Source: Gammaproteobacteria bacterium (GTDB lineage: Bacteria > Pseudomonadota > Gammaproteobacteria > Natronospirales > REEB76). Taken from it: DNA of 64,000 nucleotides. Shown here piece after piece: positions 1 through 64,000 of this stretch. The stretch spans positions 65 through 64,064 of the forward strand of contig DATBAJ010000071.1 of the NCBI GenBank assembly GCA_036271575.1, in the 5' to 3' direction. A program made the position numbers and the translations under genes. The notes beneath the pieces were generated by a model. That model had not been told where the DNA came from. It ran no database searches and worked only from the letters and a program-made list of their open reading frames with translations. Each line of letters begins with the position of its first letter. Positions within the stretch are counted from its first letter, which is position 1.

Positions 1-684
1 CTGGCACTGGCGGAAGACTATGCCGGCAGACGCAAGGCCTACGGCAAGCTCCTGATCGAGCAGCCCCTGCACCAGGAGACCCTGGCCGAACTCAACGCAG
101 AATACCTGGGGGCCCTGCACCTGGTGTTGCATCTCGGCGTGTTGCTGGGCAAGACCGAGACGGGCAAGGCTTCTGCGTCGGATCAGATGTTGCTCCGCCT
201 GCTCACGCCCATCGCCAAGCTCTACACTGCTAAACAGTCCATCGCTGTCTCCAGCGAGGTGCTCGAATGCTTCGGCGGAGCAGGGTACATCGAGGACACA
301 GGGCTGCCGCGGCTGTTGCGGGATTGCCAGGTGTTGTCCATCTGGGAAGGAACCACCAACGTGCTGTCGCTGGATGTGCTGCGGGTCCTGGAGAACCCGG
401 AAGCGCTGGATGCCTATGCCGCCGATGTAGGGAGTCGCGCCGGCAAGATGCAGGACGAAGCCCTGGCGCCCTATCGGGTCCAGATCACTCGCGGCCTGGA
501 GGCGGTGCGCGACTGGCTGCGGACGACCGCAGCAGATCGCGATGCCCTGGAACGGGGTGGGCGTCGTCTCGCGTTCAGCCTGGCGCGCATCTACGTCGCA
601 TCGTTACTGGGCGAAGCGGCCATGGAGGGCTGGGTCGAAGTGCCGGACCTCAGGCATTGGTGCCGCGCGCTGCCGCAGGTCTGA
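1..684 (+). CDS. Acyl-CoA dehydrogenase family protein (AidB-like), 3' part; gene starts upstream of the window
   Basis: Frame 1 is open from nt 1, with no stop before the GTG at 124 used in the ORF track. The translation ..LALAEDYAGRRKAYGKLLIEQPLHQ..LLRDCQVLSIWEGTTNVLSLDVLRVL.. looks like the C-terminal helical domain of acyl-CoA dehydrogenase/AidB-type flavoproteins. Confidence 0.75.
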   Translation: MALAEDYAGRRKAYGKLLIEQPLHQETLAELNAEYLGALHLVLHLGVLLGKTETGKASASDQMLLRLLTPIAKLYTAKQSIAVSSEVLECFGGAGYIEDTGLPRLLRDCQVLSIWEGTTNVLSLDVLRVLENPEALDAYAADVGSRAGKMQDEALAPYRVQITRGLEAVRDWLRTTAADRDALERGGRRLAFSLARIYVASLLGEAAMEGWVEVPDLRHWCRALPQV

Positions 685-716
685 ATCAGCATGGACAGGC
701 GGCGATGATGTAGATG

Positions 717-747
717 CGACTAGGCCCGGTCATGCCGGGCCTAGTCG
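717..747. terminator. Perfect 13-bp stem / 5-nt loop hairpin between convergent genes
   Basis: CGACTAGGCCCGG-tcatg-CCGGGCCTAGTCG. It lies between the stop of the acyl-CoA dehydrogenase gene (684) and the stop of the minus-strand Big_2 gene (769). No strong U-tract follows. Confidence 0.5.
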
Positions 748-768
748 TGGGTCTCCCCAAAGTCGCGG

Positions 769-3039
769 TCAGAGTGGATCGCTGAACGAGTAGATCACCG
801 ACTCCCGCTCGCCGTTCACGCCGATCACGTTGAGATTGAGGCTCGCTTGTTTCACCGGGTTGCTGGAGCAACTGGTGGCGAACGTGACGTCGGCCGAGGT
901 GGCGGTGATCCCCAGTATCGGCCCATCGGACTGGCATGAATTGGTCGTGTTCTGGGTCTGGTCGCCATCCCACACTGTCGCACTCAGCTTCACCTCGGCG
1001 ATGGCGAAGGTGGTAGGCAGCGTCCATTCCACATGTAGCGGGGTACCCGGGTGGGCGTCGGTCGTGACGGTGGTGCCGGTCAGGTTGGTGATGGAGATGG
1101 ACTCCGTGGTGAAGGCGTTGGTATGCACCGTGTAGTTCTTCGGTGACCCCGTGGCGGGCGTCATGGTGACGGTCATGGGGGTGCCCGCGGGTACCAAGTC
1201 CGCCAGCACGCCGCTGTTGGCGAAGAACTCATCCAGGTCCACTTCCACCGTCGTGCCCGGCACAGCGGGATTGGGCGTGTAGGTATCTACCTCGGTGCCA
1301 TCTTTTGTGAGTGCGGTGTCAGTGAAGATGCCCAGAGCCCCGTCATCGATGGTGATGCTGGTGTAGGCGCCCTTGATCGGCCGGATGTCCACGTTGATGT
1401 CGGGTCCACTATCGCCGGTAATGAAGCCCTGGCTGGTGCGAACCTCCGATTGGACGCCCAGCTTGGCGGGCAGTTGGTCGCCGTAGAACAGCCAGCTGCC
1501 GTCGCTCTGCTGTTTGAAGAAGAACTCTGCAATCTGGGTCTGGGTCTGGTCGCCCTGGATCGCCGATGCCGTGAAGCTGACGTCAGCCAGGCCATTGGTG
1601 GTATCCAAAGATGTGATGTCCAGTATCTGGAACGAAAGCGTGAGGCCACGGAACTGATCGGCGGTAGAGTCCGCGAACAGGGCCTTGTTCAGGCCTTCGT
1701 TCAACAGTTTCGCATCGAGGTAGGGATTGAGGTCCGAGGCCTTGAGGGCAGAGCCTTTGGCATTGACTGTGCCGGTGAAAGCGCTGAGCGTAGTGGTGAT
1801 GTCGGTGAGCGCCGTCTGCATCGCCGTGGTGGTGGCGACCACGGTGCCGGTCTCGCTGCTACTGGAACCACTCGGGCCGGTGGTGCTGGTATCCACGGTG
1901 ATGGTGCCGGTGCCGTAATCAACGGTGGAATCCTGGGTGGTCCCGGCGCCGTCCGTTATGGTGATGGTGCCGTTATCGGTATCCACCACGGTCTGGTCCA
2001 GTACCTGGTCCGCTCCGTCGCCGACGGCAAAGGCCGTGTTGATGGGGTTGTACGTCGTGGTATCCACGCCGGCCTGCTGCAGCCAGAGGGCCGTGACCTG
2101 TACCACCACGTTGCTGATGAGCTGTACCTGGTCTGGGGTCGGCGGTGGGTTGGTGGCCGGAGTGGTGAAGGCCGCGTCCACGCTGGCTCCCTGCACCTGG
2201 TACCAGGAGCGGATGATGAGATCGGTGAGCGGGTTCACATTGATGATGCTGGCCGTCTCTGCATCGGCGCTGACGCTGTAAAGAGCAGTGTCGCCCAGCT
2301 GCACCTTCACCATGAAGGGCGGCTTCAGGCCCGTGGTATCGAGCGTGTAGCTGCCGTCGCTGCCGGTGGTGGTCGCGAGGATCGCGCCCTTCTTGTCCAC
2401 CAGGGTGACGACGGCGCCGGCGATGGCGGCGCCATGTGCGGCCACGCCCGAGAGGGCGCTGGGAACAGGCACGGTGATCGCGACGGTGGCGGATCTGCCT
2501 CCGCCGGTCACGGTGATGGTGCTCTTGCCTGCATCCAGGGCCGAGGCGAGGCCGCTGGCGCGGATGTGCACGATGCCGGTCTGGCTGGACTTCCAGGTGA
2601 ACTTCACGCCGCTGATGGCATGGCCGCCGGTGTCCTTGGCTACCGCCACGAGCGTCTCGTCATCGCCGATCTTCAAGGTCTTGTTGGGCGTGGTGAGGGC
2701 GATGCTCGCCGCGGTGACGGTGATGACGGCGGTGGCGGACTTGCCGCCGCCGGCGACCCGCACTGTGCTGGTGCCGGGCTTCAAGCCCTTGATCACGCCC
2801 CTGGAGGTGATGGAGAGCACGCCGGTGCTGCTGGAGCTCCAGGTGAAGGTGACTTTCACCGTGTGCTTGGTGCTGTCTTTGGCGGCCGCCGTCAGGGTCT
2901 CCGAGGCGCCTGCATTAAGGCTCGTATGGGCTGCAGTGAGGGCGATGCTCGCGACGGTGGCGGCAGACGCCGGGCTTGCGAACAAGGCGCAGGCCATGAA
3001 GACGACCCACAGACTGCAAAGGATCTGTTTGCTGGACAT
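769..3039 (-). CDS. Large secreted protein with two Big_2-like Ig domains and a carboxypeptidase-regulatory-like domain; C-terminal ~450 aa unassigned
   Basis: 756-aa ORF. Signal peptide MSSKQILCSLWVVFMACALFASPASA. Two tandem ~85-aa repeats (..IALTAAHTSLNAGASETLTAAAKD..VITVTA / ..IALTTPNKTLKIGDDETLVAVAKD..VAITV) typical of bacterial Ig-like group 2 domains. The segment VVTLVDKKGAILATTTGSDGSYTLD is CarboxypepD_reg-like. A Thr/Gly/Ser-rich linker follows. Confidence 0.7.
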   Translation of the reverse strand: MSSKQILCSLWVVFMACALFASPASAATVASIALTAAHTSLNAGASETLTAAAKDSTKHTVKVTFTWSSSSTGVLSITSRGVIKGLKPGTSTVRVAGGGKSATAVITVTAASIALTTPNKTLKIGDDETLVAVAKDTGGHAISGVKFTWKSSQTGIVHIRASGLASALDAGKSTITVTGGGRSATVAITVPVPSALSGVAAHGAAIAGAVVTLVDKKGAILATTTGSDGSYTLDTTGLKPPFMVKVQLGDTALYSVSADAETASIINVNPLTDLIIRSWYQVQGASVDAAFTTPATNPPPTPDQVQLISNVVVQVTALWLQQAGVDTTTYNPINTAFAVGDGADQVLDQTVVDTDNGTITITDGAGTTQDSTVDYGTGTITVDTSTTGPSGSSSSETGTVVATTTAMQTALTDITTTLSAFTGTVNAKGSALKASDLNPYLDAKLLNEGLNKALFADSTADQFRGLTLSFQILDITSLDTTNGLADVSFTASAIQGDQTQTQIAEFFFKQQSDGSWLFYGDQLPAKLGVQSEVRTSQGFITGDSGPDINVDIRPIKGAYTSITIDDGALGIFTDTALTKDGTEVDTYTPNPAVPGTTVEVDLDEFFANSGVLADLVPAGTPMTVTMTPATGSPKNYTVHTNAFTTESISITNLTGTTVTTDAHPGTPLHVEWTLPTTFAIAEVKLSATVWDGDQTQNTTNSCQSDGPILGITATSADVTFATSCSSNPVKQASLNLNVIGVNGERESVIYSFSDPL

Positions 3040-3267
3040 ACAAGAAACTCCCCGTGTCGACGATATGTGACACCCTTACTTTGTTAAGTATAGGTCGGAG
3101 CCATGACGGAAAATTAGTGTTTACGGTCTTTAAGACAGAGGCGCGACCCGCCGCCAGGCCCTTTGATTGCAGGGGGTCTTAAGGTTCAGTCCAGATTTGG
3201 ACGTCCTGATTCACTAACTGCCACGGGCGACAAGGAAATGCTGAGTCAGACCCGTTTCCCTGACGGA

Positions 3268-4026
3268 TCAGTGTGAGGTTTTCGCTGCCCGCTGCGGGAA
3301 GACGAGGATGCCGATGACGATCAGCACCACTAGCATCGCGGAGGCGGTATAGCGGCTCAGGTTCAGGCCGCCGTGATCAAGAGGTTTGTCCAGGAAGTCG
3401 CCCACCACCGCGCCCAGGGGACGGGTCAGGATGAATGCCGCCCAGAACAACAACACCCGGTTCACCTTGGTCCAGAAGTAGAGGGCGGCGATCATCAGCA
3501 GCAGGACGCCGAAGATGACGGCGCTGCGCAGGTAGCCTTCGCCGATCGTGTCCGCGGTCCAGTCACCCAGCGCCGTGCCGAGGGTCTGGGAGAACATGAT
3601 GGTCACCCAATAGAACATCTCGGCCTTGGGGGTGCTCACGGTATTGATGGAGACGGAGCCCAGGGTGCGGTGCCAGACGAACAACGATGCCAGCACCAGG
3701 GCCAGCAGCAGGGAGCTGCCGCCGGTATAGCCGATGCCCAGCGAACGGTCGGCGAAGTCCGCGAGGGTGGTGCCGACCGTGGTGGTGGCGATGATGGTGG
3801 CCCAATACAGGAACGGGTGGAAGCGCTTGGCCCGGATCTGCGCCACCACGAAGCCGATGAAGATCACGGCGAAGATGCCCGTTCCGATGAGATACCCCAG
3901 GTTCATGGACATGGTCACGGCATCGCCGCCGGTCTCGCCCAGGGTGGTGCAGAAGATCTTGATGATCCAGAACACCAGGGTGACTTCCGGGACCTTGCTG
4001 AAGGCTTCACGGGCGGCATCTTTCAT
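3268..4026 (-). CDS. Polytopic membrane protein (COG4705 / DUF347-repeat-like)
   Basis: 252-aa ORF with about 8 hydrophobic segments and a repeated ..TTLGETGGD.. / ..QTLGTALGDW.. / ..TRPLGAVVGDF.. motif pattern that I associate with DUF347 repeats. The family assignment is from memory. Confidence 0.55.
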   Translation of the reverse strand: MKDAAREAFSKVPEVTLVFWIIKIFCTTLGETGGDAVTMSMNLGYLIGTGIFAVIFIGFVVAQIRAKRFHPFLYWATIIATTTVGTTLADFADRSLGIGYTGGSSLLLALVLASLFVWHRTLGSVSINTVSTPKAEMFYWVTIMFSQTLGTALGDWTADTIGEGYLRSAVIFGVLLLMIAALYFWTKVNRVLLFWAAFILTRPLGAVVGDFLDKPLDHGGLNLSRYTASAMLVVLIVIGILVFPQRAAKTSH

Positions 4027-4143
4027 GCGATATCTTTTTTGCTGGGGTGGTATCAGGCAATTCTAGCCCGGGGCTGCTGCGCGTGCGCGGGAATGTGAGA
4101 ACATAGCGCCCCCGCGATATTCCGTGACATCGGCTCAAGTCTC

Positions 4144-5934
4144 ATGGCATCCGATCTGCTCGTCAGCGTCCAGTCCATCAGCAAGGCCTACGGCCTGCAG
4201 ACGCTTTTCGACGGCATCACCCTGAGCTTCCGCGAGGAGGAGAGGTTGGGGCTCATCGGCCCCAATGGCTCGGGCAAATCCACGCTGCTGAAGATACTGG
4301 CGGGCATCGAGACGCCGGACAGCGGCCAGGTAGCCATGGCGGGTTCCACGCATCTCGTGTATCTGCCCCAGGAGGACAGGTTCCCGGCCGGCGCCACCGT
4401 CGAGAGCGCGCTGCTCGAAGCCTTGCCGCCGTATCACAAGGACGAGGGCTTAAGCAGCATCCGCGACAGGCTGCGGGAGATGGACTTCGCGGATCTGAAT
4501 CAGAAAGTGGATACCCTGTCCGGCGGCTGGCGCAAGCGCCTGGCCGTGACCTGCGCGCTGATCCGCGAGCCGAACCTGCTGCTCATGGACGAACCCACCA
4601 ACCACCTGGACCTGGAAGGCATCCTCTGGCTGGAAGGCTTGCTCAGGCAGGCGCGGTTCGCCTTCGTGCTGGTGAGCCATGACCGGTATTTCCTGGAGAA
4701 CGCCACCAACCGGATAGTGGAGTTGAACCGGCGCTACCCCGACGGCTACCTGAGGGTGGAGGGCAACTACAGCGAGTTCCTGCAGCGGCGCCTCGCCGTG
4801 TTCGACCAGCAGGACCAGCAGGAACAGGTGCTCGCCAACAAGTTCCGCCGCGAACTGGAATGGCTGCGCCGCGGCCCCAAGGCCCGCACCACCAAGGCCC
4901 ACGCGCGTATCGACGCGGCTTACGAACTGAAGGACGAGCTGACGGCGACCCGTGGCCGCAATGCCCAGGGTGCCCGCGCCGGCATCGAGTTTGAAGGCAG
5001 CGAGCGCAAGACCCGCAAGCTGGTGGAGTTGGAGCAGGTGGCGGTGGAGCGCGGCGGCCGGCGCCTGTTCGCGGGCCTCGATCTCACCCTGGGTCCGGGG
5101 AGTTGCCTGGGCGTATTGGGCAGGAACGGCAGTGGCAAGAGCAGCCTCATGCAGTTGTTGACCGGCGCACTGAAACCGTCCCAGGGCTCCATCAACTGGG
5201 CAGACGAGCTCAAGATCGTGAGCTTCGATCAGAAACGTGAACAGCTGGACAAGAGCCTGCGCCTGAAGGAAGCGCTCTCGCCGACGGGCGACAGCGTGAT
5301 GTTTCAGGGTAAGCCCCTGCACGTGACCGCCTGGGCGAAACGTTTCCTCTTCCCCATCGAGAAGCTGGGCCTGCCAGTCTCGAAGCTTTCGGGCGGTGAA
5401 CAGGCACGGGTGCTGATCGCGCGGCTGATGTTACAACCGGCCGACCTGCTGTTACTGGATGAGCCCACCAACGACCTGGACATCGCGACCCTGGAGGTGC
5501 TGGAGGACAGCCTGTCCGAGTTCCCCGGGGCCTGCGTGCTCATCAGCCACGACCGCTACCTCATGGATCGCCTGAGCGACCGGCTGCTATACCTGGACGG
5601 CGAGGGCCATGCCGAATATTTCGCCGACTACCCACAGTGGCTGCAAGTGCGCGCCCGGAGCACACCGGCGGCAGCGGCCGATGCGGCACCCGTGCAGAAG
5701 AAAGCCGCGGCCCCGCGTCTGAGTCGCGAGGAACGCAAGGAACTGGATGGCATCGAGAAGAAGGTCGGGAGAGCCGAGGCGGAGGTACAGCGCTTGCAGC
5801 AGCAGATGTCTGACCCGGCGGTCATGAGCGATGCAGCCCGGCTCAAGGCACTCTACGCCGAGGTGAAGGCGGCGGAAGCGAAGGTGGCGAGCATCTATGC
5901 CCGCTGGCAGGAACTGGAAGCGCTGGGCGGCTGA
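4144..5934 (+). CDS. ABC-F family ATPase (Uup-like, two ABC cassettes, no TM domain)
   Basis: 596 aa. Walker A motifs GPNGSGKST and GRNGSGKSS. ABC signatures LSGGWRKR and LSGGEQAR. A charged inter-domain linker and a C-terminal coiled-coil tail (..EAEVQRLQQQMSDP..) are typical of Uup/ABC-F proteins. Confidence 0.85.
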   Translation: MASDLLVSVQSISKAYGLQTLFDGITLSFREEERLGLIGPNGSGKSTLLKILAGIETPDSGQVAMAGSTHLVYLPQEDRFPAGATVESALLEALPPYHKDEGLSSIRDRLREMDFADLNQKVDTLSGGWRKRLAVTCALIREPNLLLMDEPTNHLDLEGILWLEGLLRQARFAFVLVSHDRYFLENATNRIVELNRRYPDGYLRVEGNYSEFLQRRLAVFDQQDQQEQVLANKFRRELEWLRRGPKARTTKAHARIDAAYELKDELTATRGRNAQGARAGIEFEGSERKTRKLVELEQVAVERGGRRLFAGLDLTLGPGSCLGVLGRNGSGKSSLMQLLTGALKPSQGSINWADELKIVSFDQKREQLDKSLRLKEALSPTGDSVMFQGKPLHVTAWAKRFLFPIEKLGLPVSKLSGGEQARVLIARLMLQPADLLLLDEPTNDLDIATLEVLEDSLSEFPGACVLISHDRYLMDRLSDRLLYLDGEGHAEYFADYPQWLQVRARSTPAAAADAAPVQKKAAAPRLSREERKELDGIEKKVGRAEAEVQRLQQQMSDPAVMSDAARLKALYAEVKAAEAKVASIYARWQELEALGG

Positions 5935-5956
5935 AGCCGGCGGTTATAATCCAGTC

Positions 5957-6769
5957 ATGCCATCCGATGCCGGTCTGATGCAGGGTCTGGACGCCGGGGA
6001 ACTGGCGGGCTTCGGACGCGACGGCTGGGCAGGGGTCTACCCGCTATTCGACGCCGCCCATGTGGATCGGCTCTGCAAGTTGCGGAATCGAGCGCTGGCT
6101 TATATCACGCCGCCGAATGACTTGGCGCAAGCGACGCGCCCTGAGGCGTTCGAGCAGCGCCCCTGGTTCAAGAGCATGCATGCCCTGGTGCCGGAGTATT
6201 ACGATGCGGCCTGCCATCCGGCCATCGTGCGCCGGGTCGCATCGGTCCTCGGTCCCGACGTGCTCGCTTGGGGCCTCACCCTCACGCGCTCCTTGCCGGG
6301 TGGTGTGCACCGCTGGCATGGGGACATCGAGCACCTGCGCTGGCCCGGCGTGAGTGTATATATAGGTCTGAAGAACAACGACCAGGATTCCACGCTCAAG
6401 GTGCTCACCGGGTCCCATCGGATGCCGGAGCGACCGCAGGCTTACGGGGTGGAGGACGACGCCGGCACCCTGGCAGCGGTGCGGCCCACGATGCCTGAGG
6501 CACAGATCGTACGGATACCGGTCAAGCCCGGCGGATTCTTCCTGTTCGACGGCCGGCTCTGGCATGGTTCCCACAACACCGGCCCCAATATCCGGCAGGC
6601 GATGATCATCCATTACTCGCGTCCCGACGCGAGGGCGCAGATACCCCTCAATTTCGACGAGCCTGTCCATTGGCACGAGTCGCGGCCTCCCTGCGTGCTG
6701 GTGTGCGGCGAGGACCGGTTTGGTACTAACCGATTAGTGGGCAGACCTCAGCCGTTTCCGCCGCCCTGA
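5957..6769 (+). CDS. Phytanoyl-CoA dioxygenase (PhyH) family Fe(II)/2-oxoglutarate oxygenase
   Basis: The ORF track opens at 5897 inside the ABC-F gene. The first in-frame ATG past that gene's stop is 5957 (MPSDAGLMQ..). HRWHGDIEH (HxD) and a distal WHGSHN match the 2-His-1-carboxylate facial triad arrangement of PhyH proteins. Confidence 0.7.
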   Translation: MPSDAGLMQGLDAGELAGFGRDGWAGVYPLFDAAHVDRLCKLRNRALAYITPPNDLAQATRPEAFEQRPWFKSMHALVPEYYDAACHPAIVRRVASVLGPDVLAWGLTLTRSLPGGVHRWHGDIEHLRWPGVSVYIGLKNNDQDSTLKVLTGSHRMPERPQAYGVEDDAGTLAAVRPTMPEAQIVRIPVKPGGFFLFDGRLWHGSHNTGPNIRQAMIIHYSRPDARAQIPLNFDEPVHWHESRPPCVLVCGEDRFGTNRLVGRPQPFPPP

Positions 6770-6870
6770 GCCGCGGGGCTATACTGGTCCGTTCGAGAGA
6801 TTCGGGGTCCGCCAACCATGCATCCCAGCGCCGCTACTCGCCGCACGCCGGCCAGACCGGAGCCAATGCA

Positions 6871-7182
6871 GTGAAATCCGGGTATGTCTATGCCTGGGAG
6901 TTCTTCGCGGCACCCGGCAAGATCGCCGAGTTCCAGCGCGTCTACGGACAGGATGGAGACTGGGTGAAGCTGTTTCGCCGCGCCGCGGGTTATATCCGCA
7001 GCGAGCTGTATCAGGACCAGGTCAACCCGCAACGCTTCTTCACGGTGGATCATTGGGAATCCGAGGCGGCCTGGCGCGCGTTTCGTGACAAGTTCCGCCA
7101 CGAGTATGAGGACCTGGACGTGATCTGCGAGCAGGTCACGGTCAAGGAGCGGGAGATCGGCAGGTTCAGCCCGGCCGATTAA
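6871..7182 (+). CDS. Small ABM (antibiotic biosynthesis monooxygenase)-like / dimeric alpha-beta barrel protein
   Basis: 103-aa ORF with a GTG start. ..FQRVYGQDGDWVKLF..YIRSELYQD..RFFTVDHWESEAAWRAF.. resembles ABM-fold proteins. The assignment is weak. Confidence 0.45.
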   Translation: MKSGYVYAWEFFAAPGKIAEFQRVYGQDGDWVKLFRRAAGYIRSELYQDQVNPQRFFTVDHWESEAAWRAFRDKFRHEYEDLDVICEQVTVKEREIGRFSPAD

Positions 7183-7257
7183 AGGCTCATCCAAGCATTG
7201 AAACCGGCCGGATAGTCCCTATCATCGTGAGTAGGGACAGGCTTTTAGGGGTAAGAC

Positions 7258-7686
7258 ATGGATCATTTCGTGCCTTTGGCATTCCTGGCGGCGGGTCTTA
7301 TCCTCATCGTGCTGGAGATGGCCAGCCTTACCCTCTATCTGGGCGCGCTCGGCGTGGCTGCGCTACTCACCGCCGTCATCACCTGGTTTTATCCGCTGGA
7401 GAACTGGCAGGCGGCGCTGGTGTTCGCCGTCGCGTCCGCGATCATGTTGCCGCTGGCCCATCTGTTGCGGCAGCGCATGCAGGCCGGCAAAGACCATGTG
7501 CTCGTGGACACGGACAAGGGCAGCCGCGTGACCGTCGCCGAGACCGGGGAACGCGGCGTGCGCGTCCGCTACCGCGATTCCCTGTGGGAAGCGGCGTGGG
7601 AGGGCGCAGGCTCACCGCAGGTGGGTCAGACCGCCGAGATCGTGGCCCGCGATGGCGCGCGCCTGCGCATCCGCCCCGTGAATTGA
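7258..7686 (+). CDS. NfeD family membrane protein
   Basis: 142 aa. Three N-terminal hydrophobic helices precede a soluble OB-like C-terminus (..VTVAETGERGVRVRYRDSLWEA..AEIVARDGARLRIRP). It sits immediately upstream of an SPFH gene, which is the canonical NfeD-SPFH pairing. Confidence 0.7.
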   Translation: MDHFVPLAFLAAGLILIVLEMASLTLYLGALGVAALLTAVITWFYPLENWQAALVFAVASAIMLPLAHLLRQRMQAGKDHVLVDTDKGSRVTVAETGERGVRVRYRDSLWEAAWEGAGSPQVGQTAEIVARDGARLRIRPVN

Positions 7687-7715
7687 ATTCGAACTAAAAC
7701 CGCAAGGAGCGTTCC

Positions 7716-8645
7716 ATGCCCATCTCTTCCGTCATAGGCCTGCTGATACTGATCTTCGCCTTCGTCACCATGATGCGTGCGGTGCGCATCGTGCCTCAGC
7801 AGCAGTCCTGGGTCGTCGAGCGCCTCGGGCGCTACCACGCGACGCTGGTGTCCGGCATCCAGATCATCGTGCCGTTCGCCGATCGCGTCGCCTACAAGTT
7901 CGACATGCGTGAGATCCCCATGGACGTGCCGGAGCAGGTCTGCATCACCAAGGACAACACGCGCCTGTCGGTGGACGGGGTGCTCTATTACCAGATCACC
8001 AACGCCCAGAATGCGGCCTACGGCACCAACGACGTGATCACGGCGGTGGTGCAGCTGGTGCAGACCACCATGCGCGCCGAGGTGGGCAAGCTGGCGCTGG
8101 ATGAGTGCCTGTCGCAGCGCGAAACGCTCAACAAGGGCGTGGTGGACGTGCTTACGGAAGCCGCCATCGGCTGGGGCGTGAAGGTGCTGCGCTATGAGAT
8201 CCGCAACCTGACTCCGCCGGACGAGATCCAGCGCGCCATGGAGCTGCAGCTCACCGCCGAGCGCCAGAAGCGCGCCTCCATCGCCAAGTCCGAAGGCGAC
8301 CGCCAACAGGCCATCAACCAGTCGGAAGGCCAGAAGCAGAGCCTCATCAACAACGCGGATGGCGAGAAGCAATCCGCCATCCTGCGCGCCGATGGCCAGG
8401 CCCAAGCCATCGCCACGGTCGCCAACGCCACCGCCAAGGCCATCCAGACCATCGGCATGGCCGCCGCCGGCCAGGGTGGCAGCGACGCCTTGCACTACCA
8501 GCTCGCCCAGCAGTGGGTAGAACAGTGGGGCGAGATCGCCAAGACCTCCACCGTGACGGTGGTGCCGGCCAACATGGGTGACCTGTCTGCGATGGTGGGC
8601 ACACTCATGTCCCAGGCGGGCAACGCCAAGCCGGTCCCACGCTGA
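7716..8645 (+). CDS. SPFH / band 7 (stomatin-like, QmcA-type) protein
   Basis: 309 aa. N-terminal anchor, then VRIVPQQQSWVVERLGRYH..DGVLYYQI..AMELQLTAERQKRA.., typical of the stomatin/prohibitin fold. An AAGGAG RBS lies 6 nt upstream of the ATG. Confidence 0.85.
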   Translation: MPISSVIGLLILIFAFVTMMRAVRIVPQQQSWVVERLGRYHATLVSGIQIIVPFADRVAYKFDMREIPMDVPEQVCITKDNTRLSVDGVLYYQITNAQNAAYGTNDVITAVVQLVQTTMRAEVGKLALDECLSQRETLNKGVVDVLTEAAIGWGVKVLRYEIRNLTPPDEIQRAMELQLTAERQKRASIAKSEGDRQQAINQSEGQKQSLINNADGEKQSAILRADGQAQAIATVANATAKAIQTIGMAAAGQGGSDALHYQLAQQWVEQWGEIAKTSTVTVVPANMGDLSAMVGTLMSQAGNAKPVPR

Positions 8646-8659
8646 CCTGAGGGGCGAGC

Positions 8660-9877
8660 GTGGTTCCGCGCACCGCCGCGGTGATCGGCGGCGGTCCCGC
8701 GGGACTCATGGCCGCCGAAGTGCTGGCTGGCGCCGGAGTGGCCGTGGATGTCTACGACGCCATGCCCTCGGTGGGCCGAAAGTTTCTGCAAGCGGGCATA
8801 GGCGGCCTCAACCTTACCCATTCGGAATCCCAAGGCGACTTCCTCGCGCGCTATGGCGCGGGGCACGATTTCGTGCGTCCCTGGTTGGAGGCGTTCAGCC
8901 CCGATGCGTTGCGGGAATGGGCTGCGGGCTTGGGTATCGAGACCCTGATCGGCAGTTCAGGACGGGTATTCCCCACGCAGATGAAGGCCGCACCGTTGTT
9001 GCGCGCCTGGTTGAGACGACTCAAGGATACGGGCGTGGGCTTCCATGTGCGGCATCGCTGGACAGGGTGGGACGCCGATCAGCCCATATTCGCCACGCCT
9101 GCAGGACTGACGCGTGCGAGACCCGGTGCAGTGGTACTGGCATTGGGCGGCGGCAGTTGGGCGCACCTGGGATCGGACGGTGCCTGGGTACCCCTGCTGC
9201 AAGCACGTGGCGTCACCGTCGAGCCGTTAAGGCCAGCCAACAGCGGCTTCGATATCCGATGGAGCGAGCACTTCCGCGGACGTTTCGCCGGCCAGCCGGT
9301 GAAACCGGTCACCGCCTGGCTCGAAGACGGTGTCCCAAAACAGGGCGAGTTCGTGGTCACGGATCATGGCATCGAAGGTGGCCTGGTCTATAGCCTGTCG
9401 GCGGCGTTGCGCGACCGCATCGAGGACCGCGGTCACGCGGTCCTGCACCTTGATCTCGCACCGAACCGGGATCTGCCACGGCTGGTGCAGGACCTATGCA
9501 AGCCCCGTGGCGGCCAATCCCTGGCGAACCATCTGCGCAAACAAGCAGGCATCGACGGCGTGAAGGCAGGGCTGCTGCGCGAAGTGCTGGGCAAGGATCT
9601 GCCGGCGGACGTGGCGGCGGTCGCAGAAGCCATCAAGGATCTGTCTTTGCGGCTCACGGCGGCGCGGCCTCTGGATGAGGCCATCAGCAGTGCCGGTGGT
9701 GTTGCAGCCGAAGCTCTGGATCAGCGCCTGATGCTCAAGCAGTTGCCGGGTGTGTTCTGCGCCGGCGAGATGCTGGACTGCGAAGCGCCTACCGGCGGTT
9801 ACCTGCTCACGGCCTGTTTTGCCAGCGGCCGCGTGGCGGGCGCAGGTGCCGCCGACTGGCTCGGAGAAGACGCGTGA
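8660..9877 (+). CDS. NAD(P)/FAD-dependent flavoprotein (HI0933/BaiN-like; TIGR03862-type)
   Basis: 405 aa with a GTG start. Dinucleotide-binding motif [14 protein letters not shown], then ..[16 protein letters not shown].. and a C-terminal ..[18 protein letters not shown].. characteristic of this flavoprotein family. Confidence 0.75.
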
Positions 9878-10323
9878 GGATATGGGTGGATGCGGATGCC
9901 TGCCCCAAGGTGATCAAGGAGATATTGTTCCGCGCCGCCAAACGCGCGGAAGTGCCATTGACCCTGGTGGCGAACCAGTCATTGCGCACGCCCCCCTCGC
10001 AACACATCAAGTCCATGCAGGTGGCCTCGGGTTTCGACGTGGCGGACAACGAGATCGTGAAGCAGGTACAGGCCGGCGATCTGGTCATCACCGCCGACAT
10101 TCCACTCGCGGCGCAGGTGGTGGAGAAGGGCGCCCATGCGCTCAATCCCCGCGGCGAGCTTTACACGCCGGAGAACGTCAAGGCGCGGCTGAGCCTGCGG
10201 GACTTCATGGCGCAGATCCGCGACAGTGGCATACAGACCGGCGGACCGGCTCCCATCAGCCAGGCTGACCGGCAGGCGTTCGCCAATAACCTGGACCGGC
10301 TGCTGGCCAAACGCAGCCGCTGA
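9874..10323 (+). CDS. YaiI/YqxD family protein (UPF0178)
   Basis: 149 aa. (M)[21 protein letters not shown].. is the hallmark N-terminus of the family. The GTG start overlaps the upstream stop (GTGA). Confidence 0.8.
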
Positions 10324-10385
10324 GGTATGGCGATGCAGGATGCATCGCGAGGGCGAATCCGGGCATGCACCGGACTCGCCGAAAT

Positions 10386-10411
10386 CTGAAAATCCACGGA
10401 CGGATTTTCAG
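10386..10411. terminator. Perfect 10-bp stem / 6-nt loop hairpin between convergent genes
   Basis: CTGAAAATCC-acggac-GGATTTTCAG lies between the yaiI-like stop (10323) and the stop of the minus-strand gene (10418). A second 8-bp hairpin, GCGATGCA-gga-TGCATCGC, lies at 10330-10348. Confidence 0.5.
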
Positions 10412-10417
10412 TAGCAA

Positions 10418-10918
10418 TTAGCCTTTGATGCGTTTGACCTCTACCGAGTCATTCACGCCTTCCACGGATATATAGAAGGAGTTTAGAAGCCCGCGGCTGA
10501 TGGTCACCTTGGGGTTAGTCATTCGCCTCGCAGTGGCCGTGGCATCATCCATCTGTTCCCAAACCTGGCCGTTGTCCAGTGTCACGCGGGTGCTGCCGCT
10601 CCAGCCATGGAACTCTCCGGTGATGTGCGCGGTCATGGGATAGGCATCGGCGGCTGCCGGTGCAGCGGCTGGAGCAGGAGCCACCGGGGTGGCTGCAGGG
10701 GTGGCCGCGTTGCAGGTCAGCGCATGTTGCCCTTGGTATCCGGCAAACCAGGCATCCAGTGCCTTGATCTGGGCATCGGAGAGCTTGTCCAGCCCGCTGG
10801 CGCGGAAGTCCGCCACTGACATGCTTTTCAATACGTCGAAATCCGGTGCGTCGGCGGCCGAGGCGTTGATGCCCATCGACAGCCCCGCCAATAGCAGGCT
10901 TTGGAGTAGTATCTTCAT
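10418..10918 (-). CDS. Secreted hypothetical protein
   Basis: 166 aa. Signal peptide MKILLQSLLLAGLSMGINASA. An Ala/Pro-rich linker (ATPAATPVAPAPAAAPAAA) separates a small helical N-domain from a beta-rich C-domain. No motif I recognise. Confidence 0.55.
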   Translation of the reverse strand: MKILLQSLLLAGLSMGINASAADAPDFDVLKSMSVADFRASGLDKLSDAQIKALDAWFAGYQGQHALTCNAATPAATPVAPAPAAAPAAADAYPMTAHITGEFHGWSGSTRVTLDNGQVWEQMDDATATARRMTNPKVTISRGLLNSFYISVEGVNDSVEVKRIKG

Positions 10919-11004
10919 CCCGGTTTCCCCCGGTTGGAGTGCGATGCGCAGATTGTCGCACGCTCACCGGACGGATTCATGACAATCACCCGATGGAGAT
11001 GCTC

Positions 11005-11529
11005 ATGCAGTTCTCGATGTATCAGGCCACCGCGCCCGGCTTCATTCACATCCTCACCCAGCTCAAGCTCATCCTGAAGAAGGGCGAGGACTATGCGGCC
11101 GCCCGCAAGATCGATCCGCTGGTGCTCACCGGCGCGCGCCTCTATCCGGACATGCTCCCCTTGACCCGCCAGGTGCAGATCGCCACCGATCAGGTGAAGT
11201 TCTGCATGTCACGCCTGGCCGGCACCGAGGCGCCGAAGTTCGAGGACAACGAGCAGAGCTTCGCCGACCTCCAGGCGCGTCTCGACAAGACCATCGCGCA
11301 CATCCAGAGCTTCAAGCCTGCGCAGATCGATGGCAGCGAGAACAAGGCCATCGAGATAAAGCCTGCTCAAGGCAACCCGCGCAAGTACCAGGGCATGAAT
11401 TACCTGTTCGATTCCGTCTATCCGAACTTCTTCTTCCACGCCACCACCGCGTACGACATCCTGCGCCACAACGGCGTGGAAGTCGGCAAGATGGACTTTC
11501 TCGGCGATCACGAACACGTCAAACGCTGA
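11005..11529 (+). CDS. DUF1993 family protein
   Basis: MQFSMYQATAPGFIHILTQLKLILKKGEDYAAARKIDP.. matches the typical N-terminus of DUF1993 (DinB-like four-helix) proteins. A GGAG lies 5 nt upstream of ATG 11005. In-frame ATGs at 10993/10999 and the track start at 10939 are alternatives. Confidence 0.7.
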   Translation: MQFSMYQATAPGFIHILTQLKLILKKGEDYAAARKIDPLVLTGARLYPDMLPLTRQVQIATDQVKFCMSRLAGTEAPKFEDNEQSFADLQARLDKTIAHIQSFKPAQIDGSENKAIEIKPAQGNPRKYQGMNYLFDSVYPNFFFHATTAYDILRHNGVEVGKMDFLGDHEHVKR

Positions 11530-11561
11530 ACACGCCTTAGAGTCCCGCTAACACCGCATCG

Positions 11562-11600
11562 CCGCGGATGTCCAATCTTCGGACATCCGCGGTTTGCTTC
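11562..11600 (+). terminator. Rho-independent terminator after the DUF1993 gene
   Basis: Perfect 12-bp stem CCGCGGATGTCC-aatcttc-GGACATCCGCGG followed by TTTGCTTC. Confidence 0.6.
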
Positions 11601-11674
11601 TGTCTGTCCGTCGTCCAAGAATGTCTTCGTCCGCGTGGCGCGCCGCGGCCGAAATCAACGAATTCCAAACATCT

Positions 11675-12433
11675 ATGTCGCGCCGTGTAAACGAGACAGT
11701 GCAAGAGCAAGACGCCCGCTTCGCCTATTTCCTGGATGTGGACGGCACCTTGCTCCCGATCGCGGAGTCACCGGAAGTGGTGTCTCCGTCGGGGGCGGTG
11801 TGTTCCCTGCTCGCGCGCCTGGGCGCCGCGAACGAAGGCGCGCTAGCCTTGGTGAGCGGCCGTCCGCTGCATGAACTCGACGTTATGTTCGCTCCACACC
11901 GCTTCCCGGTCGCGGCCCAGCACGGCGCCGAGATACGCAATCCGGGCGGACGCGTGACATGGTGGGAAGGCCATCTGCCTGCCTTGCAGTCAGTGGGCGC
12001 GAAGATGCGTCGTCTCACCGACATGGACGGCCGGCTCCGTCTCGAAGACAAGGGTCTCGCCATCAGCCTCCATTACCGGCGCGCCCCGCAGCTGGGTGAC
12101 GGCCTCACAGCGACCATGCTCGAGATGCTGGCGCCGTACCGGATGCTCCGCCTGCAGCCGGGCAAGTGCGTGCTGGAGGTATGCGCCGCGGAACTCGGCA
12201 AAGGCCAGGCAGTGGAAGCTTTCATGCATCAGGCGCCGTTCGCGGGCCGGCGACCCATCTACATCGGCGACGATCTGACCGATGAGAGCGGTTTCGAAGC
12301 CGTGAACGCCATGGACGGCATCAGCATCAAGGTGGGACCGGAACCGAGCGTGGCGGGGGTACGCCTGCCCGATCCGGCTGCCGTGCTGCAGTGGCTGGCG
12401 GCCCGCTTACCGGAGGAATCCCGGGATGCGTGA
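11675..12433 (+). CDS. otsB: Trehalose-6-phosphate phosphatase
   Basis: HAD motifs FLDVDGTL (motif I) and IGDDLTDE (motif IV). It sits in an operon with GH15 and otsA. ATG 11675 puts motif I ~18 aa from the N-terminus, as in characterised OtsB. The track start TTG 11594 lies inside the upstream terminator hairpin. ATG 11621 remains possible. Confidence 0.75.
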   Translation: MSRRVNETVQEQDARFAYFLDVDGTLLPIAESPEVVSPSGAVCSLLARLGAANEGALALVSGRPLHELDVMFAPHRFPVAAQHGAEIRNPGGRVTWWEGHLPALQSVGAKMRRLTDMDGRLRLEDKGLAISLHYRRAPQLGDGLTATMLEMLAPYRMLRLQPGKCVLEVCAAELGKGQAVEAFMHQAPFAGRRPIYIGDDLTDESGFEAVNAMDGISIKVGPEPSVAGVRLPDPAAVLQWLAARLPEESRDA

Positions 12434-14203
12434 CCTGGAACTTGGCCTGATCGGCAACTGCTCGTTCGCCGCCCTGGTGGACAAACGCGCTGAGATGGTC
12501 TGGGCATGCCTGCCCCGCTTCGATGGTGATCCGGTGTTCTGCTCCTTGCTGGAACCCAAGGGCGACGGCCGCGGCAGCTTCCGCGTGGATCTGCAGGATC
12601 TGGCGGAGGCAGATCACCATTATGAGCGCAACACGGCAGTGCTGGTCACCACCCTGCGCGACAAGCATGGCGGTGTGGTGCAGGTCACCGACTTCGCGCC
12701 GCGCTTCAAGAACTATGGACGCATGTACCGCCCCGCCATGCTGGTGCGTTCCATCAAACCCTTGCACGGCCGGCCGCGCATCACCGTGCGCCTGCGGCCC
12801 AGCGGCGACTACGGCGCCATAGATGCCGGCATCGCCGGCGGCAGCAACCACGTGCGCTACCTGTTGCCGGACCAGGTGTTGCGGCTGACCACCAATGCAC
12901 CGGTGACGGCGATCCTGGACGAGACTTCGTTCCTGGTGGATCACGAGGTGGTGTTGCTGTTGGGTCCGGATGAGGTGGTGATGCGGCCGGTGGAGGAAGT
13001 GGCGCGCGAGTTCCACGCCGAGACCTCGGCCTATTGGCGCGATTGGGTGCGATACCTGGCCCTGCCGCTGGAGTGGCAGGATGCGGTGATCCGCGCCGCC
13101 ATCACCCTGAAGCTATGCACCTTCGAGGATACGGGTGCGGTGGTGGCGGCGGTCACCACCTCGATCCCCGAGAACGAAGGCTCGACGCGCAACTGGGATT
13201 ACCGGCATTGCTGGTTGCGCGACAGCTACTTCGTGGTGAACGCCCTCAATCGGCTCGGCGCCACCAAGACCATGGAAGACTACATCCGTTACGTGATCAA
13301 CATCGGTTCCGACACGGAACAGAGCCGCCTGAAGCCCGTCTACCGCATCAACGGCCGCGGCGATCTGGACGAGCGGGAGGTGCAGAGTCTCGCAGGCTAT
13401 CGCGGCATCGGGCCGGTGCGGGTGGGCAACGCCGCGCACACCCAGGAGCAGAACGACGTGTACGGCGCGGTGGTGTTGTCCGCCGCCCAGACCTTCTTCG
13501 ATGCGCGCCTGGATAGCCCGGGCGACGTGGCCTTGTTCCGGCAGCTCGAGGCCCTGGGGGAAGTGGCCCTGGACCTGCATGACAAGCCGGATGCGGGTCT
13601 ATGGGAGCTGCGTAACAGCAATCATATACACACCTTCTCCAGCGTCATGTGCTGGACCGCCTGCGACCGGCTGGCGCGCATCGCCTGGCACCTGGGTCTG
13701 GAAGGTCGCGCCGAGTATTGGGCGGCCGCAGCGCAGCGCATCCGTGAGACGATCCTATCCAGAGCCTGGAATACCGAGCGCGGCTGCTTCGTGGCGAGCT
13801 TCGGCGGCGACGGGCTGGACGCGAGCCTGCTGCTGATGGCCGAACTCGGCATCGTGTCGCCCAGTGATCCGCGCTTCGTGGCGACGGTGGATGCCATCGG
13901 CCGCGAACTCAAGCGCGGCGACTACGTGTTCCGTTACGTGGAAGCCGACGACTTCGGCACGCCGCATAATGCCTTCACCCTGTGCACCTTCTGGTACATC
14001 GATGCGCTCACCCAGATCGGCCGGCGTGCCGAGGCGCGCACCCTGTTCGAGCACATGCTGGCGCGCTGCACCACGCTCGGCCTCCTCTCGGAGCACCTGG
14101 ATCCGAAAGACGGCGAGTTGTGGGGCAATTTCCCCCAGACCTACAGCATGGTCGGCATCATCCACTCCGCCATGCGCCTCTCGGAACCCTGGGAGGTGGC
14201 GTT

Positions 14204-14207
<4 letters not shown>
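12426..14207 (+). CDS. Glycoside hydrolase family 15 (glucoamylase/trehalase-like)
   Basis: 593 aa. ..SIPENEGSTRNWDYRHCWLRDSYFVVNAL.. and ..GLWELRN.. are typical GH15 catalytic-domain motifs. It overlaps otsB by 8 nt. Confidence 0.85.
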
Positions 14208-15633
<1,426 letters not shown>

Positions 15634-15637
<4 letters not shown>

Positions 15638-16707
15638 GCGGCATCACCGCCGATCTCTACTCCGCGATCCTGTTCGGGGCGATGCTGTGCGGCTCGCTGG
15701 TGGCCGCCTACGTGGTGCTATACCTGCTGCAGCATGTGATGCGCCGTTTTCAGACCGGCATCGCCCACGCGGTGCTGCGCCGCATCCGTGAGCCCATGTT
15801 GCTGCTGAGCCCGGTCTCGACAGTGCTGCTGGCCCTGCCGCTGGCGCGTTTCAGCGCCGCACCGGCGGCGTTCCTTTATCACGCGGCCCTGATCGTATTG
15901 ATCGCCACCCTGGGCTGGACCTGCATACGTCTCTTCGACGCGTGGCGTGACACCCTGGAGACACGGCACCGGCTCGACGTGGCGGACAACCTCACGGCGC
16001 GCCGCGTCCTCACCCAAGTCACCATCCTGCGCCGCATCGCCCTCGCATTGGTGCTGATCGGCACCGTCTCCGCCATGCTCATGACCTTCCCGGAGGTGCG
16101 GGCGGTGGGCGCCACGCTGTTCGCCTCCGCCGGCGTCGCGGGCCTGCTGTTGGGTCTGGCGGCCCGCCCGGTGTTCACCAACATACTGGCGGGGCTGCAG
16201 GTGGCGCTCACCGAGCCGATCCGCATCGACGACGTGGTGGTGGTGGAGGGTAACTGGGGCTGGATCGAGGAGATCGGCACCACCTACGTGGTGGTGCGGA
16301 TATGGGACCAGCGCCGGCTGATGCTGCCCTTGTCCTATTTCATCGAGAAACCGTTCGAGAACTGGACGCGCCGTACCGCCGACCTGCTGGCGACGGTCAC
16401 CTTGTACGCAGATTATGCCGCGCCGGTCCAGGAGCTGCGTGACTACTGTCACTCGATCCTGAGGGAGAGCCCGCTATGGGACGGCAAGACCTGGGCTTTC
16501 CAGGTCACGGACGCCACGCCGCAGACACTGCAGTTGCGCGCACTCATGAGCGTGGCCAACAGTAATGATGCCTGGGACCTGCGCTGCCTGGTGCGCGAAA
16601 AGCTGATCGAATTCCTGCGACGCCGCTATCCCGCCTGCCTGCCCCAGACCCGCGTGTCGTTGTTGCCCCAGGATGCCATCAGCCAAGGACAAGGAAGATC
16701 GTCATGA
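15634..16707 (+). CDS. Mechanosensitive ion channel family protein (MscS-like)
   Basis: 357 aa. N-terminal TM helices, then ..FTNILAGLQVALTEPIRIDDVVVVEGNWGWIEEIGTTYVVVRIWDQRRLMLPLSYF.. (MscS beta-domain). The ATGA start overlaps the otsA stop. Confidence 0.8.
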
Positions 16708-17516
16708 ACAAGTTTCTCTCCGCTTCGCTGCTGGCTGCATTGGCTGCGGCCTGCGCCACCTCGCCTACCGGGCGCAGACAACTCGACCTGGTCTCGGACC
16801 AGCAAGCCGCCCAGGCCGGTAACCAGCCTTTCCAGCAGATAAAGAAGCAGACGCCGGTGGACCAGAACCCGGCCGCCAACGCCTATGCGGGATGCATCGT
16901 GCATGGCTTGAGCGCGGCCACCGGTGCGCCGCGCGGCGGCGGCAATTGGGTGGTGACGGTGTTCAAGGACGATAAGACCGTGAACGCCTTCGCGCTGCCG
17001 GGCGGTCATGTCTCGGTGTACACCGGTATCTTCAAGGTGGCGAAGACGCCGGGTGAACTGGCGGCGGTGCTGGGCCACGAGATGGGCCACGTGCAGGCCG
17101 GGCATGGCGCGGAGCGCATCTCGGATCAGGAGGCGGCGTCGGTGGGCGTGGACTTGGCGGCGCTCCTCGCCGGTATCGATCAGAGTTCGTCCCAGGGGCA
17201 GGCCACGATGGCGGCATTGGGCGCCGGTGCCACGGTGGGCGTGTTGCTGCCCTACAGCCGCGCCCAGGAGAGCGAGGCCGACAAGCTCGGCACCCAGTAC
17301 ATGGCGGAGGCGGGTTGGAATCCTCACGAGGCACTGGAGCTATGGCGCAACATGATGAGCAGCAATCAGGGGGCGCCGCCGGCATTGCTGTCCGATCACC
17401 CGGCGGATGCTACGCGCTTGCAGGATCTGCAGGCGCAGTTGCCGGACGACATGCAGCGCTACCAGAAGGCGCAGCAGCAAGGCCACCATCCGGATTGCAC
17501 ACCACCGGGAGCCTGA
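16704..17516 (+). CDS. M48 family zinc metallopeptidase (lipoprotein)
   Basis: 270 aa. Lipoprotein-type signal MNKFLSASLLAALAAAC. HEMGH zinc motif plus a downstream ESEADKLG glutamate. ATGA overlap with the mscS-like gene. Confidence 0.8.
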   Translation: MNKFLSASLLAALAAACATSPTGRRQLDLVSDQQAAQAGNQPFQQIKKQTPVDQNPAANAYAGCIVHGLSAATGAPRGGGNWVVTVFKDDKTVNAFALPGGHVSVYTGIFKVAKTPGELAAVLGHEMGHVQAGHGAERISDQEAASVGVDLAALLAGIDQSSSQGQATMAALGAGATVGVLLPYSRAQESEADKLGTQYMAEAGWNPHEALELWRNMMSSNQGAPPALLSDHPADATRLQDLQAQLPDDMQRYQKAQQQGHHPDCTPPGA

Positions 17517-17523
17517 AGGGCGC

Positions 17524-20500
17524 CTAGGGCTTGGCGCAGTCTGCCGGTGCCACGCTGACCGGCAGCAGCTGCCCCGCATCCAGACGCCAGGGAGAGCGGC
17601 AGCGGATCAGCGCGGCGACGGCCTCGGGCGGCCGGTCTTCGGCATGCACGTCCAGCAAGCGTGTGCCCGCATAGTAGGCCTGGCTTGCGATCTGCCCAGC
17701 GCCGGGGGCGAACTCCATGTCTTCAGTGAGCGAGGAGTCACCGCTGATCTCCAGCAGCAATTGGCCTGAATCGGGGTCCCGGAGCTGTGCAACCCGGCTG
17801 CGCACCAGCAGGAATTGCCCATCCGGACTGTATTGGGCCCGGTCCAGGCTGAGGCGTTCGGCGTTGTACAGCCATGACAGGCTGCCGTCTCCCGCATCCC
17901 AGACCTTTAGGGTGCCGTTGCGATGGACCGTGACCAGGCGCCGGCCATCGGGATCGTAGCGGATGCTATCGACCTCGCCGCTGCCGCTGTCCCAACTGCG
18001 CAGCAGCTTGCTGTCGGCGATCTGCCACTCACGGATCACGCCGGCATTGTCTGCCGTGGTCACGATCTGTCCATCTGGACTCAGGGCCGCTCCGGCATTG
18101 TAGGAATACAGTATCTCCGGAGGAGCCAGGCTGCGGCGATGCATCTGGAGATCCCAGACCTCCGCGTAGTAACGGAACGGCTCTTTCGAGCGGTCCTCGC
18201 GGATGCCAAGGAAGTGGCTTCCGTCCGGCGTGAAGTGAGTGGCGTCGGCGCAACCCTCGGGCATGGCAAAACCGGCGAGTTGCCTGCCGTCATGCGCATC
18301 CCATATGTGGGCGGTCTTGTCATCACCGCAGCCGAAGACCCGCTTGCCGTCCGGAGTGAAGGCCGCCACGCTCATGGGGCGGCGCGACATGACCGACAAC
18401 ATCCGGCCATCCGCCGCATCCCACACACTCAGCGACGGATTCAAAGAGGCAGCTGCCAGGATTCGCGTCCCATCGGGGCTGAACACCGCGAAACTCGCGT
18501 AAGCCTTGTCCGGCTTGGATGGATCGCCTTGCGGCAAGGCCAAGTCGAAGAGACGCTTGCCATCGTGGGCCCGCCAGATCGTCACCCGTCCTTCGTCCGT
18601 GGTCGCCACGCGGGCCCCCATAGGGTCGTAGACCGGATGTGACCCGCTCACGTCGATGACCGCGCTGAGCACCGCCGCCATGTCCCACACTTGTGCCACA
18701 TTATCCTTGGTGACGGTCATCAGCCGGGTCGAGTCCCTGGTGAACAAGGCCACGCCGCCCGGCAACACGCCGCGCTGGGTATAGTCCTTACCGTCCCAGA
18801 TCCAGGTCACATCTTTGGCGGATGCGGCGATGAAGGCGCCGTCCTCGCTCATGATCAGGTTATCGATCTCGTCCGGCATCGCGGCGAAGCGCGCCAGGTT
18901 CTTGCCGGTGGCGGCATCCCAGACCCGCACGGTCTTGTCCTTGCTGCCGGTCAGCAGGCGTTTGCCGTCCGGCGAGAAGATCACGACCTTGACTGCATCG
19001 TCATGTCCACCTTCGTAGTCGTCGCGGTTCTTGGCGGCGATGGTATACAGCAGCCGGCCGTCGTGGGTATCCCAGACCCGTACGCTCTTGTCGTCGCTGG
19101 AACTGGCGAGCCGGCGGCTATCGGGGCTGAAAGCGAAATTTCCGACGTCGGCGCGATGACCGGTCAGTTGCGCCACCAGCCTGCCGTCACGGGAATCCCA
19201 CAGGGACAGGCTGTGGTCGGCATCGACGCCCACGATGCTGCGGCCATCAGGGCTGAAACCGGCGTGTTTGATGTGGCCGCCGCGCCCTTTCAGGGTCAGT
19301 TGCAATTTCCCGGAAGCAGGGTCCCATATCTGCACTTCACCCCCACGCTCGGACCGGGTGAGCAGGCGCTTGCTGTCCGCGTCGAACAGTGCGCCCACCA
19401 GGAAACTATCCTTGAAATTGAGACTCGTCACCGTGGCGCCTGTGTGGGCGTCCAAGACCCGTATCACGGTGTCCTGATCGAGGGTGTCCCGCTTGCTGCC
19501 CACCGCAACGTAGCGACCGTCGGGAGAGAAGCGCGACCACAGCTCCATGTGCCCGGGTTCGCCTATGGAGAGCAGATGACGGCCGCTGTCCACGTCCCAT
19601 ATATCGGCATCGCCAGCGCCGCCGGCTGCCGTCATGCGCTTGCCGTCCCGGGTCATGTCGGGATTGAACCACAGGCCGGCTTCGACGAAACGTCCGCGCA
19701 GGGAATCCACATACAACATACTGCGGGCCAGCAGCAGACGCAGGGCCGGCGTGCGGCCTCCTAAACGATAGGCCTCTCCCAGATAGGCTGCCGCCTGCAG
19801 CGGCTCCCCCTGCAGGTAAAGTTGGCGCCCTTGTTCCGTGTAGGCAGCTATCGCAGCTTGCTTCGCCTTGCGCTGCGCCTGCAGGTCCCAGGCGCCGGTC
19901 AACAACACCGCTGCGACCACCGCGGCCGCCGCCCACTGCAGCCGTCTCAGCAGGCGCCGGCGTTTCTCGCGCTGACGCAGTTCGTCGTAAGGCACCCCCA
20001 TGATCCCAGCGAGCAGCTTGAGACGGGCGCTCGCCTTGCCGTCCTGCTGCGGGCGGGCATCGGCCGCGATCGGTTCCACGCGCTCAGTCAGCAACCGACC
20101 CTCGCTGTCTACGCGGTGCCGCAAGGCCGGCGGGAAGCACTCCAACTCGCCGCTCTCAGGGCGGTCGCCGGCATTGGGTTCGCCGTCCACGATCAGCGCC
20201 AGGATGCGGTCGGCGCGTCCCTGGCGCTTGAAGGCGATGATCTCTTCGTTCACCCAGCGCGACACAGCCGCCCGCGGCGAGCAGACCACCACCAGGTAGC
20301 GGGAATGCTGCAGCGATTCGTTGATGTTGTCGGAGAGATCGGCGGAAGAGGGCAGCTCTTCGCGGTCGCGGAACACGGGGAACAGGCGTCGCGGCAGCGG
20401 CCCATCGCGTCCCTCCCGGCCCACCAGCCGGCGGGGGACGCGGTAGCTTTCCAAGGCCTTGTGCAGCCAGTCGGCCCAGGCCTTGTCGCGGTGGCTATAG

Positions 20501-20553
20501 GAGATGAAGGCCCAGTAGCGGCGGTGCTGTGGTTCCACCTGGGACACCCTCAT
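17524..20553 (-). CDS. TIR domain / single-TM / WD40-repeat protein
   Basis: 1009 aa. The N-terminus YWAFISYSHRDKAWADWLHKALE..FPVFRDREELP..YLVVVCSPRAAVSRWVNEEI is TIR_2-like, including the SxWxxxE(L/I) motif. A basic stretch RQREKRRRLLRRLQ precedes one hydrophobic helix, WAAAAVVAAVLLTGAW (about nt 19885-19944). About 14-15 WD-like repeats then follow, ending ..(I/V)W(D)xxxG with FSPDG(K/R) cores (about nt 17659-19668). Confidence 0.85.
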   Translation of the reverse strand: MRVSQVEPQHRRYWAFISYSHRDKAWADWLHKALESYRVPRRLVGREGRDGPLPRRLFPVFRDREELPSSADLSDNINESLQHSRYLVVVCSPRAAVSRWVNEEIIAFKRQGRADRILALIVDGEPNAGDRPESGELECFPPALRHRVDSEGRLLTERVEPIAADARPQQDGKASARLKLLAGIMGVPYDELRQREKRRRLLRRLQWAAAAVVAAVLLTGAWDLQAQRKAKQAAIAAYTEQGRQLYLQGEPLQAAAYLGEAYRLGGRTPALRLLLARSMLYVDSLRGRFVEAGLWFNPDMTRDGKRMTAAGGAGDADIWDVDSGRHLLSIGEPGHMELWSRFSPDGRYVAVGSKRDTLDQDTVIRVLDAHTGATVTSLNFKDSFLVGALFDADSKRLLTRSERGGEVQIWDPASGKLQLTLKGRGGHIKHAGFSPDGRSIVGVDADHSLSLWDSRDGRLVAQLTGHRADVGNFAFSPDSRRLASSSDDKSVRVWDTHDGRLLYTIAAKNRDDYEGGHDDAVKVVIFSPDGKRLLTGSKDKTVRVWDAATGKNLARFAAMPDEIDNLIMSEDGAFIAASAKDVTWIWDGKDYTQRGVLPGGVALFTRDSTRLMTVTKDNVAQVWDMAAVLSAVIDVSGSHPVYDPMGARVATTDEGRVTIWRAHDGKRLFDLALPQGDPSKPDKAYASFAVFSPDGTRILAAASLNPSLSVWDAADGRMLSVMSRRPMSVAAFTPDGKRVFGCGDDKTAHIWDAHDGRQLAGFAMPEGCADATHFTPDGSHFLGIREDRSKEPFRYYAEVWDLQMHRRSLAPPEILYSYNAGAALSPDGQIVTTADNAGVIREWQIADSKLLRSWDSGSGEVDSIRYDPDGRRLVTVHRNGTLKVWDAGDGSLSWLYNAERLSLDRAQYSPDGQFLLVRSRVAQLRDPDSGQLLLEISGDSSLTEDMEFAPGAGQIASQAYYAGTRLLDVHAEDRPPEAVAALIRCRSPWRLDAGQLLPVSVAPADCAKP

Positions 20554-22481
20554 TCTCCCTCGTGGGCGCGGCGCAGCCTATACAGTACGTTCTCGCCATA
20601 CTGTTTGGCGAGGGTCATGGACCCCAGATAGTCGCAGGCGAACTCGCGGGCGCCGGCTGCCGCCAGCAGGGCGGCCAGCTGCTCACTTATATATACGGCA
20701 CCCGCGGCCGTGACCGGCTCGATGCGCGCGGCGCGGTTCACGTGAGCGCCGAAGAAGTTGCGGCGGCCGATGATCGGGTCGACCGCCGGGAATACCGGGC
20801 CTGCGTGCATGCCGATGCGGATGCTGGTGTCCTCCGGCAAGCCGTGGCGGCGCCACTGGGTGGCGCGCACCGCATCACGCAGCCGCAGGCCGAAGTCCGC
20901 TGCCGGTGCCGGCTCATCGAACACCATGAACAGGCCGTCGCCCCAGGTGTTGAGGAAGGCGGGCATGGCGCCGCTGCCGGCGATGACCCGCGCGATCACT
21001 CCCAGGAAGTGCACCAGGAACGCCGGCGTGTCCGCCTCCTGCAGCCGGCTGAAACCCACCATGTCCGCGAACAGCATGGTCTTGATCTCGCGGTGTGCCG
21101 CCTCCGGCGAGGTGAGCGGCGCAGAGGCGCGGCGCGCGGGCGCTCCGGCGTCGCGTAGCGCGCGCAGGTCTATGTTGCGCGACGGCCGTCCAAGCTGTTC
21201 CCAGGCGTTGACCGCACTCTGCGTGCCTCCACGGCGCTCCGGGTCCAGCGGGTCCAGCACCGCGAGCTGCAGGACCCCGGTCTCGAGCTGTCCGGCGCGG
21301 AGCAAGGCCGCGCCCTGGGTGAGGGCGGCGGTGTATTCGAAGAGGATGTCATCGCCCAGGTACTGCTCCTGTACCGCGCGGCTGACGCTGGTGGCGTGGC
21401 GCAGGGCCGCGTGGAAACGCCGCGTCCATTGCGGACCGGCGAAGCCGACGCTGGTCTCCAGGAAGTCCTGTTGGGCGAACGGCAGGATCACGTGAACTTC
21501 CGCGCCGCGTTTCAGCATCTGCTCGATGAATATGATGTCGGCGCCGCAGGCGGCCGAGCAGTAGCCGAAGCCGGCGTCGCATTCCTCCAGTGCCGCAGCC
21601 ACCGCGCGCGTGACCTTGGGTTCGAGCGCCGCCGGGAATCGGGGTTCGGTCCGTTCGGGCCGATCCAGCATGTGGCCCGTGAATACCACCACCCGCGGCA
21701 GCGATACCAGCGCGTCGAGTCCGGACGGCACCGCGCTATCCAGCAGACGCAACTGCCTGCGCATGCTGGCGATGTCGCCGAAACGGCCTCGCATGGCACG
21801 CATGGCGCGCTGGTACCAGTGTTCCGCTTGCGGACCATCGCCCAGCAGCGCGCTGGCCTCACCCAGGGTGGCGTACATCCACGGATCGATCTTGCGGGTG
21901 TTGCGCAGTTTCTTCAGGCACAGCCGCCGGGTCTCTTCGGCCAGCGCGCGGCTTTCGACGGCGCGGCCGAGCAGCGAATACAGCGTCGCGGCATTGATGG
22001 CGGGGAAATATCCGCCGCTTGCGGCATAGGCCTCGGCGTAAGCGGCGGCGGCGCGCTCGCCGGCTTCGCTCCGCGCCGGTCCGGCGGGGAGACGGGCCCA
22101 CAGGTCCTTTGCGATGCGTCCTTCGAGGCTCTTGGCTTCTGCGTAGAGCGGGTCGGCGTGCCGGAGTCTGCCCGTGAGCGCCGCGAGCAGGCCCACGGCT
22201 TCGGTGTAGGAACCGCCGCGCGCCGCGGCCAGCGCCGCGAGATAACCGAGTTCGCGCTCGCGGGGGTGATGACTGATACCGTGGCGCAGGATCTCGTAGG
22301 CGAGGGTCGGATACCCATACTCCAGCGCGCGGCGGCCGGCATCGCAGAATGCGGCGGCATCCCAGTCCGCGCCGCCGGCGCGCTGTTCCCAGGCGGCGAT
22401 CAGGCCCCGCAGGTCCACCGGCGTTCGACGGCGCGGACGCGCCTGCTTCGCTGTGCGGCTGGCTTGGGTCTTGCGCGGCAT
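20550..22481 (-). CDS. Multidomain class III nucleotidyl cyclase (helical-repeat N-domain + Rossmann-like middle domain + cyclase)
   Basis: 643 aa. The C-terminal ~175 aa hold cyclase motifs: MLFADMVGFS (metal Asp), TWGDGLFMVF (metal Asp), IRIGMHAGPV and GAHVNRAARIE (Asn/Arg). The N-terminal ~230 aa are alpha-helical-repeat (..GGYFPAINAATLYSLLG..), TPR/DUF4071-like. The middle domain is ..VVVFTGHMLDRP..YCSAACGADIIFIEQMLKRGAEVHVILPF... The stop overlaps the TIR gene start (ATGA). Confidence 0.85.
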   Translation of the reverse strand: MPRKTQASRTAKQARPRRRTPVDLRGLIAAWEQRAGGADWDAAAFCDAGRRALEYGYPTLAYEILRHGISHHPRERELGYLAALAAARGGSYTEAVGLLAALTGRLRHADPLYAEAKSLEGRIAKDLWARLPAGPARSEAGERAAAAYAEAYAASGGYFPAINAATLYSLLGRAVESRALAEETRRLCLKKLRNTRKIDPWMYATLGEASALLGDGPQAEHWYQRAMRAMRGRFGDIASMRRQLRLLDSAVPSGLDALVSLPRVVVFTGHMLDRPERTEPRFPAALEPKVTRAVAAALEECDAGFGYCSAACGADIIFIEQMLKRGAEVHVILPFAQQDFLETSVGFAGPQWTRRFHAALRHATSVSRAVQEQYLGDDILFEYTAALTQGAALLRAGQLETGVLQLAVLDPLDPERRGGTQSAVNAWEQLGRPSRNIDLRALRDAGAPARRASAPLTSPEAAHREIKTMLFADMVGFSRLQEADTPAFLVHFLGVIARVIAGSGAMPAFLNTWGDGLFMVFDEPAPAADFGLRLRDAVRATQWRRHGLPEDTSIRIGMHAGPVFPAVDPIIGRRNFFGAHVNRAARIEPVTAAGAVYISEQLAALLAAAGAREFACDYLGSMTLAKQYGENVLYRLRRAHEGE

Positions 22482-22617
22482 GGATCGAGCATAGACGAAA
22501 AGACCCGCCGGCCATAGACCGCGGCGCTTGCAGTCCGGGCCCCGTCCAGCGAAGCTATGCCCGGCCCGCTAGGGACCCGCGGACCCGCATTACAACCATA
22601 AACGCGCGCAGCCAAGC

Positions 22618-25600
22618 ATGCTCCATCGCCGAATGCATCATCGGTCTCTGCGCCTGCGGGCCTTGGCGGTCGTCACCGGCTTGTGCCTGGCGTGCTGTGC
22701 GTCGTCGTCATCGGCGGCACCGGCGACTAGTCTGCCGCCGGGGTCGAGCCTGCGTTTCCGCCACATCCGCATCGAAGACGGCCTGGCCCAGAGTTCAGTG
22801 CAGGCCATCGTCCAGGACGCCCAGGGCTATCTGTGGTTCGGCACCCAGGACGGATTGCAGCGCTACGATGGCTACGGCTTCCTGACTTTCCGCCACGATC
22901 CCTCCGATCCCGGCTCTCTCTCGGACAACACGGTGAATGCCTTGGCCTTGGGGCAGGACGGCGCGCTCTGGGTCGGTACGTCGACGGGCGGCTTGGACAG
23001 GTTGGATACCAGCACCCGCCGTTTCAGCCATCTCGCCAATGATCCCAAGGACCCGGCCAGTCTCGCCAGCGACCAGGTGTCGGTGCTGTATGTGGATCGC
23101 CAGCAGCATCTGTGGATAGGTACCGGTGCCGGACTCGACCTGTACGATGGGCACGTCTTCCATCATTACCCTATCTCCGATTCCTCCGCCGGCCCGCGCA
23201 GCGTCAACAGCCTCCACGAGGATGCGAACGGGCGGCTTTGGGTGGGAAGCGGTCACGGCATCTTCTATATGGACGGCGATCATCTGGCGCCGTTCGTGGC
23301 CGGCGGCAGCATGACCTCCGATCAGCATGGCTTGTTCACGGAATCACCCATCCACGCCATCACCGGGGTAGGCGGCATGCTGTGGATCGCCAGCGGTAGA
23401 GGGATCGCGGCGGTGGATGCCCATGGAGAGCTGCAGCATTTCTATGCCCACTCCAAGGCGCCGGATTCCCTCGCCAACGATCATGCCCTGGCGCTGCTGC
23501 GGGACTCCTCCGGCGATGTCTGGGTCGGCACCTACGGCGGGGGAGTGAGCCGCTTCGACGATAGCGCCGCCGGGTTCTCATCCTACCGGCACGATGCGAC
23601 GGACCCCGGGAGCCTCGGCAGCGACCAGATCAACGTGCTCTATGAAGACCGTTCCGGCCTGATCTGGATCGGCACCGACGATGACGGCGTCGACATCTAC
23701 AATCCGCGCACCCGTGCTTTCGGCTACTACCGCCACAAGCAGGATGACGTGAACAGCCTGGCCAGTAACATGGTGTGGTCCATCTTCAAGGATCAGGCGG
23801 GCGATATCTGGGCCGGCACCGATCACGGGCTCACGCGCATGGATGCCGCCCGGCGCCACTACCGGCAGTACCACATGGGCGAGAGACCCGCCACGCGCGT
23901 GGACGACGATCAAGTCAACGTCGTCTACGGCGACCGGCAGGGTGGGCTGTGGACGGGGACTGACTACGGCATCTATAGATATGAGCCGGCGCGTGATGCA
24001 TTCCAGCGCTATGACCTGGTGCCGGGCCGCGATGACAGCAGCGGCAACGTGGTGAGTTCCCTCTATCAGGACAGCCACGGTCGCCTGTGGGCCGGCACCG
24101 GCGCGGGCCTGGTACAGGTGGACACGGAGAAACGCGGCGCGCGCCGCTTCCGCCATGACCCCAACCGCGCCGATAGCCTGCCGGCAGATGCCGTCATCGC
24201 CCTCTGCGAGACCACGGACGGCCGCCTGTGGGTGGGGACTTCCGGCGGGCTCGCCTCCTTCGACGGCACGGCCGACAGCTTCCAGGTGTTCCACAACGAT
24301 CCCAGGGATTCCACCAGTGTCAGCTACGACAACATCCAGTCCTGTCGCGCGGATGCCGAAGGCGGGCTTTGGGTCGGCACTGCCGACGGCTTGGATCACC
24401 TTGCGGCGGGACAGCGGTCGTTCAAGCGTTACTTCAGCCGCGACGGTCTTCCCAACGACACGATCTACTCGATCCTGGCGGAGCCGGCGGGCGCGATATG
24501 GATCAGCACCGACGACGGCCTGTCGCGTTTCGAGCCCGCGACCGGCGCGTTCCACAACTACCTGAAGAGCGACGGGCTGCAGAGCGACGAGTTCAACGGT
24601 GGCGCGGGTTTCGCCGCCCCGGACGGCGAACTGCTGTTCGGCGGCGTGGACGGACTGAACGCCTTCTATCCTTCCCACATCGCCCGCGATGCGTTGCCGC
24701 CGAAGGTCGCCGTCACCCGTTTCCTGCGTCAGAACTCGGAGGTGCCGCTGGCGACTACGGCCGGACAGACGGACGCAGTGCAAGTGCAATACCAGCAGAA
24801 CATGCTGAGCTTCGAGTTCACGGCCTTCGACTACGCGGAACCCGAGCTCAACCGTTTCAGCTACCGGCTGGACGGATTCGACGACGAGTGGCATGACTTG
24901 CGCGGACGGCACGCGGCGACCTATACCAACCTGGACCCGGGCAAGTACCTGTTGCGGGTGCGCGGCGCCAACAGCGACGGCGTGTGGAGCGCCGATGATG
25001 CGACCCTGGATATAGAAGTGCTGCCGCCGGCCTGGCGCAGCGGCTGGGCGTATCTGTTGTATGCCGCAGCCGGTTTCGTGACGCTGATGGTGGGGCTTGC
25101 TCTCTACAAGCGCATCATCCAGCGTGAGCAGCGTCTGGTGGAGGAACAGCAGCGCCGGCGTTGGGCGGAATCCTTGCACGACCTCATCCATCGCGTGACT
25201 GCCCAACGCGACGATCGCAGCATCGCCGAGCAGCTCATCGATGCGCTCACCAACTTCATCGACTACGAGCAGGCCTTGTTCTACGTGGAGCGGGAGGGCA
25301 GCATGACCTTGCTGGCTTCGCGCGGCATCGGTCCCACCGAACAGGCCTACCTGGAGCATTGGCCGCAGCAGCAACCGGGCATCGTGGCGCGACTCAAGCA
25401 GGCGCAGAAGACGCTGCTGCTCACGCCGGAGGATGCGGCGACCCTGGCGGGCGGCGCCAAACCGGGGCGGCACCATTACCTGGCGGTGCCGCTGCACTCC
25501 GGCAGCGGCGCGTTCCGGCTGCTGTTGGTGGGCCGGCCGAACCGGGTCCTCAAGGAGCAGCAGATGGCGGTGGCCACCGCCATGGCCAAGCAGGTGAACA

Positions 25601-26145
25601 TGGCGCTGGACAACATACAGTTGATCCAGGACTTGGAGGACCTCGCCACCACCGATGGACTGACCCGGCTCTATAACCGGCGTCATTTCATGGAGCGTGC
25701 CGAGAGCGAGTTCGAGCGCAGCCGCCGTTACCGGCGCGACTTGTCGGTGTTCCTCATCGATGCGGACCACTTCAAGCTCATCAACGACACCCATGGCCAC
25801 GAGGCGGGCGACCGGGCGCTGCGGCTTCTGGCCTCTGCCTGCCGCGAGGGCTTGCGCCAGCTGGACGTGATCGGCCGCTACGGAGGCGAGGAGCTGGTGG
25901 CGCTGCTGCCGGAAGCTTCCGCCGCAGTGGCCTACGAGACCGCCGAACGACTGCGGCAGAGCATCGAACGGATACAGATACCCTTGCCGCAGGGCGAAGC
26001 CCGGCTGACGGTGAGCATAGGCGTAGCCACCGCCGGGGCCGACACCGAGACCGTGGCGGCGCTCATCAACCAGGCGGACCGGGCCCTGTATGAGGCCAAG
26101 CGCAATGGCCGGAACCGGGTGGTGGCGGCCGGCGCTCCGAAATGA
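22618..26145 (+). CDS. Periplasmic two-component-regulator-propeller/Y_Y_Y sensor - TM - GAF - GGDEF diguanylate cyclase
   Basis: 1175 aa. Signal/lipoprotein-like N-terminus. Many ..LW(V/I)GT..GL..(Y/F).. propeller repeats, followed by a Y_Y_Y-like Ig segment (FSYRLDGFDDEWHD..). TM helix WAYLLYAAAGFVTLMVGLALY. GAF-like region. GGDEF domain with RYGGEEL active site and an RQLD (RxxD) I-site. Confidence 0.85.
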   Translation: MLHRRMHHRSLRLRALAVVTGLCLACCASSSSAAPATSLPPGSSLRFRHIRIEDGLAQSSVQAIVQDAQGYLWFGTQDGLQRYDGYGFLTFRHDPSDPGSLSDNTVNALALGQDGALWVGTSTGGLDRLDTSTRRFSHLANDPKDPASLASDQVSVLYVDRQQHLWIGTGAGLDLYDGHVFHHYPISDSSAGPRSVNSLHEDANGRLWVGSGHGIFYMDGDHLAPFVAGGSMTSDQHGLFTESPIHAITGVGGMLWIASGRGIAAVDAHGELQHFYAHSKAPDSLANDHALALLRDSSGDVWVGTYGGGVSRFDDSAAGFSSYRHDATDPGSLGSDQINVLYEDRSGLIWIGTDDDGVDIYNPRTRAFGYYRHKQDDVNSLASNMVWSIFKDQAGDIWAGTDHGLTRMDAARRHYRQYHMGERPATRVDDDQVNVVYGDRQGGLWTGTDYGIYRYEPARDAFQRYDLVPGRDDSSGNVVSSLYQDSHGRLWAGTGAGLVQVDTEKRGARRFRHDPNRADSLPADAVIALCETTDGRLWVGTSGGLASFDGTADSFQVFHNDPRDSTSVSYDNIQSCRADAEGGLWVGTADGLDHLAAGQRSFKRYFSRDGLPNDTIYSILAEPAGAIWISTDDGLSRFEPATGAFHNYLKSDGLQSDEFNGGAGFAAPDGELLFGGVDGLNAFYPSHIARDALPPKVAVTRFLRQNSEVPLATTAGQTDAVQVQYQQNMLSFEFTAFDYAEPELNRFSYRLDGFDDEWHDLRGRHAATYTNLDPGKYLLRVRGANSDGVWSADDATLDIEVLPPAWRSGWAYLLYAAAGFVTLMVGLALYKRIIQREQRLVEEQQRRRWAESLHDLIHRVTAQRDDRSIAEQLIDALTNFIDYEQALFYVEREGSMTLLASRGIGPTEQAYLEHWPQQQPGIVARLKQAQKTLLLTPEDAATLAGGAKPGRHHYLAVPLHSGSGAFRLLLVGRPNRVLKEQQMAVATAMAKQVNMALDNIQLIQDLEDLATTDGLTRLYNRRHFMERAESEFERSRRYRRDLSVFLIDADHFKLINDTHGHEAGDRALRLLASACREGLRQLDVIGRYGGEELVALLPEASAAVAYETAERLRQSIERIQIPLPQGEARLTVSIGVATAGADTETVAALINQADRALYEAKRNGRNRVVAAGAPK

Positions 26146-26167
26146 ACGCGATACGAAGGGGTTTCAC

Positions 26168-26401
26168 GTGAAAACCACAGGTAGGGCGCCGCTGCGCCAT
26201 CGGCTGTTACTAGGAGTGGTGTTGCTGACCCTGGCCGCCACGGTGTGGCCGGGATATCTCCTGGGCGCGCGCATCTCGCCCTATGTGCTCGGTCTGCCGT
26301 TCTCCCTGCTATGGCTGGTGCTGTGCATCCTGGTGGTGTTCGTGGCCTTGTCGCTCACCTTCCGCGCCGACATGCGCGCCGGCAAAAGGGGCGGGCGGTG
26401 A
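26168..26401 (+). CDS. Small two-TM membrane protein (DUF3311-like) preceding the symporter
   Basis: GTG 26168, with AAGGGG 7 nt upstream, gives a 77-aa protein with two hydrophobic helices. It is coupled by a GTGA overlap to a sodium:solute symporter, the usual context of DUF3311. The track start at 26090 lies inside the GGDEF gene. Confidence 0.55.
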   Translation: MKTTGRAPLRHRLLLGVVLLTLAATVWPGYLLGARISPYVLGLPFSLLWLVLCILVVFVALSLTFRADMRAGKRGGR

Positions 26402-27867
26402 CCATCGAACTCATCCCTTGTCTCGTCTATCTTGGGCTGGCGCTGCTGCTCGGCATGCTGCCGGGGCGCTTCAGTTCGCGCAGCGTGGCGGGCTACGTGG
26501 CCGGCGACCGCAGCCTGAATACCGTGCTGTTGTATTTCGTCTTGGGTGCAGCGGTGTTCTCGTCTTTCGCTTTCCTGGGCGGACCCGGCTGGGCTTATTC
26601 TCGCGGTGCCGCCGCTTTCTACATCCTGGCCTATGGCGCCTTCGGCATGATCCCGTTCTATTTCCTGGGACCAAGGGCGCGCCGACTGGGTGCACGCCTG
26701 GGATTCTTCACCCAGGCGGAGATCGTGGGGCACCGTTTCGACAGTAAACCGCTGCAGGTGACCGTGGCCCTGTTCAGCATCGCCGCGCTGGTGCCGTATC
26801 TCACGCTGCAGATCAAAGGCGTGGGCTTCATCCTGTCGGTCGCGAGCCACGGCACGCTGCCGGAGTGGGAGGGCGCACTCATCGCCTACGGCATCGTCAC
26901 CGTGTACGTGCTCTACAGCGGCATGCTGGGTGTGAGCTGGACCAGTGTGTTCATGGGCTTGGCGATGATGACCATCGGCTGGCTGTTCGGGTTGTACCTG
27001 CCATGGAAGTTCTACGGCGGCATCGGCGCCATGTTCCACGCCATCGCCACCGGCCCGCATGCCGCGATGCTGGTGCCGCCTGGCCTGGATGCTGCCGGCG
27101 GATCTTGGGACTGGTGGGGCTACAGTTCGGCGATCCTGGTCTCGGTATTGGGTTTCTGCTGCTGGCCACATTTCTTCATGCGCAGCATGGCCGCCAAGGA
27201 CGACCGCAGCATCAAGCTCATGGTCGTCATGTATCCCACCATGCAGATATTCATGGTGCCGATACTGATCATCGGCTTCTCCGCGGTGCTGTTGTTCCCT
27301 GACATCAAGCCGGCGGACACGGTATTGCCCTTCATGCTGCAGCACGCCGGACTCTCGCCATGGCTGGTGGGTCTCGCTTCAGCCGGTACCCTGGCGGCGT
27401 CCATGCACACCGGCGATGCCATCATGCACGCCGCAGGTACCGTCGGCGTGCGCGATGGCATCATGCCCTTGTTACGCAAACCTCTGGACGATCGGCGCGA
27501 GCGGCGCCTGATCCGGATATTGATCGTGGTCATCACCGCCGTAGCTTTCTATTTTGCGGTGGCCTCGAAACTCTCGCTGGTATCCCTGCTGCTTGGTTCC
27601 TACGGCGGAGTGGCGCAGATATTCCCGGTATTGATCGCTGCCTTCTACTGGCCACGGGCGACGGCCGCCGGTGCGGGCGCCGGCCTGGTGACAGGCATCG
27701 CCGTGAACATGCTGGTCCTGCTGGAGCCGGCCTTGAAGCCGGTGCCGTTGCACGAAGGTATCTACGGCCTCGTGGCCAACGTCATCGTGCTGGTCGCTGT
27801 CAGCCTGGTCACCAGACCGGTGAGTGCCGCGCGTCTCAAGGACTACGCGGAGGCCGGTTGGGACTAA
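26398..27867 (+). CDS. Sodium:solute symporter (SSS) family transporter
   Basis: About 490 aa from GTG 26398 (VTIELIPCLVYLG..). About 13 hydrophobic segments, with a motif pattern typical of the SSS family (..AGDRSLN..FLGGPGWAY..). Substrate unknown. Confidence 0.8.
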   Translation: MTIELIPCLVYLGLALLLGMLPGRFSSRSVAGYVAGDRSLNTVLLYFVLGAAVFSSFAFLGGPGWAYSRGAAAFYILAYGAFGMIPFYFLGPRARRLGARLGFFTQAEIVGHRFDSKPLQVTVALFSIAALVPYLTLQIKGVGFILSVASHGTLPEWEGALIAYGIVTVYVLYSGMLGVSWTSVFMGLAMMTIGWLFGLYLPWKFYGGIGAMFHAIATGPHAAMLVPPGLDAAGGSWDWWGYSSAILVSVLGFCCWPHFFMRSMAAKDDRSIKLMVVMYPTMQIFMVPILIIGFSAVLLFPDIKPADTVLPFMLQHAGLSPWLVGLASAGTLAASMHTGDAIMHAAGTVGVRDGIMPLLRKPLDDRRERRLIRILIVVITAVAFYFAVASKLSLVSLLLGSYGGVAQIFPVLIAAFYWPRATAAGAGAGLVTGIAVNMLVLLEPALKPVPLHEGIYGLVANVIVLVAVSLVTRPVSAARLKDYAEAGWD

Positions 27868-27874
27868 GCACAGC

Positions 27875-30800
27875 CTACTTAGGCGGGGCGAGAGCGGCGA
27901 GATATTTTTCCACGTCAGGAACCGACATGGGCTTGGAGAAGAAATAACCCTGACCCTTGCGGCAGCCCAACGCGCGCAGCAATTCGACCTGACGCGCGTC
28001 CTCGATGCCTTCCGCCACCACGTCCATGCCCAAATCCGCCGCCAGCACCGTGATGGTGCGCACGATGGCACGATCGGCGCGGGCCTTCTCGATGCCGGTG
28101 ATGAAGGAGCGGTCGATCTTCAGGGTGTCGATCTTGAAGCGGCGCAGGGCGCTCAAGGATGAATAGCCGGTGCCGAAGTCGTCCATCTGCAGGTTCACAC
28201 CCACGGCGCGCAGCCGGGCGATGGTCTCCACCGCCAGCGCCGGGTTGTCCATGAATACGGTCTCGGTGATCTCCAGGCACAGGTTCTTGGGCTTGATGCC
28301 GGTCACGTCCAGCACCCGCGCCACCCGCTGCGGCAGCACCCAGTGGGCGAACTGGCGGTTGGCGATGTTCACGCTCATGGTGATGTCTTCGCCGAGATGC
28401 TTGTACTTCTTCTTCCAGGCGGCGAACTGGGCGCAGGCGGTCTCCATGACCCACCAGCCGATGGGGATGATGAGGCCGGTCTCCTCGGCCAAGGCCAGGA
28501 AATGCTCGGGACCGAGCAAGCCCTGGGTGGGGTGCTCCCAGCGTACCAGCGCCTCGAAGCCGGAAAGCTTGTTGGCGGCGATATCCATCACCGGCTGGTA
28601 GAACACGCGGAATTCGCTGCGTTGCAGGCCCTGGCGCAAGTCGGTCTCGAGTTTCAGGTTGGCCTTGGCGCTCTCATGCATGGCGTCGTCGAACACCACG
28701 TAGCCGGCCTTGCCGGCGGCCTTGGCGCGGTACATGGCGGTATCTGCGTCGCGCAGGATCTCATCCGGATGCTTGTAGTGCGGCGCGTTGATGACGATGC
28801 CGATGCTGGCGTTGGTGAACACCTCGTGACCGTCCACAGTGATGGCGCGTGCCAGCTCTTCATGCACCCGGTCCGCCACCGCCGTGGCATCGTCCAGGCC
28901 GGTGATGTTCTCCACCAGGATGGTGAACTCGTCGCCGCCGTAGCGGGCGATGAGATCGGCGGGACGCAGGCAGGTGCGCAGGCGGCGTGCGATGGACACC
29001 AGCACCCGGTCGCCGAAGCTGTGCCCCAAGCTGTCGTTGATGAGCTTGAAGCGGTCCAGGTCCAGGAACAGCACCGCGAAACGGTCCGAGCTGCGCTTGC
29101 CCACGTGCTCCAGGGTCTGCGTCAGCTTCTCCATGAAGAAACTGCGGTTGGGCAGGTCCGTGAGCGGGTCGTGGTAGGCGCCTTTCAGCAGTTCCTGTTC
29201 CGAGCGTTTCTGGGCGGTGACGTCGCGCACCGTACCGGTCACCGCGGGCGTGCCGCGGAAGGGGACATGCGCCACGGTGACGGCGGCCACGATGCGGCTC
29301 TTCTCGTCCTTGTGCATGAACCGCAGTTCGTGCAACTCATGGCTCGCATGCAGCACGTATTCTTCTTCGAAGGCGTTGCTGGAATGGCGGTCCTCGGGAG
29401 CCAGGAGCGAGCTGAAGGAGAGGCCGGTCATCTCGTCGGGCGTGTAACCCAGCATGGCGGCGAAGGCGCTGTTCACATACACCAATCCGCCGCGGGAACT
29501 GAGGAACACGCCGTCCTGGCTCATGTCCACCAGCGTCCGGTATTTCTCCTCGGACTGGGCCAGTGCGTCCTCGGCGAGCTTGCGCGGTGTGATGTCCTGC
29601 AGAGTGCCTTCGTAGTACTCGATCTTGCCGGACTTGCCCCTGACAGCCCGCGAATTGTCCGAGACCCAGATGGTGGTGCCGTCGCGACGGGCGACCTGGA
29701 ACTCCTGGTCGGCATAGGAGCCGTCCTTCTCGATGAGCTGGAGCAGTTCGGCGCGTTGCTCCGGATGCAGGTAGGTGCGCTCAGCGACGTTGGTGTTGGA
29801 TGCGACCAGTTCTTCCGGCGAGGCGTAGCCGAGGATGCGGGCCAGGGCTTTGTTGGCGCGGATGATGCGCCCGTCCGGGGTGGTCTGATAGATCCCTTCC
29901 ACGGCGTTCTGGAAGATGCTGGCATAGCGGCGCTCCACATCCAGGAGCGCGCTGGTCTGGTCGGGATCGCCGCGCTGATCGTGGCAGACCGCGAGCACGG
30001 TGTGCTTGCCGTCCAGTACCTGCAGACGCGCGTGGATGCGCACCGGCAGGCTGCCGCCGTCCTTGGTGCGCAAGGCCGTATCGGACAGGAGCGCCTGCTC
30101 CGAGAGCAGCGCCTCGTTGATCTCGCGTAGTTTGTCAGCGGCCATCAGGCTCGAGGGGCTGATCTCCAGCAGCTCATCGCGGGCGTAACCCAGGAGCGTG
30201 CAGGCGGTGTCGTTGGCTTCGATGAAGGGGCCGCCGATGCGGCCGTCCTCGCCGATGGGGTAGACCAGGATCGCATCGCCACCGGTGTTGAACAAGGTGC
30301 GATAACTGACGTCGCGGCGATGCAGGGCATCGAGGGCGGAGCGGTAGTCGGTGACATCTAGCACCGCGGTCAGTACATAGGGCTTGCCCTCGATCTCCAC
30401 CATCTCGGCCGATGTCAGGCCGCGGCGGCGTTCGCCGCCGCGGGTGAGGAAATGCGACTCGCGGTTGCTGATGCGGCCATTCAGGCGCAGTTCCTGCAGG
30501 TACTCTTCGCGCTCCTCCTTGAATTCCCAGAGGCCGAGTTCCACGGCGCTGCGGCCGATGATCTCGGCCGGACTGAAGCCGAGCATGCGTTCCACGGCGG
30601 CGTTCACGTCGGTGAACTTGCCGGTCTCCAGTTCCGAGATGGCGATGATGCCGGGCGCGGCGCGGAAAGCGGTGGCGAACTTGGCGGCGGCGAGCCGCTG
30701 CACTTCGTCCAGGCGGCGCCGGCGCAGTTCCGCGGCGCAGCGCGCCGCCAGCAACTTGAGGGCATCGAACAGTTCATCACTGGCCTGGAAGGGCTGGCGC

Positions 30801-31213
30801 GACATGATGCCCAGGTGGCCGATGGATTGGCCGTCCGGGCCGGCGATGGCGACGGCGCAGTAGGCGCGCACGCCGTGTTTGCGCAACCAGCGGTCCTCGG
30901 GGAAAGCAGTGGCGGCCTCGTCCTCGATCCAGAGCCGGCCTTCCGCCATCACGCGCTCGGCGGGCGTACCCGGGATGTCGATCTCACCCAAGGCGCCGGC
31001 GGCGTGGTTCACATGCCAGCCGGCCACGAGCTTGAGGCGCTTGGGGTCTTCCGGGACGCGGAGGGTGACGAAGGCGTATTCGGTGTCGAGGCCGGCGGCC
31101 AGGCTGCGTACCAGTTGGCGGAAGAAATCCTGGCCGACGAAGCCCGCAGTCTGCTCCATGAGACTGTAGAGCACGCCCGCGGGTGCGGCGTGGAGGGCGC
31201 TTTCCGGCTTCAT
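27875..31213 (-). CDS. GAF - multiple PAS - GGDEF - EAL signalling protein
   Basis: 1112 aa. N-terminal GAF-like domain and at least 3-4 PAS/PAC units. GGDEF domain with RYGGDEF and an RPAD (RxxD) I-site. EAL domain with FEALVRW, DDFGTGYSS and ..EGIE.. motifs intact. Confidence 0.9.
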   Translation of the reverse strand: MKPESALHAAPAGVLYSLMEQTAGFVGQDFFRQLVRSLAAGLDTEYAFVTLRVPEDPKRLKLVAGWHVNHAAGALGEIDIPGTPAERVMAEGRLWIEDEAATAFPEDRWLRKHGVRAYCAVAIAGPDGQSIGHLGIMSRQPFQASDELFDALKLLAARCAAELRRRRLDEVQRLAAAKFATAFRAAPGIIAISELETGKFTDVNAAVERMLGFSPAEIIGRSAVELGLWEFKEEREEYLQELRLNGRISNRESHFLTRGGERRRGLTSAEMVEIEGKPYVLTAVLDVTDYRSALDALHRRDVSYRTLFNTGGDAILVYPIGEDGRIGGPFIEANDTACTLLGYARDELLEISPSSLMAADKLREINEALLSEQALLSDTALRTKDGGSLPVRIHARLQVLDGKHTVLAVCHDQRGDPDQTSALLDVERRYASIFQNAVEGIYQTTPDGRIIRANKALARILGYASPEELVASNTNVAERTYLHPEQRAELLQLIEKDGSYADQEFQVARRDGTTIWVSDNSRAVRGKSGKIEYYEGTLQDITPRKLAEDALAQSEEKYRTLVDMSQDGVFLSSRGGLVYVNSAFAAMLGYTPDEMTGLSFSSLLAPEDRHSSNAFEEEYVLHASHELHELRFMHKDEKSRIVAAVTVAHVPFRGTPAVTGTVRDVTAQKRSEQELLKGAYHDPLTDLPNRSFFMEKLTQTLEHVGKRSSDRFAVLFLDLDRFKLINDSLGHSFGDRVLVSIARRLRTCLRPADLIARYGGDEFTILVENITGLDDATAVADRVHEELARAITVDGHEVFTNASIGIVINAPHYKHPDEILRDADTAMYRAKAAGKAGYVVFDDAMHESAKANLKLETDLRQGLQRSEFRVFYQPVMDIAANKLSGFEALVRWEHPTQGLLGPEHFLALAEETGLIIPIGWWVMETACAQFAAWKKKYKHLGEDITMSVNIANRQFAHWVLPQRVARVLDVTGIKPKNLCLEITETVFMDNPALAVETIARLRAVGVNLQMDDFGTGYSSLSALRRFKIDTLKIDRSFITGIEKARADRAIVRTITVLAADLGMDVVAEGIEDARQVELLRALGCRKGQGYFFSKPMSVPDVEKYLAALAPPK

Positions 31214-31344
31214 CGTGGGCAGGTTACCTCAGTCTGTTCCGGTGCCCGACCCCCTCCTTTTCCCTGGGATCGCGGCATCGCCGGGCAGATGCAAATAATG
31301 CTTAAAGAGGTGCGGCTAAGTCAATGAAAACAGGGAGAAAAATC

Positions 31345-32097
31345 TCACCATTGACCGTTGAAATCGAAGGGATAACGGCCGGTGCTATCCGGCTGACCTA
31401 GCCCTGAGAGCAAGCTGCGGGTGGCCTGATCCCCCGGGTCTTTGGCGGCCAGGGTGCCCTTCAGGTGGTAGGCGCCGGTGTCCGAGAGGCTCAAGGCCGC
31501 ATCCAGCTTGAGGGGGCTTGCCACGTCTGCGATGGCAGCCTGGATGCCCCCGCCGGAGGCCGGCGTGAGCTCCATGCGGAAGCTGCCGAGGGTCGCAGTA
31601 GATGGCCACTTCAACACTGCCTCGTCCAGATCCAGCTCACCTTCCGCAGAGACCAGCTTTCCGGACTTGAACAGCAGTTCCTTCAGATGCAGGCCCAGGG
31701 AGCCGCTGACGCTGTCGGGCGGCAAAGGAGACCAGTGGTCCATGGCGGCTACCGGGATGCGGCCTTCCAGCCCGCGCAGGTGGAGGCTGCTCACACCTAA
31801 GTCCAGGCGCCCGCGCAAGTCCCGGTCCTCGGCGTGCACGTCGAGGCGGTAACCGATGTTGAAGCTGAACGGTGCAAGCCAATCGAAATGCCAATCCACG
31901 GCACCGAGGTCGGTGCCCTGGTAGCGCACTTCGGCGGCGGAGCCCGAGAACACGGAACCCGTGACGCCCGCCAGTTCGAGTTGCGGCATCTTCTTGGCGA
32001 GATGGTCGGCAAGGTATTGGGCGGGGAAGGTGACACCCAGGAACACCAGATAGGCGACCGCGCCGAGCAGCCACCAACGCAGGGCACGCCGGGTCAT
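31345..32097 (-). CDS. gspN: Type II secretion system protein N
   Basis: 250 aa. N-terminal anchor RWWLLGAVAYLVFLGVTF, then ..LAGVTGSVFSGSA..VDWHF.., typical of GspN. It is the last gene of the gsp block and overlaps gspM by 4 nt. Confidence 0.7.
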   Translation of the reverse strand: MTRRALRWWLLGAVAYLVFLGVTFPAQYLADHLAKKMPQLELAGVTGSVFSGSAAEVRYQGTDLGAVDWHFDWLAPFSFNIGYRLDVHAEDRDLRGRLDLGVSSLHLRGLEGRIPVAAMDHWSPLPPDSVSGSLGLHLKELLFKSGKLVSAEGELDLDEAVLKWPSTATLGSFRMELTPASGGGIQAAIADVASPLKLDAALSLSDTGAYHLKGTLAAKDPGDQATRSLLSGLGQPDSTGRYPFDFNGQW

Positions 32098-32594
32098 GCG
32101 CCGGCGATCAGGGTGAGAGTGGCGTCCACCGTGCCTGCGGCAGCAGCATGTTGCGCATTCATCTCGCGTACGGAGATGCCATACTGGCGGCGCAACGATC
32201 CCAGCCAGCGCACCAGCTCATCGAATCCGACTCCCTGCATCTGCACGCGCACCGAGCCATCGGTGCCCATCTGCGCCTGCTTCAGCATGTTGCCGAAACC
32301 GGCGTCGGCGGCACCACGGCTCACCACTGCCAGCAAGGACTGGTTGGCGGGGATGCCGGAAGGTTGCTGGCCGCGCAAGGCCTGCAACTGCGCCGAGGCC
32401 GGCCCCATCCAGGCGAGTTCCGTCTGCCGGCCCTGGATGTCGCTCTCCAGGCGCTGGCGGCTGGCGAAGTAGGGCGCCAGCAGCGCCAGGTAGAGGATCA
32501 TCGCGATCACCATCACCGCGCCCGCAGCCAGGATGCGCTGCTCGCGTTCCTGCAACGAGCGGTACCAGACCTTGAACTCGTCGAGCTGCTTCAC
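32094..32594 (-). CDS. gspM: Type II secretion system protein M
   Basis: 166 aa from GTG 32594: (V)KQLDEFKVWYRSLQEREQRILAAGAVMVIAMILYLALLAPY.. is the GspM signature layout. The GTGA start overlaps the gspL stop. The 323-aa track ORF is an upstream run-on inside gspL. Confidence 0.7.
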   Translation of the reverse strand: MKQLDEFKVWYRSLQEREQRILAAGAVMVIAMILYLALLAPYFASRQRLESDIQGRQTELAWMGPASAQLQALRGQQPSGIPANQSLLAVVSRGAADAGFGNMLKQAQMGTDGSVRVQMQGVGFDELVRWLGSLRRQYGISVREMNAQHAAAAGTVDATLTLIAGA

Positions 32595-33811
32595 GAAGCA
32601 CCTCCCGAGAGCACGATGCGGCCGGTGACCTGATTGCCGGCGGCATTCACGGAATCGAGGTTGGCAGTGACGCCGCTCTGCTTGTTGAGCACGCCCTTCA
32701 GCGCGTCCAGCGCGCCGATGTCCGCCGCCTGCAACTGTGCCTGCAGGCTGCCACCCTGATAACTGACGGCGGTCACCTGGATCGAGGGGTTGGAACCGAG
32801 TCCGGTGCCGAGCGCATCCAGCAGGCCCAGCATGGAGCCGGCGGAGTTTCCGCCCTGCAATTCTGCCAGGCGCTGTTTCATCTGCTGCACTTCGGTACCG
32901 GTCTGCAGGCGGCTGCCGGGCATGGCCTGGGTGAAGAGTTGCACCACCTGCGCGTCGAGCGCCGCGGCTTGGTGGCGTAGTCTGAGATAAGAGCTGACTT
33001 GCTGCGCCAGGCTCAGCAGGAGGCAAGCCGCCAGCAGCATGGCTGCCAGCCGCCACTGGCGCCAATGCTCCTGCATCGGTGTCTGGTTCTTGAACTCGCC
33101 TTGCAGCAGGTCGAGCCCGCGCTGATGGGTGAGTGAATTCGCCAACAGCGGCAGCATGCCGGCTTCACGGGGTTGGCGCAGCCGTTCCAGCGGCAGATCT
33201 GCCAGCGCCGCGTCGAGTGCATCCATCTCCTCAGGCGAGCCGTGCATGACGATGCGGGTGATGCCGGCGTCACCGGTGAGGCGCCGCCGCAGCAGATGCA
33301 CCGCGAGGGTGCGATCGGTACCGAAGCCGCTGCCATCCGGGAAGCGGGCCAAGACTGTGTCGGCTTCCAGCACCGCGACCACTGTCTCCGGTTCCGGCGC
33401 GATGGCGCAGACATCCGGGACGAGGTGCGCGGATTCGAGACCTGCGGCGGCTAGCGCATCCAGTTGTTCCCGCATGTAGGCGCGGCCCACGGCCGCCACC
33501 AGTTGCCCGGCGTCGCTGCGGGCACCCAGGGCGAAGTGCAGGGTCTCCACATCCTCGGCGAGCTTGTCTTCGAGCATGTAGGGCACCGCCTGCAATACCT
33601 TCTGCGGGTTGCGGCTCGGCACCTCCACGTGCAGCAGGGTCACCCGTTCCGCCGGCAACAGCGCCGTGACGCGGCGGCCCTTGGACTGGGGCGCGGCCTC
33701 CGCGAGGCTGCCTTGTTGCACATGACCGATGCGGTTGCCCAGGGTGTCCAGCAGCAGCCAGCGCGCCGGGACATCGGCACGGGGCAGTTGCAGGAAGAGG
33801 GATTCGGCCAT
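32591..33811 (-). CDS. gspL: Type II secretion system protein L
   Basis: 406 aa from ATG 33811 (MAESLFLQLPRADVPARWLLLD..). Cytoplasmic actin-like domain, one TM helix (WRLAAMLLAACLLLSLA) and a periplasmic domain. Position between gspK and gspM. Confidence 0.75.
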   Translation of the reverse strand: MAESLFLQLPRADVPARWLLLDTLGNRIGHVQQGSLAEAAPQSKGRRVTALLPAERVTLLHVEVPSRNPQKVLQAVPYMLEDKLAEDVETLHFALGARSDAGQLVAAVGRAYMREQLDALAAAGLESAHLVPDVCAIAPEPETVVAVLEADTVLARFPDGSGFGTDRTLAVHLLRRRLTGDAGITRIVMHGSPEEMDALDAALADLPLERLRQPREAGMLPLLANSLTHQRGLDLLQGEFKNQTPMQEHWRQWRLAAMLLAACLLLSLAQQVSSYLRLRHQAAALDAQVVQLFTQAMPGSRLQTGTEVQQMKQRLAELQGGNSAGSMLGLLDALGTGLGSNPSIQVTAVSYQGGSLQAQLQAADIGALDALKGVLNKQSGVTANLDSVNAAGNQVTGRIVLSGGAS

Positions 33812-33812
33812 C

Positions 33813-34727
33813 TCAGAGCGTCCCGAAGGTACGGCGCAGGGCGGTGACTTCGTTGCTGCCGTTGCGGTACAGCAGACTGTACAGGGTGACGTGGGTGCTG
33901 CCAATCTGCGCCACCACCGTCAGCAGGAAGTAGTTGCTGGTGGGGCCGAAACCCGTGGTCGGGATCGGTGGGCTCAAGGCGCTCAGGCGTGACAAATCAC
34001 TGAACCCTGAAGTGCCGCGTTCGCCGATGATCTGGGAAGCGACGTCGGGCGTGATGTTCGCATTCAGGGATTCAAGCACCGGCCCGGAGGCGGTGTTGAT
34101 GTTCACCGTAGCAGTGGCGCCCGCCGGCAGCGCGCAAAGATAAGGTGAGATCTCCGCGTATACCGCCGGGGTGATGCCTTTCACCAGCAGGAGTTCGCTC
34201 ACGCTCTGCATGGGTGCACCACCGCCGCTGAGATACGGCGGTTGCAGCCGGGAGTAGTAGTCGTCTGTGGCGTCGCTGGCGCCGCCCGGGGTGCCGGTGA
34301 ACCATTGTTGGGCTGCAGCGGCCAAGGTCGGATCCTGGTCCAGGGCCGTGAGCAGGCGCTGGAACTGCGCGAGACCTTGGGGAGTACTGAGGTTGTTGAT
34401 ATTGAAGCGCCCCTGCAGATCTTCGATCTTGCCCTGGATCTGGCCGCCTTCCACCGGCAACGGCGGCAGCTGCTGCGCCCAATCCTGACCCAGAGCCGTG
34501 ACGTTCTGATACTTGCGGCCATCCCGCGCCAGGATCTCTTCCGCCCAGGCTTCAGCGCCCAGCGCATATTCCATGGCCTGATCGCCTTGTACGAGATTGG
34601 CGGTGCGGCGCGTGTCCAGGGTGGTCTGCCAGGCGATGGCCACGGCGAGACCGGCGGCGATGGCCACCACCACCAGGGCGGTGATGAGGGCGACGCCGCG
34701 CTGGCGCAGGTCAGCAGGCCGAGCCAC
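33813..34727 (-). CDS. gspK: Type II secretion minor pseudopilin K
   Basis: 304 aa. RGVALITALVVVAIAAGLAVAIA N-terminus, plus the ..INVNTAS..L..L.. helix-hairpin-helix-like region typical of GspK. Confidence 0.8.
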   Translation of the reverse strand: MARPADLRQRGVALITALVVVAIAAGLAVAIAWQTTLDTRRTANLVQGDQAMEYALGAEAWAEEILARDGRKYQNVTALGQDWAQQLPPLPVEGGQIQGKIEDLQGRFNINNLSTPQGLAQFQRLLTALDQDPTLAAAAQQWFTGTPGGASDATDDYYSRLQPPYLSGGGAPMQSVSELLLVKGITPAVYAEISPYLCALPAGATATVNINTASGPVLESLNANITPDVASQIIGERGTSGFSDLSRLSALSPPIPTTGFGPTSNYFLLTVVAQIGSTHVTLYSLLYRNGSNEVTALRRTFGTL

Positions 34728-35403
34728 AGCCAGCCACCTCTACGATGCGGGTGATGTCACCGAGATCCTTGAGCGTGATCACGATGCTCACGGCTACCGG
34801 CAGCGCGCTGTCCACTGAATTCGCACTGCCGTTAGCCCCAGGGGGGTTGTGGCTTGGATTGATCCCGGTGCTGGGCGGCGGAGCGCCGGTCGTGGTCTGG
34901 TTCTCGGGCCATACGTCCTGGAAGGACCTGCTCACGGGATCCATGTATTGGATCTTGATGGAGCTCACCTGATCCAGCAGCGGCTCCTTGGACGGCACGA
35001 TCTGGGCCTGGCCGTCCAGTTCCGGCCACCAGGAACGCATCAGCTTGCCGTCTTCCAGGCTGTAGGCGACGCGCTCTTCGGTGCTGCGCACGGTGCCGAG
35101 CGGATTGGTCCAGCCGCCGCGGGTGAACTGGATCGGCGGGATGTTATCGGGGCCCGCCAGGAGCGCCGGCACGGTACCGCCCAGTCCATCGCGTACCGGC
35201 CGTGGTTCCAGTTGCTCGAAGTCGCGGCTCATGATGTCCATGGCCAGTTGCACCTGGCGCAGTCGTTTCAGAGAGTCGCGGCTGTGGTCGGCTTGCTTGC
35301 TCAAGGCACCGAGGCCGCCGTAGGCGATGACCATGAGGATCGCGGTGATGGACAGGGCCACCAGCAATTCGATGAGCGTGAAGCCGCGGCTGCGCATACT
35401 CAA
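34711..35403 (-). CDS. gspJ: Type II secretion minor pseudopilin J
   Basis: 230 aa. Prepilin-type N-terminus SRGFTLIELLVALSITAILM. Gene order I-J-K. Confidence 0.8.
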   Translation of the reverse strand: MSMRSRGFTLIELLVALSITAILMVIAYGGLGALSKQADHSRDSLKRLRQVQLAMDIMSRDFEQLEPRPVRDGLGGTVPALLAGPDNIPPIQFTRGGWTNPLGTVRSTEERVAYSLEDGKLMRSWWPELDGQAQIVPSKEPLLDQVSSIKIQYMDPVSRSFQDVWPENQTTTGAPPPSTGINPSHNPPGANGSANSVDSALPVAVSIVITLKDLGDITRIVEVAGCGSAC

Positions 35404-35795
35404 TGGCTCGCTTGCTGGTTCGGCGGCAGGCCCATGAAACCCGTGACCGTCACCACCACGTCATCGGGTTTCTCCGGCACCGTGACGTCTATGTCCACGC
35501 GCAACAGGCCGGGGTCGGCGGTCTTGGTGAGCGTGGCCTTCCAATGCCATTTCTCGCCGGCCATGTCGGCGTCGCCGTTGAGCGAATCGTCATTGGGCCA
35601 GCTCTGGGCGGCACGCAGCATGGTGAGTTCGTTCAGGCCCACCCACTGGGCGAAAGTATCGTCACGTAGTTTTACGGCATTACGGGAGGAGTTGCCGGCC
35701 GCGCTGCTCACCGCCAACAGCCCCACCGCGACGATGGTGAGGGCGACGATCACTTCCAGCAGCGTGAAGCCGCGGTTACGGCCTGCGCGGTTCAT
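35400..35795 (-). CDS. gspI: Type II secretion minor pseudopilin I
   Basis: 131 aa. Prepilin-type N-terminus NRGFTLLEVIVALTIVAVG. ATGA-type overlaps on both sides. Confidence 0.8.
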   Translation of the reverse strand: MNRAGRNRGFTLLEVIVALTIVAVGLLAVSSAAGNSSRNAVKLRDDTFAQWVGLNELTMLRAAQSWPNDDSLNGDADMAGEKWHWKATLTKTADPGLLRVDIDVTVPEKPDDVVVTVTGFMGLPPNQQASH

Positions 35796-36385
35796 GGCGG
35801 CGCCTTGCGATTCACGGCTTCGGGCGCGGTGACGGTGATGCCGTCGGCCAGCGAGCCCTTCACCTTGTATACCTCACCGGAGGCGGTGCCGGTCACGTCG
35901 ATCTCGAAGGCGGGCATCTCGCCGCTGGAGAGCAGCAACACCTGCGGCAAATCCTGGCTCTGTTGGCTGCCGCCGGTGGCCGCTGCAGGTGCTTCGGTGG
36001 TACTGGCGCCCATGTCCTGCACCGTAGCCGGCGGAGGCGCCAAGGTCGCCGGTGCGCCGTCCATCTGCAGCGCGAGGCTCACGTCGTCACCCAGCTCGCG
36101 GCGGTAGAACAGGCTGTCATCTTTGACCGGATGCCAGCTGCGGCCGTCATAGCTGTACAAGGTGTAGGCATGGGCTTCGATACGCAGTCCGTATTCCTGT
36201 CCCTGCATGATGGCCTGTTCCGCGGCGAGCCCCGCCAGGTCCGCGAGCTTCTGTGCCTGTTCCTTGGCGGGATCCCGGTCGGCGACGTTGACGGAGATGA
36301 CGGAGATGGTGGCGATGATGGCGATGATCACCATCACCACCAACAGTTCGATGAGCGTGAAGCCCCGGTTGGTTTGCGGGCTCAC
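35792..36385 (-). CDS. gspH: Type II secretion minor pseudopilin H
   Basis: 197 aa. Prepilin-type N-terminus NRGFTLIELLVVMVIIAIIA. Position between gspG and gspI. Confidence 0.8.
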   Translation of the reverse strand: MSPQTNRGFTLIELLVVMVIIAIIATISVISVNVADRDPAKEQAQKLADLAGLAAEQAIMQGQEYGLRIEAHAYTLYSYDGRSWHPVKDDSLFYRRELGDDVSLALQMDGAPATLAPPPATVQDMGASTTEAPAAATGGSQQSQDLPQVLLLSSGEMPAFEIDVTGTASGEVYKVKGSLADGITVTAPEAVNRKAPP

Positions 36386-36401
36386 GGTGGCGCGCCCGGG
36401 A

Positions 36402-36857
36402 TCAGTGGCCGCCGTTGGAGCCGTTGTCGTTCAGATTCCAGTTGCCCACGTCGGCGTTGACGCCGTCGCCTCCGGGCTGGCCATCGGCGCCGTTGGACCA
36501 GATGTCCACCGCCAGGCCATGGCTGCCGGGGTTGAGGTACTGGTAGGGGTGACCCCAGGGGTCCATGGGCAACTGATCCAGGTACTGTTTCCAGTGCGGG
36601 GCCGCCGGGTCTGAACTGGGCTTCTGCACCAATGCCTGCAATCCCTGGTCGGTGCTGGGGTAGACATAGTTATCCAGCTTGTAGACCTCGAGGGTGGACT
36701 GGATCTCCTGGATGTCGGATTTCACCTTCACCAGGCGCGCCTCGTCGGGCTTGTCGATGACCTTGGGGACGATCACGGCCGCGAGGATGCCGAGGATGAC
36801 CACCACCACCATCACTTCGATGAGAGTGAAGCCGGATTGTCTGTTGCGGGTCTGCAT
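36402..36857 (-). CDS. gspG: Type II secretion major pseudopilin G
   Basis: 151 aa from ATG 36857: MQTRNRQSGFTLIEVMVVVVILGILAAVIVPKV..DKPDEARLVKVKSDI..LDNYVYPSTDQGLQAL..DPWGHPYQY is a highly characteristic GspG sequence. The track start at 36911 adds 18 unlikely residues. Confidence 0.9.
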   Translation of the reverse strand: MQTRNRQSGFTLIEVMVVVVILGILAAVIVPKVIDKPDEARLVKVKSDIQEIQSTLEVYKLDNYVYPSTDQGLQALVQKPSSDPAAPHWKQYLDQLPMDPWGHPYQYLNPGSHGLAVDIWSNGADGQPGGDGVNADVGNWNLNDNGSNGGH

Positions 36858-36929
36858 GGCTGTATTTGACTGGTAAAATCGTGGGGGAAGCGCGTCCTGC
36901 GCGAATCCCAATCATACACCAAGGACCCG

Positions 36930-37571
36930 ATGTCCCCTATGTCTTCCGTTCCCGAGAACGCCGCGGGCCGGTTGCTGCGACAGCACTGGCCGTTGTTGGT
37001 CTTGCTCGTTCCTTGCCTGTTGTTGGCAGCAGCGGGCGAGCCGGCACGCATGTTGCTGCGCTATGACAGGGCGGCCATCGAACACGGCGAGATCTGGCGG
37101 CTGTTCAGCGGCAACTTCGTGCACCTAGGCCTCGGGCATCTCCTCGAAGACATGGCGGGGCTGGTGCTGCTATGGCTGCTGTTCGAGGACGTGTTGCCCG
37201 GCTGGCGCACGCCGGCCGTGGTCTGCCTGGGTTCGCTGGCAGTGGGTCTCGGGCTCCTCATCGGCGACCGACACGTGGATTGGTACGTCGGCATCTCCGG
37301 CGCCCTCGACACCTTATGGGCCGCGGGCGCGCTGGGCCTGCTGCGCCGGCGCGATCGCTTCGGCTGGATGCTGTCCGTCGTGCTCCTGGCGAAGCTCGTC
37401 TATGAGCAGTGTTTCGGCGCATTGCCGTTCTCCAGTGTCTCTTCCGGCGGCATGGTGATCGTGGATGCACATCTCTACGGCGCGCTGGCCGGCGCACTCA
37501 TCGGTTTTGGCAGTGCCCTGCCATGGCGCCGTATAATGCGCGGGTCGCAGCAGGCCGGAGACGGAGTATGA
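36930..37571 (+). CDS. Rhomboid-family intramembrane serine protease, probably rhombosortase
   Basis: 213 aa, about 6 TM helices, no extra domains. ..LRYDRAAIEHGEIWRLFSGNFVHLGLGHLL.. and GISGALD (Ser) plus a later ..VDAHLYGALAG.. (His) fit the rhombosortase (TIGR03902-type) layout as I remember it. A generic rhomboid cannot be excluded. Confidence 0.55.
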   Translation: MSPMSSVPENAAGRLLRQHWPLLVLLVPCLLLAAAGEPARMLLRYDRAAIEHGEIWRLFSGNFVHLGLGHLLEDMAGLVLLWLLFEDVLPGWRTPAVVCLGSLAVGLGLLIGDRHVDWYVGISGALDTLWAAGALGLLRRRDRFGWMLSVVLLAKLVYEQCFGALPFSSVSSGGMVIVDAHLYGALAGALIGFGSALPWRRIMRGSQQAGDGV

Positions 37572-38503
37572 GTTTCGCCGCGGTGTTCCCAGGCCAGGGT
37601 TCCCAGTCCATCGGCATGTTGAGCGAACTTGGCCCCGCGCACCCTGAGGTGCAGCAGACCTTCGCCGAAGCTTCGTCCGTATTGGGGTATGACCTGTGGA
37701 CCCTGTGCCAGCAGGGCCCCGAGGACAGATTGAATTCGACACAGCAGACACAGCCTGCCTTGCTCGCAGCCGGCACCGCGGTGTGGCGCGCATGGAAGGC
37801 CGCCAGCGGCGCCGACCCTGCCGCCATGGCGGGCCACAGCCTCGGTGAATACACCGCGCTGGTCTGCGCCGGTGCGCTGGATTTCAAGGCGGCCATCAAA
37901 CTGGTGGAATTCCGCGGCCTCGCCATGCAGGAAGCCGTGCCCGCGGGGCAGGGTGCCATGGCGGCGATCATCGGCCTCGACGACGATGCGGTGCGTGCCG
38001 CCTGCGCTGAAGCCGCTCAGGGCGAGGTGGTGGAAGCCGTGAACTTCAATGCGCCGGGCCAAGTGGTGATAGCCGGTTCGAAGGCCGCCGTGGAGCGGGC
38101 CGGTGAGGCCTGCAAGGCCCGTGGCGCAAAGCGTGCGCTGCTGCTGCCGGTGAGCGCCCCTTCCCATTGCGCGCTCATGAAACCGGCTGCCGAGCGTCTC
38201 GCCCAGAAGCTCGCGGCACTCGATGTCAAAGCGCCGCGCATCCCGGTGATCCATAACGTGGACGTGCGCGCCCATTCGAATCCCGACGAGATCCGCGCCA
38301 TGCTCAAGGCGCAGCTGCACAGCCCGGTGCGTTGGGTCGAGACCGTGCAGAAGCTGGCGGGCGACGGCCTGATGAAGCAGCTGGAGTTCGGCCCCGGCAA
38401 GGTGCTGGTGGGTCTCGCCAAGCGCATCGACAAGAGCGTGGAATGCCTTCCCGTCTATGATCCCACGACGCTGCAGGCCGCCCTGGCCGCGGCAGGAGCC
38501 TGA
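37568..38503 (+). CDS. fabD: Malonyl-CoA:ACP transacylase
   Basis: 311 aa from ATG 37568 (MSFAAVFPGQGSQSIGML..). GHSLGEY active-site Ser motif. ATGA overlap with the upstream rhomboid gene. The track start at 37409 is a run-on. Confidence 0.9.
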   Translation: MSFAAVFPGQGSQSIGMLSELGPAHPEVQQTFAEASSVLGYDLWTLCQQGPEDRLNSTQQTQPALLAAGTAVWRAWKAASGADPAAMAGHSLGEYTALVCAGALDFKAAIKLVEFRGLAMQEAVPAGQGAMAAIIGLDDDAVRAACAEAAQGEVVEAVNFNAPGQVVIAGSKAAVERAGEACKARGAKRALLLPVSAPSHCALMKPAAERLAQKLAALDVKAPRIPVIHNVDVRAHSNPDEIRAMLKAQLHSPVRWVETVQKLAGDGLMKQLEFGPGKVLVGLAKRIDKSVECLPVYDPTTLQAALAAAGA

Positions 38504-38505
38504 GC

Positions 38506-39246
38506 ATGCTGGAACAGGACATCGCCCTCGTCACCGGCGCCACTCGCGGCATCGGCAAGGCCATCGCGCTTGCGTTGGGCAAGGCCGGCGCCACGGTGGT
38601 CGGCACCGCCACCAAGTCCGAGGGCGCCGATCAGATCAGCGCCTATCTCAAGGCCGAAGGCGTGAAGGGCAAGGGCCTGGTGCTGAACGTGGCCGATCCG
38701 GCGCAGATCGACGCGTCGCTGAAAGCCCTGGTCGCCGAGTTCGGCGATCCCACCATCCTGGTCAACAACGCCGGCATCACCCGCGACACGCTGCTGTTGC
38801 GCATGAAGGATGAGGACTGGAACGCGGTGATCGAGACCGATCTCACCTCGGTGTTCCGCCTGTCCAAGGCCTGCCTGCGCGGCATGATGAAGGCGCGGCG
38901 TGGACGCATCATCAGCATCGCCTCGGTGGTGGGCGCGAGCGGCAATCCCGGCCAGGCCAACTACTGCGCCGCCAAGGCCGGCATCATGGGATTCACGCGC
39001 TCGCTGGCCCAGGAGGTGGGTTCGCGCGACATCACCGTGAACACGGTGGCGCCGGGCTTCATCGACACCGACATGACCCGCGGGCTGAGCGAAGAGCAGC
39101 GCACGGGGCTGCTGCAGAAGATCCCGCTGGCGCGGCTCGGCGCACCGGAAGACATCGCCCAGACGGTGCTGTTCCTGGCATCCCCGGGCGCGGGCTACAT
39201 CACCGGCGAGACGATCCACGTGAATGGCGGCATGTACATGGCTTGA
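38506..39246 (+). CDS. fabG: 3-oxoacyl-ACP reductase
   Basis: 246 aa. TGATRGIGKAIA cofactor motif, NNAG, and the S..YCAAK catalytic triad region. Canonical position between fabD and acpP. Confidence 0.9.
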   Translation: MLEQDIALVTGATRGIGKAIALALGKAGATVVGTATKSEGADQISAYLKAEGVKGKGLVLNVADPAQIDASLKALVAEFGDPTILVNNAGITRDTLLLRMKDEDWNAVIETDLTSVFRLSKACLRGMMKARRGRIISIASVVGASGNPGQANYCAAKAGIMGFTRSLAQEVGSRDITVNTVAPGFIDTDMTRGLSEEQRTGLLQKIPLARLGAPEDIAQTVLFLASPGAGYITGETIHVNGGMYMA

Positions 39247-39424
39247 GCCAAAAACCTCAGGCCAGTGAGGGGGTTTTGGGGAGAAAAGCCGCAAAAAGCC
39301 GTATTTACAACGGGTCTAAGGTGCAACTGGCGAAGCGAGGGGGGTTTCTCTACAATACCGACCCCAGTTTGGCCGGCTAAGCCGAGGACCGAACTGTTTT
39401 GTCACACTGGGAGTCCTAACCGTC

Positions 39425-39667
39425 ATGAGCAGCATTGAAGAACGCGTGAAGAAGATCGTCGTCGAGCAGCTGGGTGTGAAAGAAGATCAGGTCACCCCGC
39501 AGGCTTCCTTCGTGGACGATCTGGGTGCTGACTCGCTGGACACCGTGGAACTGGTCATGGCGCTCGAAGAGGAATTCGAGTGCGAGATCCCGGACGAAGA
39601 GGCCGAGAAGATCACCACCGTCGGCCAGGCTACCGGCTACATCAAGGAACACCTGCCTAACGCCTGA
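39425..39667 (+). CDS. acpP: Acyl carrier protein
   Basis: 80 aa. [43 protein letters not shown].. with the DSLD phosphopantetheine attachment site. Confidence 0.95.
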
Positions 39668-39802
39668 GTGGCGGGGTTTCGAAAGCAAGCGCCGTTGTCA
39701 TCGTGAGGTGGCAGCGGCCTTGTGCTTTATGCATCCCGCATCCCTGAAGCGTCATATCGCCTGCCGTATACTGGTCTTGGCAGATTCTAGAGGGTAAGTA
39801 CC

Positions 39803-41050
39803 GTGTCTAAGCGCCGCATCGTCGTCACAGGAATGGGCATCATCTCGCCGGTGGGCAACAGCGTGGACGAGGCTTGGGCCGCCGTCCTCGCCGGCAAGAG
39901 CGGCGTGGGCATGGTCACGCACTTCGATGTCACCAACTACCCGACCCGCATCGCCGCGGAGGTCAAGGGCTTCGATCCAGCGACTTACATCACGCCCAAA
40001 GACATCAAGAAGATGGACCCGTTCGTGCACTACGGCATCGCGGCGTCCGTCCAGGCGTTCAAGGATTCCGGCATCGAGGTGACGGAGGCCAACGCGGCGC
40101 GCATCGGCGTGGCGGTAGGCGCCGGCATCGGCGGCCTCACCAATATCGAGAAGGCTCATAGCTCGATCATCGACAACAACAACAGCCCGAAGCGGGTGTC
40201 GCCGTTCTTCGTGCCGTCCAGCATCATCAACATGATCTCCGGGCATCTCTCGATCATGTACGGCCTCAAGGGGCCGAACTACGCGGTGGTCACCGCTTGC
40301 ACCACCGCCAACCACAACATCGGCATGGCCATGCGCAACATCCAGTACGGCGATGCCGACGTGATGGTGGCTGGCGGTGCCGAGATGGCCACCACGCCGC
40401 TCGGTCTGGGCGGGTTCTGTGCCGCGCGCGCTCTCTCCGAGCGCAACGATGCGCCGGAGAAGGCCAGCCGGCCCTGGGACAAGGACCGGGACGGCTTCGT
40501 GCTGGGTGAGGGCGCGGGGGTGCTGGTGCTGGAAGAGTACGAACATGCCAAGAAGCGCGGCGCCAAGATCTACGCGGAACTCATCGGCTTCGGCATGAGC
40601 GGTGACGCCTATCATATGACCTCGCCGCCGGAAGACGGCGAAGGCGCGCGTCAGTGCATGGTGAACTCACTGCACGATGCCGGCCTCACGCCCGACAAGA
40701 TCGATTACATCAATGCCCATGGCACCTCCACGCCGGTGGGCGACAAGGGCGAGACCATCGCCATCAAACGCGCCTTCGGTGACTACGCGAAGAAGGTAGC
40801 GGTCAGTTCCACCAAGTCGATGACCGGGCACCTGCTGGGCGCCGCCGGCGGCGTGGAAGCGGTGTTCAGCATCCTCGCGTTGCGCGATCAGGTGGCGCCG
40901 CCCACCATCAACCTGGACAACCCCGATCCCGAATGCGATCTCGACTACGTGCCGAAGACGGCGCGCAAGATGAAGATCGACGTGGTGCTCTCCAACTCCT
41001 TCGGCTTCGGCGGCACCAACGGTACGCTGGTATTTCGCCGCCCGAGCTGA
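39803..41050 (+). CDS. fabF: 3-oxoacyl-ACP synthase II
   Basis: 415 aa with a GTG start. [15 protein letters not shown], active-site Cys in VVTACTT, HGTSTP and GHLLGAAG histidine motifs, and a C-terminal [10 protein letters not shown]. Confidence 0.9.
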
Positions 41051-41090
41051 GCGGCCACGTCGCTTGAGCGCGGCGCACCCAGCCATCTCC

Positions 41091-42440
41091 ATGAGCCCGT
41101 TCGACTACGGCACCGATCTGGCGGCCGCCTGCCGGCATGAACCGGCACTCTTCCCGTTCCTGTTGGAGAGCGCTGCGCGCGGCGGCGCCCAGGGACGTTG
41201 CGACATCCTGTTCGCGCGGCCGGATCCGGAGATGCTGGTGCTGCATGCGGACGGGCGTCTCACCGGTCCCCATGCCGCGGCTGGCGGCGGCGATTTCCTG
41301 ACTGCGCTCGATCACTGGTGGCGCGCCGAGCGCACGGGATCCGAATCCGCGACCCCCACCGTGCCGTTCCGGGGCGGCTGGTTCCTCTACCTGGGTTACG
41401 AGCTGGCGGCGCAGATAGAGCCGGATCTCGGATTGCATCCGGGACATGACCTCCCCGTCGCGTTCGCCGCGCGTGTGCCGGCGGCACTGGTGCGGGAGCA
41501 TGCTTCGGGCAACGTGAGCTACGTGACCGAACCTGGCACGGACCCTGCCATCGGCAGGGCTTTGGCGGCAGCCCTGGCTGCTGTGCCATCCCCGGAGGTG
41601 CCCGCCATCGCCGGCGGGCTGCGGGAGGACGAGCCCCGGCACTACCTGGAACAGGTGGAGCGGGCGCGACGCTATATATATGAGGGAGACATCTTCCAAG
41701 CCAACCTGAGCCGGCGCTGGAGCGCGGGCCTCGCCGGGGGCGCTGACAGCACCGCTCTCTACGCACGCCTGCGCCGCGCCAACCCGGCGCCTTTCGCCGG
41801 CCTCGCCTTGTTCGGCGACTCCGCCATCATCAGTTCTTCGCCGGAGCGGCTGGTCAGCGTGGCCCGCCGGCGGGTGGATACCCGGCCCATCGCCGGTACC
41901 CGGCCCCGCAGCGCGGACGCTGAACGCGACGCGGCCCTGATCCGCGAACTCATCGAGAACCCCAAGGAGCGGGCCGAACATGTGATGCTCCTGGACATGG
42001 AACGCAATGACTTGGGAAGACTCGCGGAGCCGGGCAGCGTGAAGGTGGACGAACTCATGGTGGTGGAGTCTTACACCCACGTGCACCACATCGTGTCCAA
42101 CGTCTGCGCCCGGCTTCGACCCGAGATCACGCCGGCGCAGGTGATCCGCGCGGTATTCCCCGGCGGCACCATCACCGGCTGCCCCAAGGTGCGCTGCATG
42201 CAGATCATCGCCGAGCTGGAGCAGGCGAGCCGGGAGGCTTACACGGGCGCCATGGGTTATCTCAACCTGGATGGTGATCTGGACCTGAACATATTGATCC
42301 GCACCCTGGTGCAGAAAGGCCGGCGCCTGGAGTTCCGCGCCGGCGCCGGCATCGTGGCGGATTCGGTGCCGGAGAAGGAACTGGAGGAGACCCGTGCCAA
42401 GGCGCGTGGCCTCGCGCGCGCGCTGGGAGCGGATGCATGA
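41091..42440 (+). CDS. pabB: Aminodeoxychorismate synthase component I (chorismate-binding enzyme)
   Basis: Chorismate-utilising enzyme motifs ..YEGDIFQANLS.., ..SSSPERLV.. and ..FPGGTITGCPKVRCMQII... A 4-nt overlap with pabC supports PabB rather than TrpE. The start is either ATG 41091 or TTG 41064. Confidence 0.75.
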   Translation: MSPFDYGTDLAAACRHEPALFPFLLESAARGGAQGRCDILFARPDPEMLVLHADGRLTGPHAAAGGGDFLTALDHWWRAERTGSESATPTVPFRGGWFLYLGYELAAQIEPDLGLHPGHDLPVAFAARVPAALVREHASGNVSYVTEPGTDPAIGRALAAALAAVPSPEVPAIAGGLREDEPRHYLEQVERARRYIYEGDIFQANLSRRWSAGLAGGADSTALYARLRRANPAPFAGLALFGDSAIISSSPERLVSVARRRVDTRPIAGTRPRSADAERDAALIRELIENPKERAEHVMLLDMERNDLGRLAEPGSVKVDELMVVESYTHVHHIVSNVCARLRPEITPAQVIRAVFPGGTITGCPKVRCMQIIAELEQASREAYTGAMGYLNLDGDLDLNILIRTLVQKGRRLEFRAGAGIVADSVPEKELEETRAKARGLARALGADA

Positions 42441-43252
42441 AGCCCGCTGCCTGGGTCAACGGCGAACCCGCCGAGACTCTGCGTCTCGCGGATCGTGGCC
42501 TGCAGTACGGCGACGGCCTGTTCGAGACACTGGCGGTGCAGGACGGCCGCATCCGCCGCCTGGGCCTGCACCTCGATCGCCTGCGGGAAGGCTGCGCGCG
42601 CCTGCGCCTGCCCATGCCTGACGAGGCCTTGCTGTGCCGCGAACTGGGACGTGCGGCGGAGGGCGAGACCCGGGCCGTGCTCAAGCTCATGCTCACCCGG
42701 GGCCCCGGCGGACGCGGCTACCGGCCGCCGGAGCCGCCGTCGGTGACGCGCATGGTGTTTCGCCATGCCTGGCCGGACTATCCCGTGGATTGGCACACAC
42801 AAGGCGTCGAGTTGCGTGTCTGCACGACACGTCTCGCGGTGGGTTCGCCTCTCGCAGGCTTGAAGCATCTCAACAGGCTGGAACAAGTGCTGGCCCGGGC
42901 GGAGTGGGGCGAGGGCGCCCAGGAGGGTCTGATGCTCGATGCCGAAGGCCATGTGGTGGAAGGTACAATGACCAATCTGTTCGCGTCGCCAGCCGAAGGT
43001 CGGCTGGTGACGCCGGACTTGAGCCGGTCGGGGGTGGCCGGTGTGACCCGCCGCCATATCCTGGAGCGTGCGCGGGAGGAAGGGCTCAGCGTCGAGGTAC
43101 GCCCACTGCCACTCGATGAATTACTGCGATCTCAAGAGATATTCGTATGCAACTCCATCGCCGGGGTATGGCCCGTGAACCACATCGAGTCGCGCAGCTA
43201 CGCCGTGGGGCCCATGACGCAGCTCGCGGCCCGGTGGGCGGCGGAACCCTGA
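42437..43252 (+). CDS. pabC: Aminodeoxychorismate lyase (class IV aminotransferase fold)
   Basis: 271 aa. ..DRGLQYGDGLFETLAV.. and ..GVAGVTR.. are fold-type IV PLP motifs. Position before mltG, as in enterobacterial pabC-mltG-tmk-holB. Confidence 0.8.
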   Translation: MKPAAWVNGEPAETLRLADRGLQYGDGLFETLAVQDGRIRRLGLHLDRLREGCARLRLPMPDEALLCRELGRAAEGETRAVLKLMLTRGPGGRGYRPPEPPSVTRMVFRHAWPDYPVDWHTQGVELRVCTTRLAVGSPLAGLKHLNRLEQVLARAEWGEGAQEGLMLDAEGHVVEGTMTNLFASPAEGRLVTPDLSRSGVAGVTRRHILERAREEGLSVEVRPLPLDELLRSQEIFVCNSIAGVWPVNHIESRSYAVGPMTQLAARWAAEP

Positions 43253-43256
43253 GCCC

Positions 43257-44258
43257 ATGAAGCGCGGATACCTCATTTCGCCCCTGGTGTTGCTGGCCGC
43301 GCTGGCGGCCGGCGTCGGGTTGTATTGGCACTGGGAGAAGCAGCCGCTTCCCATCGGCGCCCAGGCCGTGGACGTGGAGATCATGCCCGGTGAATCCCTG
43401 CGCCACGTGGCCCAGGAGTTCGCGGCCAAGGGCATCCTGGGCCACGCCTGGGACCTGGTGCTCTACGCGCGCCTGCACGAGGCGGCGGGTGGCCTGCGGG
43501 CCGGTGAATACAGCGTCGAACCCGGTACCACCGTCGCGGGCCTGCTCACTCTCCTGCGCAGCGGCAAGGTGGTGATGCATTCCTTGACGCTGGTGGACGG
43601 CTGGAACCTCAAAGAAGTGTTCGCGGCGGTCGAGAACGAACCGAACCTCAAGCACACCCTGACGGATGCCCATCCGGAGGTGCTGGCGAAAGCACTCGGC
43701 ATCGATGCGGCGAGTCCCGAAGGCATGTTGCTGCCCGACACCTACCAGTTTCCACGCGGCACCAGTGACGTGGCTTTCCTGCGCCGCGCCCGCGAGGCGG
43801 CGCAGCAGGAGATAGACAAAGAGTGGGCGGAGCGGGCGACGGGACTACCCTATGCGAGACCCTATGATGCACTGATCATGGCATCCATCGTCGAGAAGGA
43901 GACGGCACAACCCTTCGAGCGCGGCAAGATCGCCGGGGTATTCGTGCGCCGCCTGCAGAAGGGCATGAAGCTGCAGACTGATCCGACAGTGATCTACGGC
44001 CTCGGCGATGCTTACAACGGCGACATCACGCTGAAGGATCTGCGTACCGACACCCCCTATAACTCCTACACCCGCTTCGGCATGCCACCCACACCCATCT
44101 GCATGCCGGGCCGGGCCGCCATCGAAGCTGCATTGCATCCCGAACCCGGCAATGCGCTGTATTTCGTGGCGCGAGGCGACGGCACTCATCAGTTCTCCGC
44201 CACCCTGAAGCAGCAGAACGAAGCGGTGGCGAAATACCAGTTGCACCACAGCCAATGA
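43257..44258 (+). CDS. mltG: Endolytic murein transglycosylase (YceG family)
   Basis: 333 aa. N-terminal anchor, then ..SIVEKETA..ERGKIAGVFVRRLQKGMKLQTDPTVIYG..YNSYTRFGMPPTPICMPG.. are YceG/MltG motifs. Confidence 0.85.
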   Translation: MKRGYLISPLVLLAALAAGVGLYWHWEKQPLPIGAQAVDVEIMPGESLRHVAQEFAAKGILGHAWDLVLYARLHEAAGGLRAGEYSVEPGTTVAGLLTLLRSGKVVMHSLTLVDGWNLKEVFAAVENEPNLKHTLTDAHPEVLAKALGIDAASPEGMLLPDTYQFPRGTSDVAFLRRAREAAQQEIDKEWAERATGLPYARPYDALIMASIVEKETAQPFERGKIAGVFVRRLQKGMKLQTDPTVIYGLGDAYNGDITLKDLRTDTPYNSYTRFGMPPTPICMPGRAAIEAALHPEPGNALYFVARGDGTHQFSATLKQQNEAVAKYQLHHSQ

Positions 44259-44908
44259 CGATCAGGAAAACCAAGACCCGTCGCGGACGTTTCATCACCC
44301 TGGAGGGTGCCGAGGGCGTCGGCAAGTCCACGCACCTGCAGTTCGTGTGCGCCGAGATCCGCGCCCGCAGCCTGAAGGTACTGGAGACCCGGGAGCCGGG
44401 TGGTACGCCGGAGGCAGACGAGATCCGCGCCACCCTGCTCAAGGTGCGTGGTGTGGCGTTCGATCCCATGGCAGAGTTGTTGTTGATGTTCGCGGCGCGG
44501 GCCCTGCACGTGGATAACGTGATCCGCCCAGCCCTGGCTGCAGGAACATGGGTGGTCTGCGACCGCTTCACCGACGCGAGCTATGCCTATCAGGGCGGTG
44601 GGCGCGGTATCCCGACGGCGCGTATCGCGGCCTTGGAGCGCATGGTGCTGCACGGCTTGAAACCCGACCTCACCCTGTTGCTGGACGTGAAGGTGGCGAT
44701 AGGCATGGCGCGGGCACGCGAGCGCGGGACCCTCGATCGCTTCGAGCGGGAACAGGATGCATTCTTCGAGCGTGTGCGCCGCGTGTATCGGGCCCGTGCC
44801 CGCCGCGAGCCGCGACGCATCGCCATGGTCGACGCGGGTCAGGACATCCCGAGCGTGCAACGGGACCTGGCGGCGATCCTGGATGAGCGCCTGGAGCGCT
44901 GGACATGA
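44255..44908 (+). CDS. tmk: Thymidylate kinase
   Basis: 217 aa. P-loop ITLEGAEGVGKST, plus a DRF..S..AYQG motif. ATGA overlap with mltG. Confidence 0.9.
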   Translation: MTIRKTKTRRGRFITLEGAEGVGKSTHLQFVCAEIRARSLKVLETREPGGTPEADEIRATLLKVRGVAFDPMAELLLMFAARALHVDNVIRPALAAGTWVVCDRFTDASYAYQGGGRGIPTARIAALERMVLHGLKPDLTLLLDVKVAIGMARARERGTLDRFEREQDAFFERVRRVYRARARREPRRIAMVDAGQDIPSVQRDLAAILDERLERWT

Positions 44909-45972
44909 GCGGGATGCCCGATTACACCGACGTGCCGTTGCCCTGGCAACAGGCAGCCTGGGATTCGCTCGCCGCGCGACTGTCCGCTGGACGGCTTCCC
45001 CATGGACTATTGATCAGCGGGCAGGAGGGTCTCGGCAAGGGATCGTTCGCCGCGGCCTTTGCCCAGCTCGCGCTCTGCAGGCAGCCGCGCGGGAATAGTG
45101 CCTGCGGCGCATGCAGTGCCTGCGCGCAGTTCGCCGCCGGCAGTCATCCGGATTTCCAGCGCATCACCTTCGAGGAACGGGAAGGCAAGGCCGGCGAGGA
45201 AGGTGCGCTCAAGCAGAACATCAGTGTCGAACAGATCCGCGATCTCATCGGCGTTTTGCAGCTACGCAGTCACCAGGGTGGCCGCAAGGTGGCGGTCATT
45301 GAGCCCGCGGAGGGCATGAGCATCGCGGCAGCCAACAGTCTGCTGAAGACACTGGAAGAGCCGCCGGCCGAGACCTTGGTCCTGCTGGTGAGTTCCGCCC
45401 CCGGGCGCCTGCCGGCGACCATCCGCAGCCGCTGCCAGTCCGTAGGCATCGCAGCGCCTAAGCCGGCCGAAGCGCTGGCTTGGCTACAGGCGCGCACGCC
45501 CCGGGAAGACTGGCCGGTGCTGCTGGGATTCAGCGGCGGTGGACCCTTGGCGGCGCTGGCCCTGGCTGATTCCGACATCGATACCCGGCGCAAGGTTTTC
45601 TTCGAAGGTCTGCTGCGCCTACGGACCGCCCAGGCCAATCCGGTGATGCTCGCGACACAACCCAAGGAGCGTTACCCAGAGCTGTTGCAGTTCCTATGGA
45701 GCTTCACGGCGGACCTGATCCTGATCCGCAGCGGAGGAACCACGCGGGTGGTGAACCGGGACCAGTTGCCGCTATTGCAAAAGGCCGCGGAGGGCATACA
45801 CTTGCGTGGCTTGTACGCGTTCCTGGATCGCATCCAGATTGCGATACAGGCGCTGGACAGTTCCACCAATCGTGAGCTTGCCTTCTCGGTACTGCTCTCT
45901 GATTGGGCCGGTGGTCTGGACGAGATCAAGGGGTCGCCGCTGGCGGCGAACGATGCATGGGGTAGTAGATGA
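44905..45972 (+). CDS. holB: DNA polymerase III delta' subunit
   Basis: 355 aa. ..LPHGLLISGQEGLGKGSFA.. degenerate P-loop, zinc-module-like C..CG.C..C (CRQPRGNSACGACSAC), and ..NSLLKTLEEPP.. clamp-loader box. Position after tmk. Confidence 0.85.
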   Translation: MSGMPDYTDVPLPWQQAAWDSLAARLSAGRLPHGLLISGQEGLGKGSFAAAFAQLALCRQPRGNSACGACSACAQFAAGSHPDFQRITFEEREGKAGEEGALKQNISVEQIRDLIGVLQLRSHQGGRKVAVIEPAEGMSIAAANSLLKTLEEPPAETLVLLVSSAPGRLPATIRSRCQSVGIAAPKPAEALAWLQARTPREDWPVLLGFSGGGPLAALALADSDIDTRRKVFFEGLLRLRTAQANPVMLATQPKERYPELLQFLWSFTADLILIRSGGTTRVVNRDQLPLLQKAAEGIHLRGLYAFLDRIQIAIQALDSSTNRELAFSVLLSDWAGGLDEIKGSPLAANDAWGSR

Positions 45973-46316
45973 GCGCACCGCGTCAACAAGGCATCCTCAA
46001 CCTGGCCATCAAGGACAAGAGCGCGCTGTACAGCGCCTATATGCCGTTCGTCAAGAACGGCGGCTTGTTCATTCCTACCAGCAAGGCTTACCAGCTGGGT
46101 GACGAGGTCTTCATCCTGCTGCAACTCATGGATTCTGCCGAGCGTCTGCCGGTAGCCGCCAAGGTGATCTGGGTGACGCCGCGCGGTGCCCAGGGTAAAC
46201 GCGCAGCGGGCATCGGCGTGCAGTTCAGCGAGCAGGACGCGGGCAATACCTCCAAGAAGATCGAGAGCTATCTCGGCGGCGCGCTGCAGGCGGACCGTCC
46301 CACCCACACGATGTAG
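45969..46316 (+). CDS. pilZ: PilZ-domain protein of the type IV pilus PilZ (PA2960-like) class
   Basis: 115 aa. ..ILNLAIKDKSALYSAYMPFVKNGGLFIPT..LGDEVFILLQL..AKVIWVTP..GIGVQF.. matches the tmk-holB-pilZ-linked PilZ proteins of pseudomonads/xanthomonads. ATGA overlap with holB. Confidence 0.8.
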   Translation: MSAPRQQGILNLAIKDKSALYSAYMPFVKNGGLFIPTSKAYQLGDEVFILLQLMDSAERLPVAAKVIWVTPRGAQGKRAAGIGVQFSEQDAGNTSKKIESYLGGALQADRPTHTM

Positions 46317-46317
46317 C

Positions 46318-47670
46318 ATGGCCAGCGGCAGCACACAGGCCGGACGCCAGGGTCCGGAACAGCGTGTGCGATTGCTCGCGGATCGCGCCGAGAGCCACGT
46401 CCGTGCCGGTGAACTTGCCGCCGCCCAGGCGCTATATCAACAGATCCTCGCCATCGAACCGCTGCATGCGGAGGCCCTGAGCTTCCATGCCACCGCGGCG
46501 CTGCAGGGCGGCGATCTCAAGCGCGGCGTGCAACTCCTGGAACAGGCGGTTGCGGCGCATCCCGCCAACCCCAATCTGCACAAGAACCTGGGGATCGCCT
46601 ACCGCGCGTCGGGCGATCCGCAGCGTGCGCTGGCGGCTTTCGCCCGCTCTGCCGAACTCAAGCCCGACATGGTGGCGACTCTGTTCAACCAGGGGGCGCT
46701 GCTGACCGAGCTCGGCCGCCGCGACGAAGCCCTGTCCTGCTACATGCGCGCCTTCGAGGCGGCGGAGGCGGTTGGCCTGTTCCTGGATGTGGCGAAGATC
46801 CCCTCCGGCATCCGGGTGTTGGCGGAACAAGCCATGGGCATATTGCGCGAGGCACGCTACGAGGTGTTCCGCGCGGCGCTCGCACCTGTCGAACGCGAGC
46901 ATGGGCGCGCGTCCCTGCAGCGGGTCTGGCATTGCCTGGAATCGTATCTCGGACGGCGGCCGCAGATCGCGCTGCCGGCCTTGCAGCGGCCCACTTTCAT
47001 GAGCTTCCCCGGCCTGCCGGCTCGCGCCTGGTATGAGCGCGATGAATTCCCATGGATGGCGCAACTGGAACGCGAGACCAGTGCGATCCGCGAGGAACTA
47101 CGCGCGGTGCTGGCCAAGGACGAGGGCTTCCGGCCCTTCGTGCAGATGTCGCGCGAACATCCGGGTGCCGCCTACTGGGACAAGCTCAACGATTCGCCGA
47201 ACTGGAACGCTTTCTTCTTCTACCGGGATGGCGAGCGCTTCACCGATAACCATGCGCGTTGTCCAGTGACCTCGAATGTCCTGGACACCGCACCCTTGAA
47301 CCGGATCGCAGAGCATTCCCCGGAGGCGCTGTATTCGGTACTGACGCCGGGCGCCCACATCCCGCCCCACACCGGCGTCATCAACGTGCGTCTGGTGGTG
47401 CACCTGCCGCTGATCGTGCCGCCCGACTGCGGCATCCGCGTGGGTTCCGAGACCCGTGGCTGGACCGAGGGCCAGTGCATCGCCTTCGACGATACCTACG
47501 AACACGAGGCCTGGAACAAGAGCAACCAGACCCGGGTGGTGATGATCTTCGACATCTGGAATCCGGCCCTGAGCTTGCCCGAGCGCGAAGGCATGCGACT
47601 CGCCATCGAGGCGCTGGGCCGCTTCAACCGGAGCCATGGGGGCACTGCGAAGCTGTTTGCTGAGCAGTGA
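46318..47670 (+). CDS. TPR-repeat protein fused to an aspartyl/asparaginyl beta-hydroxylase (cupin) domain
   Basis: 450 aa from ATG 46318, 1 nt after the pilZ stop. The N-terminal TPRs (..AQALYQQILAIEPLHAEAL..NPNLHKNLGIAYRASGDPQRAL..) precede a C-terminal ..GAHIPPHTGVINVRLVVHLPLIVP..AFDDTYEHEAWN.. Asp/Asn beta-hydroxylase motif set. The track start at 46186 is a run-on in pilZ. Confidence 0.75.
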   Translation: MASGSTQAGRQGPEQRVRLLADRAESHVRAGELAAAQALYQQILAIEPLHAEALSFHATAALQGGDLKRGVQLLEQAVAAHPANPNLHKNLGIAYRASGDPQRALAAFARSAELKPDMVATLFNQGALLTELGRRDEALSCYMRAFEAAEAVGLFLDVAKIPSGIRVLAEQAMGILREARYEVFRAALAPVEREHGRASLQRVWHCLESYLGRRPQIALPALQRPTFMSFPGLPARAWYERDEFPWMAQLERETSAIREELRAVLAKDEGFRPFVQMSREHPGAAYWDKLNDSPNWNAFFFYRDGERFTDNHARCPVTSNVLDTAPLNRIAEHSPEALYSVLTPGAHIPPHTGVINVRLVVHLPLIVPPDCGIRVGSETRGWTEGQCIAFDDTYEHEAWNKSNQTRVVMIFDIWNPALSLPEREGMRLAIEALGRFNRSHGGTAKLFAEQ

Positions 47671-47780
47671 CCGGGATGCAGGGACAGCATCCCAGGGCTT
47701 TCGGCGCAGCAGGATGCGGAAGCCGAAAGGAAGCATCAGTCCTGGCCTGGATCCGAGCTGTACGGGATATCGACTGCAAT

Positions 47781-47809
47781 AAAAAAGCCACCTCGAAGGG
47801 TGGCTTTTT
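47781..47809. terminator. Bidirectional rho-independent terminator
   Basis: AAAAAAGCCACC-tcgaag-GGTGGCTTTTT: a 7-bp GC-rich stem flanked by an A-tract and a T-tract. It can terminate both convergent genes (stops at 47670 and 47828). Confidence 0.7.
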
Positions 47810-47827
47810 ACGTCAATGGCACGCCAA

Positions 47828-48865
47828 TCAGGCCGTAGCGCCGCCCTTGAGTACATATACGTCGAAGCCACGCTCGCTCAAGATGTAGGCACCGGCAGAG
47901 CTGCGGCGGCCGGTGTCGCAGTACACCACGTATTTCTTCTTCGAATCCAGGGTATCCAGCTTCAGGCGGATGAAGTAGAGCGGGATGTTGATGGCACCTT
48001 CCTGATGCTGGTTCTCGAATTCGCTGGGCAGGCGCACGTCCAGCCACTGGCCGCCGCCGGCTACGATCTTCTGCGCCTCGTCCATGGGGATCCACTTCTG
48101 GCTGGGCTCGTTCAAGAGCTTCTTGAAGTCGTCCTTGGCGAGCCGCACCAGCGAACCGTCGGTGAGCATGGCGATGGTGGCGTTGCGCTTGGCGTCGGAG
48201 ATCAGGGCCTCTTCGCCGAAGCCGTCGCCCGTCACCAACTCGGCGAGCTTGATGCCGGCCTTGTTGGTGGGGGTCTCGCGCGTCACCACGCATTTGCCGG
48301 AGGTGACGATGTAGAAATAGTCGCCCTCGTCACCCTGCTTGATGATGACATCGCCGGCCTTGCGCGCGATGTTCTCCATGCGCATCAGCACCGCCTGGAT
48401 GTTGGCGGGGGGGATGCGATGGAAAGCCTTGGTCTGGAGGATGGTGGTCATCCAGTCGTCGGCCGGAGCTTCTTCCTGGGCCTGCAGTTCACCGACTTCG
48501 AAGGCGCCGGTCTGGTCCCAGGTGAGCATGATATCCAGGAGGTCGCTGTCCACGCCGAACCACTCGACGTTGGTCTTGGCGCGGGCCGAGAGATGGCGCG
48601 GGATCTGCGGGGCGAGGGGATGGCGCGCTTCTTCGCTGCCGCCGGTGATGACACGCACAACCTTGTCGGCAGTGCGCAATTCGATCTCGCCCTTGACCAG
48701 GTACACGGTGCGCTTGTCGGCGTCGCCCTGACGAAATACATAGCGGCCGGCTTCGGTGTCCTGCACCTGGCTTTTGCCCGCGAGGTCGGCCTGGTTCTCG
48801 GGTTTGAGACCGCTCAGCGGCGAAAATTGCTTGATGAGTTCGCGGTCGAGGGGTCGGGGTGCCAT
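47828..48865 (-). CDS. Tandem cyclic-nucleotide-binding domains fused to a rhodanese domain
   Basis: 345 aa. CNB-1 (..YVFRQGDADKRTVYLVKGEIEL..) has a degenerate phosphate-binding cassette. CNB-2 (..IIKQGDEGDYFYIVTSGKC..GFGEEALISDAKRNATI..) keeps the FGE..R.A cassette. The C-terminal rhodanese has the active-site loop YCDTGRRS. Confidence 0.8.
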   Translation of the reverse strand: MAPRPLDRELIKQFSPLSGLKPENQADLAGKSQVQDTEAGRYVFRQGDADKRTVYLVKGEIELRTADKVVRVITGGSEEARHPLAPQIPRHLSARAKTNVEWFGVDSDLLDIMLTWDQTGAFEVGELQAQEEAPADDWMTTILQTKAFHRIPPANIQAVLMRMENIARKAGDVIIKQGDEGDYFYIVTSGKCVVTRETPTNKAGIKLAELVTGDGFGEEALISDAKRNATIAMLTDGSLVRLAKDDFKKLLNEPSQKWIPMDEAQKIVAGGGQWLDVRLPSEFENQHQEGAINIPLYFIRLKLDTLDSKKKYVVYCDTGRRSSAGAYILSERGFDVYVLKGGATA

Positions 48866-48985
48866 ATGCTTCTCTTCAGCCCTTCACTGCAACAGTAACT
48901 TGTTGTTCTGCCGGGAAATTCCCCACCGGGGAACCCCGGAATGGCCATTCTAGCATACCCCTGCTGCAGGCCATCCCGAGCGTCT

Positions 48986-49387
48986 TCACGCCTCCTTATG
49001 CGCCACCGGCACCGGCCGGCGGTTGGCACCGACGCGTACGTAGGTCATCTGTGCCGTGGCTACTTTCACGGTGGAATCCCGCTCGCCGTCGCTGCGCTGG
49101 GAGAACACCGTCACGTCTATCGCGATGGACGTGTTGCCAACCCGCGCCACATCGGTATAGAAACTGACCACGTCACCCACGTACACCGGGCTCACGAACA
49201 CGAAGTCGGTGACCGCCACGGTGACCACACGGCCGCCGGCGCGGCGGTAGGCGAGGATGGCACCGGCGATGTCGGCGTGGGACATGATCCATCCGCCGAA
49301 GATGTCGCCGAGGCCGTTGGTGTCCTTGGGCATGGCGAGAGTGCGGACTTCGGCAGGCCGGTCCGTGGGAAGGGTATCGAACTTCAT
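48986..49387 (-). CDS. Acyl-CoA thioesterase (hotdog fold, YciA-like)
   Basis: 133 aa from ATG 49387 (MKFDTLPTDRPAEVRTLAMPKDTNGLGDIFGGWIMSHADIAG..). ATGA overlap with the upstream fadB-like stop. The track start at 49501 is a run-on. Confidence 0.8.
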   Translation of the reverse strand: MKFDTLPTDRPAEVRTLAMPKDTNGLGDIFGGWIMSHADIAGAILAYRRAGGRVVTVAVTDFVFVSPVYVGDVVSFYTDVARVGNTSIAIDVTVFSQRSDGERDSTVKVATAQMTYVRVGANRRPVPVAHKEA

Positions 49388-51426
49388 GCCTTGGGTTCCC
49401 GCAGGGTGGCGGCACTCCAGCCGGCGTCGGGCTTGAAACGTTCGCCGTGCTTCTGGGCCTGCTTCTCGAGACGGGCTTTCAGGGCATCGACACCCGTGCA
49501 ACGGATGTAGTTCACTGGGCCGCCACGGAAGGGCGCGAAGCCGGTACCGAAGATCACGCCGGCGTCCAGCAGGTCCGCGTCGCCGACGATCTGCTCGCGC
49601 AGCACCATCACCGCTTCATTGAGCATGGGCAGGATCAGGCGATCCTGCAGGTCGGGATTGGCGGGACCGGCCTTGGACTTGTCCTTCTGCGGCTTGCCAT
49701 CCACATACTTGTAGTAGCCCTCGTTGGTCTTGCGGCCGAATTTCTTGGCTTCCACCAATTTGACCAGGCTGTCCGGGATCTTCTTGTTGAACTCCTTGGC
49801 GAAGACCTTGGCCACCGAAAGGCTCACGTCCAGGCCAACGGTGTCGGCGAGTTCGGCGGGACCCATGGGCATGCCGAAGTCCAAAGCCGCCTTGTCGATG
49901 GCCTCGAGACTGATACCATCGTCGTGAGCCAGCATGGCTTCCATCATGTAAGGCATGAGGATGCGGTTCACGAGGAAACCGGGTGCCGACTTCACCGGCA
50001 CCGCCAGCTTGTCGATGTGACGGGCGAAGGCCAGGGCCTTGGCCACCACTTCTTTCGGCGTATCGTCGGCGTGGATGACTTCCACCAGCGGCATCTTGGC
50101 CACCGGGTTGAAGAAATGCAGGCCCACGAGACGGGTCGGCTGCTTGAGCACGGTGCGCAGGGTCTCGAGCCGGATGCTGGAGGTGTTGGTTGCCAGCACT
50201 TCATCCGGACCCATCACTGCGTCGAGTTTCTTGTACAGGTCCTGCTTAGCGTTCACGTCCTCGAAGATGGCCTCGATGGCCACCTGGGCGTCTTTGGCGC
50301 CGGTACCGGCCACGTCCATCTTCAGGCGTGCCGTGGCGGCATCCACCTCGGCGCCCCGCAACTTCTTCTCGAACAGCTTGCGGGCGCGGCCCAGAGCCGG
50401 CTGAACATATTTCTCTTCCCGGTCCTGCAAGGTCACAGTGAAACCGCGCAGGGCGCACCAGGCGGCGATGTCGCCGCCCATAGTACCGGCGCCCACCACA
50501 TGCACATGCTTCAAGGCCAGGTCGGACTTCTTGCCCAGGGACTTCAGGCGGTCCTGCAGCAGGAACACGCGCATCAGGTTATGGGAGACGTCCAGTTCCA
50601 TCATCTTGGCGAAGGAGTGAGCCTCGGCCTCGTACTGCGCGTCACTCGCGTCGTACTTCTTCCACAGGTCGATGACCGCATAGGGCGCCGGGTAGTGATC
50701 GCGTCGCACCTTGGCGGCTTTCACCTGCTTGATGAGGACGTTTGCGATCAGTGGGCGCAGCAATGCCGAGCCCAGCAGTTTTTGGATGAAAGGGGCCTGG
50801 CGCTTGGGCATGTCTTTGAGAACGAGGCGCGCCGCGGTCGGCCGCGCCATATCTTCTTTCACCAATTTATCTATCAGCCCGATCTTGAGCGCTTCCTTGC
50901 CGCGCAGGTTGCGGCCGCTGAGCATGAAGCTCATGGCTGGCAGCACGCCGCATATGCGCACCGAGCGCACGGTGCCGCCGAAGCCCGGGTGTACGCCGAT
51001 CTTCACTTCCGGCAGACCCAAAGCCAGCTTGTCGTCATCCACGCCCACGCGATAGGTGCAGGCCATGGACAGTTCCAGGCCGCCACCCAGACAGAAACCC
51101 TGGATCAAGGCCGCGGAGGGACAGGGCAGCTTCTCGATCTGTTCCACGATCTGCTGGCCGCCGCGGGTGAGGCGGAACGCCTCGTCATGGGTGCGCAGGT
51201 CCTTGATCTCCTTGATGTCGGCACCGGCGATGAAGCCGCTCTTCTTCGCCGACCAGATCACCAAACCCTTGGGGTTCATCCCGGCGATCTGCTTCAGCTT
51301 CTCCGAGAGTTCGTACATGACCGCCGTGGACAACACGTTGGCGCTGGCGCCGGCCTTGTCGAAGCACAGCCAGACCACGCCGTCTGCGTCCTGCTCGATG
51401 CGCCAGTTTGGGTTGCTGTCGGCCAT
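49384..51426 (-). CDS. Bifunctional enoyl-CoA hydratase / 3-hydroxyacyl-CoA dehydrogenase (FadB/FadJ-like)
   Basis: 680 aa. N-terminal crotonase fold (..FIAGADIKE..GFCLGGGLEL..), then an NAD-binding HVVGAGTMGGDIA and a 3-hydroxyacyl-CoA dehydrogenase C-domain. Confidence 0.85.
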   Translation of the reverse strand: MADSNPNWRIEQDADGVVWLCFDKAGASANVLSTAVMYELSEKLKQIAGMNPKGLVIWSAKKSGFIAGADIKEIKDLRTHDEAFRLTRGGQQIVEQIEKLPCPSAALIQGFCLGGGLELSMACTYRVGVDDDKLALGLPEVKIGVHPGFGGTVRSVRICGVLPAMSFMLSGRNLRGKEALKIGLIDKLVKEDMARPTAARLVLKDMPKRQAPFIQKLLGSALLRPLIANVLIKQVKAAKVRRDHYPAPYAVIDLWKKYDASDAQYEAEAHSFAKMMELDVSHNLMRVFLLQDRLKSLGKKSDLALKHVHVVGAGTMGGDIAAWCALRGFTVTLQDREEKYVQPALGRARKLFEKKLRGAEVDAATARLKMDVAGTGAKDAQVAIEAIFEDVNAKQDLYKKLDAVMGPDEVLATNTSSIRLETLRTVLKQPTRLVGLHFFNPVAKMPLVEVIHADDTPKEVVAKALAFARHIDKLAVPVKSAPGFLVNRILMPYMMEAMLAHDDGISLEAIDKAALDFGMPMGPAELADTVGLDVSLSVAKVFAKEFNKKIPDSLVKLVEAKKFGRKTNEGYYKYVDGKPQKDKSKAGPANPDLQDRLILPMLNEAVMVLREQIVGDADLLDAGVIFGTGFAPFRGGPVNYIRCTGVDALKARLEKQAQKHGERFKPDAGWSAATLREPKA

Positions 51427-51504
51427 GGGGACTCCGGAGATGGGTGAGGGTCAAGGAAGGAGGCTAATCATAGGAAGCGGCTGGGGAGGCCGCAAGCATG
51501 CGAC

Positions 51505-52182
51505 CTATTCTGGCGCGAGTTTCTCCGATTCAAGGCCGGTGAAACGGGTGCCGGCAGGCACCTTGAGGAGACGGCTGCGGATCTCCTGGTCCACCCGGGT
51601 CATGCTCTGGTAGCGGGCGTCGTCCTCGCCGGTCTGGGTGCCGCTCAGGGTGCGCTGGATGAAGTTGCGGGCACCGCGCTGACGCAGGCGTGAAGCCTTC
51701 TCATACACGTCGAACCAGTCGCCGGTCACCCGGTCGCCGAAGCGCAGCCAGGCGTATTCACGCAGCACCGCCATGCGCGCCTCGTTGGCGGCGATATAGG
51801 CGCGAGCTTCGATGTCGCTCTGCAGCATCTCGCTGCTTTGGGCGCGCAGTTTCTTGCGCACCTCGGGCGGCAGTTTCAGTATCTCCATGTTGAGCAGGCG
51901 CCGGTCCACGCTGTCCATGAGTTCGCGACGCAGCGCCTGCAGGGGCTCGCGCTCCCGGCGCAAGCCCGTTTCGAACTCCAGCAGGTTGTCATGCACCGAT
52001 TGCTGCACCTCCGCAGTCATCTCTTTCAGCAAGGCTTCACGCAGGATGCGCAAGGGGTCGGTCAGTTCACCGTTCAGCCAGCCGCCCCAGGCCTGTTCCA
52101 TGTTGGCGCGGCGGCGATGGAACAGGAGCACGAGCCCGCAACCCAGAGTGAACAGCGTGACTCCGGCGAGCAGCCACTGCAT
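51505..52182 (-). CDS. Membrane-anchored hypothetical protein (predicted helical/coiled-coil)
   Basis: ATG 52182 (MQWLLAGVTLFTLGCGLVLLF..) overlaps the upstream EEP stop by 1 nt (TGATG). One N-terminal TM helix, then a charged helical region. No motif I recognise. The track start at 52212 would lie inside the EEP gene. Confidence 0.5.
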   Translation of the reverse strand: MQWLLAGVTLFTLGCGLVLLFHRRRANMEQAWGGWLNGELTDPLRILREALLKEMTAEVQQSVHDNLLEFETGLRREREPLQALRRELMDSVDRRLLNMEILKLPPEVRKKLRAQSSEMLQSDIEARAYIAANEARMAVLREYAWLRFGDRVTGDWFDVYEKASRLRQRGARNFIQRTLSGTQTGEDDARYQSMTRVDQEIRSRLLKVPAGTRFTGLESEKLAPE

Positions 52183-52925
52183 CAACGCGCTCCCCGCACC
52201 TGGAAGTCGCACACCAGGGGCAGGTGGTCCGAGAGTGGTATGCGCGGGATGCGAAAGTCCGTCACCTCGATCTCCGGGCTGTGCAGGATGAAGTCCAGTT
52301 GCCGGAACGGCCGGTTGCTGGGCCAGGAGGGCAGATTGGCGATATTGGCGTTGCTGAAGCCGCTGCGACGGATCAGCATGCCGATCTCATGGTCGCCCCA
52401 CAAGGTGTTGAAATCCCCCGCCAGGATCACCGGCTTGGTGGCTTGCTTCACCAGGGTCGCGAGATGGTGCATCTGTTGGTGCCGGTGGCTGCGCTTGAGG
52501 GACAGATGCACCAGGAACAGGCACACCTGGTCCAACTCCATCTCCATGATAAGCCGCTTGATGCCCAGCTCAAAGTAATGGGCCCGCTGCACCGCGTCCG
52601 GGTAACGGCTTAGGAATGCGTTACCCTGCTTATTGAGGATAGGCAGGCGGCGGTTGAGGGAGTTCAGGCCGTATTTGTTCTGGAAGTGCGGAGCGTGGCC
52701 GATCGCCTGGCCGATGGCCTCCGCCTGGTTGATGGATGAAGCGCGCGGCGACCCCAGATCCACCTCCACCAGGCCGACGATGTCTGGCTGCTGACCGCGG
52801 ATGAACTCGGTGATCTTCTCGAGATGCTTGCTGGTATTGCGCAAGTAACCCGCGCCCGGCAATGGCAGATGGAAGCCGGGTCCGGTGCCGGTGGCATAAC
52901 GGATGTTGTAGAGAAGCAGGCGCAA
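52182..52925 (-). CDS. Endonuclease/exonuclease/phosphatase (EEP) family protein
   Basis: 247 aa. ..LLLYNIRY..PDIVGLVEVD..LAGDFN..SDHLPLVCDF are the EEP catalytic motifs. Confidence 0.8.
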   Translation of the reverse strand: MRLLLYNIRYATGTGPGFHLPLPGAGYLRNTSKHLEKITEFIRGQQPDIVGLVEVDLGSPRASSINQAEAIGQAIGHAPHFQNKYGLNSLNRRLPILNKQGNAFLSRYPDAVQRAHYFELGIKRLIMEMELDQVCLFLVHLSLKRSHRHQQMHHLATLVKQATKPVILAGDFNTLWGDHEIGMLIRRSGFSNANIANLPSWPSNRPFRQLDFILHSPEIEVTDFRIPRIPLSDHLPLVCDFQVRGAR

Positions 52926-52982
52926 GCTGTGACGGCGGTTTAGAATCCTTGGAAGACACTATACCAGCCGGACTCCCAGAGC

Positions 52983-54083
52983 ATGGCGGTACAAGCCAGC
53001 GCAGGTAAAAGCCACGACGCCGTCCGCGTCTATACGGAAGGCGACGAGCTGTACGAGGACATGCTGGCGGCGATCCGCTCGGCGCGTCGCTGCGTGAAGT
53101 TCGAAAGCTACATATTCGCCGACGACGAGGTGGGGCGCCGTTTCATCGAGGCCCTGGTGGAACGTGCCAAAGCTGGCGTGCAGGTGCTGGTGTACATCGA
53201 CGCGGTGGGGTCACTGTTTTCGGGTCCCCGCGCGGTGGAGAAGGCCCTCAAGGACGGGGGCGTCGAGGTACGCTGGTTCCAGCGCTGGAACTGGCGCGAC
53301 CCGGCCCGTTATAACAGGCGCAACCACCGCAAGCTTCTGGTGGTGGACGGCCGCATCGGCTTCTTCGGCGGCTTCAATATCCACCGTGAGAACTCCCATT
53401 CGGTGTTCGGCGAGACCCGCTGGCGGGACACCCACGTCCGTGTCACCGGCGCGCTAGCGCGGGGTCTGCAGACCCTGTTCGATGCCTTCTGGCGCAACCA
53501 GGTGCGGCCACATCCGGAGCTGCAGGTGCCGGAGGGTATGCTCATCACCAACTACTCGCGCCGGGGCCGCAACCACCTGCATCGGCTCTATGGCCGCAAG
53601 TTCGCCGAGGCCAAGCGCTACATCCACCTCACCACCCCGTACTTCGTGCCGGATCGCCGTACCCGGCGGGAGCTGATGCGGGCAGCGCGGCGCGGGGTGG
53701 AGGTGCAGCTCCTGGTGCCGCACCGGATCGACGAGAAGCTGGCCCGGGTGGTGCAGTGGGCCGCCCACGCCCTCTACGGCAACCTGCTGGCGGCGGGGGT
53801 GCAGATCCACGAGTACCTGCCGCGCATGCTGCACGCCAAGACCCTGGTGGTGGACGGCGATTGGTGCACCGTGGGCACCGCTAACGTGGACTACCGGAGC
53901 TTCTTCCTGAACTACGAGCTGACCCTGGTCAGCACCGACCGGGCCTTGGTGGACCGGCTGGAAGCTGATTTCCAGGCGGACCTGAACCAGTCAGTGCGCA
54001 TCCAGCCCAAACGCTGGGAGAGGCGGCACCGCTGGCTCAAATTCCTGGAGACCCTCGGTTGGGCAGTACGACGCTGGCTTTGA
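52983..54083 (+). CDS. Phospholipase D superfamily enzyme, ClsB-like cardiolipin synthase
   Basis: 366 aa with two HKD motifs (NHRKLLVVDG.. and MLHAKTLVVDGDWCTVGTANVDYRS). No N-terminal TM helices, as in ClsB. It neighbours an EEP gene, and the E. coli clsB locus also contains an EEP-family gene (ybhP). Confidence 0.8.
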   Translation: MAVQASAGKSHDAVRVYTEGDELYEDMLAAIRSARRCVKFESYIFADDEVGRRFIEALVERAKAGVQVLVYIDAVGSLFSGPRAVEKALKDGGVEVRWFQRWNWRDPARYNRRNHRKLLVVDGRIGFFGGFNIHRENSHSVFGETRWRDTHVRVTGALARGLQTLFDAFWRNQVRPHPELQVPEGMLITNYSRRGRNHLHRLYGRKFAEAKRYIHLTTPYFVPDRRTRRELMRAARRGVEVQLLVPHRIDEKLARVVQWAAHALYGNLLAAGVQIHEYLPRMLHAKTLVVDGDWCTVGTANVDYRSFFLNYELTLVSTDRALVDRLEADFQADLNQSVRIQPKRWERRHRWLKFLETLGWAVRRWL

Positions 54084-54108
54084 AATTACTTTTAATAGTA
54101 CTCATAAT
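54080..54108 (+). promoter_or_regulatory. Candidate sigma70-type promoter in an AT-rich intergenic island
   Basis: TTGAAA (54080-54085), 17-bp spacer, CATAAT (54103-54108), about 100 nt upstream of the S9 peptidase ATG. Such matches arise easily by chance in AT-rich DNA. Confidence 0.3.
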
Positions 54109-54208
54109 ATATTGATATTTAATAAAATAGTTACTTGTTTTTCTGATAAACCACCCATGTTAAAGTGCAATGCCACCCCGGAATTTCCATTTGCTTAAGG
54201 AGCCGCGC

Positions 54209-56335
54209 ATGCCCTCCCGTCCGTTTCGTCTCCTGACTGCTTTCAGCTTGGCCCTGGCCGCTACCGCTGCGTCGGCAGCGGGTTTCACCCTTCCTCAGGT
54301 CCTGAGCTACCCCTATCCCTCGGAGTTGGCGGCCGCTCCCCGCGGCAGCGGACTGGCCTGGGTGCAGGACGAGGCAGGGGTGCGCAACGTCTGGATGGTG
54401 GAGGACTCGAGCGCCACACCCCGGCAGTTGACCCATTTCAGCGCTGACGATGGGCAAGAGATCACGCAACTGCATTTCTCGCCGGACGGCGCCTATCTCG
54501 TGTTCGTACGGGGCGGCGACCATGACGCCAACTGGCCGGAGGCCCTGGAACCGGATCCGGACTCCATGCCGGTGAAACCGGAAGTACAGATATTCAGCCT
54601 CAGCCTCAAGGACGGTACCCAGACACTATTGGGCGAGGGCGACCATCCGGACATCGCGCCGGACAGTTCCAAACTCGCGTTCATCCACATGCCGGACCGC
54701 ACGGTATGGTCAGTGCCGCTCAACGGCGGCAAGGCGGAGGCCTTGTTCTTCGATCGCGGCAAAGCCTCTGACCTCAGCTGGTCGCCGGACGGCAAGACGC
54801 TGGCTTTCGTCTCCGACCGGGATGACCACAGTTTCATCGGCATCTACCGGGATGCCAAGACACCCATCGGATATCTGGCGCCTTCGACCGGCCGTGACTT
54901 CATGCCGAAATGGTCGCTGGATGGCACGCGGGTGGCCTTCGTGCGTGTCCCGGGAGACGGCGGGGCCCCGCAACCGATCCTGAAACAGGTGCCGAATCCC
55001 TGGTCCATCTGGGTGGCGGACGCGAACACGGGGAAGGGCCAGCGCATCTGGCAGAGCCCCAAGACCCTGCGCGGCTCCTACCCGGACACGGAGGGCGAAG
55101 CCAACCTGCACTGGCTCGCCGGCGATCGGCTGCTGTTCATGGCGGACATGGACGATTGGCCGCATCTGTATTCGGTCTCGTCCCATGGCGGAGAGATCAG
55201 GCTGCTGACGCCTGGCAAGTTCATGGTGGAGGACGTGGCGGTGAGCGCCGACGGCAGCCACGTGATCTACAGCGCCAATGTGGGCGCCAGCCAGGGCGAC
55301 CAGGATCGCCGCCACCTCTACATGCTCACCAGCGACGGCAGCGTGCCGGAGAAGATACTGAGCGGCGGCGACGGCATCGAATGGACACCGAAGCTGGCGG
55401 GCGACGGCAAGACCCTGGGGTTCATCCAGGCGCATGTGCAGACTCCGCCCCTGGTGATGGCCGGTACCGTGGACAAGGCGGGTTGGCATGCCCTTGACCA
55501 GGACCGGATCCCTGCTGAATTCCCCAGCAAAGGTTTCATCACGCCCAAGTCCGTGACCTTCGTGGCGGCCGACGGACTGGTGGTACATGGCCAGTTGTTC
55601 GCCGCGGATGGCGATGCGCGCAAGCCCGCGATCATCTTCGTGCATGGTGGCCCGCCGCGGCAGATGCTGCTGGGCTGGCACTACATGGGGTATTACTCGA
55701 ACGCCTACGCGGTGAACCAGTATCTCGCCAGCCACGGTTTCGTGGTGCTGTCGGTCAACTACCGGCTTGGGATCGGCTACGGTTTCGATTATATGCACCC
55801 GGACCATTGGGGGCCTACCGGTGCAGCTGAATACAAGGACGTGGTGGCCGGTGCCAAGTTCCTGATGCGCGATCCGCGCGTGGACCCCAAGCGCATCGGT
55901 ATCTGGGGTGGTTCCTATGGCGGTTATCTGACCGCCATGGCGCTGGCGCGCAATTCGGACATCTTCAAGGCCGGCGTGGATTACCACGGTGTGCATGACT
56001 GGTCCTATGACCTCTCTGATCTGTATACCGGTGGCAAGACACGCTATGAGCAAGGCGATCGCAAGCAGGCTGAGAAGGTCGCTTACGAGTCCTCGCCCAT
56101 CGCTTCGGTGAAGACCTGGCGTTCGCCGGTGCTGTTGATCCAGGGCGACGACGATCGCAACGTGTATTTCCACGAGATGATCGACATGGTGAACCGTCTG
56201 CAGGACAAGGGCGTGCCTTACGAGGAGTTGGTGCTGCCCAACGAGATCCATGGTTTCCTGCGTCATGCCTCCTGGCTGCAGGCGGATCAAGCGACGGTGG
56301 AGTACCTGCAGCGCCAGTTCCACGTGTCGGACTGA
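54209..56335 (+). CDS. Secreted S9 family serine peptidase (beta-propeller + prolyl-oligopeptidase-type hydrolase domain)
   Basis: 708 aa from ATG 54209 (signal peptide MPSRPFRLLTAFSLALAATAASAAG). Repeated ..SPDG..LAF(V/I).. TolB-like blades. Catalytic GGSYGGYLT (GxSxG), ..IQGDDDRNV.. (Asp) and ..NEIHGF.. (His). Confidence 0.85.
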   Translation: MPSRPFRLLTAFSLALAATAASAAGFTLPQVLSYPYPSELAAAPRGSGLAWVQDEAGVRNVWMVEDSSATPRQLTHFSADDGQEITQLHFSPDGAYLVFVRGGDHDANWPEALEPDPDSMPVKPEVQIFSLSLKDGTQTLLGEGDHPDIAPDSSKLAFIHMPDRTVWSVPLNGGKAEALFFDRGKASDLSWSPDGKTLAFVSDRDDHSFIGIYRDAKTPIGYLAPSTGRDFMPKWSLDGTRVAFVRVPGDGGAPQPILKQVPNPWSIWVADANTGKGQRIWQSPKTLRGSYPDTEGEANLHWLAGDRLLFMADMDDWPHLYSVSSHGGEIRLLTPGKFMVEDVAVSADGSHVIYSANVGASQGDQDRRHLYMLTSDGSVPEKILSGGDGIEWTPKLAGDGKTLGFIQAHVQTPPLVMAGTVDKAGWHALDQDRIPAEFPSKGFITPKSVTFVAADGLVVHGQLFAADGDARKPAIIFVHGGPPRQMLLGWHYMGYYSNAYAVNQYLASHGFVVLSVNYRLGIGYGFDYMHPDHWGPTGAAEYKDVVAGAKFLMRDPRVDPKRIGIWGGSYGGYLTAMALARNSDIFKAGVDYHGVHDWSYDLSDLYTGGKTRYEQGDRKQAEKVAYESSPIASVKTWRSPVLLIQGDDDRNVYFHEMIDMVNRLQDKGVPYEELVLPNEIHGFLRHASWLQADQATVEYLQRQFHVSD

Positions 56336-56345
56336 CACGGCGGCG

Positions 56346-57614
56346 ATGGCACGCACGGCAGTGGTGGTCGGCGGCGGGCTGCTGGGAGTCACCAGCGCCT
56401 GGTATCTCGCCGAGCGTGATTTCCGGGTGATGGTATTGGAGCGGCGCGAAGCCACCGCACTCGATACCAGTTTCGCCAACGGCGGGCTCATCACGCCGAG
56501 TCAGTCGGATCCCTGGAACGGTCCCGGCACCGCGCTGAACCTCATCAAGTGGTTGGGGCGCGACGACTCGCCGTTGTTGCTGAGACCGGGTGCCTTGCCG
56601 GGTATGTGGCGTTGGGGACTCAAGTTCCTGGCCAGTTCGCGCATGAAACATTGGTGGCCCGCCACCGAGGCCAACCTGCGTCTGGGCCTCTACAGTGCCG
56701 CATGCCTGCGCGAGCTCCGCGGACAGCTGCAGCTGGACTACGATCACCTGGACCGCGGCACCTTGAAGCTATTCCGCGACGAGGAGGCGCTGGAGCATTC
56801 CGACGTCCTGGCCCGTTCCCTCGCGCCCCTCGGACTGAAACATCGTGTCTTGGACCCCGGGCAGGCCATCGAAGTCGAGCCCTTGCTCGCGCCCTTGCGC
56901 GACGAACTGGCGGGTGCCATCCATTACCCGGACGACGAGAGCGGTGACGCGCATCGGTTCACCCGGCTCATGGAGGATAAGGCGCGCGAGGCGGGCGTCA
57001 CGTTCCGCTTCGGTGCCGAGGTGAGCGGATTCAGGTGGCGTTCGGATCGGATAGAGGCATTGAAGTGCGGAGCGGAGGAACTGCAGGCTGACGTCTGCGT
57101 GCTGGCGACGGCGAGCCATACGCCGGCTTTGGCGGCGACCCTGGGGCTGGCACTGCCCATCTACCCGGTGAAGGGTTACTCCTTGACGCTATCCGTGCCA
57201 GACCTGAAACCCGCGCTGTCGGTACCGCTGGTGGATTTCGAGCAGAAGATCGTGATCACGCCCTTGGGCAAGCGGCTGCGGGTGGCGGGCACCGCCGAGT
57301 TCGCCGGCTTCGACAACCGTGAGAATCCACGCCGCAGTGCCGGAATCCTCAAGCACACGCTGCGCCTGTTGCCGCAATTGGCGGGGCGGGTGGAGCCGGC
57401 AGATGTGCTGCATTGGAATGGCCTGAGGCCCATGACGGCCGACGGTCCACCGATCCTCGGCGCCACGCGCTATTCCAACCTGTTCCTGAACACCGGTCAC
57501 GGTCCTCTGGGTTTCACGCACGCCGCCGGCTCCAGCCGTGCGGTCGCCGATCTCGTGGCGGGACGCGAACCGGAGATCCCGCTCGCCGGCTATTCGATCG
57601 CGCGTTTCAGATAG
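56346..57614 (+). CDS. FAD-dependent D-amino acid dehydrogenase-like oxidoreductase
   Basis: 422 aa from ATG 56346: MARTAVVVGGGLLGVTSAWYLAERDFRVMVLERREATALDTSFANGGLITP.. aligns well by eye with the DadA N-terminus. The C-terminal ..NTGHGPLGFTHAAGS.. is also DadA-like. Confidence 0.75.
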   Translation: MARTAVVVGGGLLGVTSAWYLAERDFRVMVLERREATALDTSFANGGLITPSQSDPWNGPGTALNLIKWLGRDDSPLLLRPGALPGMWRWGLKFLASSRMKHWWPATEANLRLGLYSAACLRELRGQLQLDYDHLDRGTLKLFRDEEALEHSDVLARSLAPLGLKHRVLDPGQAIEVEPLLAPLRDELAGAIHYPDDESGDAHRFTRLMEDKAREAGVTFRFGAEVSGFRWRSDRIEALKCGAEELQADVCVLATASHTPALAATLGLALPIYPVKGYSLTLSVPDLKPALSVPLVDFEQKIVITPLGKRLRVAGTAEFAGFDNRENPRRSAGILKHTLRLLPQLAGRVEPADVLHWNGLRPMTADGPPILGATRYSNLFLNTGHGPLGFTHAAGSSRAVADLVAGREPEIPLAGYSIARFR

Positions 57615-59132
57615 TCACCGGCCGGCACGCAGGTAGGTCGCGAAGCCGGGCAGCGTGATGCTCACCGGACGCCCGCGTGTGTCGGTACCGAAGGTGGCGT
57701 ACTCCTTGCCGAGATAAGCGTAGTCCCACCGCACCTGGAAGGTGTCGTAGTCCCAGTGCTTGAGTTCGCCATTGAATCGCTTGCTCGCATGCAGCGTCAG
57801 CCTGCCGTGATCCAGGCTTATCTCGATATTTCCATACAGCTCGTTGCTGTAGGTGCCGGCGTAATCGGCGAGCGGCCGGGGCGCGGCACCGGGCTGGTAG
57901 GCCTTCTCCTGATCGTCTTCGGCCGCCTTGTCCACAGCCTCGCCGGCGGTGACTGTGGTCAGGATCGCCGTGCTCCAGTCCTTCTGCGGGCGCCCGGCAT
58001 AGGCGTCGATGACGCGCCAGACCAGCGCCATGGGCAACCAACTCTGGTCCATGTTGCTCAAGACCACGACACCCAGGTGTTGCGACGGGACCAGCCCCAA
58101 GCCTGCGCTCATACCGTCGATATGACCGGAATGCCACACCACCTTGGTGCCGGCGTAGTCCTGCAGGAAGAAACCGAGGCCATAGGCGTAAAAGTGGCTG
58201 TCGGGATTCAGCGACGCCAGGAACTTCGCTTCACCTTCCTTGCCGCCGATGAGCATCTGCGGCGTCTCCATCTCCTGGATGGTCTCGGGTTTCAGGATCT
58301 GCTTGCCCTCATACATGCCGTCCGCCAGCAGCATGCGCATCCACTGCGACATCTCGTGCACGTTGGAGTTGATGGCGCCGGCGGGATCGATGCTCGCGGC
58401 GTTGTACCAGGCTATCGGCTGAAGCCTGCCGCCGATCTCGGCGTGCGGTGAGGCGGCATCGGCGGCTTTTCCCAAGGCGCTGACACTGGTGCCGGTGGTA
58501 TCCATGTGCAGCGGCAGGAAGAAACGGCTGCGCACGTAATCATGCCAGGCGCTGCCAGTCAGCGCCGGCACGATCTCGCCGGCGGTCATGTACAGGCTGT
58601 TGCTGTAACAGAACTGGGAACGGAAACTGTAGGCGGGCTTCTGGTAGCGCAGCCGGGAGATGATGTCCTGGGTGCCGAAGTCCGTGCCGTACCAGACTCC
58701 ATCCTCACCGCAGGTGCCGCTGCGATGGCTGAGCAGATCCCGTAGCGTGACCTCACGAGTCACGTAGGGGTCATACATCTGGAAACCGGGCAACAGGGTG
58801 GTCACCCGGTCATCCCAGTTCAGCTTGCCGCTCTCTACCAGGGTGCCCAGGGCTGCGACCGTGAAGGCCTTGGTATTGGAGCCGATGGCGAACAGCGTGT
58901 CTGCATCCACCGCCTGCGGTTCATCCAGGTTGCGCCGGCCAAAGCCGCGGATCCAGACGACCTTGTCATCTTTGACCACGGCGATGGCCAAGCCAGGTAC
59001 CTTCCAATCGGCCATGCTCTTCTCGATATAGGCGTCCAGCCCCTGCAATTCGGCCGGCGTCGCTTCGGCGGCAAAGACCGCTGGGGCAAGGCACAGGCAG
59101 GCGAGGGCGGTCAAAAAGCGCAGACTCGGCAT
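57615..59132 (-). CDS. Secreted serine hydrolase of the beta-lactamase / class C-PBP family with an extra C-terminal domain
   Basis: 505 aa. Signal peptide MPSLRFLTALACLCLAPAVFA. SxxK motif GSNTK, YxN motif YSN, and HSG in place of KTG. The ~120-aa C-terminal lipocalin-like extension (..GTYSNELYGNIEISLDHGRLTL..) resembles DUF3471. Confidence 0.8.
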   Translation of the reverse strand: MPSLRFLTALACLCLAPAVFAAEATPAELQGLDAYIEKSMADWKVPGLAIAVVKDDKVVWIRGFGRRNLDEPQAVDADTLFAIGSNTKAFTVAALGTLVESGKLNWDDRVTTLLPGFQMYDPYVTREVTLRDLLSHRSGTCGEDGVWYGTDFGTQDIISRLRYQKPAYSFRSQFCYSNSLYMTAGEIVPALTGSAWHDYVRSRFFLPLHMDTTGTSVSALGKAADAASPHAEIGGRLQPIAWYNAASIDPAGAINSNVHEMSQWMRMLLADGMYEGKQILKPETIQEMETPQMLIGGKEGEAKFLASLNPDSHFYAYGLGFFLQDYAGTKVVWHSGHIDGMSAGLGLVPSQHLGVVVLSNMDQSWLPMALVWRVIDAYAGRPQKDWSTAILTTVTAGEAVDKAAEDDQEKAYQPGAAPRPLADYAGTYSNELYGNIEISLDHGRLTLHASKRFNGELKHWDYDTFQVRWDYAYLGKEYATFGTDTRGRPVSITLPGFATYLRAGR

Positions 59133-59409
59133 GGCTGCTCACTTTGGATCGAGGGGGGAATTGCGAAGTGTACGAAACAATGTATGCGGAACAGCCGATG
59201 AAGCTACGCGGTTTTTCGGGTATAAACTAGTGCGCGAAAGCATCCGGCGGGGGCGCAGGCGATGCTCGATCAAGAGGGAGGCGCTGGCTGCAAAGCCCGG
59301 CGCGACGGGCGGCTTGGGTCCCCGGGTTTTGGTTTTCCATGGACGGTTTTGATGACCTGCAAGCCTCTGCAAGGTTTTGTCACGTCAGCCGTCCGTAGGG
59401 GAGCCAGGC

Positions 59410-60447
59410 ATGGCCAAGAGTGCGTTCCGTCCGGAAGACACCACCACCGATATCCGCAATGCGCTCCAGCAGGAGCGCAAGACCAAAGCTGAATTCACTT
59501 CCAATATCCGTGAGGGCGCCAAGCTCTATGGACGCGCGCGCGCCTGCCTGCAACGCCTGTTCGAGGATCTGCGGCACCACCGGCCCCTGGACCTGGAGAT
59601 CGCCCGCGACGTGGTGCAGGCGATGTTCGACAACCTGGCCAAGAATCCCAACGTGCTGTTGTGGATCACCAACCTGCAGTTCCCGCAGGAGAGCAACGCC
59701 TGCCACAATTTCAACATCTCGGTGTTGTCGATGATCTTCGGCCGCCACCGCGGCATGAGCCGCTCCGACATCATGGCACTCGGTCTCGGCGGCCTGCTGC
59801 ATGACCTTGGCAAGACCCACATCCCTCCCTTGATGCTCGACAAGCCGGCACGTCTCACTCCCGAGGAGTGGGCGATCGTACGCAAGCATGCGGTGGAGGG
59901 TTTCGAGGCGCTCAACAGCACCGGCCAGCTCACCAACAACGTATTGGAGATCGTGCGCTATCACCATGAGCGCGCCGATGGCAGCGGTTACCCGGAAGGG
60001 CTGTTTGGCGGAAGCTTGCCCGACCTGCCGCGCATGGTGGCCATCGCGGACGCCTACGACAGCATGGTGGGCGGCTACTATCGCCGGCCCATGACCCCCA
60101 CCGACGCGCTGCGGGTGCTCAAGAGCGATGCCGCCGAGGAATACGGCATGGACCTGGTGGAGGAGTTCATCCGCTGCATGGGCACCTACCCCGTGGGCAG
60201 CCTGGTGGAACTCAACTCCGGCTCGGTGGTGATGGTGGTGGGCTCCAATCCGGAGGCCCGCCTCAAGCCCCTCATCATGTTCCTGCGCAACGAGGAAGGC
60301 CGTTTCGAGCGTCCGCGCATGCTGAGCGATCTGTCGCGCCATTCCGACGCGGCCCTGGCCGAGCGCTGGGGCATCCGCCGGCTGGTGGATCCGGTGAGTT
60401 ACGGCATCGACATGTGGAACCTGATCCTGGAAGAGATCCAGTTCTAG
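59410..60447 (+). CDS. HD-GYP domain protein (putative c-di-GMP phosphodiesterase)
   Basis: 345 aa from ATG 59410. HDLGK, ..RKHAVEG.. and HHERADGSGYPEGL motifs. C-terminal ..YPVGSLVELNSGSVVMVVG.. module. It lacks the N-terminal DUF3391-like segment seen in the next gene. Confidence 0.85.
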   Translation: MAKSAFRPEDTTTDIRNALQQERKTKAEFTSNIREGAKLYGRARACLQRLFEDLRHHRPLDLEIARDVVQAMFDNLAKNPNVLLWITNLQFPQESNACHNFNISVLSMIFGRHRGMSRSDIMALGLGGLLHDLGKTHIPPLMLDKPARLTPEEWAIVRKHAVEGFEALNSTGQLTNNVLEIVRYHHERADGSGYPEGLFGGSLPDLPRMVAIADAYDSMVGGYYRRPMTPTDALRVLKSDAAEEYGMDLVEEFIRCMGTYPVGSLVELNSGSVVMVVGSNPEARLKPLIMFLRNEEGRFERPRMLSDLSRHSDAALAERWGIRRLVDPVSYGIDMWNLILEEIQF

Positions 60448-60477
60448 AGCCGGTTTCCGCGGCCTGCCGACCCAGCA

Positions 60478-60506
60478 TTGGGCTTGGCGTCATTATTAGG
60501 TAAAAT
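60478..60506 (+). promoter_or_regulatory. Candidate sigma70-type promoter for the second HD-GYP gene
   Basis: TTGGGC (60478-60483), 17-bp spacer, TAAAAT (60501-60506), about 90 nt upstream of ATG 60595. Confidence 0.35.
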
Positions 60507-60594
60507 CCCTCGCAGCAGAATCTATTACGGTCGCCATGACCGGACGGGCAGGGAGCCCGCGCCCGGCGGCAGCCAAGACCCAAGGTGTCCAACG

Positions 60595-61818
60595 ATGCGC
60601 CGCAAGGTAACCGTCTCCGAACTCGCCATCGGCATGTACGTCGCCGAGCTCGATAAGCCCTGGGAGAACAGTTCGTTCCTGTTCCAGGGCTTCGCCATCG
60701 AGAACGACGAGGACCTCGCCAAGCTGCGCGGCGAGTGCCAGTTCGTGTTCATCGAAGAAGCCCAGTCCACGCCCGCTTCACTGAAACCCACGGCGCGGCC
60801 CACGGCTGGTCCCAGCGTGAGCACCACCATCACCAGCCGCTCAGGGCCTGGGGATGCCACCCCCTTCAAGCGCGACATGAAGGAAGTGGTGCAGACCCAA
60901 CAGCTCGCGCGCAGCAACATCAGCCGCGTGCTGGACGAGGCGCGCCTGGGCAAGACTCTGGACACCAAGGAGACCAAGGGCGCGGTCACCCAGATGGTGA
61001 GCGCGGTCACCGCCAATCCCAATTCCATGCTGTGGCTCGCCAACCTGCGTCTCAAGCACGAACGCACCGCAAGCCACTGCCTCAACTCCGCGATCCTGTG
61101 TATCGCCTTCGGCAAGCACATCGGCTTGTCGGAGGTGGATCTAAACATGCTGGGGCAGGGCGCCATGCTGCACGACATCGGCAAGGTGCGCATCCCACCT
61201 GCGATCCTGGACAAAGCCGGCGCCCTGAGTGAGGCCGAAGTGCAGCAGGTGCGCAAACACCCGGTGGACGGCGAGGCGGTGTTGAAACTCACGCGCCAGT
61301 TGCCGGACAAGGTGCTGGAGATCGTGCGCCATCACCATGAGCGCTTCGACGGCAAGGGTTACCCGGATGGCCTGGCCGGCGAGCAGGTGCCGCTGGGTGC
61401 GCGCATCGTCGGCATGGTGGATACCTACGACAGCCTCACCGGGGAGACGCCGTACCACGCGGCGCTTACGCCCGCCGATGCGCTGGGCGTGCTGCGCAGC
61501 GAAGGCGCCGACCAGTTCGGCAAGGATCTGGTGCAGGAGTTCATCCGCTGCCTTGGCATCTATCCGATCGGCAGCCTGGTGCAATGCAACAACGGGGCCT
61601 TGGCGGTGGTGGTGTCCTCCACGCCGGCCTCACGCCTTAAGCCCGTGATCATGGTGGTACGCGACGAGCGAGGCAAGGAGACGCGTCCACGCATGCTGCT
61701 GAGCCTCGCCACCATGGATCCGAGCCTGATGACGCGCTGGGGACTCAAGGGCAACGTGGATCCCAAGGCCCACAACATCGACCTCTCGGCCATCATCGCG
61801 GAAGAGACCGGCACCTGA
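60595..61818 (+). CDS. HD-GYP domain protein with DUF3391-like N-terminal domain
   Basis: 407 aa from ATG 60595. The N-terminus VTVSELAIGMYVAELDKPWENSSFLFQGFAIEN.. is DUF3391-like. HDIGK, ..RKHPVDG.. and HHERFDGKGYPDGL motifs. C-terminal ..YPIGSLVQCNNGALAVVVS.. module. Confidence 0.85.
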   Translation: MRRKVTVSELAIGMYVAELDKPWENSSFLFQGFAIENDEDLAKLRGECQFVFIEEAQSTPASLKPTARPTAGPSVSTTITSRSGPGDATPFKRDMKEVVQTQQLARSNISRVLDEARLGKTLDTKETKGAVTQMVSAVTANPNSMLWLANLRLKHERTASHCLNSAILCIAFGKHIGLSEVDLNMLGQGAMLHDIGKVRIPPAILDKAGALSEAEVQQVRKHPVDGEAVLKLTRQLPDKVLEIVRHHHERFDGKGYPDGLAGEQVPLGARIVGMVDTYDSLTGETPYHAALTPADALGVLRSEGADQFGKDLVQEFIRCLGIYPIGSLVQCNNGALAVVVSSTPASRLKPVIMVVRDERGKETRPRMLLSLATMDPSLMTRWGLKGNVDPKAHNIDLSAIIAEETGT

Positions 61819-61833
61819 GCGGTACCTGAGTCA

Positions 61834-61852
61834 CCGGCCGGTTCCCGGCCGG
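61834..61852. terminator. GC-rich hairpin between convergent genes
   Basis: CCGGCCGG-ttc-CCGGCCGG (8-bp stem) lies between the HD-GYP stop (61818) and the MarR stop (61859). Outer GAGCG/CGCTC could extend the stem. No U-tract. Confidence 0.4.
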
Positions 61853-61858
61853 AAACGC

Positions 61859-62293
61859 TCAGAGTTCTCCTGCACGCCCCAGTAGTGTCTCCAGCGTACC
61901 GGTACAGCGCTTGAGATCGGCCGCGGGCACGGCTTGGAACAGCTGTTTGCGGAATGCGCGTGTTACACGACGTATCACCTGCACCATGCGCCGCGCCTTG
62001 GGCGTGAGGTGCACGGTCTTGCAGCGCTTGTCCCGCGTCGAGGGGCGGCGCTCCACCCAGCCGCTGCGGGCCATGCGGTCCAGCAGCTTCACCAGGGTGG
62101 GGTCTTCGATGCCGATGAGTTCCGCCAGTTCCCGCTGCACCAGCGGGCGATCCATCCGCGCCAGCAGCAGCAACACCCGCCACTGCACCTGACTTAACCC
62201 CAAGGGTCTCAGTCGCTGGTCCAGGCGCGCGCGCCAGACCCGTGACAGGTCGTTGATGAGCGGACCAAGCTTTTCGCGAGGATCGGTTTTCAT
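61859..62293 (-). CDS. MarR family transcriptional regulator
   Basis: 144 aa. ..LSQVQWRVLLLLARMDRPLVQRELAELIGIEDPTLVKLLDRMARSGWVERR.. is a winged-HTH of MarR type. It is divergent from an efflux outer-membrane-factor gene. Confidence 0.85.
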   Translation of the reverse strand: MKTDPREKLGPLINDLSRVWRARLDQRLRPLGLSQVQWRVLLLLARMDRPLVQRELAELIGIEDPTLVKLLDRMARSGWVERRPSTRDKRCKTVHLTPKARRMVQVIRRVTRAFRKQLFQAVPAADLKRCTGTLETLLGRAGEL

Positions 62294-62336
62294 AGTTATG
62301 GATTAGATAGTATGCTAATAAATGCGTGGCAGGGGG

Positions 62337-62368
62337 AACCTGCTGTCAGGTTCACTTGTCTCAAGTGA
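62337..62368. promoter_or_regulatory. Two abutting perfect inverted repeats: candidate MarR operator(s)
   Basis: AACCTG-ctgt-CAGGTT (62337-62352) and TCACTTG-tct-CAAGTGA (62352-62368) lie in the 108-bp divergent intergenic region. An AT-rich stretch, GATTAGATAGTATGCTAATAAAT (62300-62322), could supply -10 elements. Confidence 0.35.
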
Positions 62369-62401
62369 TGGACCAACCAACCCAACCAGCCGATAGCAAA
62401 T

Positions 62402-63922
62402 TTGCCGCGAATCCGCTCAACACCTTTTAGTGCCGCGTTACTTACGCTGACGGTGTGCGGCTGTGCGGTAGGCCCCTCTTACCAGACACCCGCGGCCCCG
62501 GATGTGAAGGCTTACTCTTCCACGCCGGCGGCGGCGACCATCATGGGTGCGCCGGCGGCAGGTACCGCCGGAGCTGCACAAGCCTTGCACTTGGGCGAGC
62601 CGGTGCGCACCGACTGGTGGCGCGGCTTCCAGTCCGATGGGCTCGATCGCGTCGTGGACGAGGCCTTGCAGCGCAATCCGGGCTTGAAGCAATCTGCGGA
62701 GACACTGGCCTCCGCCGAGTACGACTACAAGGCGGCGAACGGCGCTTTCTACCCGCAGGTGTCCGCCGGAGTCGGCGGTCAGCGTTCACGGGTGTCGGGC
62801 GCGGGACCGGCGCCGTTCTCACCCTCCATCTACTCCCTCTATAACGCCCAGGTGGATGTGACCTATTCGCCGGACATCTTCGGTTTGAGCCGCCTGGTAT
62901 CCCGCGCCCAACAGGCGCAGGTGGACCTGGCGGAGGACCAATTGCAGGCGGCACGCCTCACTCTGGTGGGAAACGTCATCGACACCGCTCTGGATCTCGC
63001 CGCCACCGACGATGCCTTGGAGGCCACGCGTCAGAGCGTGGACGACGAGAAGCAGGTGTTCGATCTGGTGAAGCTGCGCTTCCAGCACGGCGCCGTGTCG
63101 GAACTGGTGGTGGATACGCAGCAGACCCAGCTCTCGGACGTGGAGGCCAGCCTGCCGGCACTGGAACAGGAACGGGATGCGGACATGCACCTGCTCTCGA
63201 TCTACACGGGACGATTCCCAAGTGAAGGTACCGGCGGAGACCTGCCCGCCATGCAGGACATCAGTTTGCCGGGTGTGCTGCCGGTGACCATGCCTTCGGA
63301 ACTGGTGCGGGTACGGCCCGACATCCGCGCCGCCGAAGCCCAATTGCGCGCGGCCAATGCCCAGGTGGGTGAGGCGGTGGCGCGCATGTACCCGCAGTTC
63401 TCCCTGAGCGCCGACGTGGGCCATGAGAGCAACAGCTGGGGTTCGCTGTTCTCACCGGCCAACAAGATCTGGGATCTGGCCGCCAATCTGGTGGTGCCGA
63501 TCTTCGAGGGCGGGACGCTGGAGGCAGAGAAGGAATCCGCCGAGGCCCAGTACCGCGGCATCTTTGACCAGTACCAGATGACGGTGCTGGATGCTTTCCG
63601 CCAGGTGGCGGACGTGCTGGCGGTGCTGCAGCACGACGCGGAAGTGCTGTCTTCCCGCAGCGATGAGGAAGCAGCCGCACGGCAGGCTTTCGAGCTTGCG
63701 AAAGTGCAGTACCGGGTGGGCGCCATCGCCTATCTCGATCTGCTCAACGGTGAGATAACTTATCAGTCGGCGCGTATCTCACTGGTGCGTGCCAAGCAGC
63801 AGCGCTATGTGGACACCGTGGCCCTGTATGTGGCCATGGGCGGCGGCGATTGGACAGAAGGCACAGCCGCACCCACGGCTGTCACCGTTCCGCCGCCTGC
63901 GGCGGCGACCAAACAGGATTGA
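62402..63922 (+). CDS. Efflux transporter outer membrane factor lipoprotein (NodT family)
   Basis: 506 aa, with a TTG start in the track and no upstream ATG. Lipoprotein signal ..AALLTLTVCGCAVGPSYQTP.. is the hallmark NodT N-terminus. Two TolC-like repeats follow. Confidence 0.85.
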   Translation: MPRIRSTPFSAALLTLTVCGCAVGPSYQTPAAPDVKAYSSTPAAATIMGAPAAGTAGAAQALHLGEPVRTDWWRGFQSDGLDRVVDEALQRNPGLKQSAETLASAEYDYKAANGAFYPQVSAGVGGQRSRVSGAGPAPFSPSIYSLYNAQVDVTYSPDIFGLSRLVSRAQQAQVDLAEDQLQAARLTLVGNVIDTALDLAATDDALEATRQSVDDEKQVFDLVKLRFQHGAVSELVVDTQQTQLSDVEASLPALEQERDADMHLLSIYTGRFPSEGTGGDLPAMQDISLPGVLPVTMPSELVRVRPDIRAAEAQLRAANAQVGEAVARMYPQFSLSADVGHESNSWGSLFSPANKIWDLAANLVVPIFEGGTLEAEKESAEAQYRGIFDQYQMTVLDAFRQVADVLAVLQHDAEVLSSRSDEEAAARQAFELAKVQYRVGAIAYLDLLNGEITYQSARISLVRAKQQRYVDTVALYVAMGGGDWTEGTAAPTAVTVPPPAAATKQD

Positions 63923-63962
63923 GTCGCCGCGCCTCGATGGCGCGGACCAGGAGACTGGAATA

Positions 63963-64000
63963 TATGAAGAACATGAAGAACAAGCCGACCCTGATCGTGG
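63963..64000 (+). CDS. 5' end of a downstream gene (probably the next efflux component), truncated by the window edge
   Basis: ATG 63963, with GGAG about 10 nt upstream, reads MKNMKNKPTLIV... Only 12 codons are visible, so function is inferred from operon context only. Confidence 0.25.

What the first reader, a model, noticed from the sequence alone, without database searches (positions are those of the whole stretch)
17524..22481. Translationally coupled non-canonical nucleotide cyclase + TIR/TM/WD40 gene pair: candidate uncharacterised nucleotide-signalling or defence-like module
Two minus-strand genes overlap by 4 nt (ATGA at 20550-20553), so they are very likely co-transcribed and translationally coupled.

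Gene 1 (643 aa) has three parts. The N-terminal domain is helical-repeat (..GGYFPAINAATLYSLLG.., TPR/DUF4071-like). The central domain is Rossmann-like. The C-terminal domain is a class III nucleotidyl cyclase with intact metal and transition-state residues.

Gene 2 (1009 aa) has an N-terminal TIR domain (FISYSHRD.., ..SRWVNEEI..) that retains the Glu aligned with the catalytic Glu of NAD-cleaving TIRs. One hydrophobic helix and ~14-15 WD40-like repeats follow.

Pairing of a cyclase with a TIR effector is established for Pycsar (PycC + cNMP-binding TIR). TIR NADases also act in Thoeris and some CBASS operons. Here the TIR protein has no cNMP-binding, SAVED, SLOG or STING receiver, and the accessory domains sit on the cyclase instead. 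I cannot match the pair to any named system.

Composition looks native and no integrase or transposase flanks the pair. It could therefore be a chromosomal signalling pathway rather than a mobile defence island.
Basis: partly seen in the sequence, partly recalled or inferred. Interest (0 to 1): 0.85.

Follow-up and report, generated by a model that had tools for sequence, protein, structure and literature searches.

The report
TIR receptor paired with signal-sensing cyclase
Two overlapping genes encode a membrane-anchored TIR enzyme with a large propeller-shaped sensor and a nucleotide cyclase that carries two domains known or predicted to read TIR-made signals, so the pair looks like an untested, Thoeris-like immune or stress relay in which one small-molecule signal triggers production of a second.

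Summary
Two minus-strand ORFs (643 aa and 1009 aa) overlap by ATGA and have the stated domains and residues (D473, D515, N582, R586; TIR E104).

The interpretation needs revision. Gene 1's N-terminal repeats are Pfam TPR-S, the scaffold predicted to sense TIR-made NAD+-derived signals and present in the cADPR-activated type VIII Thoeris effector. Its "Rossmann-like" centre is a SLOG-superfamily fold. So the receiver domains sit on the cyclase protein.

Gene 2 has a ThsB-type TIR, one TM helix and about 16 propeller blades predicted to face the periplasm.

- Among 80 genomes with gene-1 homologues, 34-53 have a TIR gene within 6 kb.
- Partner architectures vary (TIR-TM-WD40/TPR, SIR2-TIR with nSTAND1, TIR-DUF4062, kinase-TIR) and track the cyclase phylogeny.
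- Three close relatives keep the pair in the same chromosomal context.

Most likely signal flow: TIR makes an ADPR-type messenger, TPR-S/SLOG binds it, the cyclase is activated, and a cNMP is produced.

No PADLOC or NCBIfam system matches. I found no experimental work on this architecture. I rate it a new variant of a known kind (Thoeris-like TIR signalling). Whether it serves defence or physiology is unresolved.

The parts
20550..22481 (-). Gene 1, 643 aa: TPR-S, then a SLOG-like domain, then a class III nucleotidyl cyclase. Predicted receiver and output protein.
   Evidence: ORF. Pfam. AlphaFold2 model with pLDDT 86.9 and pTM 0.85. Family of at least 394 close homologues. 547 confirmed loci among 599 candidate stretches in the species-genome collection.
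21732..22409 (-). TPR-S (TPR-Sensor) helical-repeat domain, about residues 25-250.
   Evidence: PF20308 E=8.7e-12 and a weak PF13281 match. Profile match to the ASK1/MAP3K5 central regulatory region 5ulm, E=7.9e-5. R122, K125, N163, W201 and E208 are near-invariant in 198 homologues. The same GR..KD.W and PGINA.T motifs occur in a canonical DUF4071/TPR-S protein in L081.
21147..21719 (-). SLOG-superfamily Rossmannoid domain, about residues 255-445, with GHMxD and CGAD...E motifs.
   Evidence: No Pfam or PDB sequence match. Domain model pLDDT 90.1. The best-scoring Foldseek matches are members of what I know as the SLOG superfamily (grouping from memory of Burroughs et al. 2015): DprA 5mll 1.2e-5, ShosA 8zva 1.9e-5, LOG 5its/5zbl, MoCo-carrier 2iz7, TM1055 1rcu, TRPM2 8src; weaker unrelated folds also appear lower in the list. 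G269, H270, D273, C312, G313, D315 and E320 are near-invariant. 4343 clusters at 50% identity carry the domain, 1021 of them at E<=1e-30.
20553..21098 (-). Class III nucleotidyl cyclase catalytic domain, about residues 462-643.
   Evidence: PF00211 E=2.9e-12. Foldseek matches to guanylyl and adenylyl cyclases at about 2e-8, TM(target) 0.77. D473 and D515 conserved in 197/198; R555, H559 and R586 in 198/198. Base-specifying positions are N511 (182/198) and N575 (147/198), not Lys/Asp or Glu/Cys.
17524..20553 (-). Gene 2, 1009 aa: N-terminal TIR module, one TM helix, about 16 WD40/PD40-like blades. Predicted sensor and signal generator.
   Evidence: ORF. Pfam. Orthologues of 1010-1016 aa lie immediately downstream of gene-1 orthologues in three relatives.
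19954..20553 (-). TIR module, residues 1-200: TIR core plus a conserved extension of about 75 aa. Candidate catalytic residue E104.
   Evidence: TIR_2 3.3e-17 and ThsB_TIR 1.7e-10, with no CAP12-PCTIR_TIR hit. E104 is invariant in 22 homologues and aligns with the Glu of the flax L6 TIR 'SKWCLME' motif. That this Glu is catalytic is from my knowledge of plant TIRs. At least 1505 homologues at 50-70% identity.
19885..19938 (-). Predicted single TM helix (QWAAAAVVAAVLLTGAW), preceded by an Arg-rich stretch (RQREKRRRLLRRLQ).
   Evidence: 18 of 18 related TIR partners have exactly one TM helix at this position, with 5-8 K/R upstream and 1-5 downstream. In this window the segment scores below the 19-residue threshold, so the call rests on homology.
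17569..19668 (-). About 16 WD40/PD40-like beta-propeller blades. This is the fastest-evolving part and the predicted extracytoplasmic sensor.
   Evidence: WD40 and propeller Pfam hits. Repeat spacing of 36-51 aa. 49-54% identity to orthologues, against 78-81% for the TIR.
20550..20561 (-). Gene junction: ATGA stop/start overlap plus a GAGGGAGA Shine-Dalgarno-like sequence.
   Evidence: Read directly from the sequence.
22482..22617 (.). 136-bp intergenic region shared with the divergent Reg_prop/Y_Y_Y-(weak GAF)-GGDEF gene. Probable promoter region of the pair.
   Evidence: ORF coordinates. No consensus sigma-70 site was found. The divergent arrangement is conserved in relatives.

Best explanation
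The pair is a Thoeris-like TIR signalling module wired as a relay.

Proposed steps:
1. Gene 2 is a single-pass membrane receptor. Its roughly 16-blade beta-propeller region faces the periplasm and detects a cue of unknown nature. [Topology and cue are inferred.]
2. Detection brings the cytoplasmic ThsB-type TIR domains together. Using the conserved Glu104, they convert NAD+ into an ADP-ribose-derived messenger. Canonical cADPR is the precedent for TPR-S effectors. [Inferred.]
3. The messenger binds the TPR-S/SLOG tandem of gene 1. [Inferred.]
4. Binding allows the C-terminal class III cyclase domains to form the active head-to-tail dimer and make a cyclic nucleotide. The substrate is uncertain because the base-specifying pair is Asn/Asn. 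[Inferred.]
5. The cNMP is read by proteins encoded elsewhere, or NTP consumption is itself the output. GAF-domain proteins are candidate readers: a GAF-like GGDEF neighbour here, and GAF or GAF-SpoIIE genes in other lineages. [Inferred.]

Shown here:
- The domain identities.
- The conserved catalytic and ligand-site residues.
- The operon structure.
- The recurrent genomic linkage between this cyclase family and TIR proteins, which tracks phylogeny.
For: 1. TPR-S is present above the Pfam cut-off. The Thoeris preprint reports that a TPR domain, the one Aravind and colleagues predicted to act in TIR signalling, sits in ThsI of type VIII Thoeris. That system uses canonical cADPR, and exogenous cADPR activates the effector.
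2. The central domain is a SLOG-superfamily fold. The SLOG of ThsA binds the TIR product in type I Thoeris (preprint introduction). TRPM2, which is among the fold matches, was solved with ADP-ribose.
3. TPR-S and the SLOG-like domain form a fixed tandem, always found together. They occur with the cyclase, with added kinase or RyR domains, and as adjacent separate genes on a Rhizobium plasmid next to a TIR, a SLATT protein and patatin.
4. Linkage to TIR genes:
   - 53 of 80 genome loci have a TIR-profile hit within 6 kb (34 at E<=1e-10).
   - 25 of these are immediate neighbours, in varied order and orientation.
   - Pfam confirms TIR in every sampled partner type.
   - Partner type tracks the cyclase-protein tree.
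5. TIR partners carry sensor-type modules and no cNMP-binding domain: WD40, TPR, nSTAND1 NTPase, Ser/Thr kinase, CHAT-FGS. The TIR matches ThsB_TIR, not the Pycsar/CBASS effector TIR model. E104 is invariant.
6. A Caballeronia plasmid has a TPR-S-cyclase homologue close to a TIR gene and a DUF4231/SLATT gene, the type VII Thoeris effector class. This parallels the reported co-occurrence of ThsH and ThsI, which read the same signal.
7. Cyclase metal and phosphate residues are essentially invariant, so the domain is under selection as an enzyme.
8. The pair is conserved in three relatives. The propeller region diverges fastest (49-54% identity, against 78-83% for TIR and cyclase), as expected for the ligand-facing part.
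Against: - No biochemical data exist for any member. Direction of signalling rests on domain logic only.
- I could not read Burroughs & Aravind 2020, the source of the TPR-S prediction. It is known to me only through the Pfam name, the citing preprint and memory.
- The closest fold matches of the central domain are DprA, ShosA and LOG, not the SLOG of ThsA. TM-scores are only 0.38-0.51. The near-invariant His/Asp/Cys/Asp/Glu set could mark an enzyme or a nucleic-acid binder rather than a sensor.
- 27 of 80 loci have no TIR within reach. About half of these have truncated flanks, but some whole clades lack one (cyanobacterial, planctomycete, verrucomicrobial).
- A cyclase is an unusual terminal effector, and no cNMP receiver is encoded in the operon.
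- The canonical transition-state Asn is not conserved in the family.
- The TM helix in this protein is marginal. A periplasmic location for classical WD40 repeats is unusual.
Confidence: 0.6

Rival explanations
1. Gene 1 senses the trigger through its TPR/SLOG region and makes a cNMP. The cNMP activates the gene-2 TIR as an NAD+-depleting effector.
For: - Cyclase plus TIR pairs with this logic exist: Pycsar, and Pucsar with cGMP activating a CNBD-TIR.
- Gene 1 comes first in the operon.
- There is a weak partial PADLOC PycC hit, E=0.0016.
- TPR arrays can act as sensors in other defence proteins (my general knowledge).
Against: - Gene 2 and its relatives have no cNMP-binding, SAVED, STING or other nucleotide-receiver domain. 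In Pycsar and Pucsar the TIR effector is defined by a CNBD fusion.
- The TIR matches ThsB_TIR, not CAP12-PCTIR_TIR.
- TIR partners carry large sensor modules, including STAND NTPases. That is atypical for a downstream effector.
- Gene 1 carries two domains tied to reading TIR products.
Confidence: 0.12
2. A protein-scaffold model with no diffusible NAD+-derived messenger. TPR-S acts as a protein-protein platform, as in the ASK1 signalosome. It binds the TIR module or another partner directly. The TIR serves as an adaptor, or locally consumes NAD+.
For: - The TPR-S region matches the ASK1 central regulatory region, known as a protein-binding scaffold (my knowledge).
- The gene-2 TIR module has an unusually conserved extension of about 75 aa (57-66% identity across 22 homologues; up to 70% to the nearest homologues). 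This could be a docking surface.
- Tight operon coupling is typical of complexes.
Against: - The candidate catalytic Glu of the TIR is invariant.
- The TPR-S pocket residues are invariant polar or charged residues (R122, K125, N163, E208), which suits a small ligand.
- The only TPR-S-type effector tested responds to added cADPR.
- Partner TIR proteins are architecturally very diverse. That argues against one fixed protein interface.
Confidence: 0.1
3. The biological role is not anti-phage defence. Same wiring, but in this lineage the pair is a housekeeping envelope or environment sensing pathway. A periplasmic cue leads to a TIR signal, then a cNMP, then regulation, for example through GAF-GGDEF and c-di-GMP or through sigma factors.
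For: - The chromosomal context is stable in four genomes, with no mobile-element genes.
- TIR, SLOG-like and cyclase domains evolve as slowly as the housekeeping neighbours.
- The output is a signalling enzyme, not an obvious toxin.
- The predicted sensor faces outward.
- A divergent neighbour has a GAF-like domain fused to GGDEF.
- GAF, GAF-SpoIIE, sigma-70-like and S8 peptidase genes lie near homologues in 8 loci.
Against: - In other genomes the partners are hallmark conflict modules: nSTAND1-TPR, SIR2-TIR, CHAT-FGS, SLATT, patatin, and a TIR-rich island with a primase.
- The characterised TPR-S system is anti-phage.
- The GAF links come from few lineages and may be plain vertical synteny.
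Confidence: 0.35

Closest known systems
Type VIII Thoeris (TIR ThsB plus ThsI: CMP-hydrolase domain plus the 'Aravind' TPR). This is the experimentally tested member of the TIR plus TPR-S class predicted by Burroughs & Aravind, J Bacteriol 2020.
   Same: - A two-gene module: a TIR protein with the catalytic Glu, and a partner carrying a TPR-S-type domain.
- The TIR is ThsB-like.
- Predicted logic: the TIR makes an ADPR-derived messenger and the TPR-bearing partner reads it.
   Different: - The output here is a SLOG-like domain plus a class III cyclase, not a CMP hydrolase/DRHyd domain.
- Domain order is TPR-S first.
- The TIR is fused to a TM helix and a large propeller array rather than being a small soluble ThsB.
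- No Thoeris model in PADLOC or NCBIfam matches.
- Neither the signal nor phage defence has been tested.
Type I Thoeris (ThsB TIR plus ThsA SIR2-SLOG)
   Same: A TIR generator paired with an effector that contains a SLOG-superfamily domain. The TIR matches PF08937 ThsB_TIR.
   Different: - The effector enzyme is a cyclase, not SIR2.
- The SLOG-like domain is closest in fold to DprA, ShosA and LOG rather than to ThsA, and has no sequence match.
- An additional TPR-S domain is present.
Pycsar / Pucsar (PycC or PucC cyclase plus a CNBD-TIR or TM effector)
   Same: A class III-type cyclase gene adjacent to a TIR gene, with cyclic mononucleotide chemistry.
   Different: - There is no cNMP-binding domain on the TIR protein.
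- The cyclase is not a minimal PycC; the only hit is partial, E=0.0016.
- The cyclase carries TIR-signal receiver domains.
- The inferred direction of signalling is reversed.
Animal Toll-like receptors, and bacterial PknB-type receptor kinases (an analogy of topology only)
   Same: Predicted layout: an extracytoplasmic repeat sensor, a single TM helix and a cytoplasmic signalling domain, which is a TIR as in TLRs.
   Different: - The TIR is N-terminal and predicted to be enzymatic, not an adaptor.
- The repeats are beta-propellers, not LRRs.
- The topology is untested.
- No homology is implied beyond the TIR fold.
ASK1/MAP3K5 N-terminal regulatory region (Pfam MAP3K_TRAF_bd / DUF4071)
   Same: The TPR-S helical scaffold is detectably homologous (5ulm at E=7.9e-5).
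   Different: It is a eukaryotic kinase. It has a different flanking Rossmann-like domain and no cyclase. No TIR-product ligand is known for it.

Membership tests
TIR plus TPR-S signalling systems (type VIII Thoeris-like) | A TIR-domain protein that retains the catalytic glutamate | tested here: met
   TIR_2 63.6 bits and ThsB_TIR 41.6 bits. E104 is invariant in 22 homologues and aligns with the L6 TIR 'SKWCLME' Glu.
TIR plus TPR-S signalling systems (type VIII Thoeris-like) | A partner protein that contains the TPR-S domain | tested here: met
   PF20308 at 46 bits against a cut-off of 27.6. Hallmark motifs are shared with a canonical DUF4071/TPR-S protein.
TIR plus TPR-S signalling systems (type VIII Thoeris-like) | The two genes are adjacent and the association recurs across genomes | tested here: met
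   4-nt overlap. 34-53 of 80 loci have a TIR within 6 kb, and 20-25 of those are immediate neighbours. The pair is kept in 3 relatives. Partner type tracks phylogeny.
TIR plus TPR-S signalling systems (type VIII Thoeris-like) | The effector domain is a CMP-hydrolase / nucleoside deoxyribosyltransferase-like domain (ThsI) | tested here: not met
   There is no such Pfam hit. The region is instead a SLOG-like fold followed by a class III cyclase.
TIR plus TPR-S signalling systems (type VIII Thoeris-like) | The TIR makes cADPR on stimulation and the effector is activated by it; the system protects from phage | not testable with these tools
   Needs LC-MS, ligand binding and plaque assays.
Named defence systems in PADLOC-DB v2 / NCBIfam | A significant match of either protein to a system model | tested here: not met
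   Only weak partial hits were found. PADLOC: PycC 0.0016, SAVED_TIR 1.6e-5 and ThsB1 0.036. NCBIfam: Thoeris III ThcB4 at 16.8 bits against a cut-off of 220.
Pycsar / Pucsar | The effector carries a cyclic-nucleotide-binding domain fused to a TIR or to TM helices | tested here: not met
   No CNBD in gene 2 or in sampled partner proteins. CNBD-TIR is the defining effector.
Pycsar / Pucsar | The cyclase belongs to the PycC/PucC clade | tested here: inconclusive
   The PADLOC PycC hit covers only 73 of 374 model positions at E=0.0016. No phylogeny against reference cyclases could be made.
Type I Thoeris | A ThsA-type effector (SIR2 plus SLOG) | tested here: not met
   No SIR2 domain in gene 1. 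The SLOG-superfamily fold is present, but its nearest matches are DprA, ShosA and LOG.
Class III nucleotidyl cyclases | The cyclase-homology fold with two metal-binding Asp residues | tested here: met
   PF00211. Foldseek about 2e-8, TM(target) 0.77. D473 and D515 are conserved in 197/198.
Class III nucleotidyl cyclases | The transition-state Asn/Arg pair | tested here: met
   N582 and R586 are present in this protein. R586 is conserved in 198/198, but the Asn position is Asn in only 57/198 (T 62, S 29, V 25, I 22).
Class III nucleotidyl cyclases | A canonical base-specifying pair (Lys/Asp for ATP, Glu/Cys for GTP) | tested here: not met
   N511 aligns with the Glu of the GC motif 'ETIGD', and N575 aligns with the Cys of 'FCLFG'. 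N511 is found in 182/198 and N575 in 147/198.
Class III nucleotidyl cyclases | Cyclase activity and product identity | not testable with these tools
   Needs an enzyme assay with all four NTPs.
SLOG superfamily | A Rossmannoid fold whose best structural matches are SLOG members, with a Gly-rich ligand loop | tested here: met
   The best-scoring matches are DprA, ShosA, LOG, MoCo-carrier, TM1055 and TRPM2, all SLOG members by my memory of Burroughs et al. 2015. TM-scores are moderate (0.38-0.51) and weaker unrelated folds appear lower in the list. The GHMxD and CGAD motifs are conserved. There is no sequence-level match.

The most novel reading that the evidence does not exclude
A bacterial Toll-like-receptor analogue drives a two-tier second-messenger cascade.
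1. Periplasmic beta-propellers detect an envelope or extracellular cue, such as phage adsorption or penetration, competitor attack, or a cell-wall fragment.
2. The cytoplasmic TIR converts the cue into a cADPR-type signal.
3. The TPR-S/SLOG cyclase translates that signal into a cNMP.
4. GAF-type regulators read the cNMP, for example the neighbouring GAF-like GGDEF enzyme or GAF-SpoIIE/sigma modules elsewhere.

The outcome would be a graded regulatory response (c-di-GMP, transcription) rather than abortive infection. This would be the first link between TIR/NAD+ signalling and classical cNMP signalling in bacteria.
Probability: 0.2. Interest if true: 0.85.

Novelty: new variant of a known kind. 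Interest (0 to 1): 0.62.

Why it matters
- TIR-made ADPR-type messengers and cyclic mononucleotides are treated as separate branches of bacterial immune signalling. A protein that reads the first and writes the second would join them, adding an amplification or relay step.
- The family is large. At least 1021 clusters at 50% identity carry the SLOG-like domain at E<=1e-30. The genome scan confirmed 547 encoding loci among its first 599 candidates, and the 80 loci examined span many phyla. I found no experimental work on this architecture in the literature I could search.
- The membrane-anchored TIR, with a predicted outward-facing sensor, would be a receptor layout reminiscent of Toll-like receptors. 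It would extend where bacterial TIR systems can look for danger.
- The family offers a defined test of what TPR-S and this SLOG-like domain bind.
- It may also show what an Asn/Asn class III cyclase makes.

Tried and rejected
- **PADLOC and NCBIfam scans** of both proteins gave no system-level match.
- **Pfam and PDB sequence searches of the central domain** found nothing. Only structure prediction plus Foldseek identified it.
- **The full-length Foldseek search** was dominated by the cyclase domain and said nothing about the rest.
- **Literature**:
  - Burroughs & Aravind 2020 and Burroughs et al. 2015 are not held.
  - A search for 'TPR-S' as a word found only unrelated papers.
  - The Thoeris preprint supplements list no cyclase-type effector. 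Their 'cyclase' hits are CBASS entries.
  - The Pucsar preprint mentions TPR and TIR only in a figure legend.
- **Promoter and terminator scan**: nothing above chance.
- **Paralogues**: no second copy of either gene elsewhere in the window.
- **Reverse look-ups from gene-2 TIR homologues** were mixed. One lies 7 kb from a DUF4071/TPR-S gene in a TIR-rich island. One has no TPR-S gene within 8 kb.
- **CBASS** was considered and rejected: no CD-NTase or SAVED domain.
- **A mobile defence island in this genome** was rejected: native GC content, housekeeping flanks, and conserved context in relatives.
- **A degenerate cyclase** was rejected: metal and phosphate residues are invariant.
- **My first simple tblastn synteny test** under-counted TIR partners. 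An iterated TIR profile was needed.

Full report
**1. Observation**

Gene 1 is 20550-22481(-), 643 aa. Gene 2 is 17524-20553(-), 1009 aa. The coding strand reads ...GAG GGA GAA TGA with the gene-2 ATG overlapping the stop (ATGA). A GAGGGAGA Shine-Dalgarno-like stretch lies directly upstream of that ATG.

GC content of the pair (0.64-0.69) resembles the rest of the window. The flanking genes are otsB, a GH15 enzyme, otsA, an MscS channel and an M48 peptidase on one side. On the other side are a Reg_prop/Y_Y_Y-GGDEF protein, an SSF transporter and a PAS-GGDEF-EAL protein. There is no integrase or transposase. No internal promoter or terminator signal exceeds chance.

**2. Gene 1 anatomy**

Pfam gives TPR-S (PF20308, residues 73-167, 46 bits, cut-off 27.6), a weak MAP3K_TRAF_bd/DUF4071 match, and Guanylate_cyc (residues 468-625). 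Residues 255-445 have no Pfam or PDB sequence match, even at E=10.

An AlphaFold2 model built from a 34-sequence alignment is confident (pLDDT 86.9, pTM 0.85).
- The cyclase part matches class III guanylyl and adenylyl cyclases (E about 2e-8, TM(target) about 0.77).
- The TPR part matches the ASK1/MAP3K5 central regulatory region by profile (5ulm, E=7.9e-5).
- The central domain was modelled alone (pLDDT 90.1). Its best-scoring Foldseek matches are DprA (1.2e-5), ShosA (1.9e-5), LOG enzymes, MoCo-carrier protein, TM1055 and the ADP-ribose-bound TRPM2 N-terminal domain. These are members of what I know as the SLOG superfamily (grouping from memory of Burroughs et al. 2015). TM-scores are moderate, 0.38-0.51, and weaker unrelated folds appear lower in the list.

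So gene 1 is TPR-S, then a SLOG-like domain, then a class III cyclase.

A census of 198 homologues shows:

| Domain | Residue(s) | Conservation |
|---|---|---|
| Cyclase, metal-binding | D473, D515 | 197/198 |
| Cyclase | R555, H559, R586 | 198/198 |
| Cyclase, base-specifying | N511 | Asn 182/198 |
| Cyclase, base-specifying | N575 | Asn 147/198 |
| Cyclase, transition-state Asn | N582 | Asn only 57/198 (T 62, S 29, V 25, I 22) |
| SLOG-like motifs | G269, H270, D273, C312, G313, D315, E320 | near-invariant |
| TPR-S | R122, K125, N163, W201, E208 | near-invariant |

The base-specifying positions are aligned to the Glu and Cys of guanylyl cyclases. All three domains therefore look functional. 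The cyclase is non-canonical in base selection.

**3. Gene 2 anatomy**

The first 200 residues match TIR_2 (3.3e-17) and ThsB_TIR (1.7e-10, above cut-off). They do not match the CAP12/Pycsar effector TIR model. E104 is invariant among 22 homologues. It aligns with the Glu of the 'SKWCLME' motif of flax L6 TIR. That this Glu is the catalytic residue is from my knowledge of plant TIR enzymology.

The TIR core is followed by a conserved extension of about 75 aa, then an Arg-rich stretch and a hydrophobic helix.
- In this protein the helix is marginal on a 19-residue hydrophobicity scan.
- 18 of 18 related partners have exactly one clear TM helix at this position.
- Those helices have 5-8 Lys/Arg before them and 1-5 after.
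- By the positive-inside rule the TIR is cytoplasmic and the C-terminal repeats are outside. This is inferred.

About 16 WD40/PD40-like blades follow. No cNMP-binding, SAVED, STING or SLOG domain is present.

**4. Comparative genomics**

Gene-1 homologues are abundant. There are 394 close hits. The 80 loci fetched come from Pseudomonadota, Acidobacteriota, Planctomycetota, Cyanobacteriota, Verrucomicrobiota, Armatimonadota and others. The SLOG-like domain alone finds 4343 clusters at 50% identity, 1021 of them at E<=1e-30.

In the 80 fetched loci, the dominant conserved neighbour is a TIR protein.

| TIR-profile threshold | Loci with a hit within 6 kb | Immediate neighbours (<500 nt) |
|---|---|---|
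| E<=1e-3 | 53 of 80 | 25 |
| E<=1e-10 | 34 of 80 | 20 |

Order and orientation vary. About half of the 27 negative loci have truncated flanks.

Pfam confirmed the TIR in each sampled partner type:
- TIR-TM-TPR or TIR-TM-WD40, like gene 2;
- SIR2_2-TIR together with an nSTAND1-TPR NTPase;
- TIR-DUF4062 together with nSTAND1-TPR;
- Ser/Thr kinase-TM-Sel1-TIR;
- a 1672-aa TIR-CHAT-cyclase-FHA-FGS-LysM protein.

Partner type tracks the gene-1 tree. This indicates inheritance as systems.

Three close relatives (69-71% identity) keep gene 1 followed by a 1010-1016-aa TIR-WD40 gene in the same chromosomal context. Identity to those orthologues is as follows.

| Region | Identity |
|---|---|
| Cyclase | 79-83% |
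| TIR module | 78-81% |
| SLOG-like domain | 74-75% |
| TPR-S | 66-68% |
| Propeller region | 49-54% |
| Neighbouring housekeeping genes | 60-81% |

The sensor-like propeller is the fast-evolving part.

**5. Links to the TIR-signalling network**

- In L081, a gene-2-type TIR-TM protein is split from its WD40 protein. It lies 7 kb from a canonical DUF4071/TPR-S protein, in an island with other TIR genes.
- On a Rhizobium plasmid, a stand-alone SLOG-like protein (41% identical to the gene-1 centre) is immediately followed by a TPR-S protein. These sit beside a TIR, a SLATT_1/DUF4231 protein, patatin and another TPR-S protein.
- On a Caballeronia plasmid, a distant TPR-S-cyclase homologue lies near a TIR gene and a DUF4231 gene.
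- Variant architectures keep TPR-S next to the SLOG-like domain while adding a kinase or a RyR domain.

TPR-S plus SLOG-like is thus a fixed tandem that lives in TIR neighbourhoods.

**6. What is known**

The preprint 10.64898/2025.12.03.692087 defines type VIII Thoeris as a TIR plus ThsI, a CMP hydrolase with a TPR domain.
- It shows that the TIR makes canonical cADPR on infection and that added cADPR is toxic to cells carrying the system.
- That prediction is Burroughs & Aravind 2020, which I could not read. My recollection is that its abstract describes a TPR scaffold predicted to recognise NAD+-derived signals and incorporated into the ASK signalosome.
- Type I Thoeris reads its TIR product with a SLOG domain.

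Pycsar and Pucsar work in the opposite direction. There the cyclase makes a cNMP that activates a CNBD-TIR effector.

**7. Mechanism**

The best-supported reading is a relay. Gene 2 is the sensor and signal generator. Gene 1 is the receiver and output.
- *Shown:* the domain identities, the conserved catalytic and ligand-site residues, the operon, and the recurrent linkage to TIR proteins that tracks phylogeny.
- *Inferred:* the direction of signalling, the identity of the messenger, activation of the cyclase by ligand-induced dimerisation, the outward-facing sensor, and what reads the cNMP.

Weak leads exist for a reader.
- The divergently transcribed neighbour (22618-26145) has a full-length but sub-threshold GAF match between its TM region and its GGDEF domain.
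- Eight distant loci have GAF or GAF-SpoIIE genes, sometimes with an S8 peptidase and a sigma-70-like gene.

**8. Rivals**

1. It is disfavoured because the TIR proteins lack any nucleotide-receiver domain, because they carry sensor modules, and because the receiver domains sit on the cyclase.
2. A pure protein-scaffold role for TPR-S. It is disfavoured by the invariant TIR Glu and by the cADPR response of ThsI.
3. A physiological role rather than an immune one. This remains open. In this lineage the context is native and stable and the catalytic domains evolve slowly. In other genomes the partners are hallmark conflict modules.

**9. Novelty and verdict**

The pair belongs to a known kind: TIR-based NAD+-derived messenger systems, Thoeris-like. 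It does not meet the definition of any named type. It has no CMP hydrolase, no SIR2 and no CNBD, and no PADLOC or NCBIfam system match.

The cyclase output and the membrane-receptor TIR make it a new variant. The architecture may already be listed in comparative-genomic surveys that I could not read. I found no experimental work on it.

Interest is moderate to high (0.62). The family is large and untested and would connect two messenger chemistries. The central claim, the direction of signalling and the ligand, still rests on inference.

Noticed in passing
window 22618-26145 (+): The divergently transcribed neighbour is a 1175-aa protein: Reg_prop/Y_Y_Y periplasmic propeller, TM, GGDEF. It has a full-length but sub-threshold GAF match (GAF_2 E=2.9e-4) between the TM region and the GGDEF domain. 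Its adjacency to gene 1 is conserved in three relatives. It could read a cNMP made by gene 1, but the synteny may simply be vertical inheritance.
   Followed up: partly
L059:4204-5484; L077:4628-6507; L039, L053, L064 and L066 at about 9000-12700; L023 and L025 at about 14700-15880: GAF-only or GAF-SpoIIE (PP2C) genes lie near gene-1 homologues in 8 Acidobacteriota and Abditibacteriaceae loci. They often come with an S8 peptidase, a sigma-70-like gene and a small unknown gene. They are candidate downstream readers of the cyclase product.
   Followed up: partly
L012:9071-14089: A 1672-aa protein lies immediately downstream of a gene-1 homologue. It combines TIR, CHAT, a second class III cyclase, FHA, FGE-sulfatase and LysM domains. 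This is a striking all-in-one conflict-type architecture.
   Followed up: no
L086 (Rhizobium leguminosarum plasmid CP050566.1, 32153-40319): An island with a CAP12-type TIR, a stand-alone SLOG-like protein (175 aa, 41% identical to the gene-1 centre), an adjacent TPR-S protein, SLATT_1/DUF4231, DUF3380, patatin and a second TPR-S protein. An IS4 transposase lies nearby.
   Followed up: partly
gene 1 residue 582 (window about 20736-20738), family-wide: The canonical transition-state Asn of class III cyclases is Asn in only 57 of 198 homologues (Thr 62, Ser 29, Val 25, Ile 22). The metal Asp residues and Arg586 are invariant. This suggests altered ribose positioning or altered chemistry in this cyclase clade.
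   Followed up: partly
P0333, P0297, P0341 (RyR-TPR-S-SLOG with or without cyclase); P0257 (kinase-TPR-S-SLOG-cyclase); L081:13692-14237: Some family members carry an N-terminal RyR domain or a Ser/Thr kinase. A stand-alone RyR-domain gene also sits in the TIR-rich island L081. The role of bacterial RyR domains here is unknown.
   Followed up: no
L081 (ERZ25039537 contig_39381): A split version of gene 2 (a 314-aa TIR-TM protein followed by an 894-aa protein with 14 WD40 repeats). It lies in an island with TIR-nSTAND1-FGS, a double-TIR protein, a Toprim/AAA_25 primase-like gene and a DUF4071/TPR-S gene.
   Followed up: partly
window 16704-17516 (+) compared with L088 and L091: The M48 peptidase gene lies just beyond the 3' end of gene 2 in the window. 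In two relatives it lies between the GGDEF gene and gene 1, and in the third it is absent from the fetched locus. This is a local rearrangement around an otherwise conserved pair.
   Followed up: no

What the first reader, a model, noticed from the sequence alone, without database searches (positions are those of the whole stretch)
17524..20553. Toll-like-receptor-like topology in a bacterial protein: cytoplasmic TIR, one TM helix, ~750-aa predicted periplasmic double WD40 propeller
The TIR domain is N-terminal. It is followed by a strongly basic stretch (RQREKRRRLLRRLQ) and a single hydrophobic segment (WAAAAVVAAVLLTGAW).

By the positive-inside rule the TIR would be cytoplasmic. The helical linker and the ~14-15 WD-like repeats (enough for two 7-bladed propellers) would then be extracytoplasmic. 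The C-terminus contains two Cys (..LIRCRSPW....APADCAKP) that could form a periplasmic disulfide.

Most bacterial WD40 proteins and TIR-WD40 (STAND-like) proteins are considered cytosolic. An outward-facing propeller wired to an inward-facing TIR would be an outside-in sensor analogous to eukaryotic TLRs.
Basis: inference. Interest (0 to 1): 0.65.

Follow-up and report, generated by a model that had tools for sequence, protein, structure and literature searches.

The report
Membrane-anchored bacterial TIR protein, periplasmic propellers
This gene encodes a bacterial protein whose NAD-cleaving TIR domain is predicted to sit inside the cell, joined by one membrane helix to two large beta-propellers predicted to face the periplasm; it belongs to a very large, uncharacterised family that may sense events in the cell envelope.

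Summary
ORF 17524..20553(-) encodes 1009 aa:
- a TIR domain with its catalytic Glu (E104)
- an Arg-rich patch
- one hydrophobic helix (L205-W222)
- a helical stalk
- 16 WD repeats, which is 8+8 blades rather than 14-15
- a Cys-pair tail

In this protein the hydrophobic segment is marginal. Across the family it is clearly membrane-like:
- About 95% of 298 relatives keep an uncharged run of about 22 residues at that position.
- The N-side flank carries more Lys/Arg in 294 of 298.
- The same TIR-TM head is fused to TPR arrays, or to PEGA/FG-GAP/BamB-like modules that I know as extracytoplasmic.
- Kinase or STAND NTPase heads replace TIR in front of TM-WD40.
- The two tail cysteines appear or disappear together.

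An N-in/C-out topology is therefore well supported by computation (about 0.8), but it has not been tested experimentally.

New here: the upstream gene overlaps by 4 bp and encodes TPR-S, an unassigned Rossmann-like domain and a class III cyclase. It accompanies TIR-TM genes in 23 of 80 species loci across several phyla.

No paper describing this family was found. The closest precedent is the Planctomycetota kinase-TM-WD40 proteins, which are also predicted to be periplasmic. The sensing function and the ligand are inferred only.

The parts
17524..20553 (-). Whole gene: TIR / TM helix / double WD40 propeller protein, 1009 aa
   Evidence: ORF list and translation. Pfam TIR_2 and WD40. AF2 model with pLDDT 90.2 and pTM 0.77.
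19999..20517 (-). TIR domain, residues 13-185. The candidate catalytic Glu E104 lies in the motif SRWVNEE, codon 20242..20244.
   Evidence: TIR_2 E = 3.2e-15. E104 is invariant in 42/42 homologues and W100 in 41/42. E104 aligns with the WCLxEL glutamate of the plant TIRs AT1G72930 and Roq1. That this glutamate is catalytic comes from established knowledge. The TIR is the best conserved part, at 65% identity among distant homologues.
19942..19977 (-). Arg/Lys-rich patch RQREKRRRLLRR, residues 193-204, following the conserved D-E-L-x-Q-R-E motif
   Evidence: Sequence. The motif and the basic block are conserved family-wide. The N flank averages 6.8 K/R and the C flank 3.2.
19888..19941 (-). Predicted transmembrane signal-anchor helix LQWAAAAVVAAVLLTGAW, residues 205-222, bracketed by Trp
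   Evidence: It is the only hydrophobic window in the protein. KD15 is 2.05 with 18 uncharged residues. Its position and hydrophobicity are conserved while its sequence is only 30% identical. It forms part of one continuous helix, residues 189-247, in the AF2 model.
19702..19887 (-). Helical stalk and TPR-like hairpin, residues 223-284 (conserved YTEQGRQ..L..G.P..A..YL.EAY)
   Evidence: AF2 helices 189-247, 251-263 and 269-284. Conserved in A1.
18682..19701 (-). First beta-propeller, residues 285-624, 8 WD-like repeats
   Evidence: 32 strands by DSSP. Repeat motifs at residues 296-604. WD40 and propeller Pfam hits. Foldseek matches to double-propeller WD proteins: 2ymu and Apaf-1 3sfz.
17650..18660 (-). 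Second beta-propeller, residues 632-968, 8 more degenerate WD-like repeats
   Evidence: 32 strands by DSSP. Repeat motifs at residues 642-948. This is the least conserved part, at 23% identity among distant homologues.
17527..17649 (-). C-terminal tail, residues 969-1009: helix + hairpin, conserved E.R.P...L[VI]RCR.PWRL..G.L, with the Cys pair C985 and C1006
   Evidence: AF2 helix 976-986 and strands 989-998. Tail motif and Cys co-occurrence: 18/18 sequences with the first Cys also have the second, and 0/10 sequences without the first have it. The same tail occurs in the single-propeller relative in L089.
20550..22481 (-). Upstream operon partner, 643 aa. TPR-S/TPR region at residues 24-248 (21738..22412). 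Unassigned Rossmann-like domain at residues 263-438 (21168..21695). Class III nucleotide cyclase at residues 465-638 (20568..21089).
   Evidence: Pfam TPR-S, MAP3K_TRAF_bd (sub-threshold) and Guanylate_cyc. AF2 pLDDT 87.8. Foldseek and PDB sequence hits to the cyclase domain only. Metal Asps D473 and D515 and the HVNRAAR motif are conserved. A homologue lies next to TIR-TM genes in 23/80 species loci and in L089 and L090.
20550..20553 (-). ATGA overlap between the partner's stop codon and the TIR gene's start codon, with a GAGGGAG Shine-Dalgarno-like run just upstream. It indicates translational coupling.
   Evidence: Sequence read directly. ORF coordinates.

Best explanation
**What it is**

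The gene encodes a type II (N-in/C-out) single-pass inner-membrane protein.

- The N-terminal TIR domain is an enzymatic-type TIR that keeps its catalytic glutamate. It stays in the cytoplasm, where NAD+ is available.
- The Arg-rich patch and the 18-residue hydrophobic helix act as a signal-anchor.
- The helical stalk, two 8-bladed WD40 propellers and a probably disulfide-stapled tail are exported to the periplasm.

**How it probably works**

The head is conserved and the ectodomain is fast-evolving and exchangeable (WD40, TPR, PEGA/FG-GAP/PQQ). That pattern points to a receptor.

1. Binding of a periplasmic or envelope ligand to the propellers changes the oligomeric state of the protein.
2. 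The cytoplasmic TIR domains come together, which is the known way TIR NADases are switched on.
3. The TIR domains cleave NAD+, either depleting it or producing a nucleotide signal.

In this clade the translationally coupled partner (TPR-S / Rossmann-like domain / class III cyclase) most likely acts in the same pathway in the cytoplasm. One possibility is that it reads the TIR product through its Rossmann-like domain and answers with a cyclic nucleotide.

**Shown and inferred**

- Shown by computation: the domain content, conservation of the helix and of the charge bias, the modular fusions, the Cys co-occurrence, and the gene linkage.
- Inferred: actual membrane insertion and orientation (about 0.8), TIR activity (about 0.7), a receptor or conflict-system role (about 0.45), and the order of events with the partner (about 0.3).
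For: **Architecture and model**
-.

**The helix is conserved across the family**
- 182 sequences; 116 independent representatives.

**Positive-inside bias**
- N-side flank richer in K/R in 179/182 and 115/116.

**The same TIR-TM head on other modules**
- Fused to TPR, to PEGA + FG-GAP + PQQ_2, or to an unknown helical module.

**Other heads before TM-WD40 or TM-TPR**
- Pkinase and STAND NTPase heads take the place of TIR.

**Cys pair**
- Co-occurrence.

**Host and taxonomy**
- All named hosts belong to diderm phyla. That these phyla are diderm is my own background knowledge.
- The window encodes the T2SS protein GspL.

**TIR catalytic residue**
- The Glu is invariant and aligns with the plant TIR glutamate.

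**Conserved head, variable sensor**
- Identity among distant homologues is 65% for TIR and 23-27% for the propellers.

**Partner linkage**
- 4-bp overlap.
- Synteny in close relatives.
- Partner present in 23/80 loci from several phyla with variable gene order.
- Partner lies next to a TIR-TM-WD40 gene and close to a TIR-TM-TPR gene.

**Published precedent**
- WD40 arrays behind a TM helix are predicted periplasmic in PMC11032199.

**Family size**
- 4318 cluster representatives at E <= 1e-30.
Against: - No experimental topology exists, and no dedicated topology predictor was available.
- In this particular protein the segment is Ala-rich and marginal: KD19 is 1.55, and a crude sum on the Hessa scale, recalled from memory, comes out positive.
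- By my background knowledge, classical G-beta-type WD40 repeats are mostly known from cytosolic proteins.
- The Cys co-occurrence may reflect one or a few evolutionary events. I could not measure the S-S distance because model coordinates are not exposed.
- The gene sits among housekeeping genes with vertical synteny, not in a defence island.
- PADLOC finds no known defence system.
- Many homologues lack the cyclase partner.
- Most partner homologues lack this TIR: only 12/80 have it. The pair is therefore facultative.
- The ligand, the TIR product and the role of the partner's Rossmann-like domain are all unknown.
Confidence: 0.65

Rival explanations
1. The hydrophobic helix does not span the membrane. 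The whole protein is cytosolic, a STAND-like TIR-WD40 sensor without an NTPase, and the Ala-rich helix serves as a coiled-coil or oligomerisation element.
For: - The segment in this protein is marginal: KD19 is 1.55 and the composition is rich in Ala and Gly.
- AF2 draws one long continuous helix, residues 189-247.
- The closest solved folds are cytosolic double-propeller WD proteins such as Apaf-1.
Against: - Across the family the segment is strongly hydrophobic. The median KD15 is 2.4 and the median uncharged run is 22 residues. Many members reach KD19 of 2.5-3.0.
- Hydrophobicity is conserved while the sequence is not (30% identity). This is typical of membrane anchors and not of packed coiled coils.
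- The charge asymmetry is nearly universal.
- The same head is fused to PEGA, FG-GAP and BamB-like domains.
- The tail Cys pair co-occurs.
Confidence: 0.08
2. The topology is as predicted, but the protein is not an immune or conflict sensor. It is a housekeeping envelope-signalling receptor or periplasmic scaffold, for example for envelope stress, cell-cell or nutrient cues. The TIR-plus-cyclase pair would act as an ordinary second-messenger module.
For: - The gene lies among housekeeping genes with conserved synteny in related genomes, and no mobile-element or defence-island signs were seen among the neighbours examined.
- PADLOC gives no system-level hit.
- Distant homologues also sit in housekeeping neighbourhoods.
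- The partner makes a cyclic nucleotide, a classic regulatory output.
- GGDEF and EAL signalling genes lie nearby.
Against: - The TIR keeps the catalytic Glu typical of NAD-cleaving immune TIRs.
- The ectodomain is fast-evolving and exchangeable while the head is conserved.
- Sister loci replace the TIR-TM protein with nSTAND1-TM-TPR plus a soluble TIR-DUF4062 protein. These are domain families that Pfam and Kaur et al. tie to conflict systems.
- TPR-S is named in Pfam as a sensor repeat. That it was defined for conflict systems is from memory and was not verified.
Confidence: 0.3
3. Reverse wiring, Pycsar-like. The soluble partner is the sensor through its TPR-S region. Its cyclase product activates the membrane TIR protein, which is a membrane-tethered effector. 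The propellers would serve only for localisation or assembly.
For: - The partner gene comes first in the operon.
- It carries a TPR-S sensor-type repeat.
- It gives a weak PycC hit, E = 0.0016.
- The TIR is of the effector (enzymatic) type.
Against: - The TIR protein has no detectable cNMP-binding domain.
- About 70% of TIR-TM loci lack the partner within the flanks, and distant homologues stand alone. The TIR-TM protein must therefore be able to work by itself.
- Gene order is variable.
- A ~790-aa variable ectodomain is hard to explain as a mere tether.
Confidence: 0.1

Closest known systems
Animal Toll-like receptors (LRR ectodomain / TM helix / cytoplasmic TIR)
   Same: - Single-pass membrane protein.
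- Repeat-built ectodomain outside and a TIR domain inside.
- Expected activation by ectodomain-driven oligomerisation of the TIR domains.
   Different: - The domain order and membrane orientation are reversed: TIR is N-terminal and the protein is type II with a signal-anchor, not type I with a signal peptide.
- The ectodomain is a WD40 double propeller, not an LRR solenoid.
- The TIR is closest to the bacterial TIR_2/ThsB type and to plant enzymatic TIRs, and it has a catalytic Glu. It has no RDxxPG box 2.
- The resemblance is convergent. This protein is not a family member.
Bacterial Ser/Thr kinases with TM helix and C-terminal WD40 or TPR arrays (Planctomycetota; PMC11032199)
   Same: - Cytoplasmic nucleotide-dependent head, one TM helix, then long WD40 or TPR arrays.
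- DeepTMHMM predicts those arrays to be periplasmic.
- Such kinase-TM-WD40 proteins are direct WD40 homologues of this protein: P0022 and P0101.
   Different: - The head is a TIR (NAD chemistry) instead of a kinase.
- This family has its own conserved D-E-L-K-Q-R-E/basic/TM junction, its own stalk, and in many members a Cys-pair tail.
- It is often linked to a cyclase partner.
Thoeris (ThsB TIR sensor makes a cADPR isomer; ThsA effector reads it through a SLOG domain)
   Same: - The TIR domain matches the ThsB_TIR Pfam model in relatives.
- It has a two-gene layout.
- The partner contains a Rossmann-like domain that could be a nucleotide reader.
   Different: - There is no ThsA: no SIR2, Macro or TM-SLOG protein. 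The partner ends in a class III cyclase.
- The TIR protein is membrane-anchored with a ~790-aa ectodomain.
- PADLOC gives no Thoeris call, and NCBIfam ThcB4 scores only 16.8 bits against a cut-off of 220.
- The SLOG identity of the partner's domain is a lead from memory. Searches could not confirm it.
Pycsar (PycC cyclase + cNMP-activated effector, including PycTIR)
   Same: A nucleotide cyclase gene sits next to a TIR-domain gene, and there is a weak PycC match.
   Different: - The PycC hit is E = 0.0016, far from significant.
- The TIR protein has no cNMP-binding domain.
- The cyclase carries large TPR-S and Rossmann-like N-terminal regions.
Cytosolic TIR/STAND-WD40 sensors (Apaf-1-like; bacterial NLR-like/Avs proteins)
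   Same: - Tandem WD40 propellers act as the presumed ligand sensor, joined to a death or immunity effector domain.
- Apaf-1 is among the best fold matches: 3sfz, TMq 0.39.
   Different: - There is no NTPase switch domain.
- A TM helix lies between the effector and the sensor, so the sensor is predicted to lie outside the cytoplasm.
Membrane-proximal conflict systems of Kaur et al. 2020 (eLife, PMC7159879)
   Same: That paper notes conflict-system components with a TM segment followed by PEGA, OmpA, PASTA or Sel1 domains. It also notes a component with a variable N-terminal globular domain, a membrane-spanning segment and C-terminal TPR/beta-propeller regions.
   Different: - Those components belong to vWA-MoxR ternary systems.
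- In the passages and term searches I read, neither the TIR-TM-WD40 family nor its TPR-S/Rossmann/cyclase partner is described.

Membership tests
TIR domain superfamily (Pfam TIR_2, PF13676), enzymatic type | Significant match to the TIR profile above the curated cut-off | tested here: met
   TIR_2 scores 57.1 bits against a cut-off of 28, E = 3.2e-15, residues 16-125. AF2 gives an alpha/beta fold for residues 13-185.
TIR domain superfamily (Pfam TIR_2, PF13676), enzymatic type | Catalytic glutamate in the W-x-x-x-E helix | tested here: met
   E104 in SRWVNEE is invariant in 42/42. It aligns with the E of WCL(D/E)EL in AT1G72930 and Roq1. The catalytic role is taken from established knowledge of plant and bacterial TIR NADases. 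Activity itself was not tested.
WD40 beta-propeller proteins | Repeated four-stranded blades closing into propellers | tested here: met
   PF00400 scores 146 bits. There are 16 repeats and 64 strands in a high-confidence model. Foldseek E = 8e-41 to 2ymu and other double propellers. The closure geometry (8+8) is inferred from strand counts, not from coordinates.
Bitopic type II (N-in/C-out) inner-membrane proteins | One hydrophobic segment long enough to span the bilayer, with no other TM segment or signal peptide | tested here: met
   There is a single hydrophobic window, 18 uncharged residues with KD15 of 2.05. The family median is 22 residues and 2.4. The criteria are met by 96% and by 110/116.
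Bitopic type II (N-in/C-out) inner-membrane proteins | Positive-inside charge bias that places the N-terminal side in the cytoplasm | tested here: met
   8 K/R against 3 here. The N flank exceeds the C flank in 179/182 and 115/116 relatives.
Bitopic type II (N-in/C-out) inner-membrane proteins | Experimentally demonstrated insertion and orientation | not testable with these tools
   This needs reporter fusions, protease accessibility or cysteine labelling. No dedicated predictor (DeepTMHMM, TOPCONS) was available.
Toll-like receptors | N-terminal signal peptide and LRR ectodomain, with a C-terminal TIR (type I) | tested here: not met
   There are no LRR hits. TIR is N-terminal and the ectodomain is WD40. 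This is an analogue in layout only.
Thoeris | ThsB-type TIR together with a ThsA effector (SIR2, Macro or TM + SLOG) | tested here: not met
   No ThsA-like gene is adjacent. The partner is TPR-S/Rossmann-like/cyclase. PADLOC gives no Thoeris model hit. ThcB4 scores 16.8 bits against a cut-off of 220.
Pycsar | PycC cyclase plus an effector carrying a cNMP-binding domain | tested here: not met
   PycC E = 0.0016 only. No cNMP-binding domain was found in the TIR protein.
STAND/NLR-like sensors | Central STAND NTPase between the effector and the repeats | tested here: not met
   There is no NTPase domain in this protein. STAND-TM-repeat relatives do exist in sister loci.
Class III nucleotide cyclases (partner gene) | Guanylate_cyc fold with two metal-binding Asp and the transition-state Asn/Arg | tested here: met
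   PF00211 scores 47 bits against a cut-off of 21.9. PDB hits include 3et6 and 1y10. Foldseek TMt is 0.75-0.83. D473, D515 and R586 are invariant, and the motif HVNRAAR is present in the window protein. The substrate-specifying position is an unusual invariant Asn (N511).

The most novel reading that the evidence does not exclude
This gene may represent a very large and so far undescribed class of bacterial transmembrane TIR receptors, with at least 4300 clusters at 50% identity.

- The receptors would survey the periplasm or envelope, for example for phage entry, predatory bacteria or injected effectors, using exchangeable ectodomains (WD40, TPR, PEGA/FG-GAP/PQQ).
- They would signal inwards through NAD chemistry.
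- In about a third of loci they would pass the signal to a dedicated TPR-S/Rossmann-like/cyclase partner, giving a two-step cascade from TIR to nucleotide to cNMP.
- Sister systems would split the same logic into an nSTAND1-TM-TPR protein plus a soluble TIR-DUF4062 protein.
Probability: 0.27. Interest if true: 0.85.

Novelty: new variant of a known kind. Interest (0 to 1): 0.6.

Why it matters
**The gap it would fill**
- If this family is oriented as predicted, it would be a bacterial TIR pathway that reads the extracytoplasmic space. That is the same logic as animal TLRs, but assembled independently and in reverse order.
- It would make one question directly testable: can bacteria detect phage or other attackers at the envelope, before the cytoplasm is breached?

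**Reagents**
- A conserved TIR-TM head.
- A catalytic Glu to mutate.
- A candidate disulfide.
- A cyclase partner whose output can be measured.

**Further points**
- The family is large and spread across diderm phyla, yet it carries only generic annotations ('TIR domain-containing protein', 'WD40 repeat protein').
- The partner's conserved Rossmann-like domain with invariant FTGHMxD and ACGAD motifs has no family assignment. It is a candidate reader of a TIR-made nucleotide.

Tried and rejected
1. **Known defence systems.** PADLOC gave only weak domain-level hits. Thoeris, Pycsar and STAND membership were rejected; see the membership tests.

2. **Obligate two-gene system.** This was rejected.
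   - Distant homologues P0008, P0012 and P0025 stand alone.
   - Only 23/80 TIR-TM loci carry the partner.
   - Only 12/80 partner loci carry this TIR.

3. **Identity of the partner's middle domain.** All routes failed.
   - Pfam at E <= 10.
   - PADLOC.
   - A PDB sequence profile built from alignment A3.
   - Foldseek with the whole model, which returned only cyclase hits.
   - My recollection that it resembles a SLOG-type domain stays an untested lead.

4. **Cys-Cys distances.** The distances for C985-C1006 and C742-C768 could not be measured, because AF2 coordinates are not exposed to the script tool.

5. **Literature.** Seven searches and six papers were used.
   - No description of TIR-TM-WD40 proteins or of the partner family turned up.
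   - The search for 'TPR-S', 'DUF4071' and 'TRAFs-binding domain' returned nothing relevant.

6. **Hessa-scale sum.** A crude sum using a scale recalled from memory gave positive values of +2 to +5 for the segment. I do not rely on it, because it lacks the position and length terms.

7. **Promoter/terminator and tRNA scans.** Both were uninformative. Counts were at the shuffle expectation, and the window has no tRNA.

8. **Anti-sigma factor hit.** A weak NCBIfam match over residues 171-242 (19 bits against a cut-off of 100) is attributed to the basic patch and TM composition, not to homology.

Full report
**1. The observation**

The ORF at 17524..20553 on the minus strand is real and encodes 1009 aa.

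- Pfam finds a TIR_2 domain at residues 16-125 (57 bits, cut-off 28). Many WD40 and beta-propeller models cover roughly residues 300-920.
- The basic stretch RQREKRRRLLRR (193-204) is followed by LQWAAAAVVAAVLLTGAW (205-222). This is the only hydrophobic window in the protein.
- The N flank carries 8 K/R and the C flank 3.
- Taken alone the segment is marginal. The 19-residue Kyte-Doolittle mean is 1.55, just under the usual 1.6. The 15-residue core scores 2.05 and there are 18 uncharged residues.
- The protein has six Cys. C985 and C1006 are in the C-terminal tail as stated.

**2. Structure**

The AlphaFold2 model was built on 42 full-length homologues (alignment A1). It is confident, with mean pLDDT 90.2 and pTM 0.77. 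It shows:

- a TIR fold at residues 13-185
- one uninterrupted helix at 189-247 that contains the basic patch, the hydrophobic segment and a polar continuation
- a helical hairpin at 251-284
- 64 beta-strands at 285-968
- a short helix plus hairpin at 976-998

The sequence has 16 WD-like repeats, eight before and eight after a break at residues 625-631. I could not inspect coordinates, so the 8+8 split rests on strand and repeat counts.

Foldseek finds double-propeller WD proteins: 2ymu from Nostoc, Apaf-1, and eukaryotic tandem-propeller proteins.

**3. Is the helix a real membrane anchor?**

The decisive evidence comes from relatives.

- A search with the full protein found more than 6000 hits. 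In about 110 of the top 120, the most hydrophobic window lies at residues ~195-230, directly after a conserved D-E-L-K-Q-R-E motif and an Arg-rich block. Many have KD19 of 2.0-3.0.
- In 182 homologues with the junction motif, the median uncharged run is 22 residues and the median KD15 is 2.41. The criteria (run of at least 17 residues, KD15 of at least 1.6) are met by 96%.
- In the same 182, the N-side flank has more K/R than the C-side flank in 179 (means 6.8 against 3.2).
- An exhaustive HMMER search with residues 1-235 found 4318 cluster representatives at E <= 1e-30.
- In 116 new representatives from that search, 110 are TM-like and 115 have the same charge bias.
- In all 150 best hits of that search, the TIR-TM module is at the N-terminus. 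Among the new representatives, a median of ~760 further residues follows the helix.
- In alignment A1 the segment is conserved in position and hydrophobicity but only 30% identical. TIR is 65% identical. That is the behaviour of a lipid-facing anchor, not of a packed helix.

**4. Which side is which?**

1. The charge bias puts the N-terminal side in the cytoplasm.
2. The TIR has no signal peptide and needs NAD+.
3. The same TIR-TM head, 55-69% identical, is joined to other C-terminal modules:
   - TPR arrays in Dyella, Lysobacter and Rhodanobacteraceae
   - an unassigned ~400-aa helical module in Pyrinomonadaceae
   - a PEGA + FG-GAP + PQQ_2/BamB-like module in a Verrucomicrobiota genome; by established knowledge these domain types belong outside the cytoplasm
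4. Close WD40 homologues carry other heads before their TM helix: Pkinase in P0022 and P0101, and AAA_16/nSTAND1 in P0064. All of these heads need cytoplasmic nucleotides.
5. The tail motif E.R.P...L[VI]R-C-R.PW.L..G.L is followed about 20 residues later by a second Cys in 18 of 18 sequences that have the first. It is absent in 10 of 10 sequences that keep the motif but have Q, D, R or A in place of the first Cys. The single-propeller relative in L089 has the same pair. This is what a disulfide in an oxidising compartment would look like, although it may trace back to few evolutionary events.
6. All named hosts belong to diderm phyla by my background knowledge, and the window itself encodes GspL.
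7. Published DeepTMHMM predictions put the WD40 and TPR arrays of Planctomycetota kinase-TM-WD40/TPR proteins mostly in the periplasm (PMC11032199).

I put the N-in/C-out topology at about 0.8. It remains a prediction.

**5. The TIR domain**

- E104 (SRWVNEE) is invariant in 42/42, and W100 in 41/42.
- phmmer aligns this motif with WCLDEL and WCLEEL of the plant TIRs AT1G72930 and Roq1. By established knowledge, the glutamate before the final Leu in that motif is the catalytic residue of TIR NADases.
- Relatives also match the ThsB_TIR model.
- The domain is therefore probably an active NAD-cleaving TIR. Activity was not tested.

**6.

The upstream gene 20550..22481(-) overlaps the TIR gene by ATGA, with a GAGGGAG run just before the start codon. 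It encodes 643 aa with three regions:

- a TPR-S/TPR region at residues 24-248
- a Rossmann-like alpha/beta domain at residues 263-438, with invariant FTGHMxD, RFP and ACGAD motifs
- a class III cyclase at residues 465-638, with both metal Asps, the HVNRAAR motif and an unusual invariant Asn at the substrate-specifying position

The Rossmann-like domain matches nothing in Pfam, PADLOC or PDB sequences.

How the pair is distributed:

- It is syntenic in close relatives.
- A homologue of the partner (27-43% identical) lies within the flanks of 23 of 80 TIR-TM loci. These come from Verrucomicrobiota, Alpha- and Betaproteobacteria, Magnetococcales, Methylomirabilia and Acidobacteriota.
- In those loci the gene order varies (upstream, downstream or divergent), and the ectodomain is either WD40 or the unknown helical type.
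- Starting from the partner, a Pseudomonas MAG has a TIR-TM-WD40 gene directly upstream. A Dokdonella genome has a TIR-TM-TPR gene two genes away.

The link is not obligatory:

- Distant TIR-TM-WD40 genes stand alone.
- Only 12 of 80 partner loci from metagenomes hold this TIR.
- In those loci the commonest neighbour (30 loci) is again a TM-anchored repeat protein. It is either TIR-TM-X or nSTAND1-TM-TPR. The nSTAND1 form is often accompanied by a soluble TIR_2 + DUF4062 protein.

So the cyclase protein, a TIR and a TM-anchored repeat protein recur together in several arrangements.

**7. Mechanism proposed**

Shown by computation: the domain content, the conserved signal-anchor, the conserved head with a variable ectodomain (65% against 23-27% identity), and the linkage to the cyclase partner.

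Inferred:

1. The propellers bind a periplasmic or envelope ligand.
2. This changes oligomerisation, bringing the cytoplasmic TIR domains together and switching on NAD+ cleavage.
3. The partner works in the same pathway. It may read the TIR product with its Rossmann-like domain and make a cyclic nucleotide, which is a Thoeris-like logic with a different output.

Whether the role is immune or regulatory is open:

- Against an immune role: the gene lies among housekeeping genes with vertical synteny, and PADLOC finds no known system.
- For an immune role: the enzymatic TIR, the exchangeable ectodomains and the STAND/DUF4062 sister loci.

**8. Comparison with what is known**

- It works like a TLR in layout but is not a TLR. 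The order is reversed, the ectodomain is WD40 rather than LRR, and the TIR is enzymatic.
- Its closest documented parallel is the kinase-TM-WD40/TPR class.
- Kaur et al. 2020 noted TM segments followed by extracellular domains, and a component with a membrane-spanning segment followed by TPR/beta-propeller regions, in vWA-MoxR systems. In the passages and term searches I read, neither that paper nor the 2021 paper describes this family or its partner.
- No paper in the searchable library does so either.
- Database names are generic.
- I rate it a new variant of a known kind: a membrane-anchored sensor with a cytoplasmic signalling head.

**9. Verdict**

- The added finding of a recurrent cyclase partner and modular sister systems raises its value.
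- Interest 0.6.

Noticed in passing
window 20568..21089 (partner residues 465-638): The class III cyclase has an invariant Asn (N511, motif NTWGDG) where, from my own knowledge of canonical cyclases, adenylyl cyclases have Lys and guanylyl cyclases have Glu. Both metal Asps and the HVNRAAR motif are kept. The enzyme is probably active, but its nucleotide specificity is unclear.
   Followed up: partly
window 21168..21695 (partner residues 263-438): This is a conserved Rossmann-like alpha/beta domain with invariant FTGHMxD, RFP and ACGAD motifs. It has no match in Pfam, PADLOC or PDB sequences. It is a candidate ligand-binding or enzymatic domain of an undescribed family.
   Followed up: partly
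L111, L131, L152, L135, L143 and other metagenome loci around partner homologues: Here the cyclase partner sits next to an nSTAND1 NTPase-TM-TPR protein (about 920-1400 aa) and a soluble TIR_2 + DUF4062 protein (about 490 aa). This looks like a split version of the same system.
   Followed up: partly
L047, L056 and related Pyrinomonadaceae loci: The TIR-TM head is fused to a ~400-aa helical module with no Pfam hit. Its sequence motifs (GGWNMFP, YTTALALLALLE) look to me like an alpha/alpha-toroid, which is a guess only. The cyclase partner is directly downstream in L047 and several related loci, but was not found within the held sequence of L056.
   Followed up: no
L090 4111..5931 (Dokdonella): Two paralogous genes lie between the TIR-TM-TPR gene and the cyclase partner. 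Both products have hydrophobic N-termini that look like signal peptides. One carries a Calx-beta domain and a C-terminal hydrophobic, Arg-rich tail that resembles an IPTL/PEP-CTERM-type sorting signal.
   Followed up: no
L089 4003..5973 (Pseudomonas sp. MAG): This is a shorter family member of 656 aa with a single propeller. It has the same stalk and the same Cys-pair tail. It lies directly upstream of the partner, so the gene order is reversed relative to the window.
   Followed up: partly
window 22618..26145 (+) and 27875..31213 (-): Two large c-di-GMP signalling genes flank the pair: Reg_prop/Y_Y_Y/GGDEF and PAS x4-GGDEF-EAL. The first is syntenic with the pair in related genomes (L001, L003).
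   Followed up: no
window 20539..20553: The database copy of this protein (P0001) is 1004 aa. It probably starts at the GTG five codons downstream of the ATG used here. The ATG has the better Shine-Dalgarno context and overlaps the partner's stop codon.
   Followed up: no
window 17524..20553, residues 742 and 768: A second pair of cysteines is present only in the eight closest relatives. Each of these has exactly four Cys after the TM helix. This could be a second disulfide, but the geometry could not be checked.
   Followed up: no

What the first reader, a model, noticed from the sequence alone, without database searches (positions are those of the whole stretch)
20562..21086. Cyclase domain keeps catalytic residues but has Asn/Asn at the two purine-specifying positions
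I aligned by hand to the canonical class III layout: F-x-D-x-x-G-F-(T/S), K-x-x-G-D, D-x-x-G-x-x-V-N-x-x-x-R.

Conserved residues:
- Metal Asp D473 in FADMVGFS.
- Metal Asp D515 in TWGDG.
- Transition-state N582 and R586 in VNRAAR.

Divergent residues:
- The position four residues before the second Asp is Lys in adenylyl cyclases and Glu in guanylyl cyclases. Here it is Asn (N511, codon 20949-20951).
- The position seven residues before the catalytic Asn is Asp (or Thr/Ser) in adenylyl cyclases and Cys in guanylyl cyclases. Here it is Asn (N575, codon 20757-20759).

An apparently active cyclase with neither the AC nor the GC specificity pair raises the possibility of a non-cAMP/cGMP product, for example a pyrimidine cNMP as in Pycsar cyclases.
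Basis: partly seen in the sequence, partly recalled or inferred. Interest (0 to 1): 0.6.

Follow-up and report, generated by a model that had tools for sequence, protein, structure and literature searches.

The report
Asn-type cyclase on a TIR-linked sensor
The cyclase domain really does carry asparagines where adenylyl and guanylyl cyclases carry their base-reading residues. It marks a large uncharacterised clade that is always fused to two predicted nucleotide-sensor domains and usually lies beside a TIR gene, so its product is open and worth assaying, but nothing links it to the pyrimidine (Pycsar) cyclases.

Summary
Observation confirmed. Gene 20550-22481 (-) encodes a 643-aa protein: TPR-S repeats, a SLOG-fold domain and a class III cyclase. 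Sequence and profile alignments to solved cyclases put N511 on the Lys (AC) / Glu (GC) position and N575 on the Asp / Cys position.

- **Conserved:** D473, D515, R555, R586 and K626 are invariant, so the domain looks catalytic.
- **Clade hallmark:** about 1,580 clusters at 50% identity share N-T-W-G-D. Asn is at the Lys position in 93%, never Lys, and Trp513 in 99%.
- **Variable:** the second position is N 56%, T 18%, S, G or D. The 'catalytic' Asn582 is only 33% Asn (Ser 50%).
- **Same genome:** the four other cyclases carry Lys plus Thr or Asp.
- **Pycsar:** no support. No PycC match appears in PDB, Pycsar uses Arg at this position, and no cNMP-binding effector is nearby.
- **Context:** the gene overlaps a TIR-TM-WD40 gene by 4 nt. 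TIR genes flank 50-56 of 85 homologous loci. The pair is a 5-kb insertion missing from same-genus relatives.

Best reading: a Thoeris-like relay in which a TIR-made NAD derivative switches on the cyclase. The product is unknown; a purine cNMP is somewhat more likely. The scan has met this family before on other genomes.

The parts
20550..22481 (-). Gene for the 643-aa TPR-S / SLOG / class III cyclase protein
   Evidence: ORF. Pfam gives TPR-S at 46 bits and Guanylate_cyc at 47 bits. The AF2 model has pLDDT 91.7 and pTM 0.91. At least 394 full-length homologues share the architecture.
21738..22412 (-). N-terminal helical repeat array (aa 24-248), including the Pfam TPR-S match (aa 73-167, nt 21981-22265)
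   Evidence: PF20308 TPR-S E 8.7e-12, above the cut-off; TPR_12 and MAP3K_TRAF_bd match weakly. The region is all-helical in the model.
21156..21719 (-). Middle alpha/beta domain (aa 255-442) of the SLOG superfamily, with motifs F-x-G-H-M-x-D and S-A-A-C-G-A-D-x-x-F-x-E
   Evidence: The separate AF2 model has pLDDT 90.7. Foldseek top PDB hits are YpsA 2nx2 (E 1.9e-7), DprA, ShosA, LOG, Moco carrier protein and the TRPM2 N-terminal domain. Invariant residues are F267, G269, H270, R281, G313, D315, E320 and R355.
20568..21089 (-). Class III nucleotidyl cyclase catalytic domain (aa 465-638)
   Evidence: PF00211. Foldseek returns only AC/GC catalytic domains; the best TM-scores normalised to the target are Rv1900c 0.80-0.83 and Ma1120 0.80-0.81.
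20943..20951 (-). N511-T512-W513. Asn sits at the Lys (AC) / Glu (GC) base-reading position; Trp sits two residues before metal Asp D515.
   Evidence: Alignments. N511 is 138/149 and W513 147/149 family-wide.
20757..20759 (-). N575, at the Asp/Thr (AC) / Cys (GC) base-reading position
   Evidence: Alignments. It is 112/119 among close relatives and 84/149 in the broad sample.
20724..20738 (-). N582-R583-A-A-R586. This is the transition-state Asn (variable in the family) and Arg (invariant), plus the family-specific R583.
17524..20553 (-). Downstream gene overlapping by 4 nt (ATGA). It encodes a 1009-aa protein with TIR (aa 16-125, catalytic-type Glu E104), one hydrophobic helix (aa ~205-223) and WD40 propellers.
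   Evidence: ORF. Pfam gives TIR_2 at 57 bits and WD40 at 146 bits. Motif SRWVNEE and the hydrophobic stretch were read. The Glu is conserved in 61/64 neighbouring TIRs. It is the only TIR found in this genome.

Best explanation
The domain is a catalytically competent class III nucleotidyl cyclase. It belongs to a distinct, widespread clade whose hallmark is N-T-W-G-D in place of the K/E-T-I-G-D of adenylyl and guanylyl cyclases.

It is the output domain of a three-part protein. The other two parts are TPR-S repeats and a SLOG-fold domain, both of kinds known or predicted to bind NAD-derived nucleotides. The protein is co-transcribed, and probably translationally coupled, with a membrane-anchored TIR-WD40 protein.

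Inferred mechanism:
1. The TIR protein is activated through its repeat sensor and makes an ADPR-type signal from NAD+.
2. The TPR-S/SLOG module binds that signal.
3. The cyclase homodimer is switched on, converting the first messenger into a 3',5'-cyclic nucleotide.

The Asn/Trp remodelling of the base pocket is under strict selection, so specificity is defined but cannot be read from sequence. I rate a purine cNMP (cAMP, perhaps with relaxed ATP/GTP discrimination) as the most likely product.

Shown: residue equivalences, conservation, folds, gene linkage and cassette mobility. Inferred: catalytic activity, direction of signalling and product.
For: Residue equivalences.

Catalytic set invariant in 149 cluster representatives: D473, D515, R555, R586, K626, E588.

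Clade size: 1,582 clusters at E<=1e-30, against 38,357 cyclase-like hits at E<=1e-3. At least 563 species genomes across many phyla carry it.

This cyclase type is always seen with TPR-S, with optional RyR or GAF domains at the N-terminus.

The middle domain is SLOG fold. SLOG binds 3'cADPR in the type I Thoeris effector. A TPR domain is the presumed cADPR sensor of the type VIII effector ThsI; that paper says it had been predicted to take part in TIR signalling (10.64898/2025.12.03.692087).

TIR linkage:
- The two genes overlap by 4 nt, with a GGGAG upstream of the TIR start.
- A TIR gene lies within 8 kb in 56/85 homologous loci, 50 of them at E<=1e-10.
- Pfam confirmed TIR_2 in 5 of 9 sampled neighbours, combined with TPR or Sel1 repeats or DUF4062; three separately looked-up homologues have TIR-WD40 or TIR-TPR neighbours.
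- This genome holds only one TIR gene.
- The TIR catalytic-type Glu is kept in 61/64.

The pair behaves as a unit.
- It was not found in 40 relatives.
- Four same-genus genomes have M48 and GGDEF adjacent where the window has the 5-kb pair.
- A 70%-identical homologue has the pair on the other side of M48.

Purine lean: the second specificity position varies N/T/S/D, as in ACs. Rv0386, with a non-canonical selection mode, is an AC with 20% GC activity (PMC4452763). Pyrimidine cyclases use long Arg side chains at the N511 position (PMC11224242).
Against: - No enzymology exists for any member.
- The transition-state Asn is not conserved, and is Val or Ile in 43/119 close relatives. Activity could therefore be low or use a different geometry.
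- About a third of loci have no TIR within 8 kb and sit among housekeeping genes.
- No cNMP receptor is encoded in the cassette, so the role of the product is unknown.
- Asn is a known uracil reader in PycTIR and some CD-NTases (PMC11224242), and Trp513 could narrow the pocket. A pyrimidine product is therefore not excluded.
- The direction of signalling (TIR to cyclase) rests on analogy only.
- ThsA did not appear among the top 50 structural hits of the SLOG domain.
Confidence: 0.45

Rival explanations
1. The Asn/Trp pocket selects a non-canonical substrate, so the enzyme makes something other than cAMP or cGMP. Candidates are cUMP, cCMP, or a cyclic product of another nucleotide.
For: - The Lys/Glu position is Asn in 93% of the clade and never Lys.
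- Several further family-specific near-invariants line the canonical site: W513, H580 and R583.
- Asn reads uracil in PycTIR and in some CD-NTases (PMC11224242).
- Immune cyclase clades have diversified in nucleotide use (10.64898/2026.08.12.744502).
- The four other cyclases in the same genome are canonical K+T/D, so this one is not redundant with them.
Against: - There is no similarity to PycC beyond the shared fold.
- Characterised pyrimidine cyclases use Arg, not a short Asn, at this position (PMC11224242).
- The second position varies N/T/S/D as in ACs.
- Non-canonical class III enzymes characterised so far still make cAMP or cGMP (PMC4452763, PMC3770947).
Confidence: 0.2
2. It is a dedicated guanylyl cyclase. 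The product is cGMP, as in Pucsar or XC_0250, and is made with non-canonical residues.
For: - The best sequence and profile match in PDB is a guanylyl cyclase (3et6).
- Bacterial GCs with non-canonical residues exist: XC_0250 (PMC3770947) and PucC.
- Two clade representatives carry an E/K pair reminiscent of PucC E118/K195.
Against: - No Glu sits at the first position in 93% of members.
- The PDB ranking reflects overall similarity, not specificity.
- Structurally, Rv1900c and Ma1120, both ACs, are as close or closer by target-normalised TM-score.
Confidence: 0.12
3. The order is reversed. The cyclase protein is the sensor and signal generator, and its cNMP activates the TIR-WD40 protein as an NADase effector, following Pycsar/Pucsar logic.
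For: In Pycsar and Pucsar a cyclase signals to a TIR effector. The cyclase gene comes first in the operon.
Against: - The TIR protein has no cNMP-binding domain; it has TIR, a TM helix and WD40.
- Partner TIR proteins carry variable repeat arrays typical of sensors.
- The cyclase protein itself carries two ligand-sensor-type domains.
Confidence: 0.1
4. The cyclase domain is a weak or non-catalytic module. It may act as a nucleotide-binding regulator or as an NTP-consuming effector rather than a messenger synthase.
For: - The ribose-positioning Asn is not conserved and is Val or Ile in many close relatives.
- No receptor gene lies in the cassette.
- This is the lowest-scoring PF00211 match of the five cyclases in the genome.
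Against: - Both metal Asp residues, both Arg residues and the phosphate Lys are invariant in 149 divergent representatives.
- XC_0250 is active even with Leu and Ala at the Asn and Arg positions (PMC3770947).
Confidence: 0.1

Closest known systems
Mycobacterial class III adenylyl cyclases with non-canonical substrate selection (Rv0386; Rv1900c)
   Same: They share the class III catalytic fold and homodimer-type residue set, and their base-reading positions are not Lys/Asp. Rv1900c is among the closest structures (TM 0.80-0.83). Rv0386 is an AC with about 20% GC side activity (PMC4452763). From memory, not verified here: Rv1900c has Asn at the Lys position, and Rv0386 has Gln and Asn at the two positions.
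   Different: They have different domain partners (alpha/beta hydrolase; ATPase-LuxR). They lack the invariant Trp two residues before the second metal Asp. They have no TIR linkage. They are single proteins, not a clade of about 1,600 clusters defined by the substitution.
Pycsar pyrimidine cyclases (PycC) and Pucsar cGMP cyclases (PucC)
   Same: They have the class III-type cyclase fold and use cNMPs in TIR-linked systems. Their specificity is set by residues around the second metal Asp (PMC11224242; 10.64898/2026.08.12.744502).
   Different: - There is no significant sequence match.
- PycC uses Arg at the equivalent position, and PucC uses Glu/Lys.
- Their partners are CNBD-TIR or 3TM effectors that receive the cNMP.
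- Here the TIR protein has no CNBD, and the cyclase carries its own sensor domains.
Thoeris systems: type I (ThsB TIR + ThsA SIR2-SLOG) and type VIII (TIR + ThsI CMP-hydrolase-TPR)
   Same: They pair a TIR gene with a protein that joins a SLOG and/or TPR ligand-sensor to an enzymatic output. The TIR keeps its catalytic-type Glu. The pair is a patchy, mobile two-gene cassette.
   Different: - The output here is a nucleotide cyclase, not an NADase or nucleotide hydrolase.
- The TIR protein is membrane-anchored with large WD40 arrays.
- Neighbouring genes are housekeeping, not a defence island.
- Anti-phage activity is untested.
- No PADLOC or NCBIfam Thoeris model matches the cyclase protein.
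Xanthomonas XC_0250 guanylyl cyclase (cyclase + TPR)
   Same: It is a bacterial class III cyclase fused to TPRs, with non-canonical active-site residues, and is active nevertheless (PMC3770947).
   Different: Its cyclase is N-terminal, and it has no SLOG domain. Its transition-state Asn and Arg are replaced by Leu and Ala, whereas Arg is invariant here. Its partner is a CNBD-GGDEF protein, not a TIR.

Membership tests
Class III nucleotidyl cyclase (PF00211) | Pfam model above the gathering score, and the cyclase catalytic fold | tested here: met
   47 bits against a cut-off of 21.9. Foldseek hits are exclusively AC/GC catalytic domains at probability 1.00.
Class III nucleotidyl cyclase (PF00211) | Two metal-binding Asp residues, the transition-state Arg and the phosphate-binding Arg/Lys | tested here: met
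   D473, D515, R555, R586 and K626 are present and are 148-149/149 in the family.
Class III nucleotidyl cyclase (PF00211) | Transition-state / ribose-positioning Asn | tested here: inconclusive
   N582 is present in this protein. Family-wide it is only 33% Asn, with Ser 50% and Thr 13%; it is Val or Ile in 43/119 close relatives.
Adenylyl cyclase (specificity pair Lys + Asp/Thr/Ser) | Lys four residues before the second metal Asp | tested here: not met
   The residue is Asn. No Lys occurs in 149 representatives.
Guanylyl cyclase (specificity pair Glu + Cys/Gly/Ser) | Glu four residues before the second metal Asp, and Cys-type at the second position | tested here: not met
   The pair is Asn/Asn here. 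Glu occurs in only 3/149 representatives.
Pycsar PycC | Match to the PycC model or to PycC structures | tested here: not met
   PADLOC PycC gives E 0.0016 and 15.6 bits over aa 544-612 only. No PycC chain is matched by the family profile at E<=0.01.
Pycsar PycC | Adjacent effector with a cNMP-binding domain (PycTIR) or PycTM | tested here: not met
   The neighbour is TIR-TM-WD40 without a CNBD. No CNBD family recurs among the neighbours of 85 loci.
Thoeris-like TIR signalling system | TIR gene with a catalytic-type Glu adjacent to an effector gene | tested here: met
   The genes overlap by 4 nt. A TIR lies within 8 kb in 50-56 of 85 loci. The Glu is kept in 61/64.
Thoeris-like TIR signalling system | Effector carries a ligand-sensor domain for ADPR-type signals (SLOG, Macro, TPR) | tested here: met
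   SLOG fold and Pfam TPR-S. Ligand binding itself was not tested.
Thoeris-like TIR signalling system | TIR-made signal activates the effector; protection against phage | not testable with these tools
   This needs biochemistry and phage assays. Context is mixed: the pair is a mobile, patchy cassette, but its neighbours are housekeeping genes.
SLOG superfamily | Rossmann-like SLOG fold with Gly-rich ligand loops | tested here: met
   Top structural hits are YpsA, DprA, ShosA, LOG, MCP and TRPM2. Conserved loops are G-H-M-x-D and C-G-A-D-x-x-F-x-E.

The most novel reading that the evidence does not exclude
A periplasm-facing TIR receptor makes an NAD-derived messenger. The TPR-S/SLOG module reads it and switches on a cyclase whose Asn/Trp pocket produces a cyclic nucleotide other than cAMP or cGMP. 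This would be a two-messenger transmembrane relay with a new second messenger assignment, present in hundreds of bacterial species.
Probability: 0.12. Interest if true: 0.85.

Novelty: new variant of a known kind. Interest (0 to 1): 0.5.

Why it matters
Substrate choice in class III cyclases is usually predicted from two residues. Here a clade of about 1,600 protein clusters, spread over many phyla, has fixed Asn plus Trp at the first of these positions, so its product cannot be assigned by rule.

The clade is always wired to TPR-S/SLOG sensor modules and is usually next to TIR genes. Knowing its product would therefore define the output of what looks like an undescribed TIR-to-cyclic-nucleotide relay. 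It would extend Thoeris-type signalling to a messenger-converting effector.

The test is cheap: one purified protein, four NTPs and LC-MS.

Tried and rejected
- **Pycsar membership:** rejected. The PADLOC hit is a weak partial match, no PycC appears in the profile-vs-PDB search, and the specificity residues and partner genes differ.
- **Reading the AF2 pocket directly:** not possible. Model coordinates are not exposed to the Python box, so no docking or pocket-volume estimate could be made.
- **Papers on Rv1900c and Rv0386 specificity residues, and Burroughs & Aravind 2020 on TPR-S:** not held or not searchable in the held text. Those statements are marked as memory or cited second-hand.
- **A cNMP receptor in the cassette:** none found. 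The recurrent neighbour families among 85 loci are TIR/repeat proteins, antisense ORF artefacts and lineage-specific synteny. The tandem CNBD gene in the window is 27 kb away.
- **Insertion scars:** no target-site duplication or repeats were evident at the cassette borders.
- **Promoter and terminator scan of the operon:** nothing above the shuffled background.
- **Single-linkage clustering of neighbours:** it merged TIR, WD40 and TPR proteins into one component. The TIR count therefore rests on the TIR-domain jackhmmer search and on Pfam spot checks. The jackhmmer search may include a few drifted weak hits.
Full report
**What is there.** The finding lies in a minus-strand ORF, 20550-22481, of 643 aa. 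Pfam finds TPR-S (PF20308, aa 73-167, 46 bits against a cut-off of 27.6) and the class III cyclase domain (PF00211, aa 468-625, 47 bits against 21.9). An AlphaFold2 model built on 119 homologues is confident (pLDDT 91.7, pTM 0.91). It shows a helical repeat array (aa 24-248), an alpha/beta domain (aa 255-442) and the cyclase (aa 465-638).

The middle domain was modelled alone (pLDDT 90.7). Its best PDB matches are YpsA (E 1.9e-7), DprA, ShosA, LOG, Moco-carrier protein and the TRPM2 N-terminal domain. This places it in the SLOG superfamily. It carries invariant G-H-M-x-D and C-G-A-D-x-x-F-x-E loops.

**Check of the observation.** The hand alignment holds.
- In phmmer alignments to solved cyclases, N511 falls on Glu523 of the Chlamydomonas guanylyl cyclase 3et6 and on the Lys of Rv1264.
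- N575 falls on Cys592 of 3et6 and on the Asp of Rv1264.
- Glu523 and Cys592 are the named base-recognition residues of 3et6 (PMC2576301).
- A 44-sequence family profile searched against PDB gives the same equivalences with 3et6, GC-A and 3mr7.

**Conservation.** Among 119 full-length homologues of 45-76% identity, several residues are invariant: D473, N511, W513, G514, D515, R555, H559, R586, E588 and K626. N575 is 112/119.

A less biased sample came from a profile search of 1.84 billion cluster representatives.
- It gave 1,582 clusters at E<=1e-30, against 38,357 cyclase-like hits at E<=1e-3.
- In the best 149, the Lys position is Asn in 138, with H4, E3 and no Lys. W513 is 147/149.
- The second position is N84, T27, S10, G10, D6.
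- The metal, Arg and Lys residues are 148-149/149.

The hallmark of the clade is therefore N-T-W-G-D, not strictly the Asn/Asn pair. The pair itself is found in 82/149.

It is present here but is not a family constant. It is T41/N35/V24/I19 among close relatives and S74/N49/T20 in the broad sample.

In the same genome, four other class III cyclases carry Lys plus Thr or Asp. This one stands apart from ordinary adenylyl cyclases even within its own cell.

**Is it Pycsar-like?** No.
- The PADLOC PycC hit is a 15.6-bit partial match.
- No PycC chain is reached by the family profile.
- In characterised pyrimidine cyclases the base is read by Arg at the very position where this clade has Asn. In EaPycC these are R142 and Q144, before metal Asp D146. 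In BcPycC they are R97, with Y50 and D94 (PMC11224242).
- PucC, the cGMP enzyme, uses E118/K195.

A short Asn plus a bulky Trp matches neither solution.

**What can be said about the product.**
- The second position varies N/T/S/D as in Lys/Thr- and Lys/Asp-type adenylyl cyclases.
- Rv0386, described as using a novel mode of substrate selection, is still an AC with about 20% GC side activity (PMC4452763).
- XC_0250 makes cGMP with Leu and Ala at the Asn and Arg positions (PMC3770947). Rule-based prediction is therefore unreliable in bacteria.
- Asn is also a known uracil reader (PMC11224242).

I conclude that the product is open, with a moderate lean to a purine cNMP.

**Context.** The cyclase gene overlaps the next gene by 4 nt (ATGA), with a GGGAG before the start. 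That gene (17524-20553) encodes a TIR domain (TIR_2, 57 bits), one hydrophobic helix and WD40 propellers.

In three homologues looked up individually, a TIR-WD40 or TIR-TPR gene lies one to three genes from the cyclase gene, in different arrangements. In 85 homologous loci a TIR-domain search found a TIR gene within 8 kb in 56, of which 50 were at E<=1e-10. Pfam confirmed TIR_2 in 5 of 9 sampled neighbours, fused to TPR or Sel1 repeats or DUF4062. The catalytic-type Glu (E104 here) is kept in 61/64.

The background rate is low: the neighbour is the only TIR gene found in this 2-Mb assembly. About a third of loci lack a nearby TIR and sit among housekeeping genes.

**Mobility.** The cyclase protein was not found in 40 relatives, comprising 14 of the same genus, 10 of the same family and 16 of the same order. 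Twenty-three of these genomes are high quality. Four same-genus genomes have otsA-MscS-M48-GGDEF contiguous. The window has the 5-kb pair between M48 and GGDEF. A 70%-identical homologue has the pair on the other side of M48. The two genes thus move as a unit.

**Architecture of the clade.** Representatives with extra length add an N-terminal RyR or GAF domain. One 2,884-aa protein also combines TPR-S with this cyclase type. In every member checked here, the N-T-W-G-D cyclase comes with a TPR-S module.

**Mechanism proposed.** SLOG binds 3'cADPR in the type I Thoeris effector. A TPR domain previously predicted to act in TIR signalling is the presumed cADPR sensor of the type VIII effector ThsI (10.64898/2025.12.03.692087). 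By analogy, the TIR-TM-WD40 protein would make an NAD-derived signal that the TPR-S/SLOG module reads, activating the cyclase. This direction is inferred, not shown.

The reverse order, as in Pycsar and Pucsar, is disfavoured because the TIR protein has no cNMP-binding domain.

**Standing.** The scan's notebook shows that this family (TIR plus TPR-S-SLOG-cyclase, sometimes with RyR) has been met several times on other genomes, with the same Thoeris-like reading. The same gene pair and middle domain were also noted on this window. I reached the domain assignments and the Thoeris comparison from my own calls before that look-up.

This report adds three things:
- the residue-level picture of the cyclase clade;
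- the contrast with the genome's other cyclases;
- the empty-site evidence.

**Verdict.** The clade is a new variant of a known kind. The product is unassigned and easily testable, and the Pycsar analogy is not supported.

Noticed in passing
window 17517-17523 and 22482-22617; L092-L095: The cyclase+TIR pair is a 5-kb insertion. Four same-genus genomes have M48 directly followed by the GGDEF gene, with a conserved intergenic 'AAGCTTTTTTGGGA...ACATAATC' that is replaced in the window. No target-site duplication was seen. In L001 the pair sits on the other side of M48.
   Followed up: yes
P0121 (2,884 aa): This giant protein carries TPR-S (aa 1175-1273) and the same N-T-W-G-D cyclase type (aa 2512-2696). 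The other roughly 2,000 residues have no Pfam match.
   Followed up: partly
P0157, P0125, P0134, P0257: Longer clade members add an N-terminal RyR domain or a GAF domain before TPR-S. GAF is a known cNMP binder, which hints at feedback in some members.
   Followed up: no
two cluster representatives: Two clade members have Glu/Lys at the two specificity positions. This is the same pair reported for the cGMP-making PucC (E118/K195).
   Followed up: no
own genome, contig C1:4710-5168 (+): Another class III cyclase in the same genome has Gln in place of the transition-state Asn (TVQLSAR), with a canonical Lys/Asp pair.
   Followed up: no
L014:9950-11572 (-): In one betaproteobacterial locus the family member is directly followed by a convergent HisKA-REC-cyclase gene. 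Two cyclases of different types are therefore adjacent.
   Followed up: no
window ~48110-48754 (-): A protein with two cNMP-binding domains lies 27 kb from the cyclase gene. The genome has five CNBD proteins in all.
   Followed up: no
window 22618-26145 (+): The divergent neighbour is a 1175-aa Reg_prop/Y_Y_Y-GGDEF protein. It is syntenic in relatives that lack the cassette, so its adjacency to the cyclase operon results from the insertion and is not a conserved partnership.
   Followed up: partly
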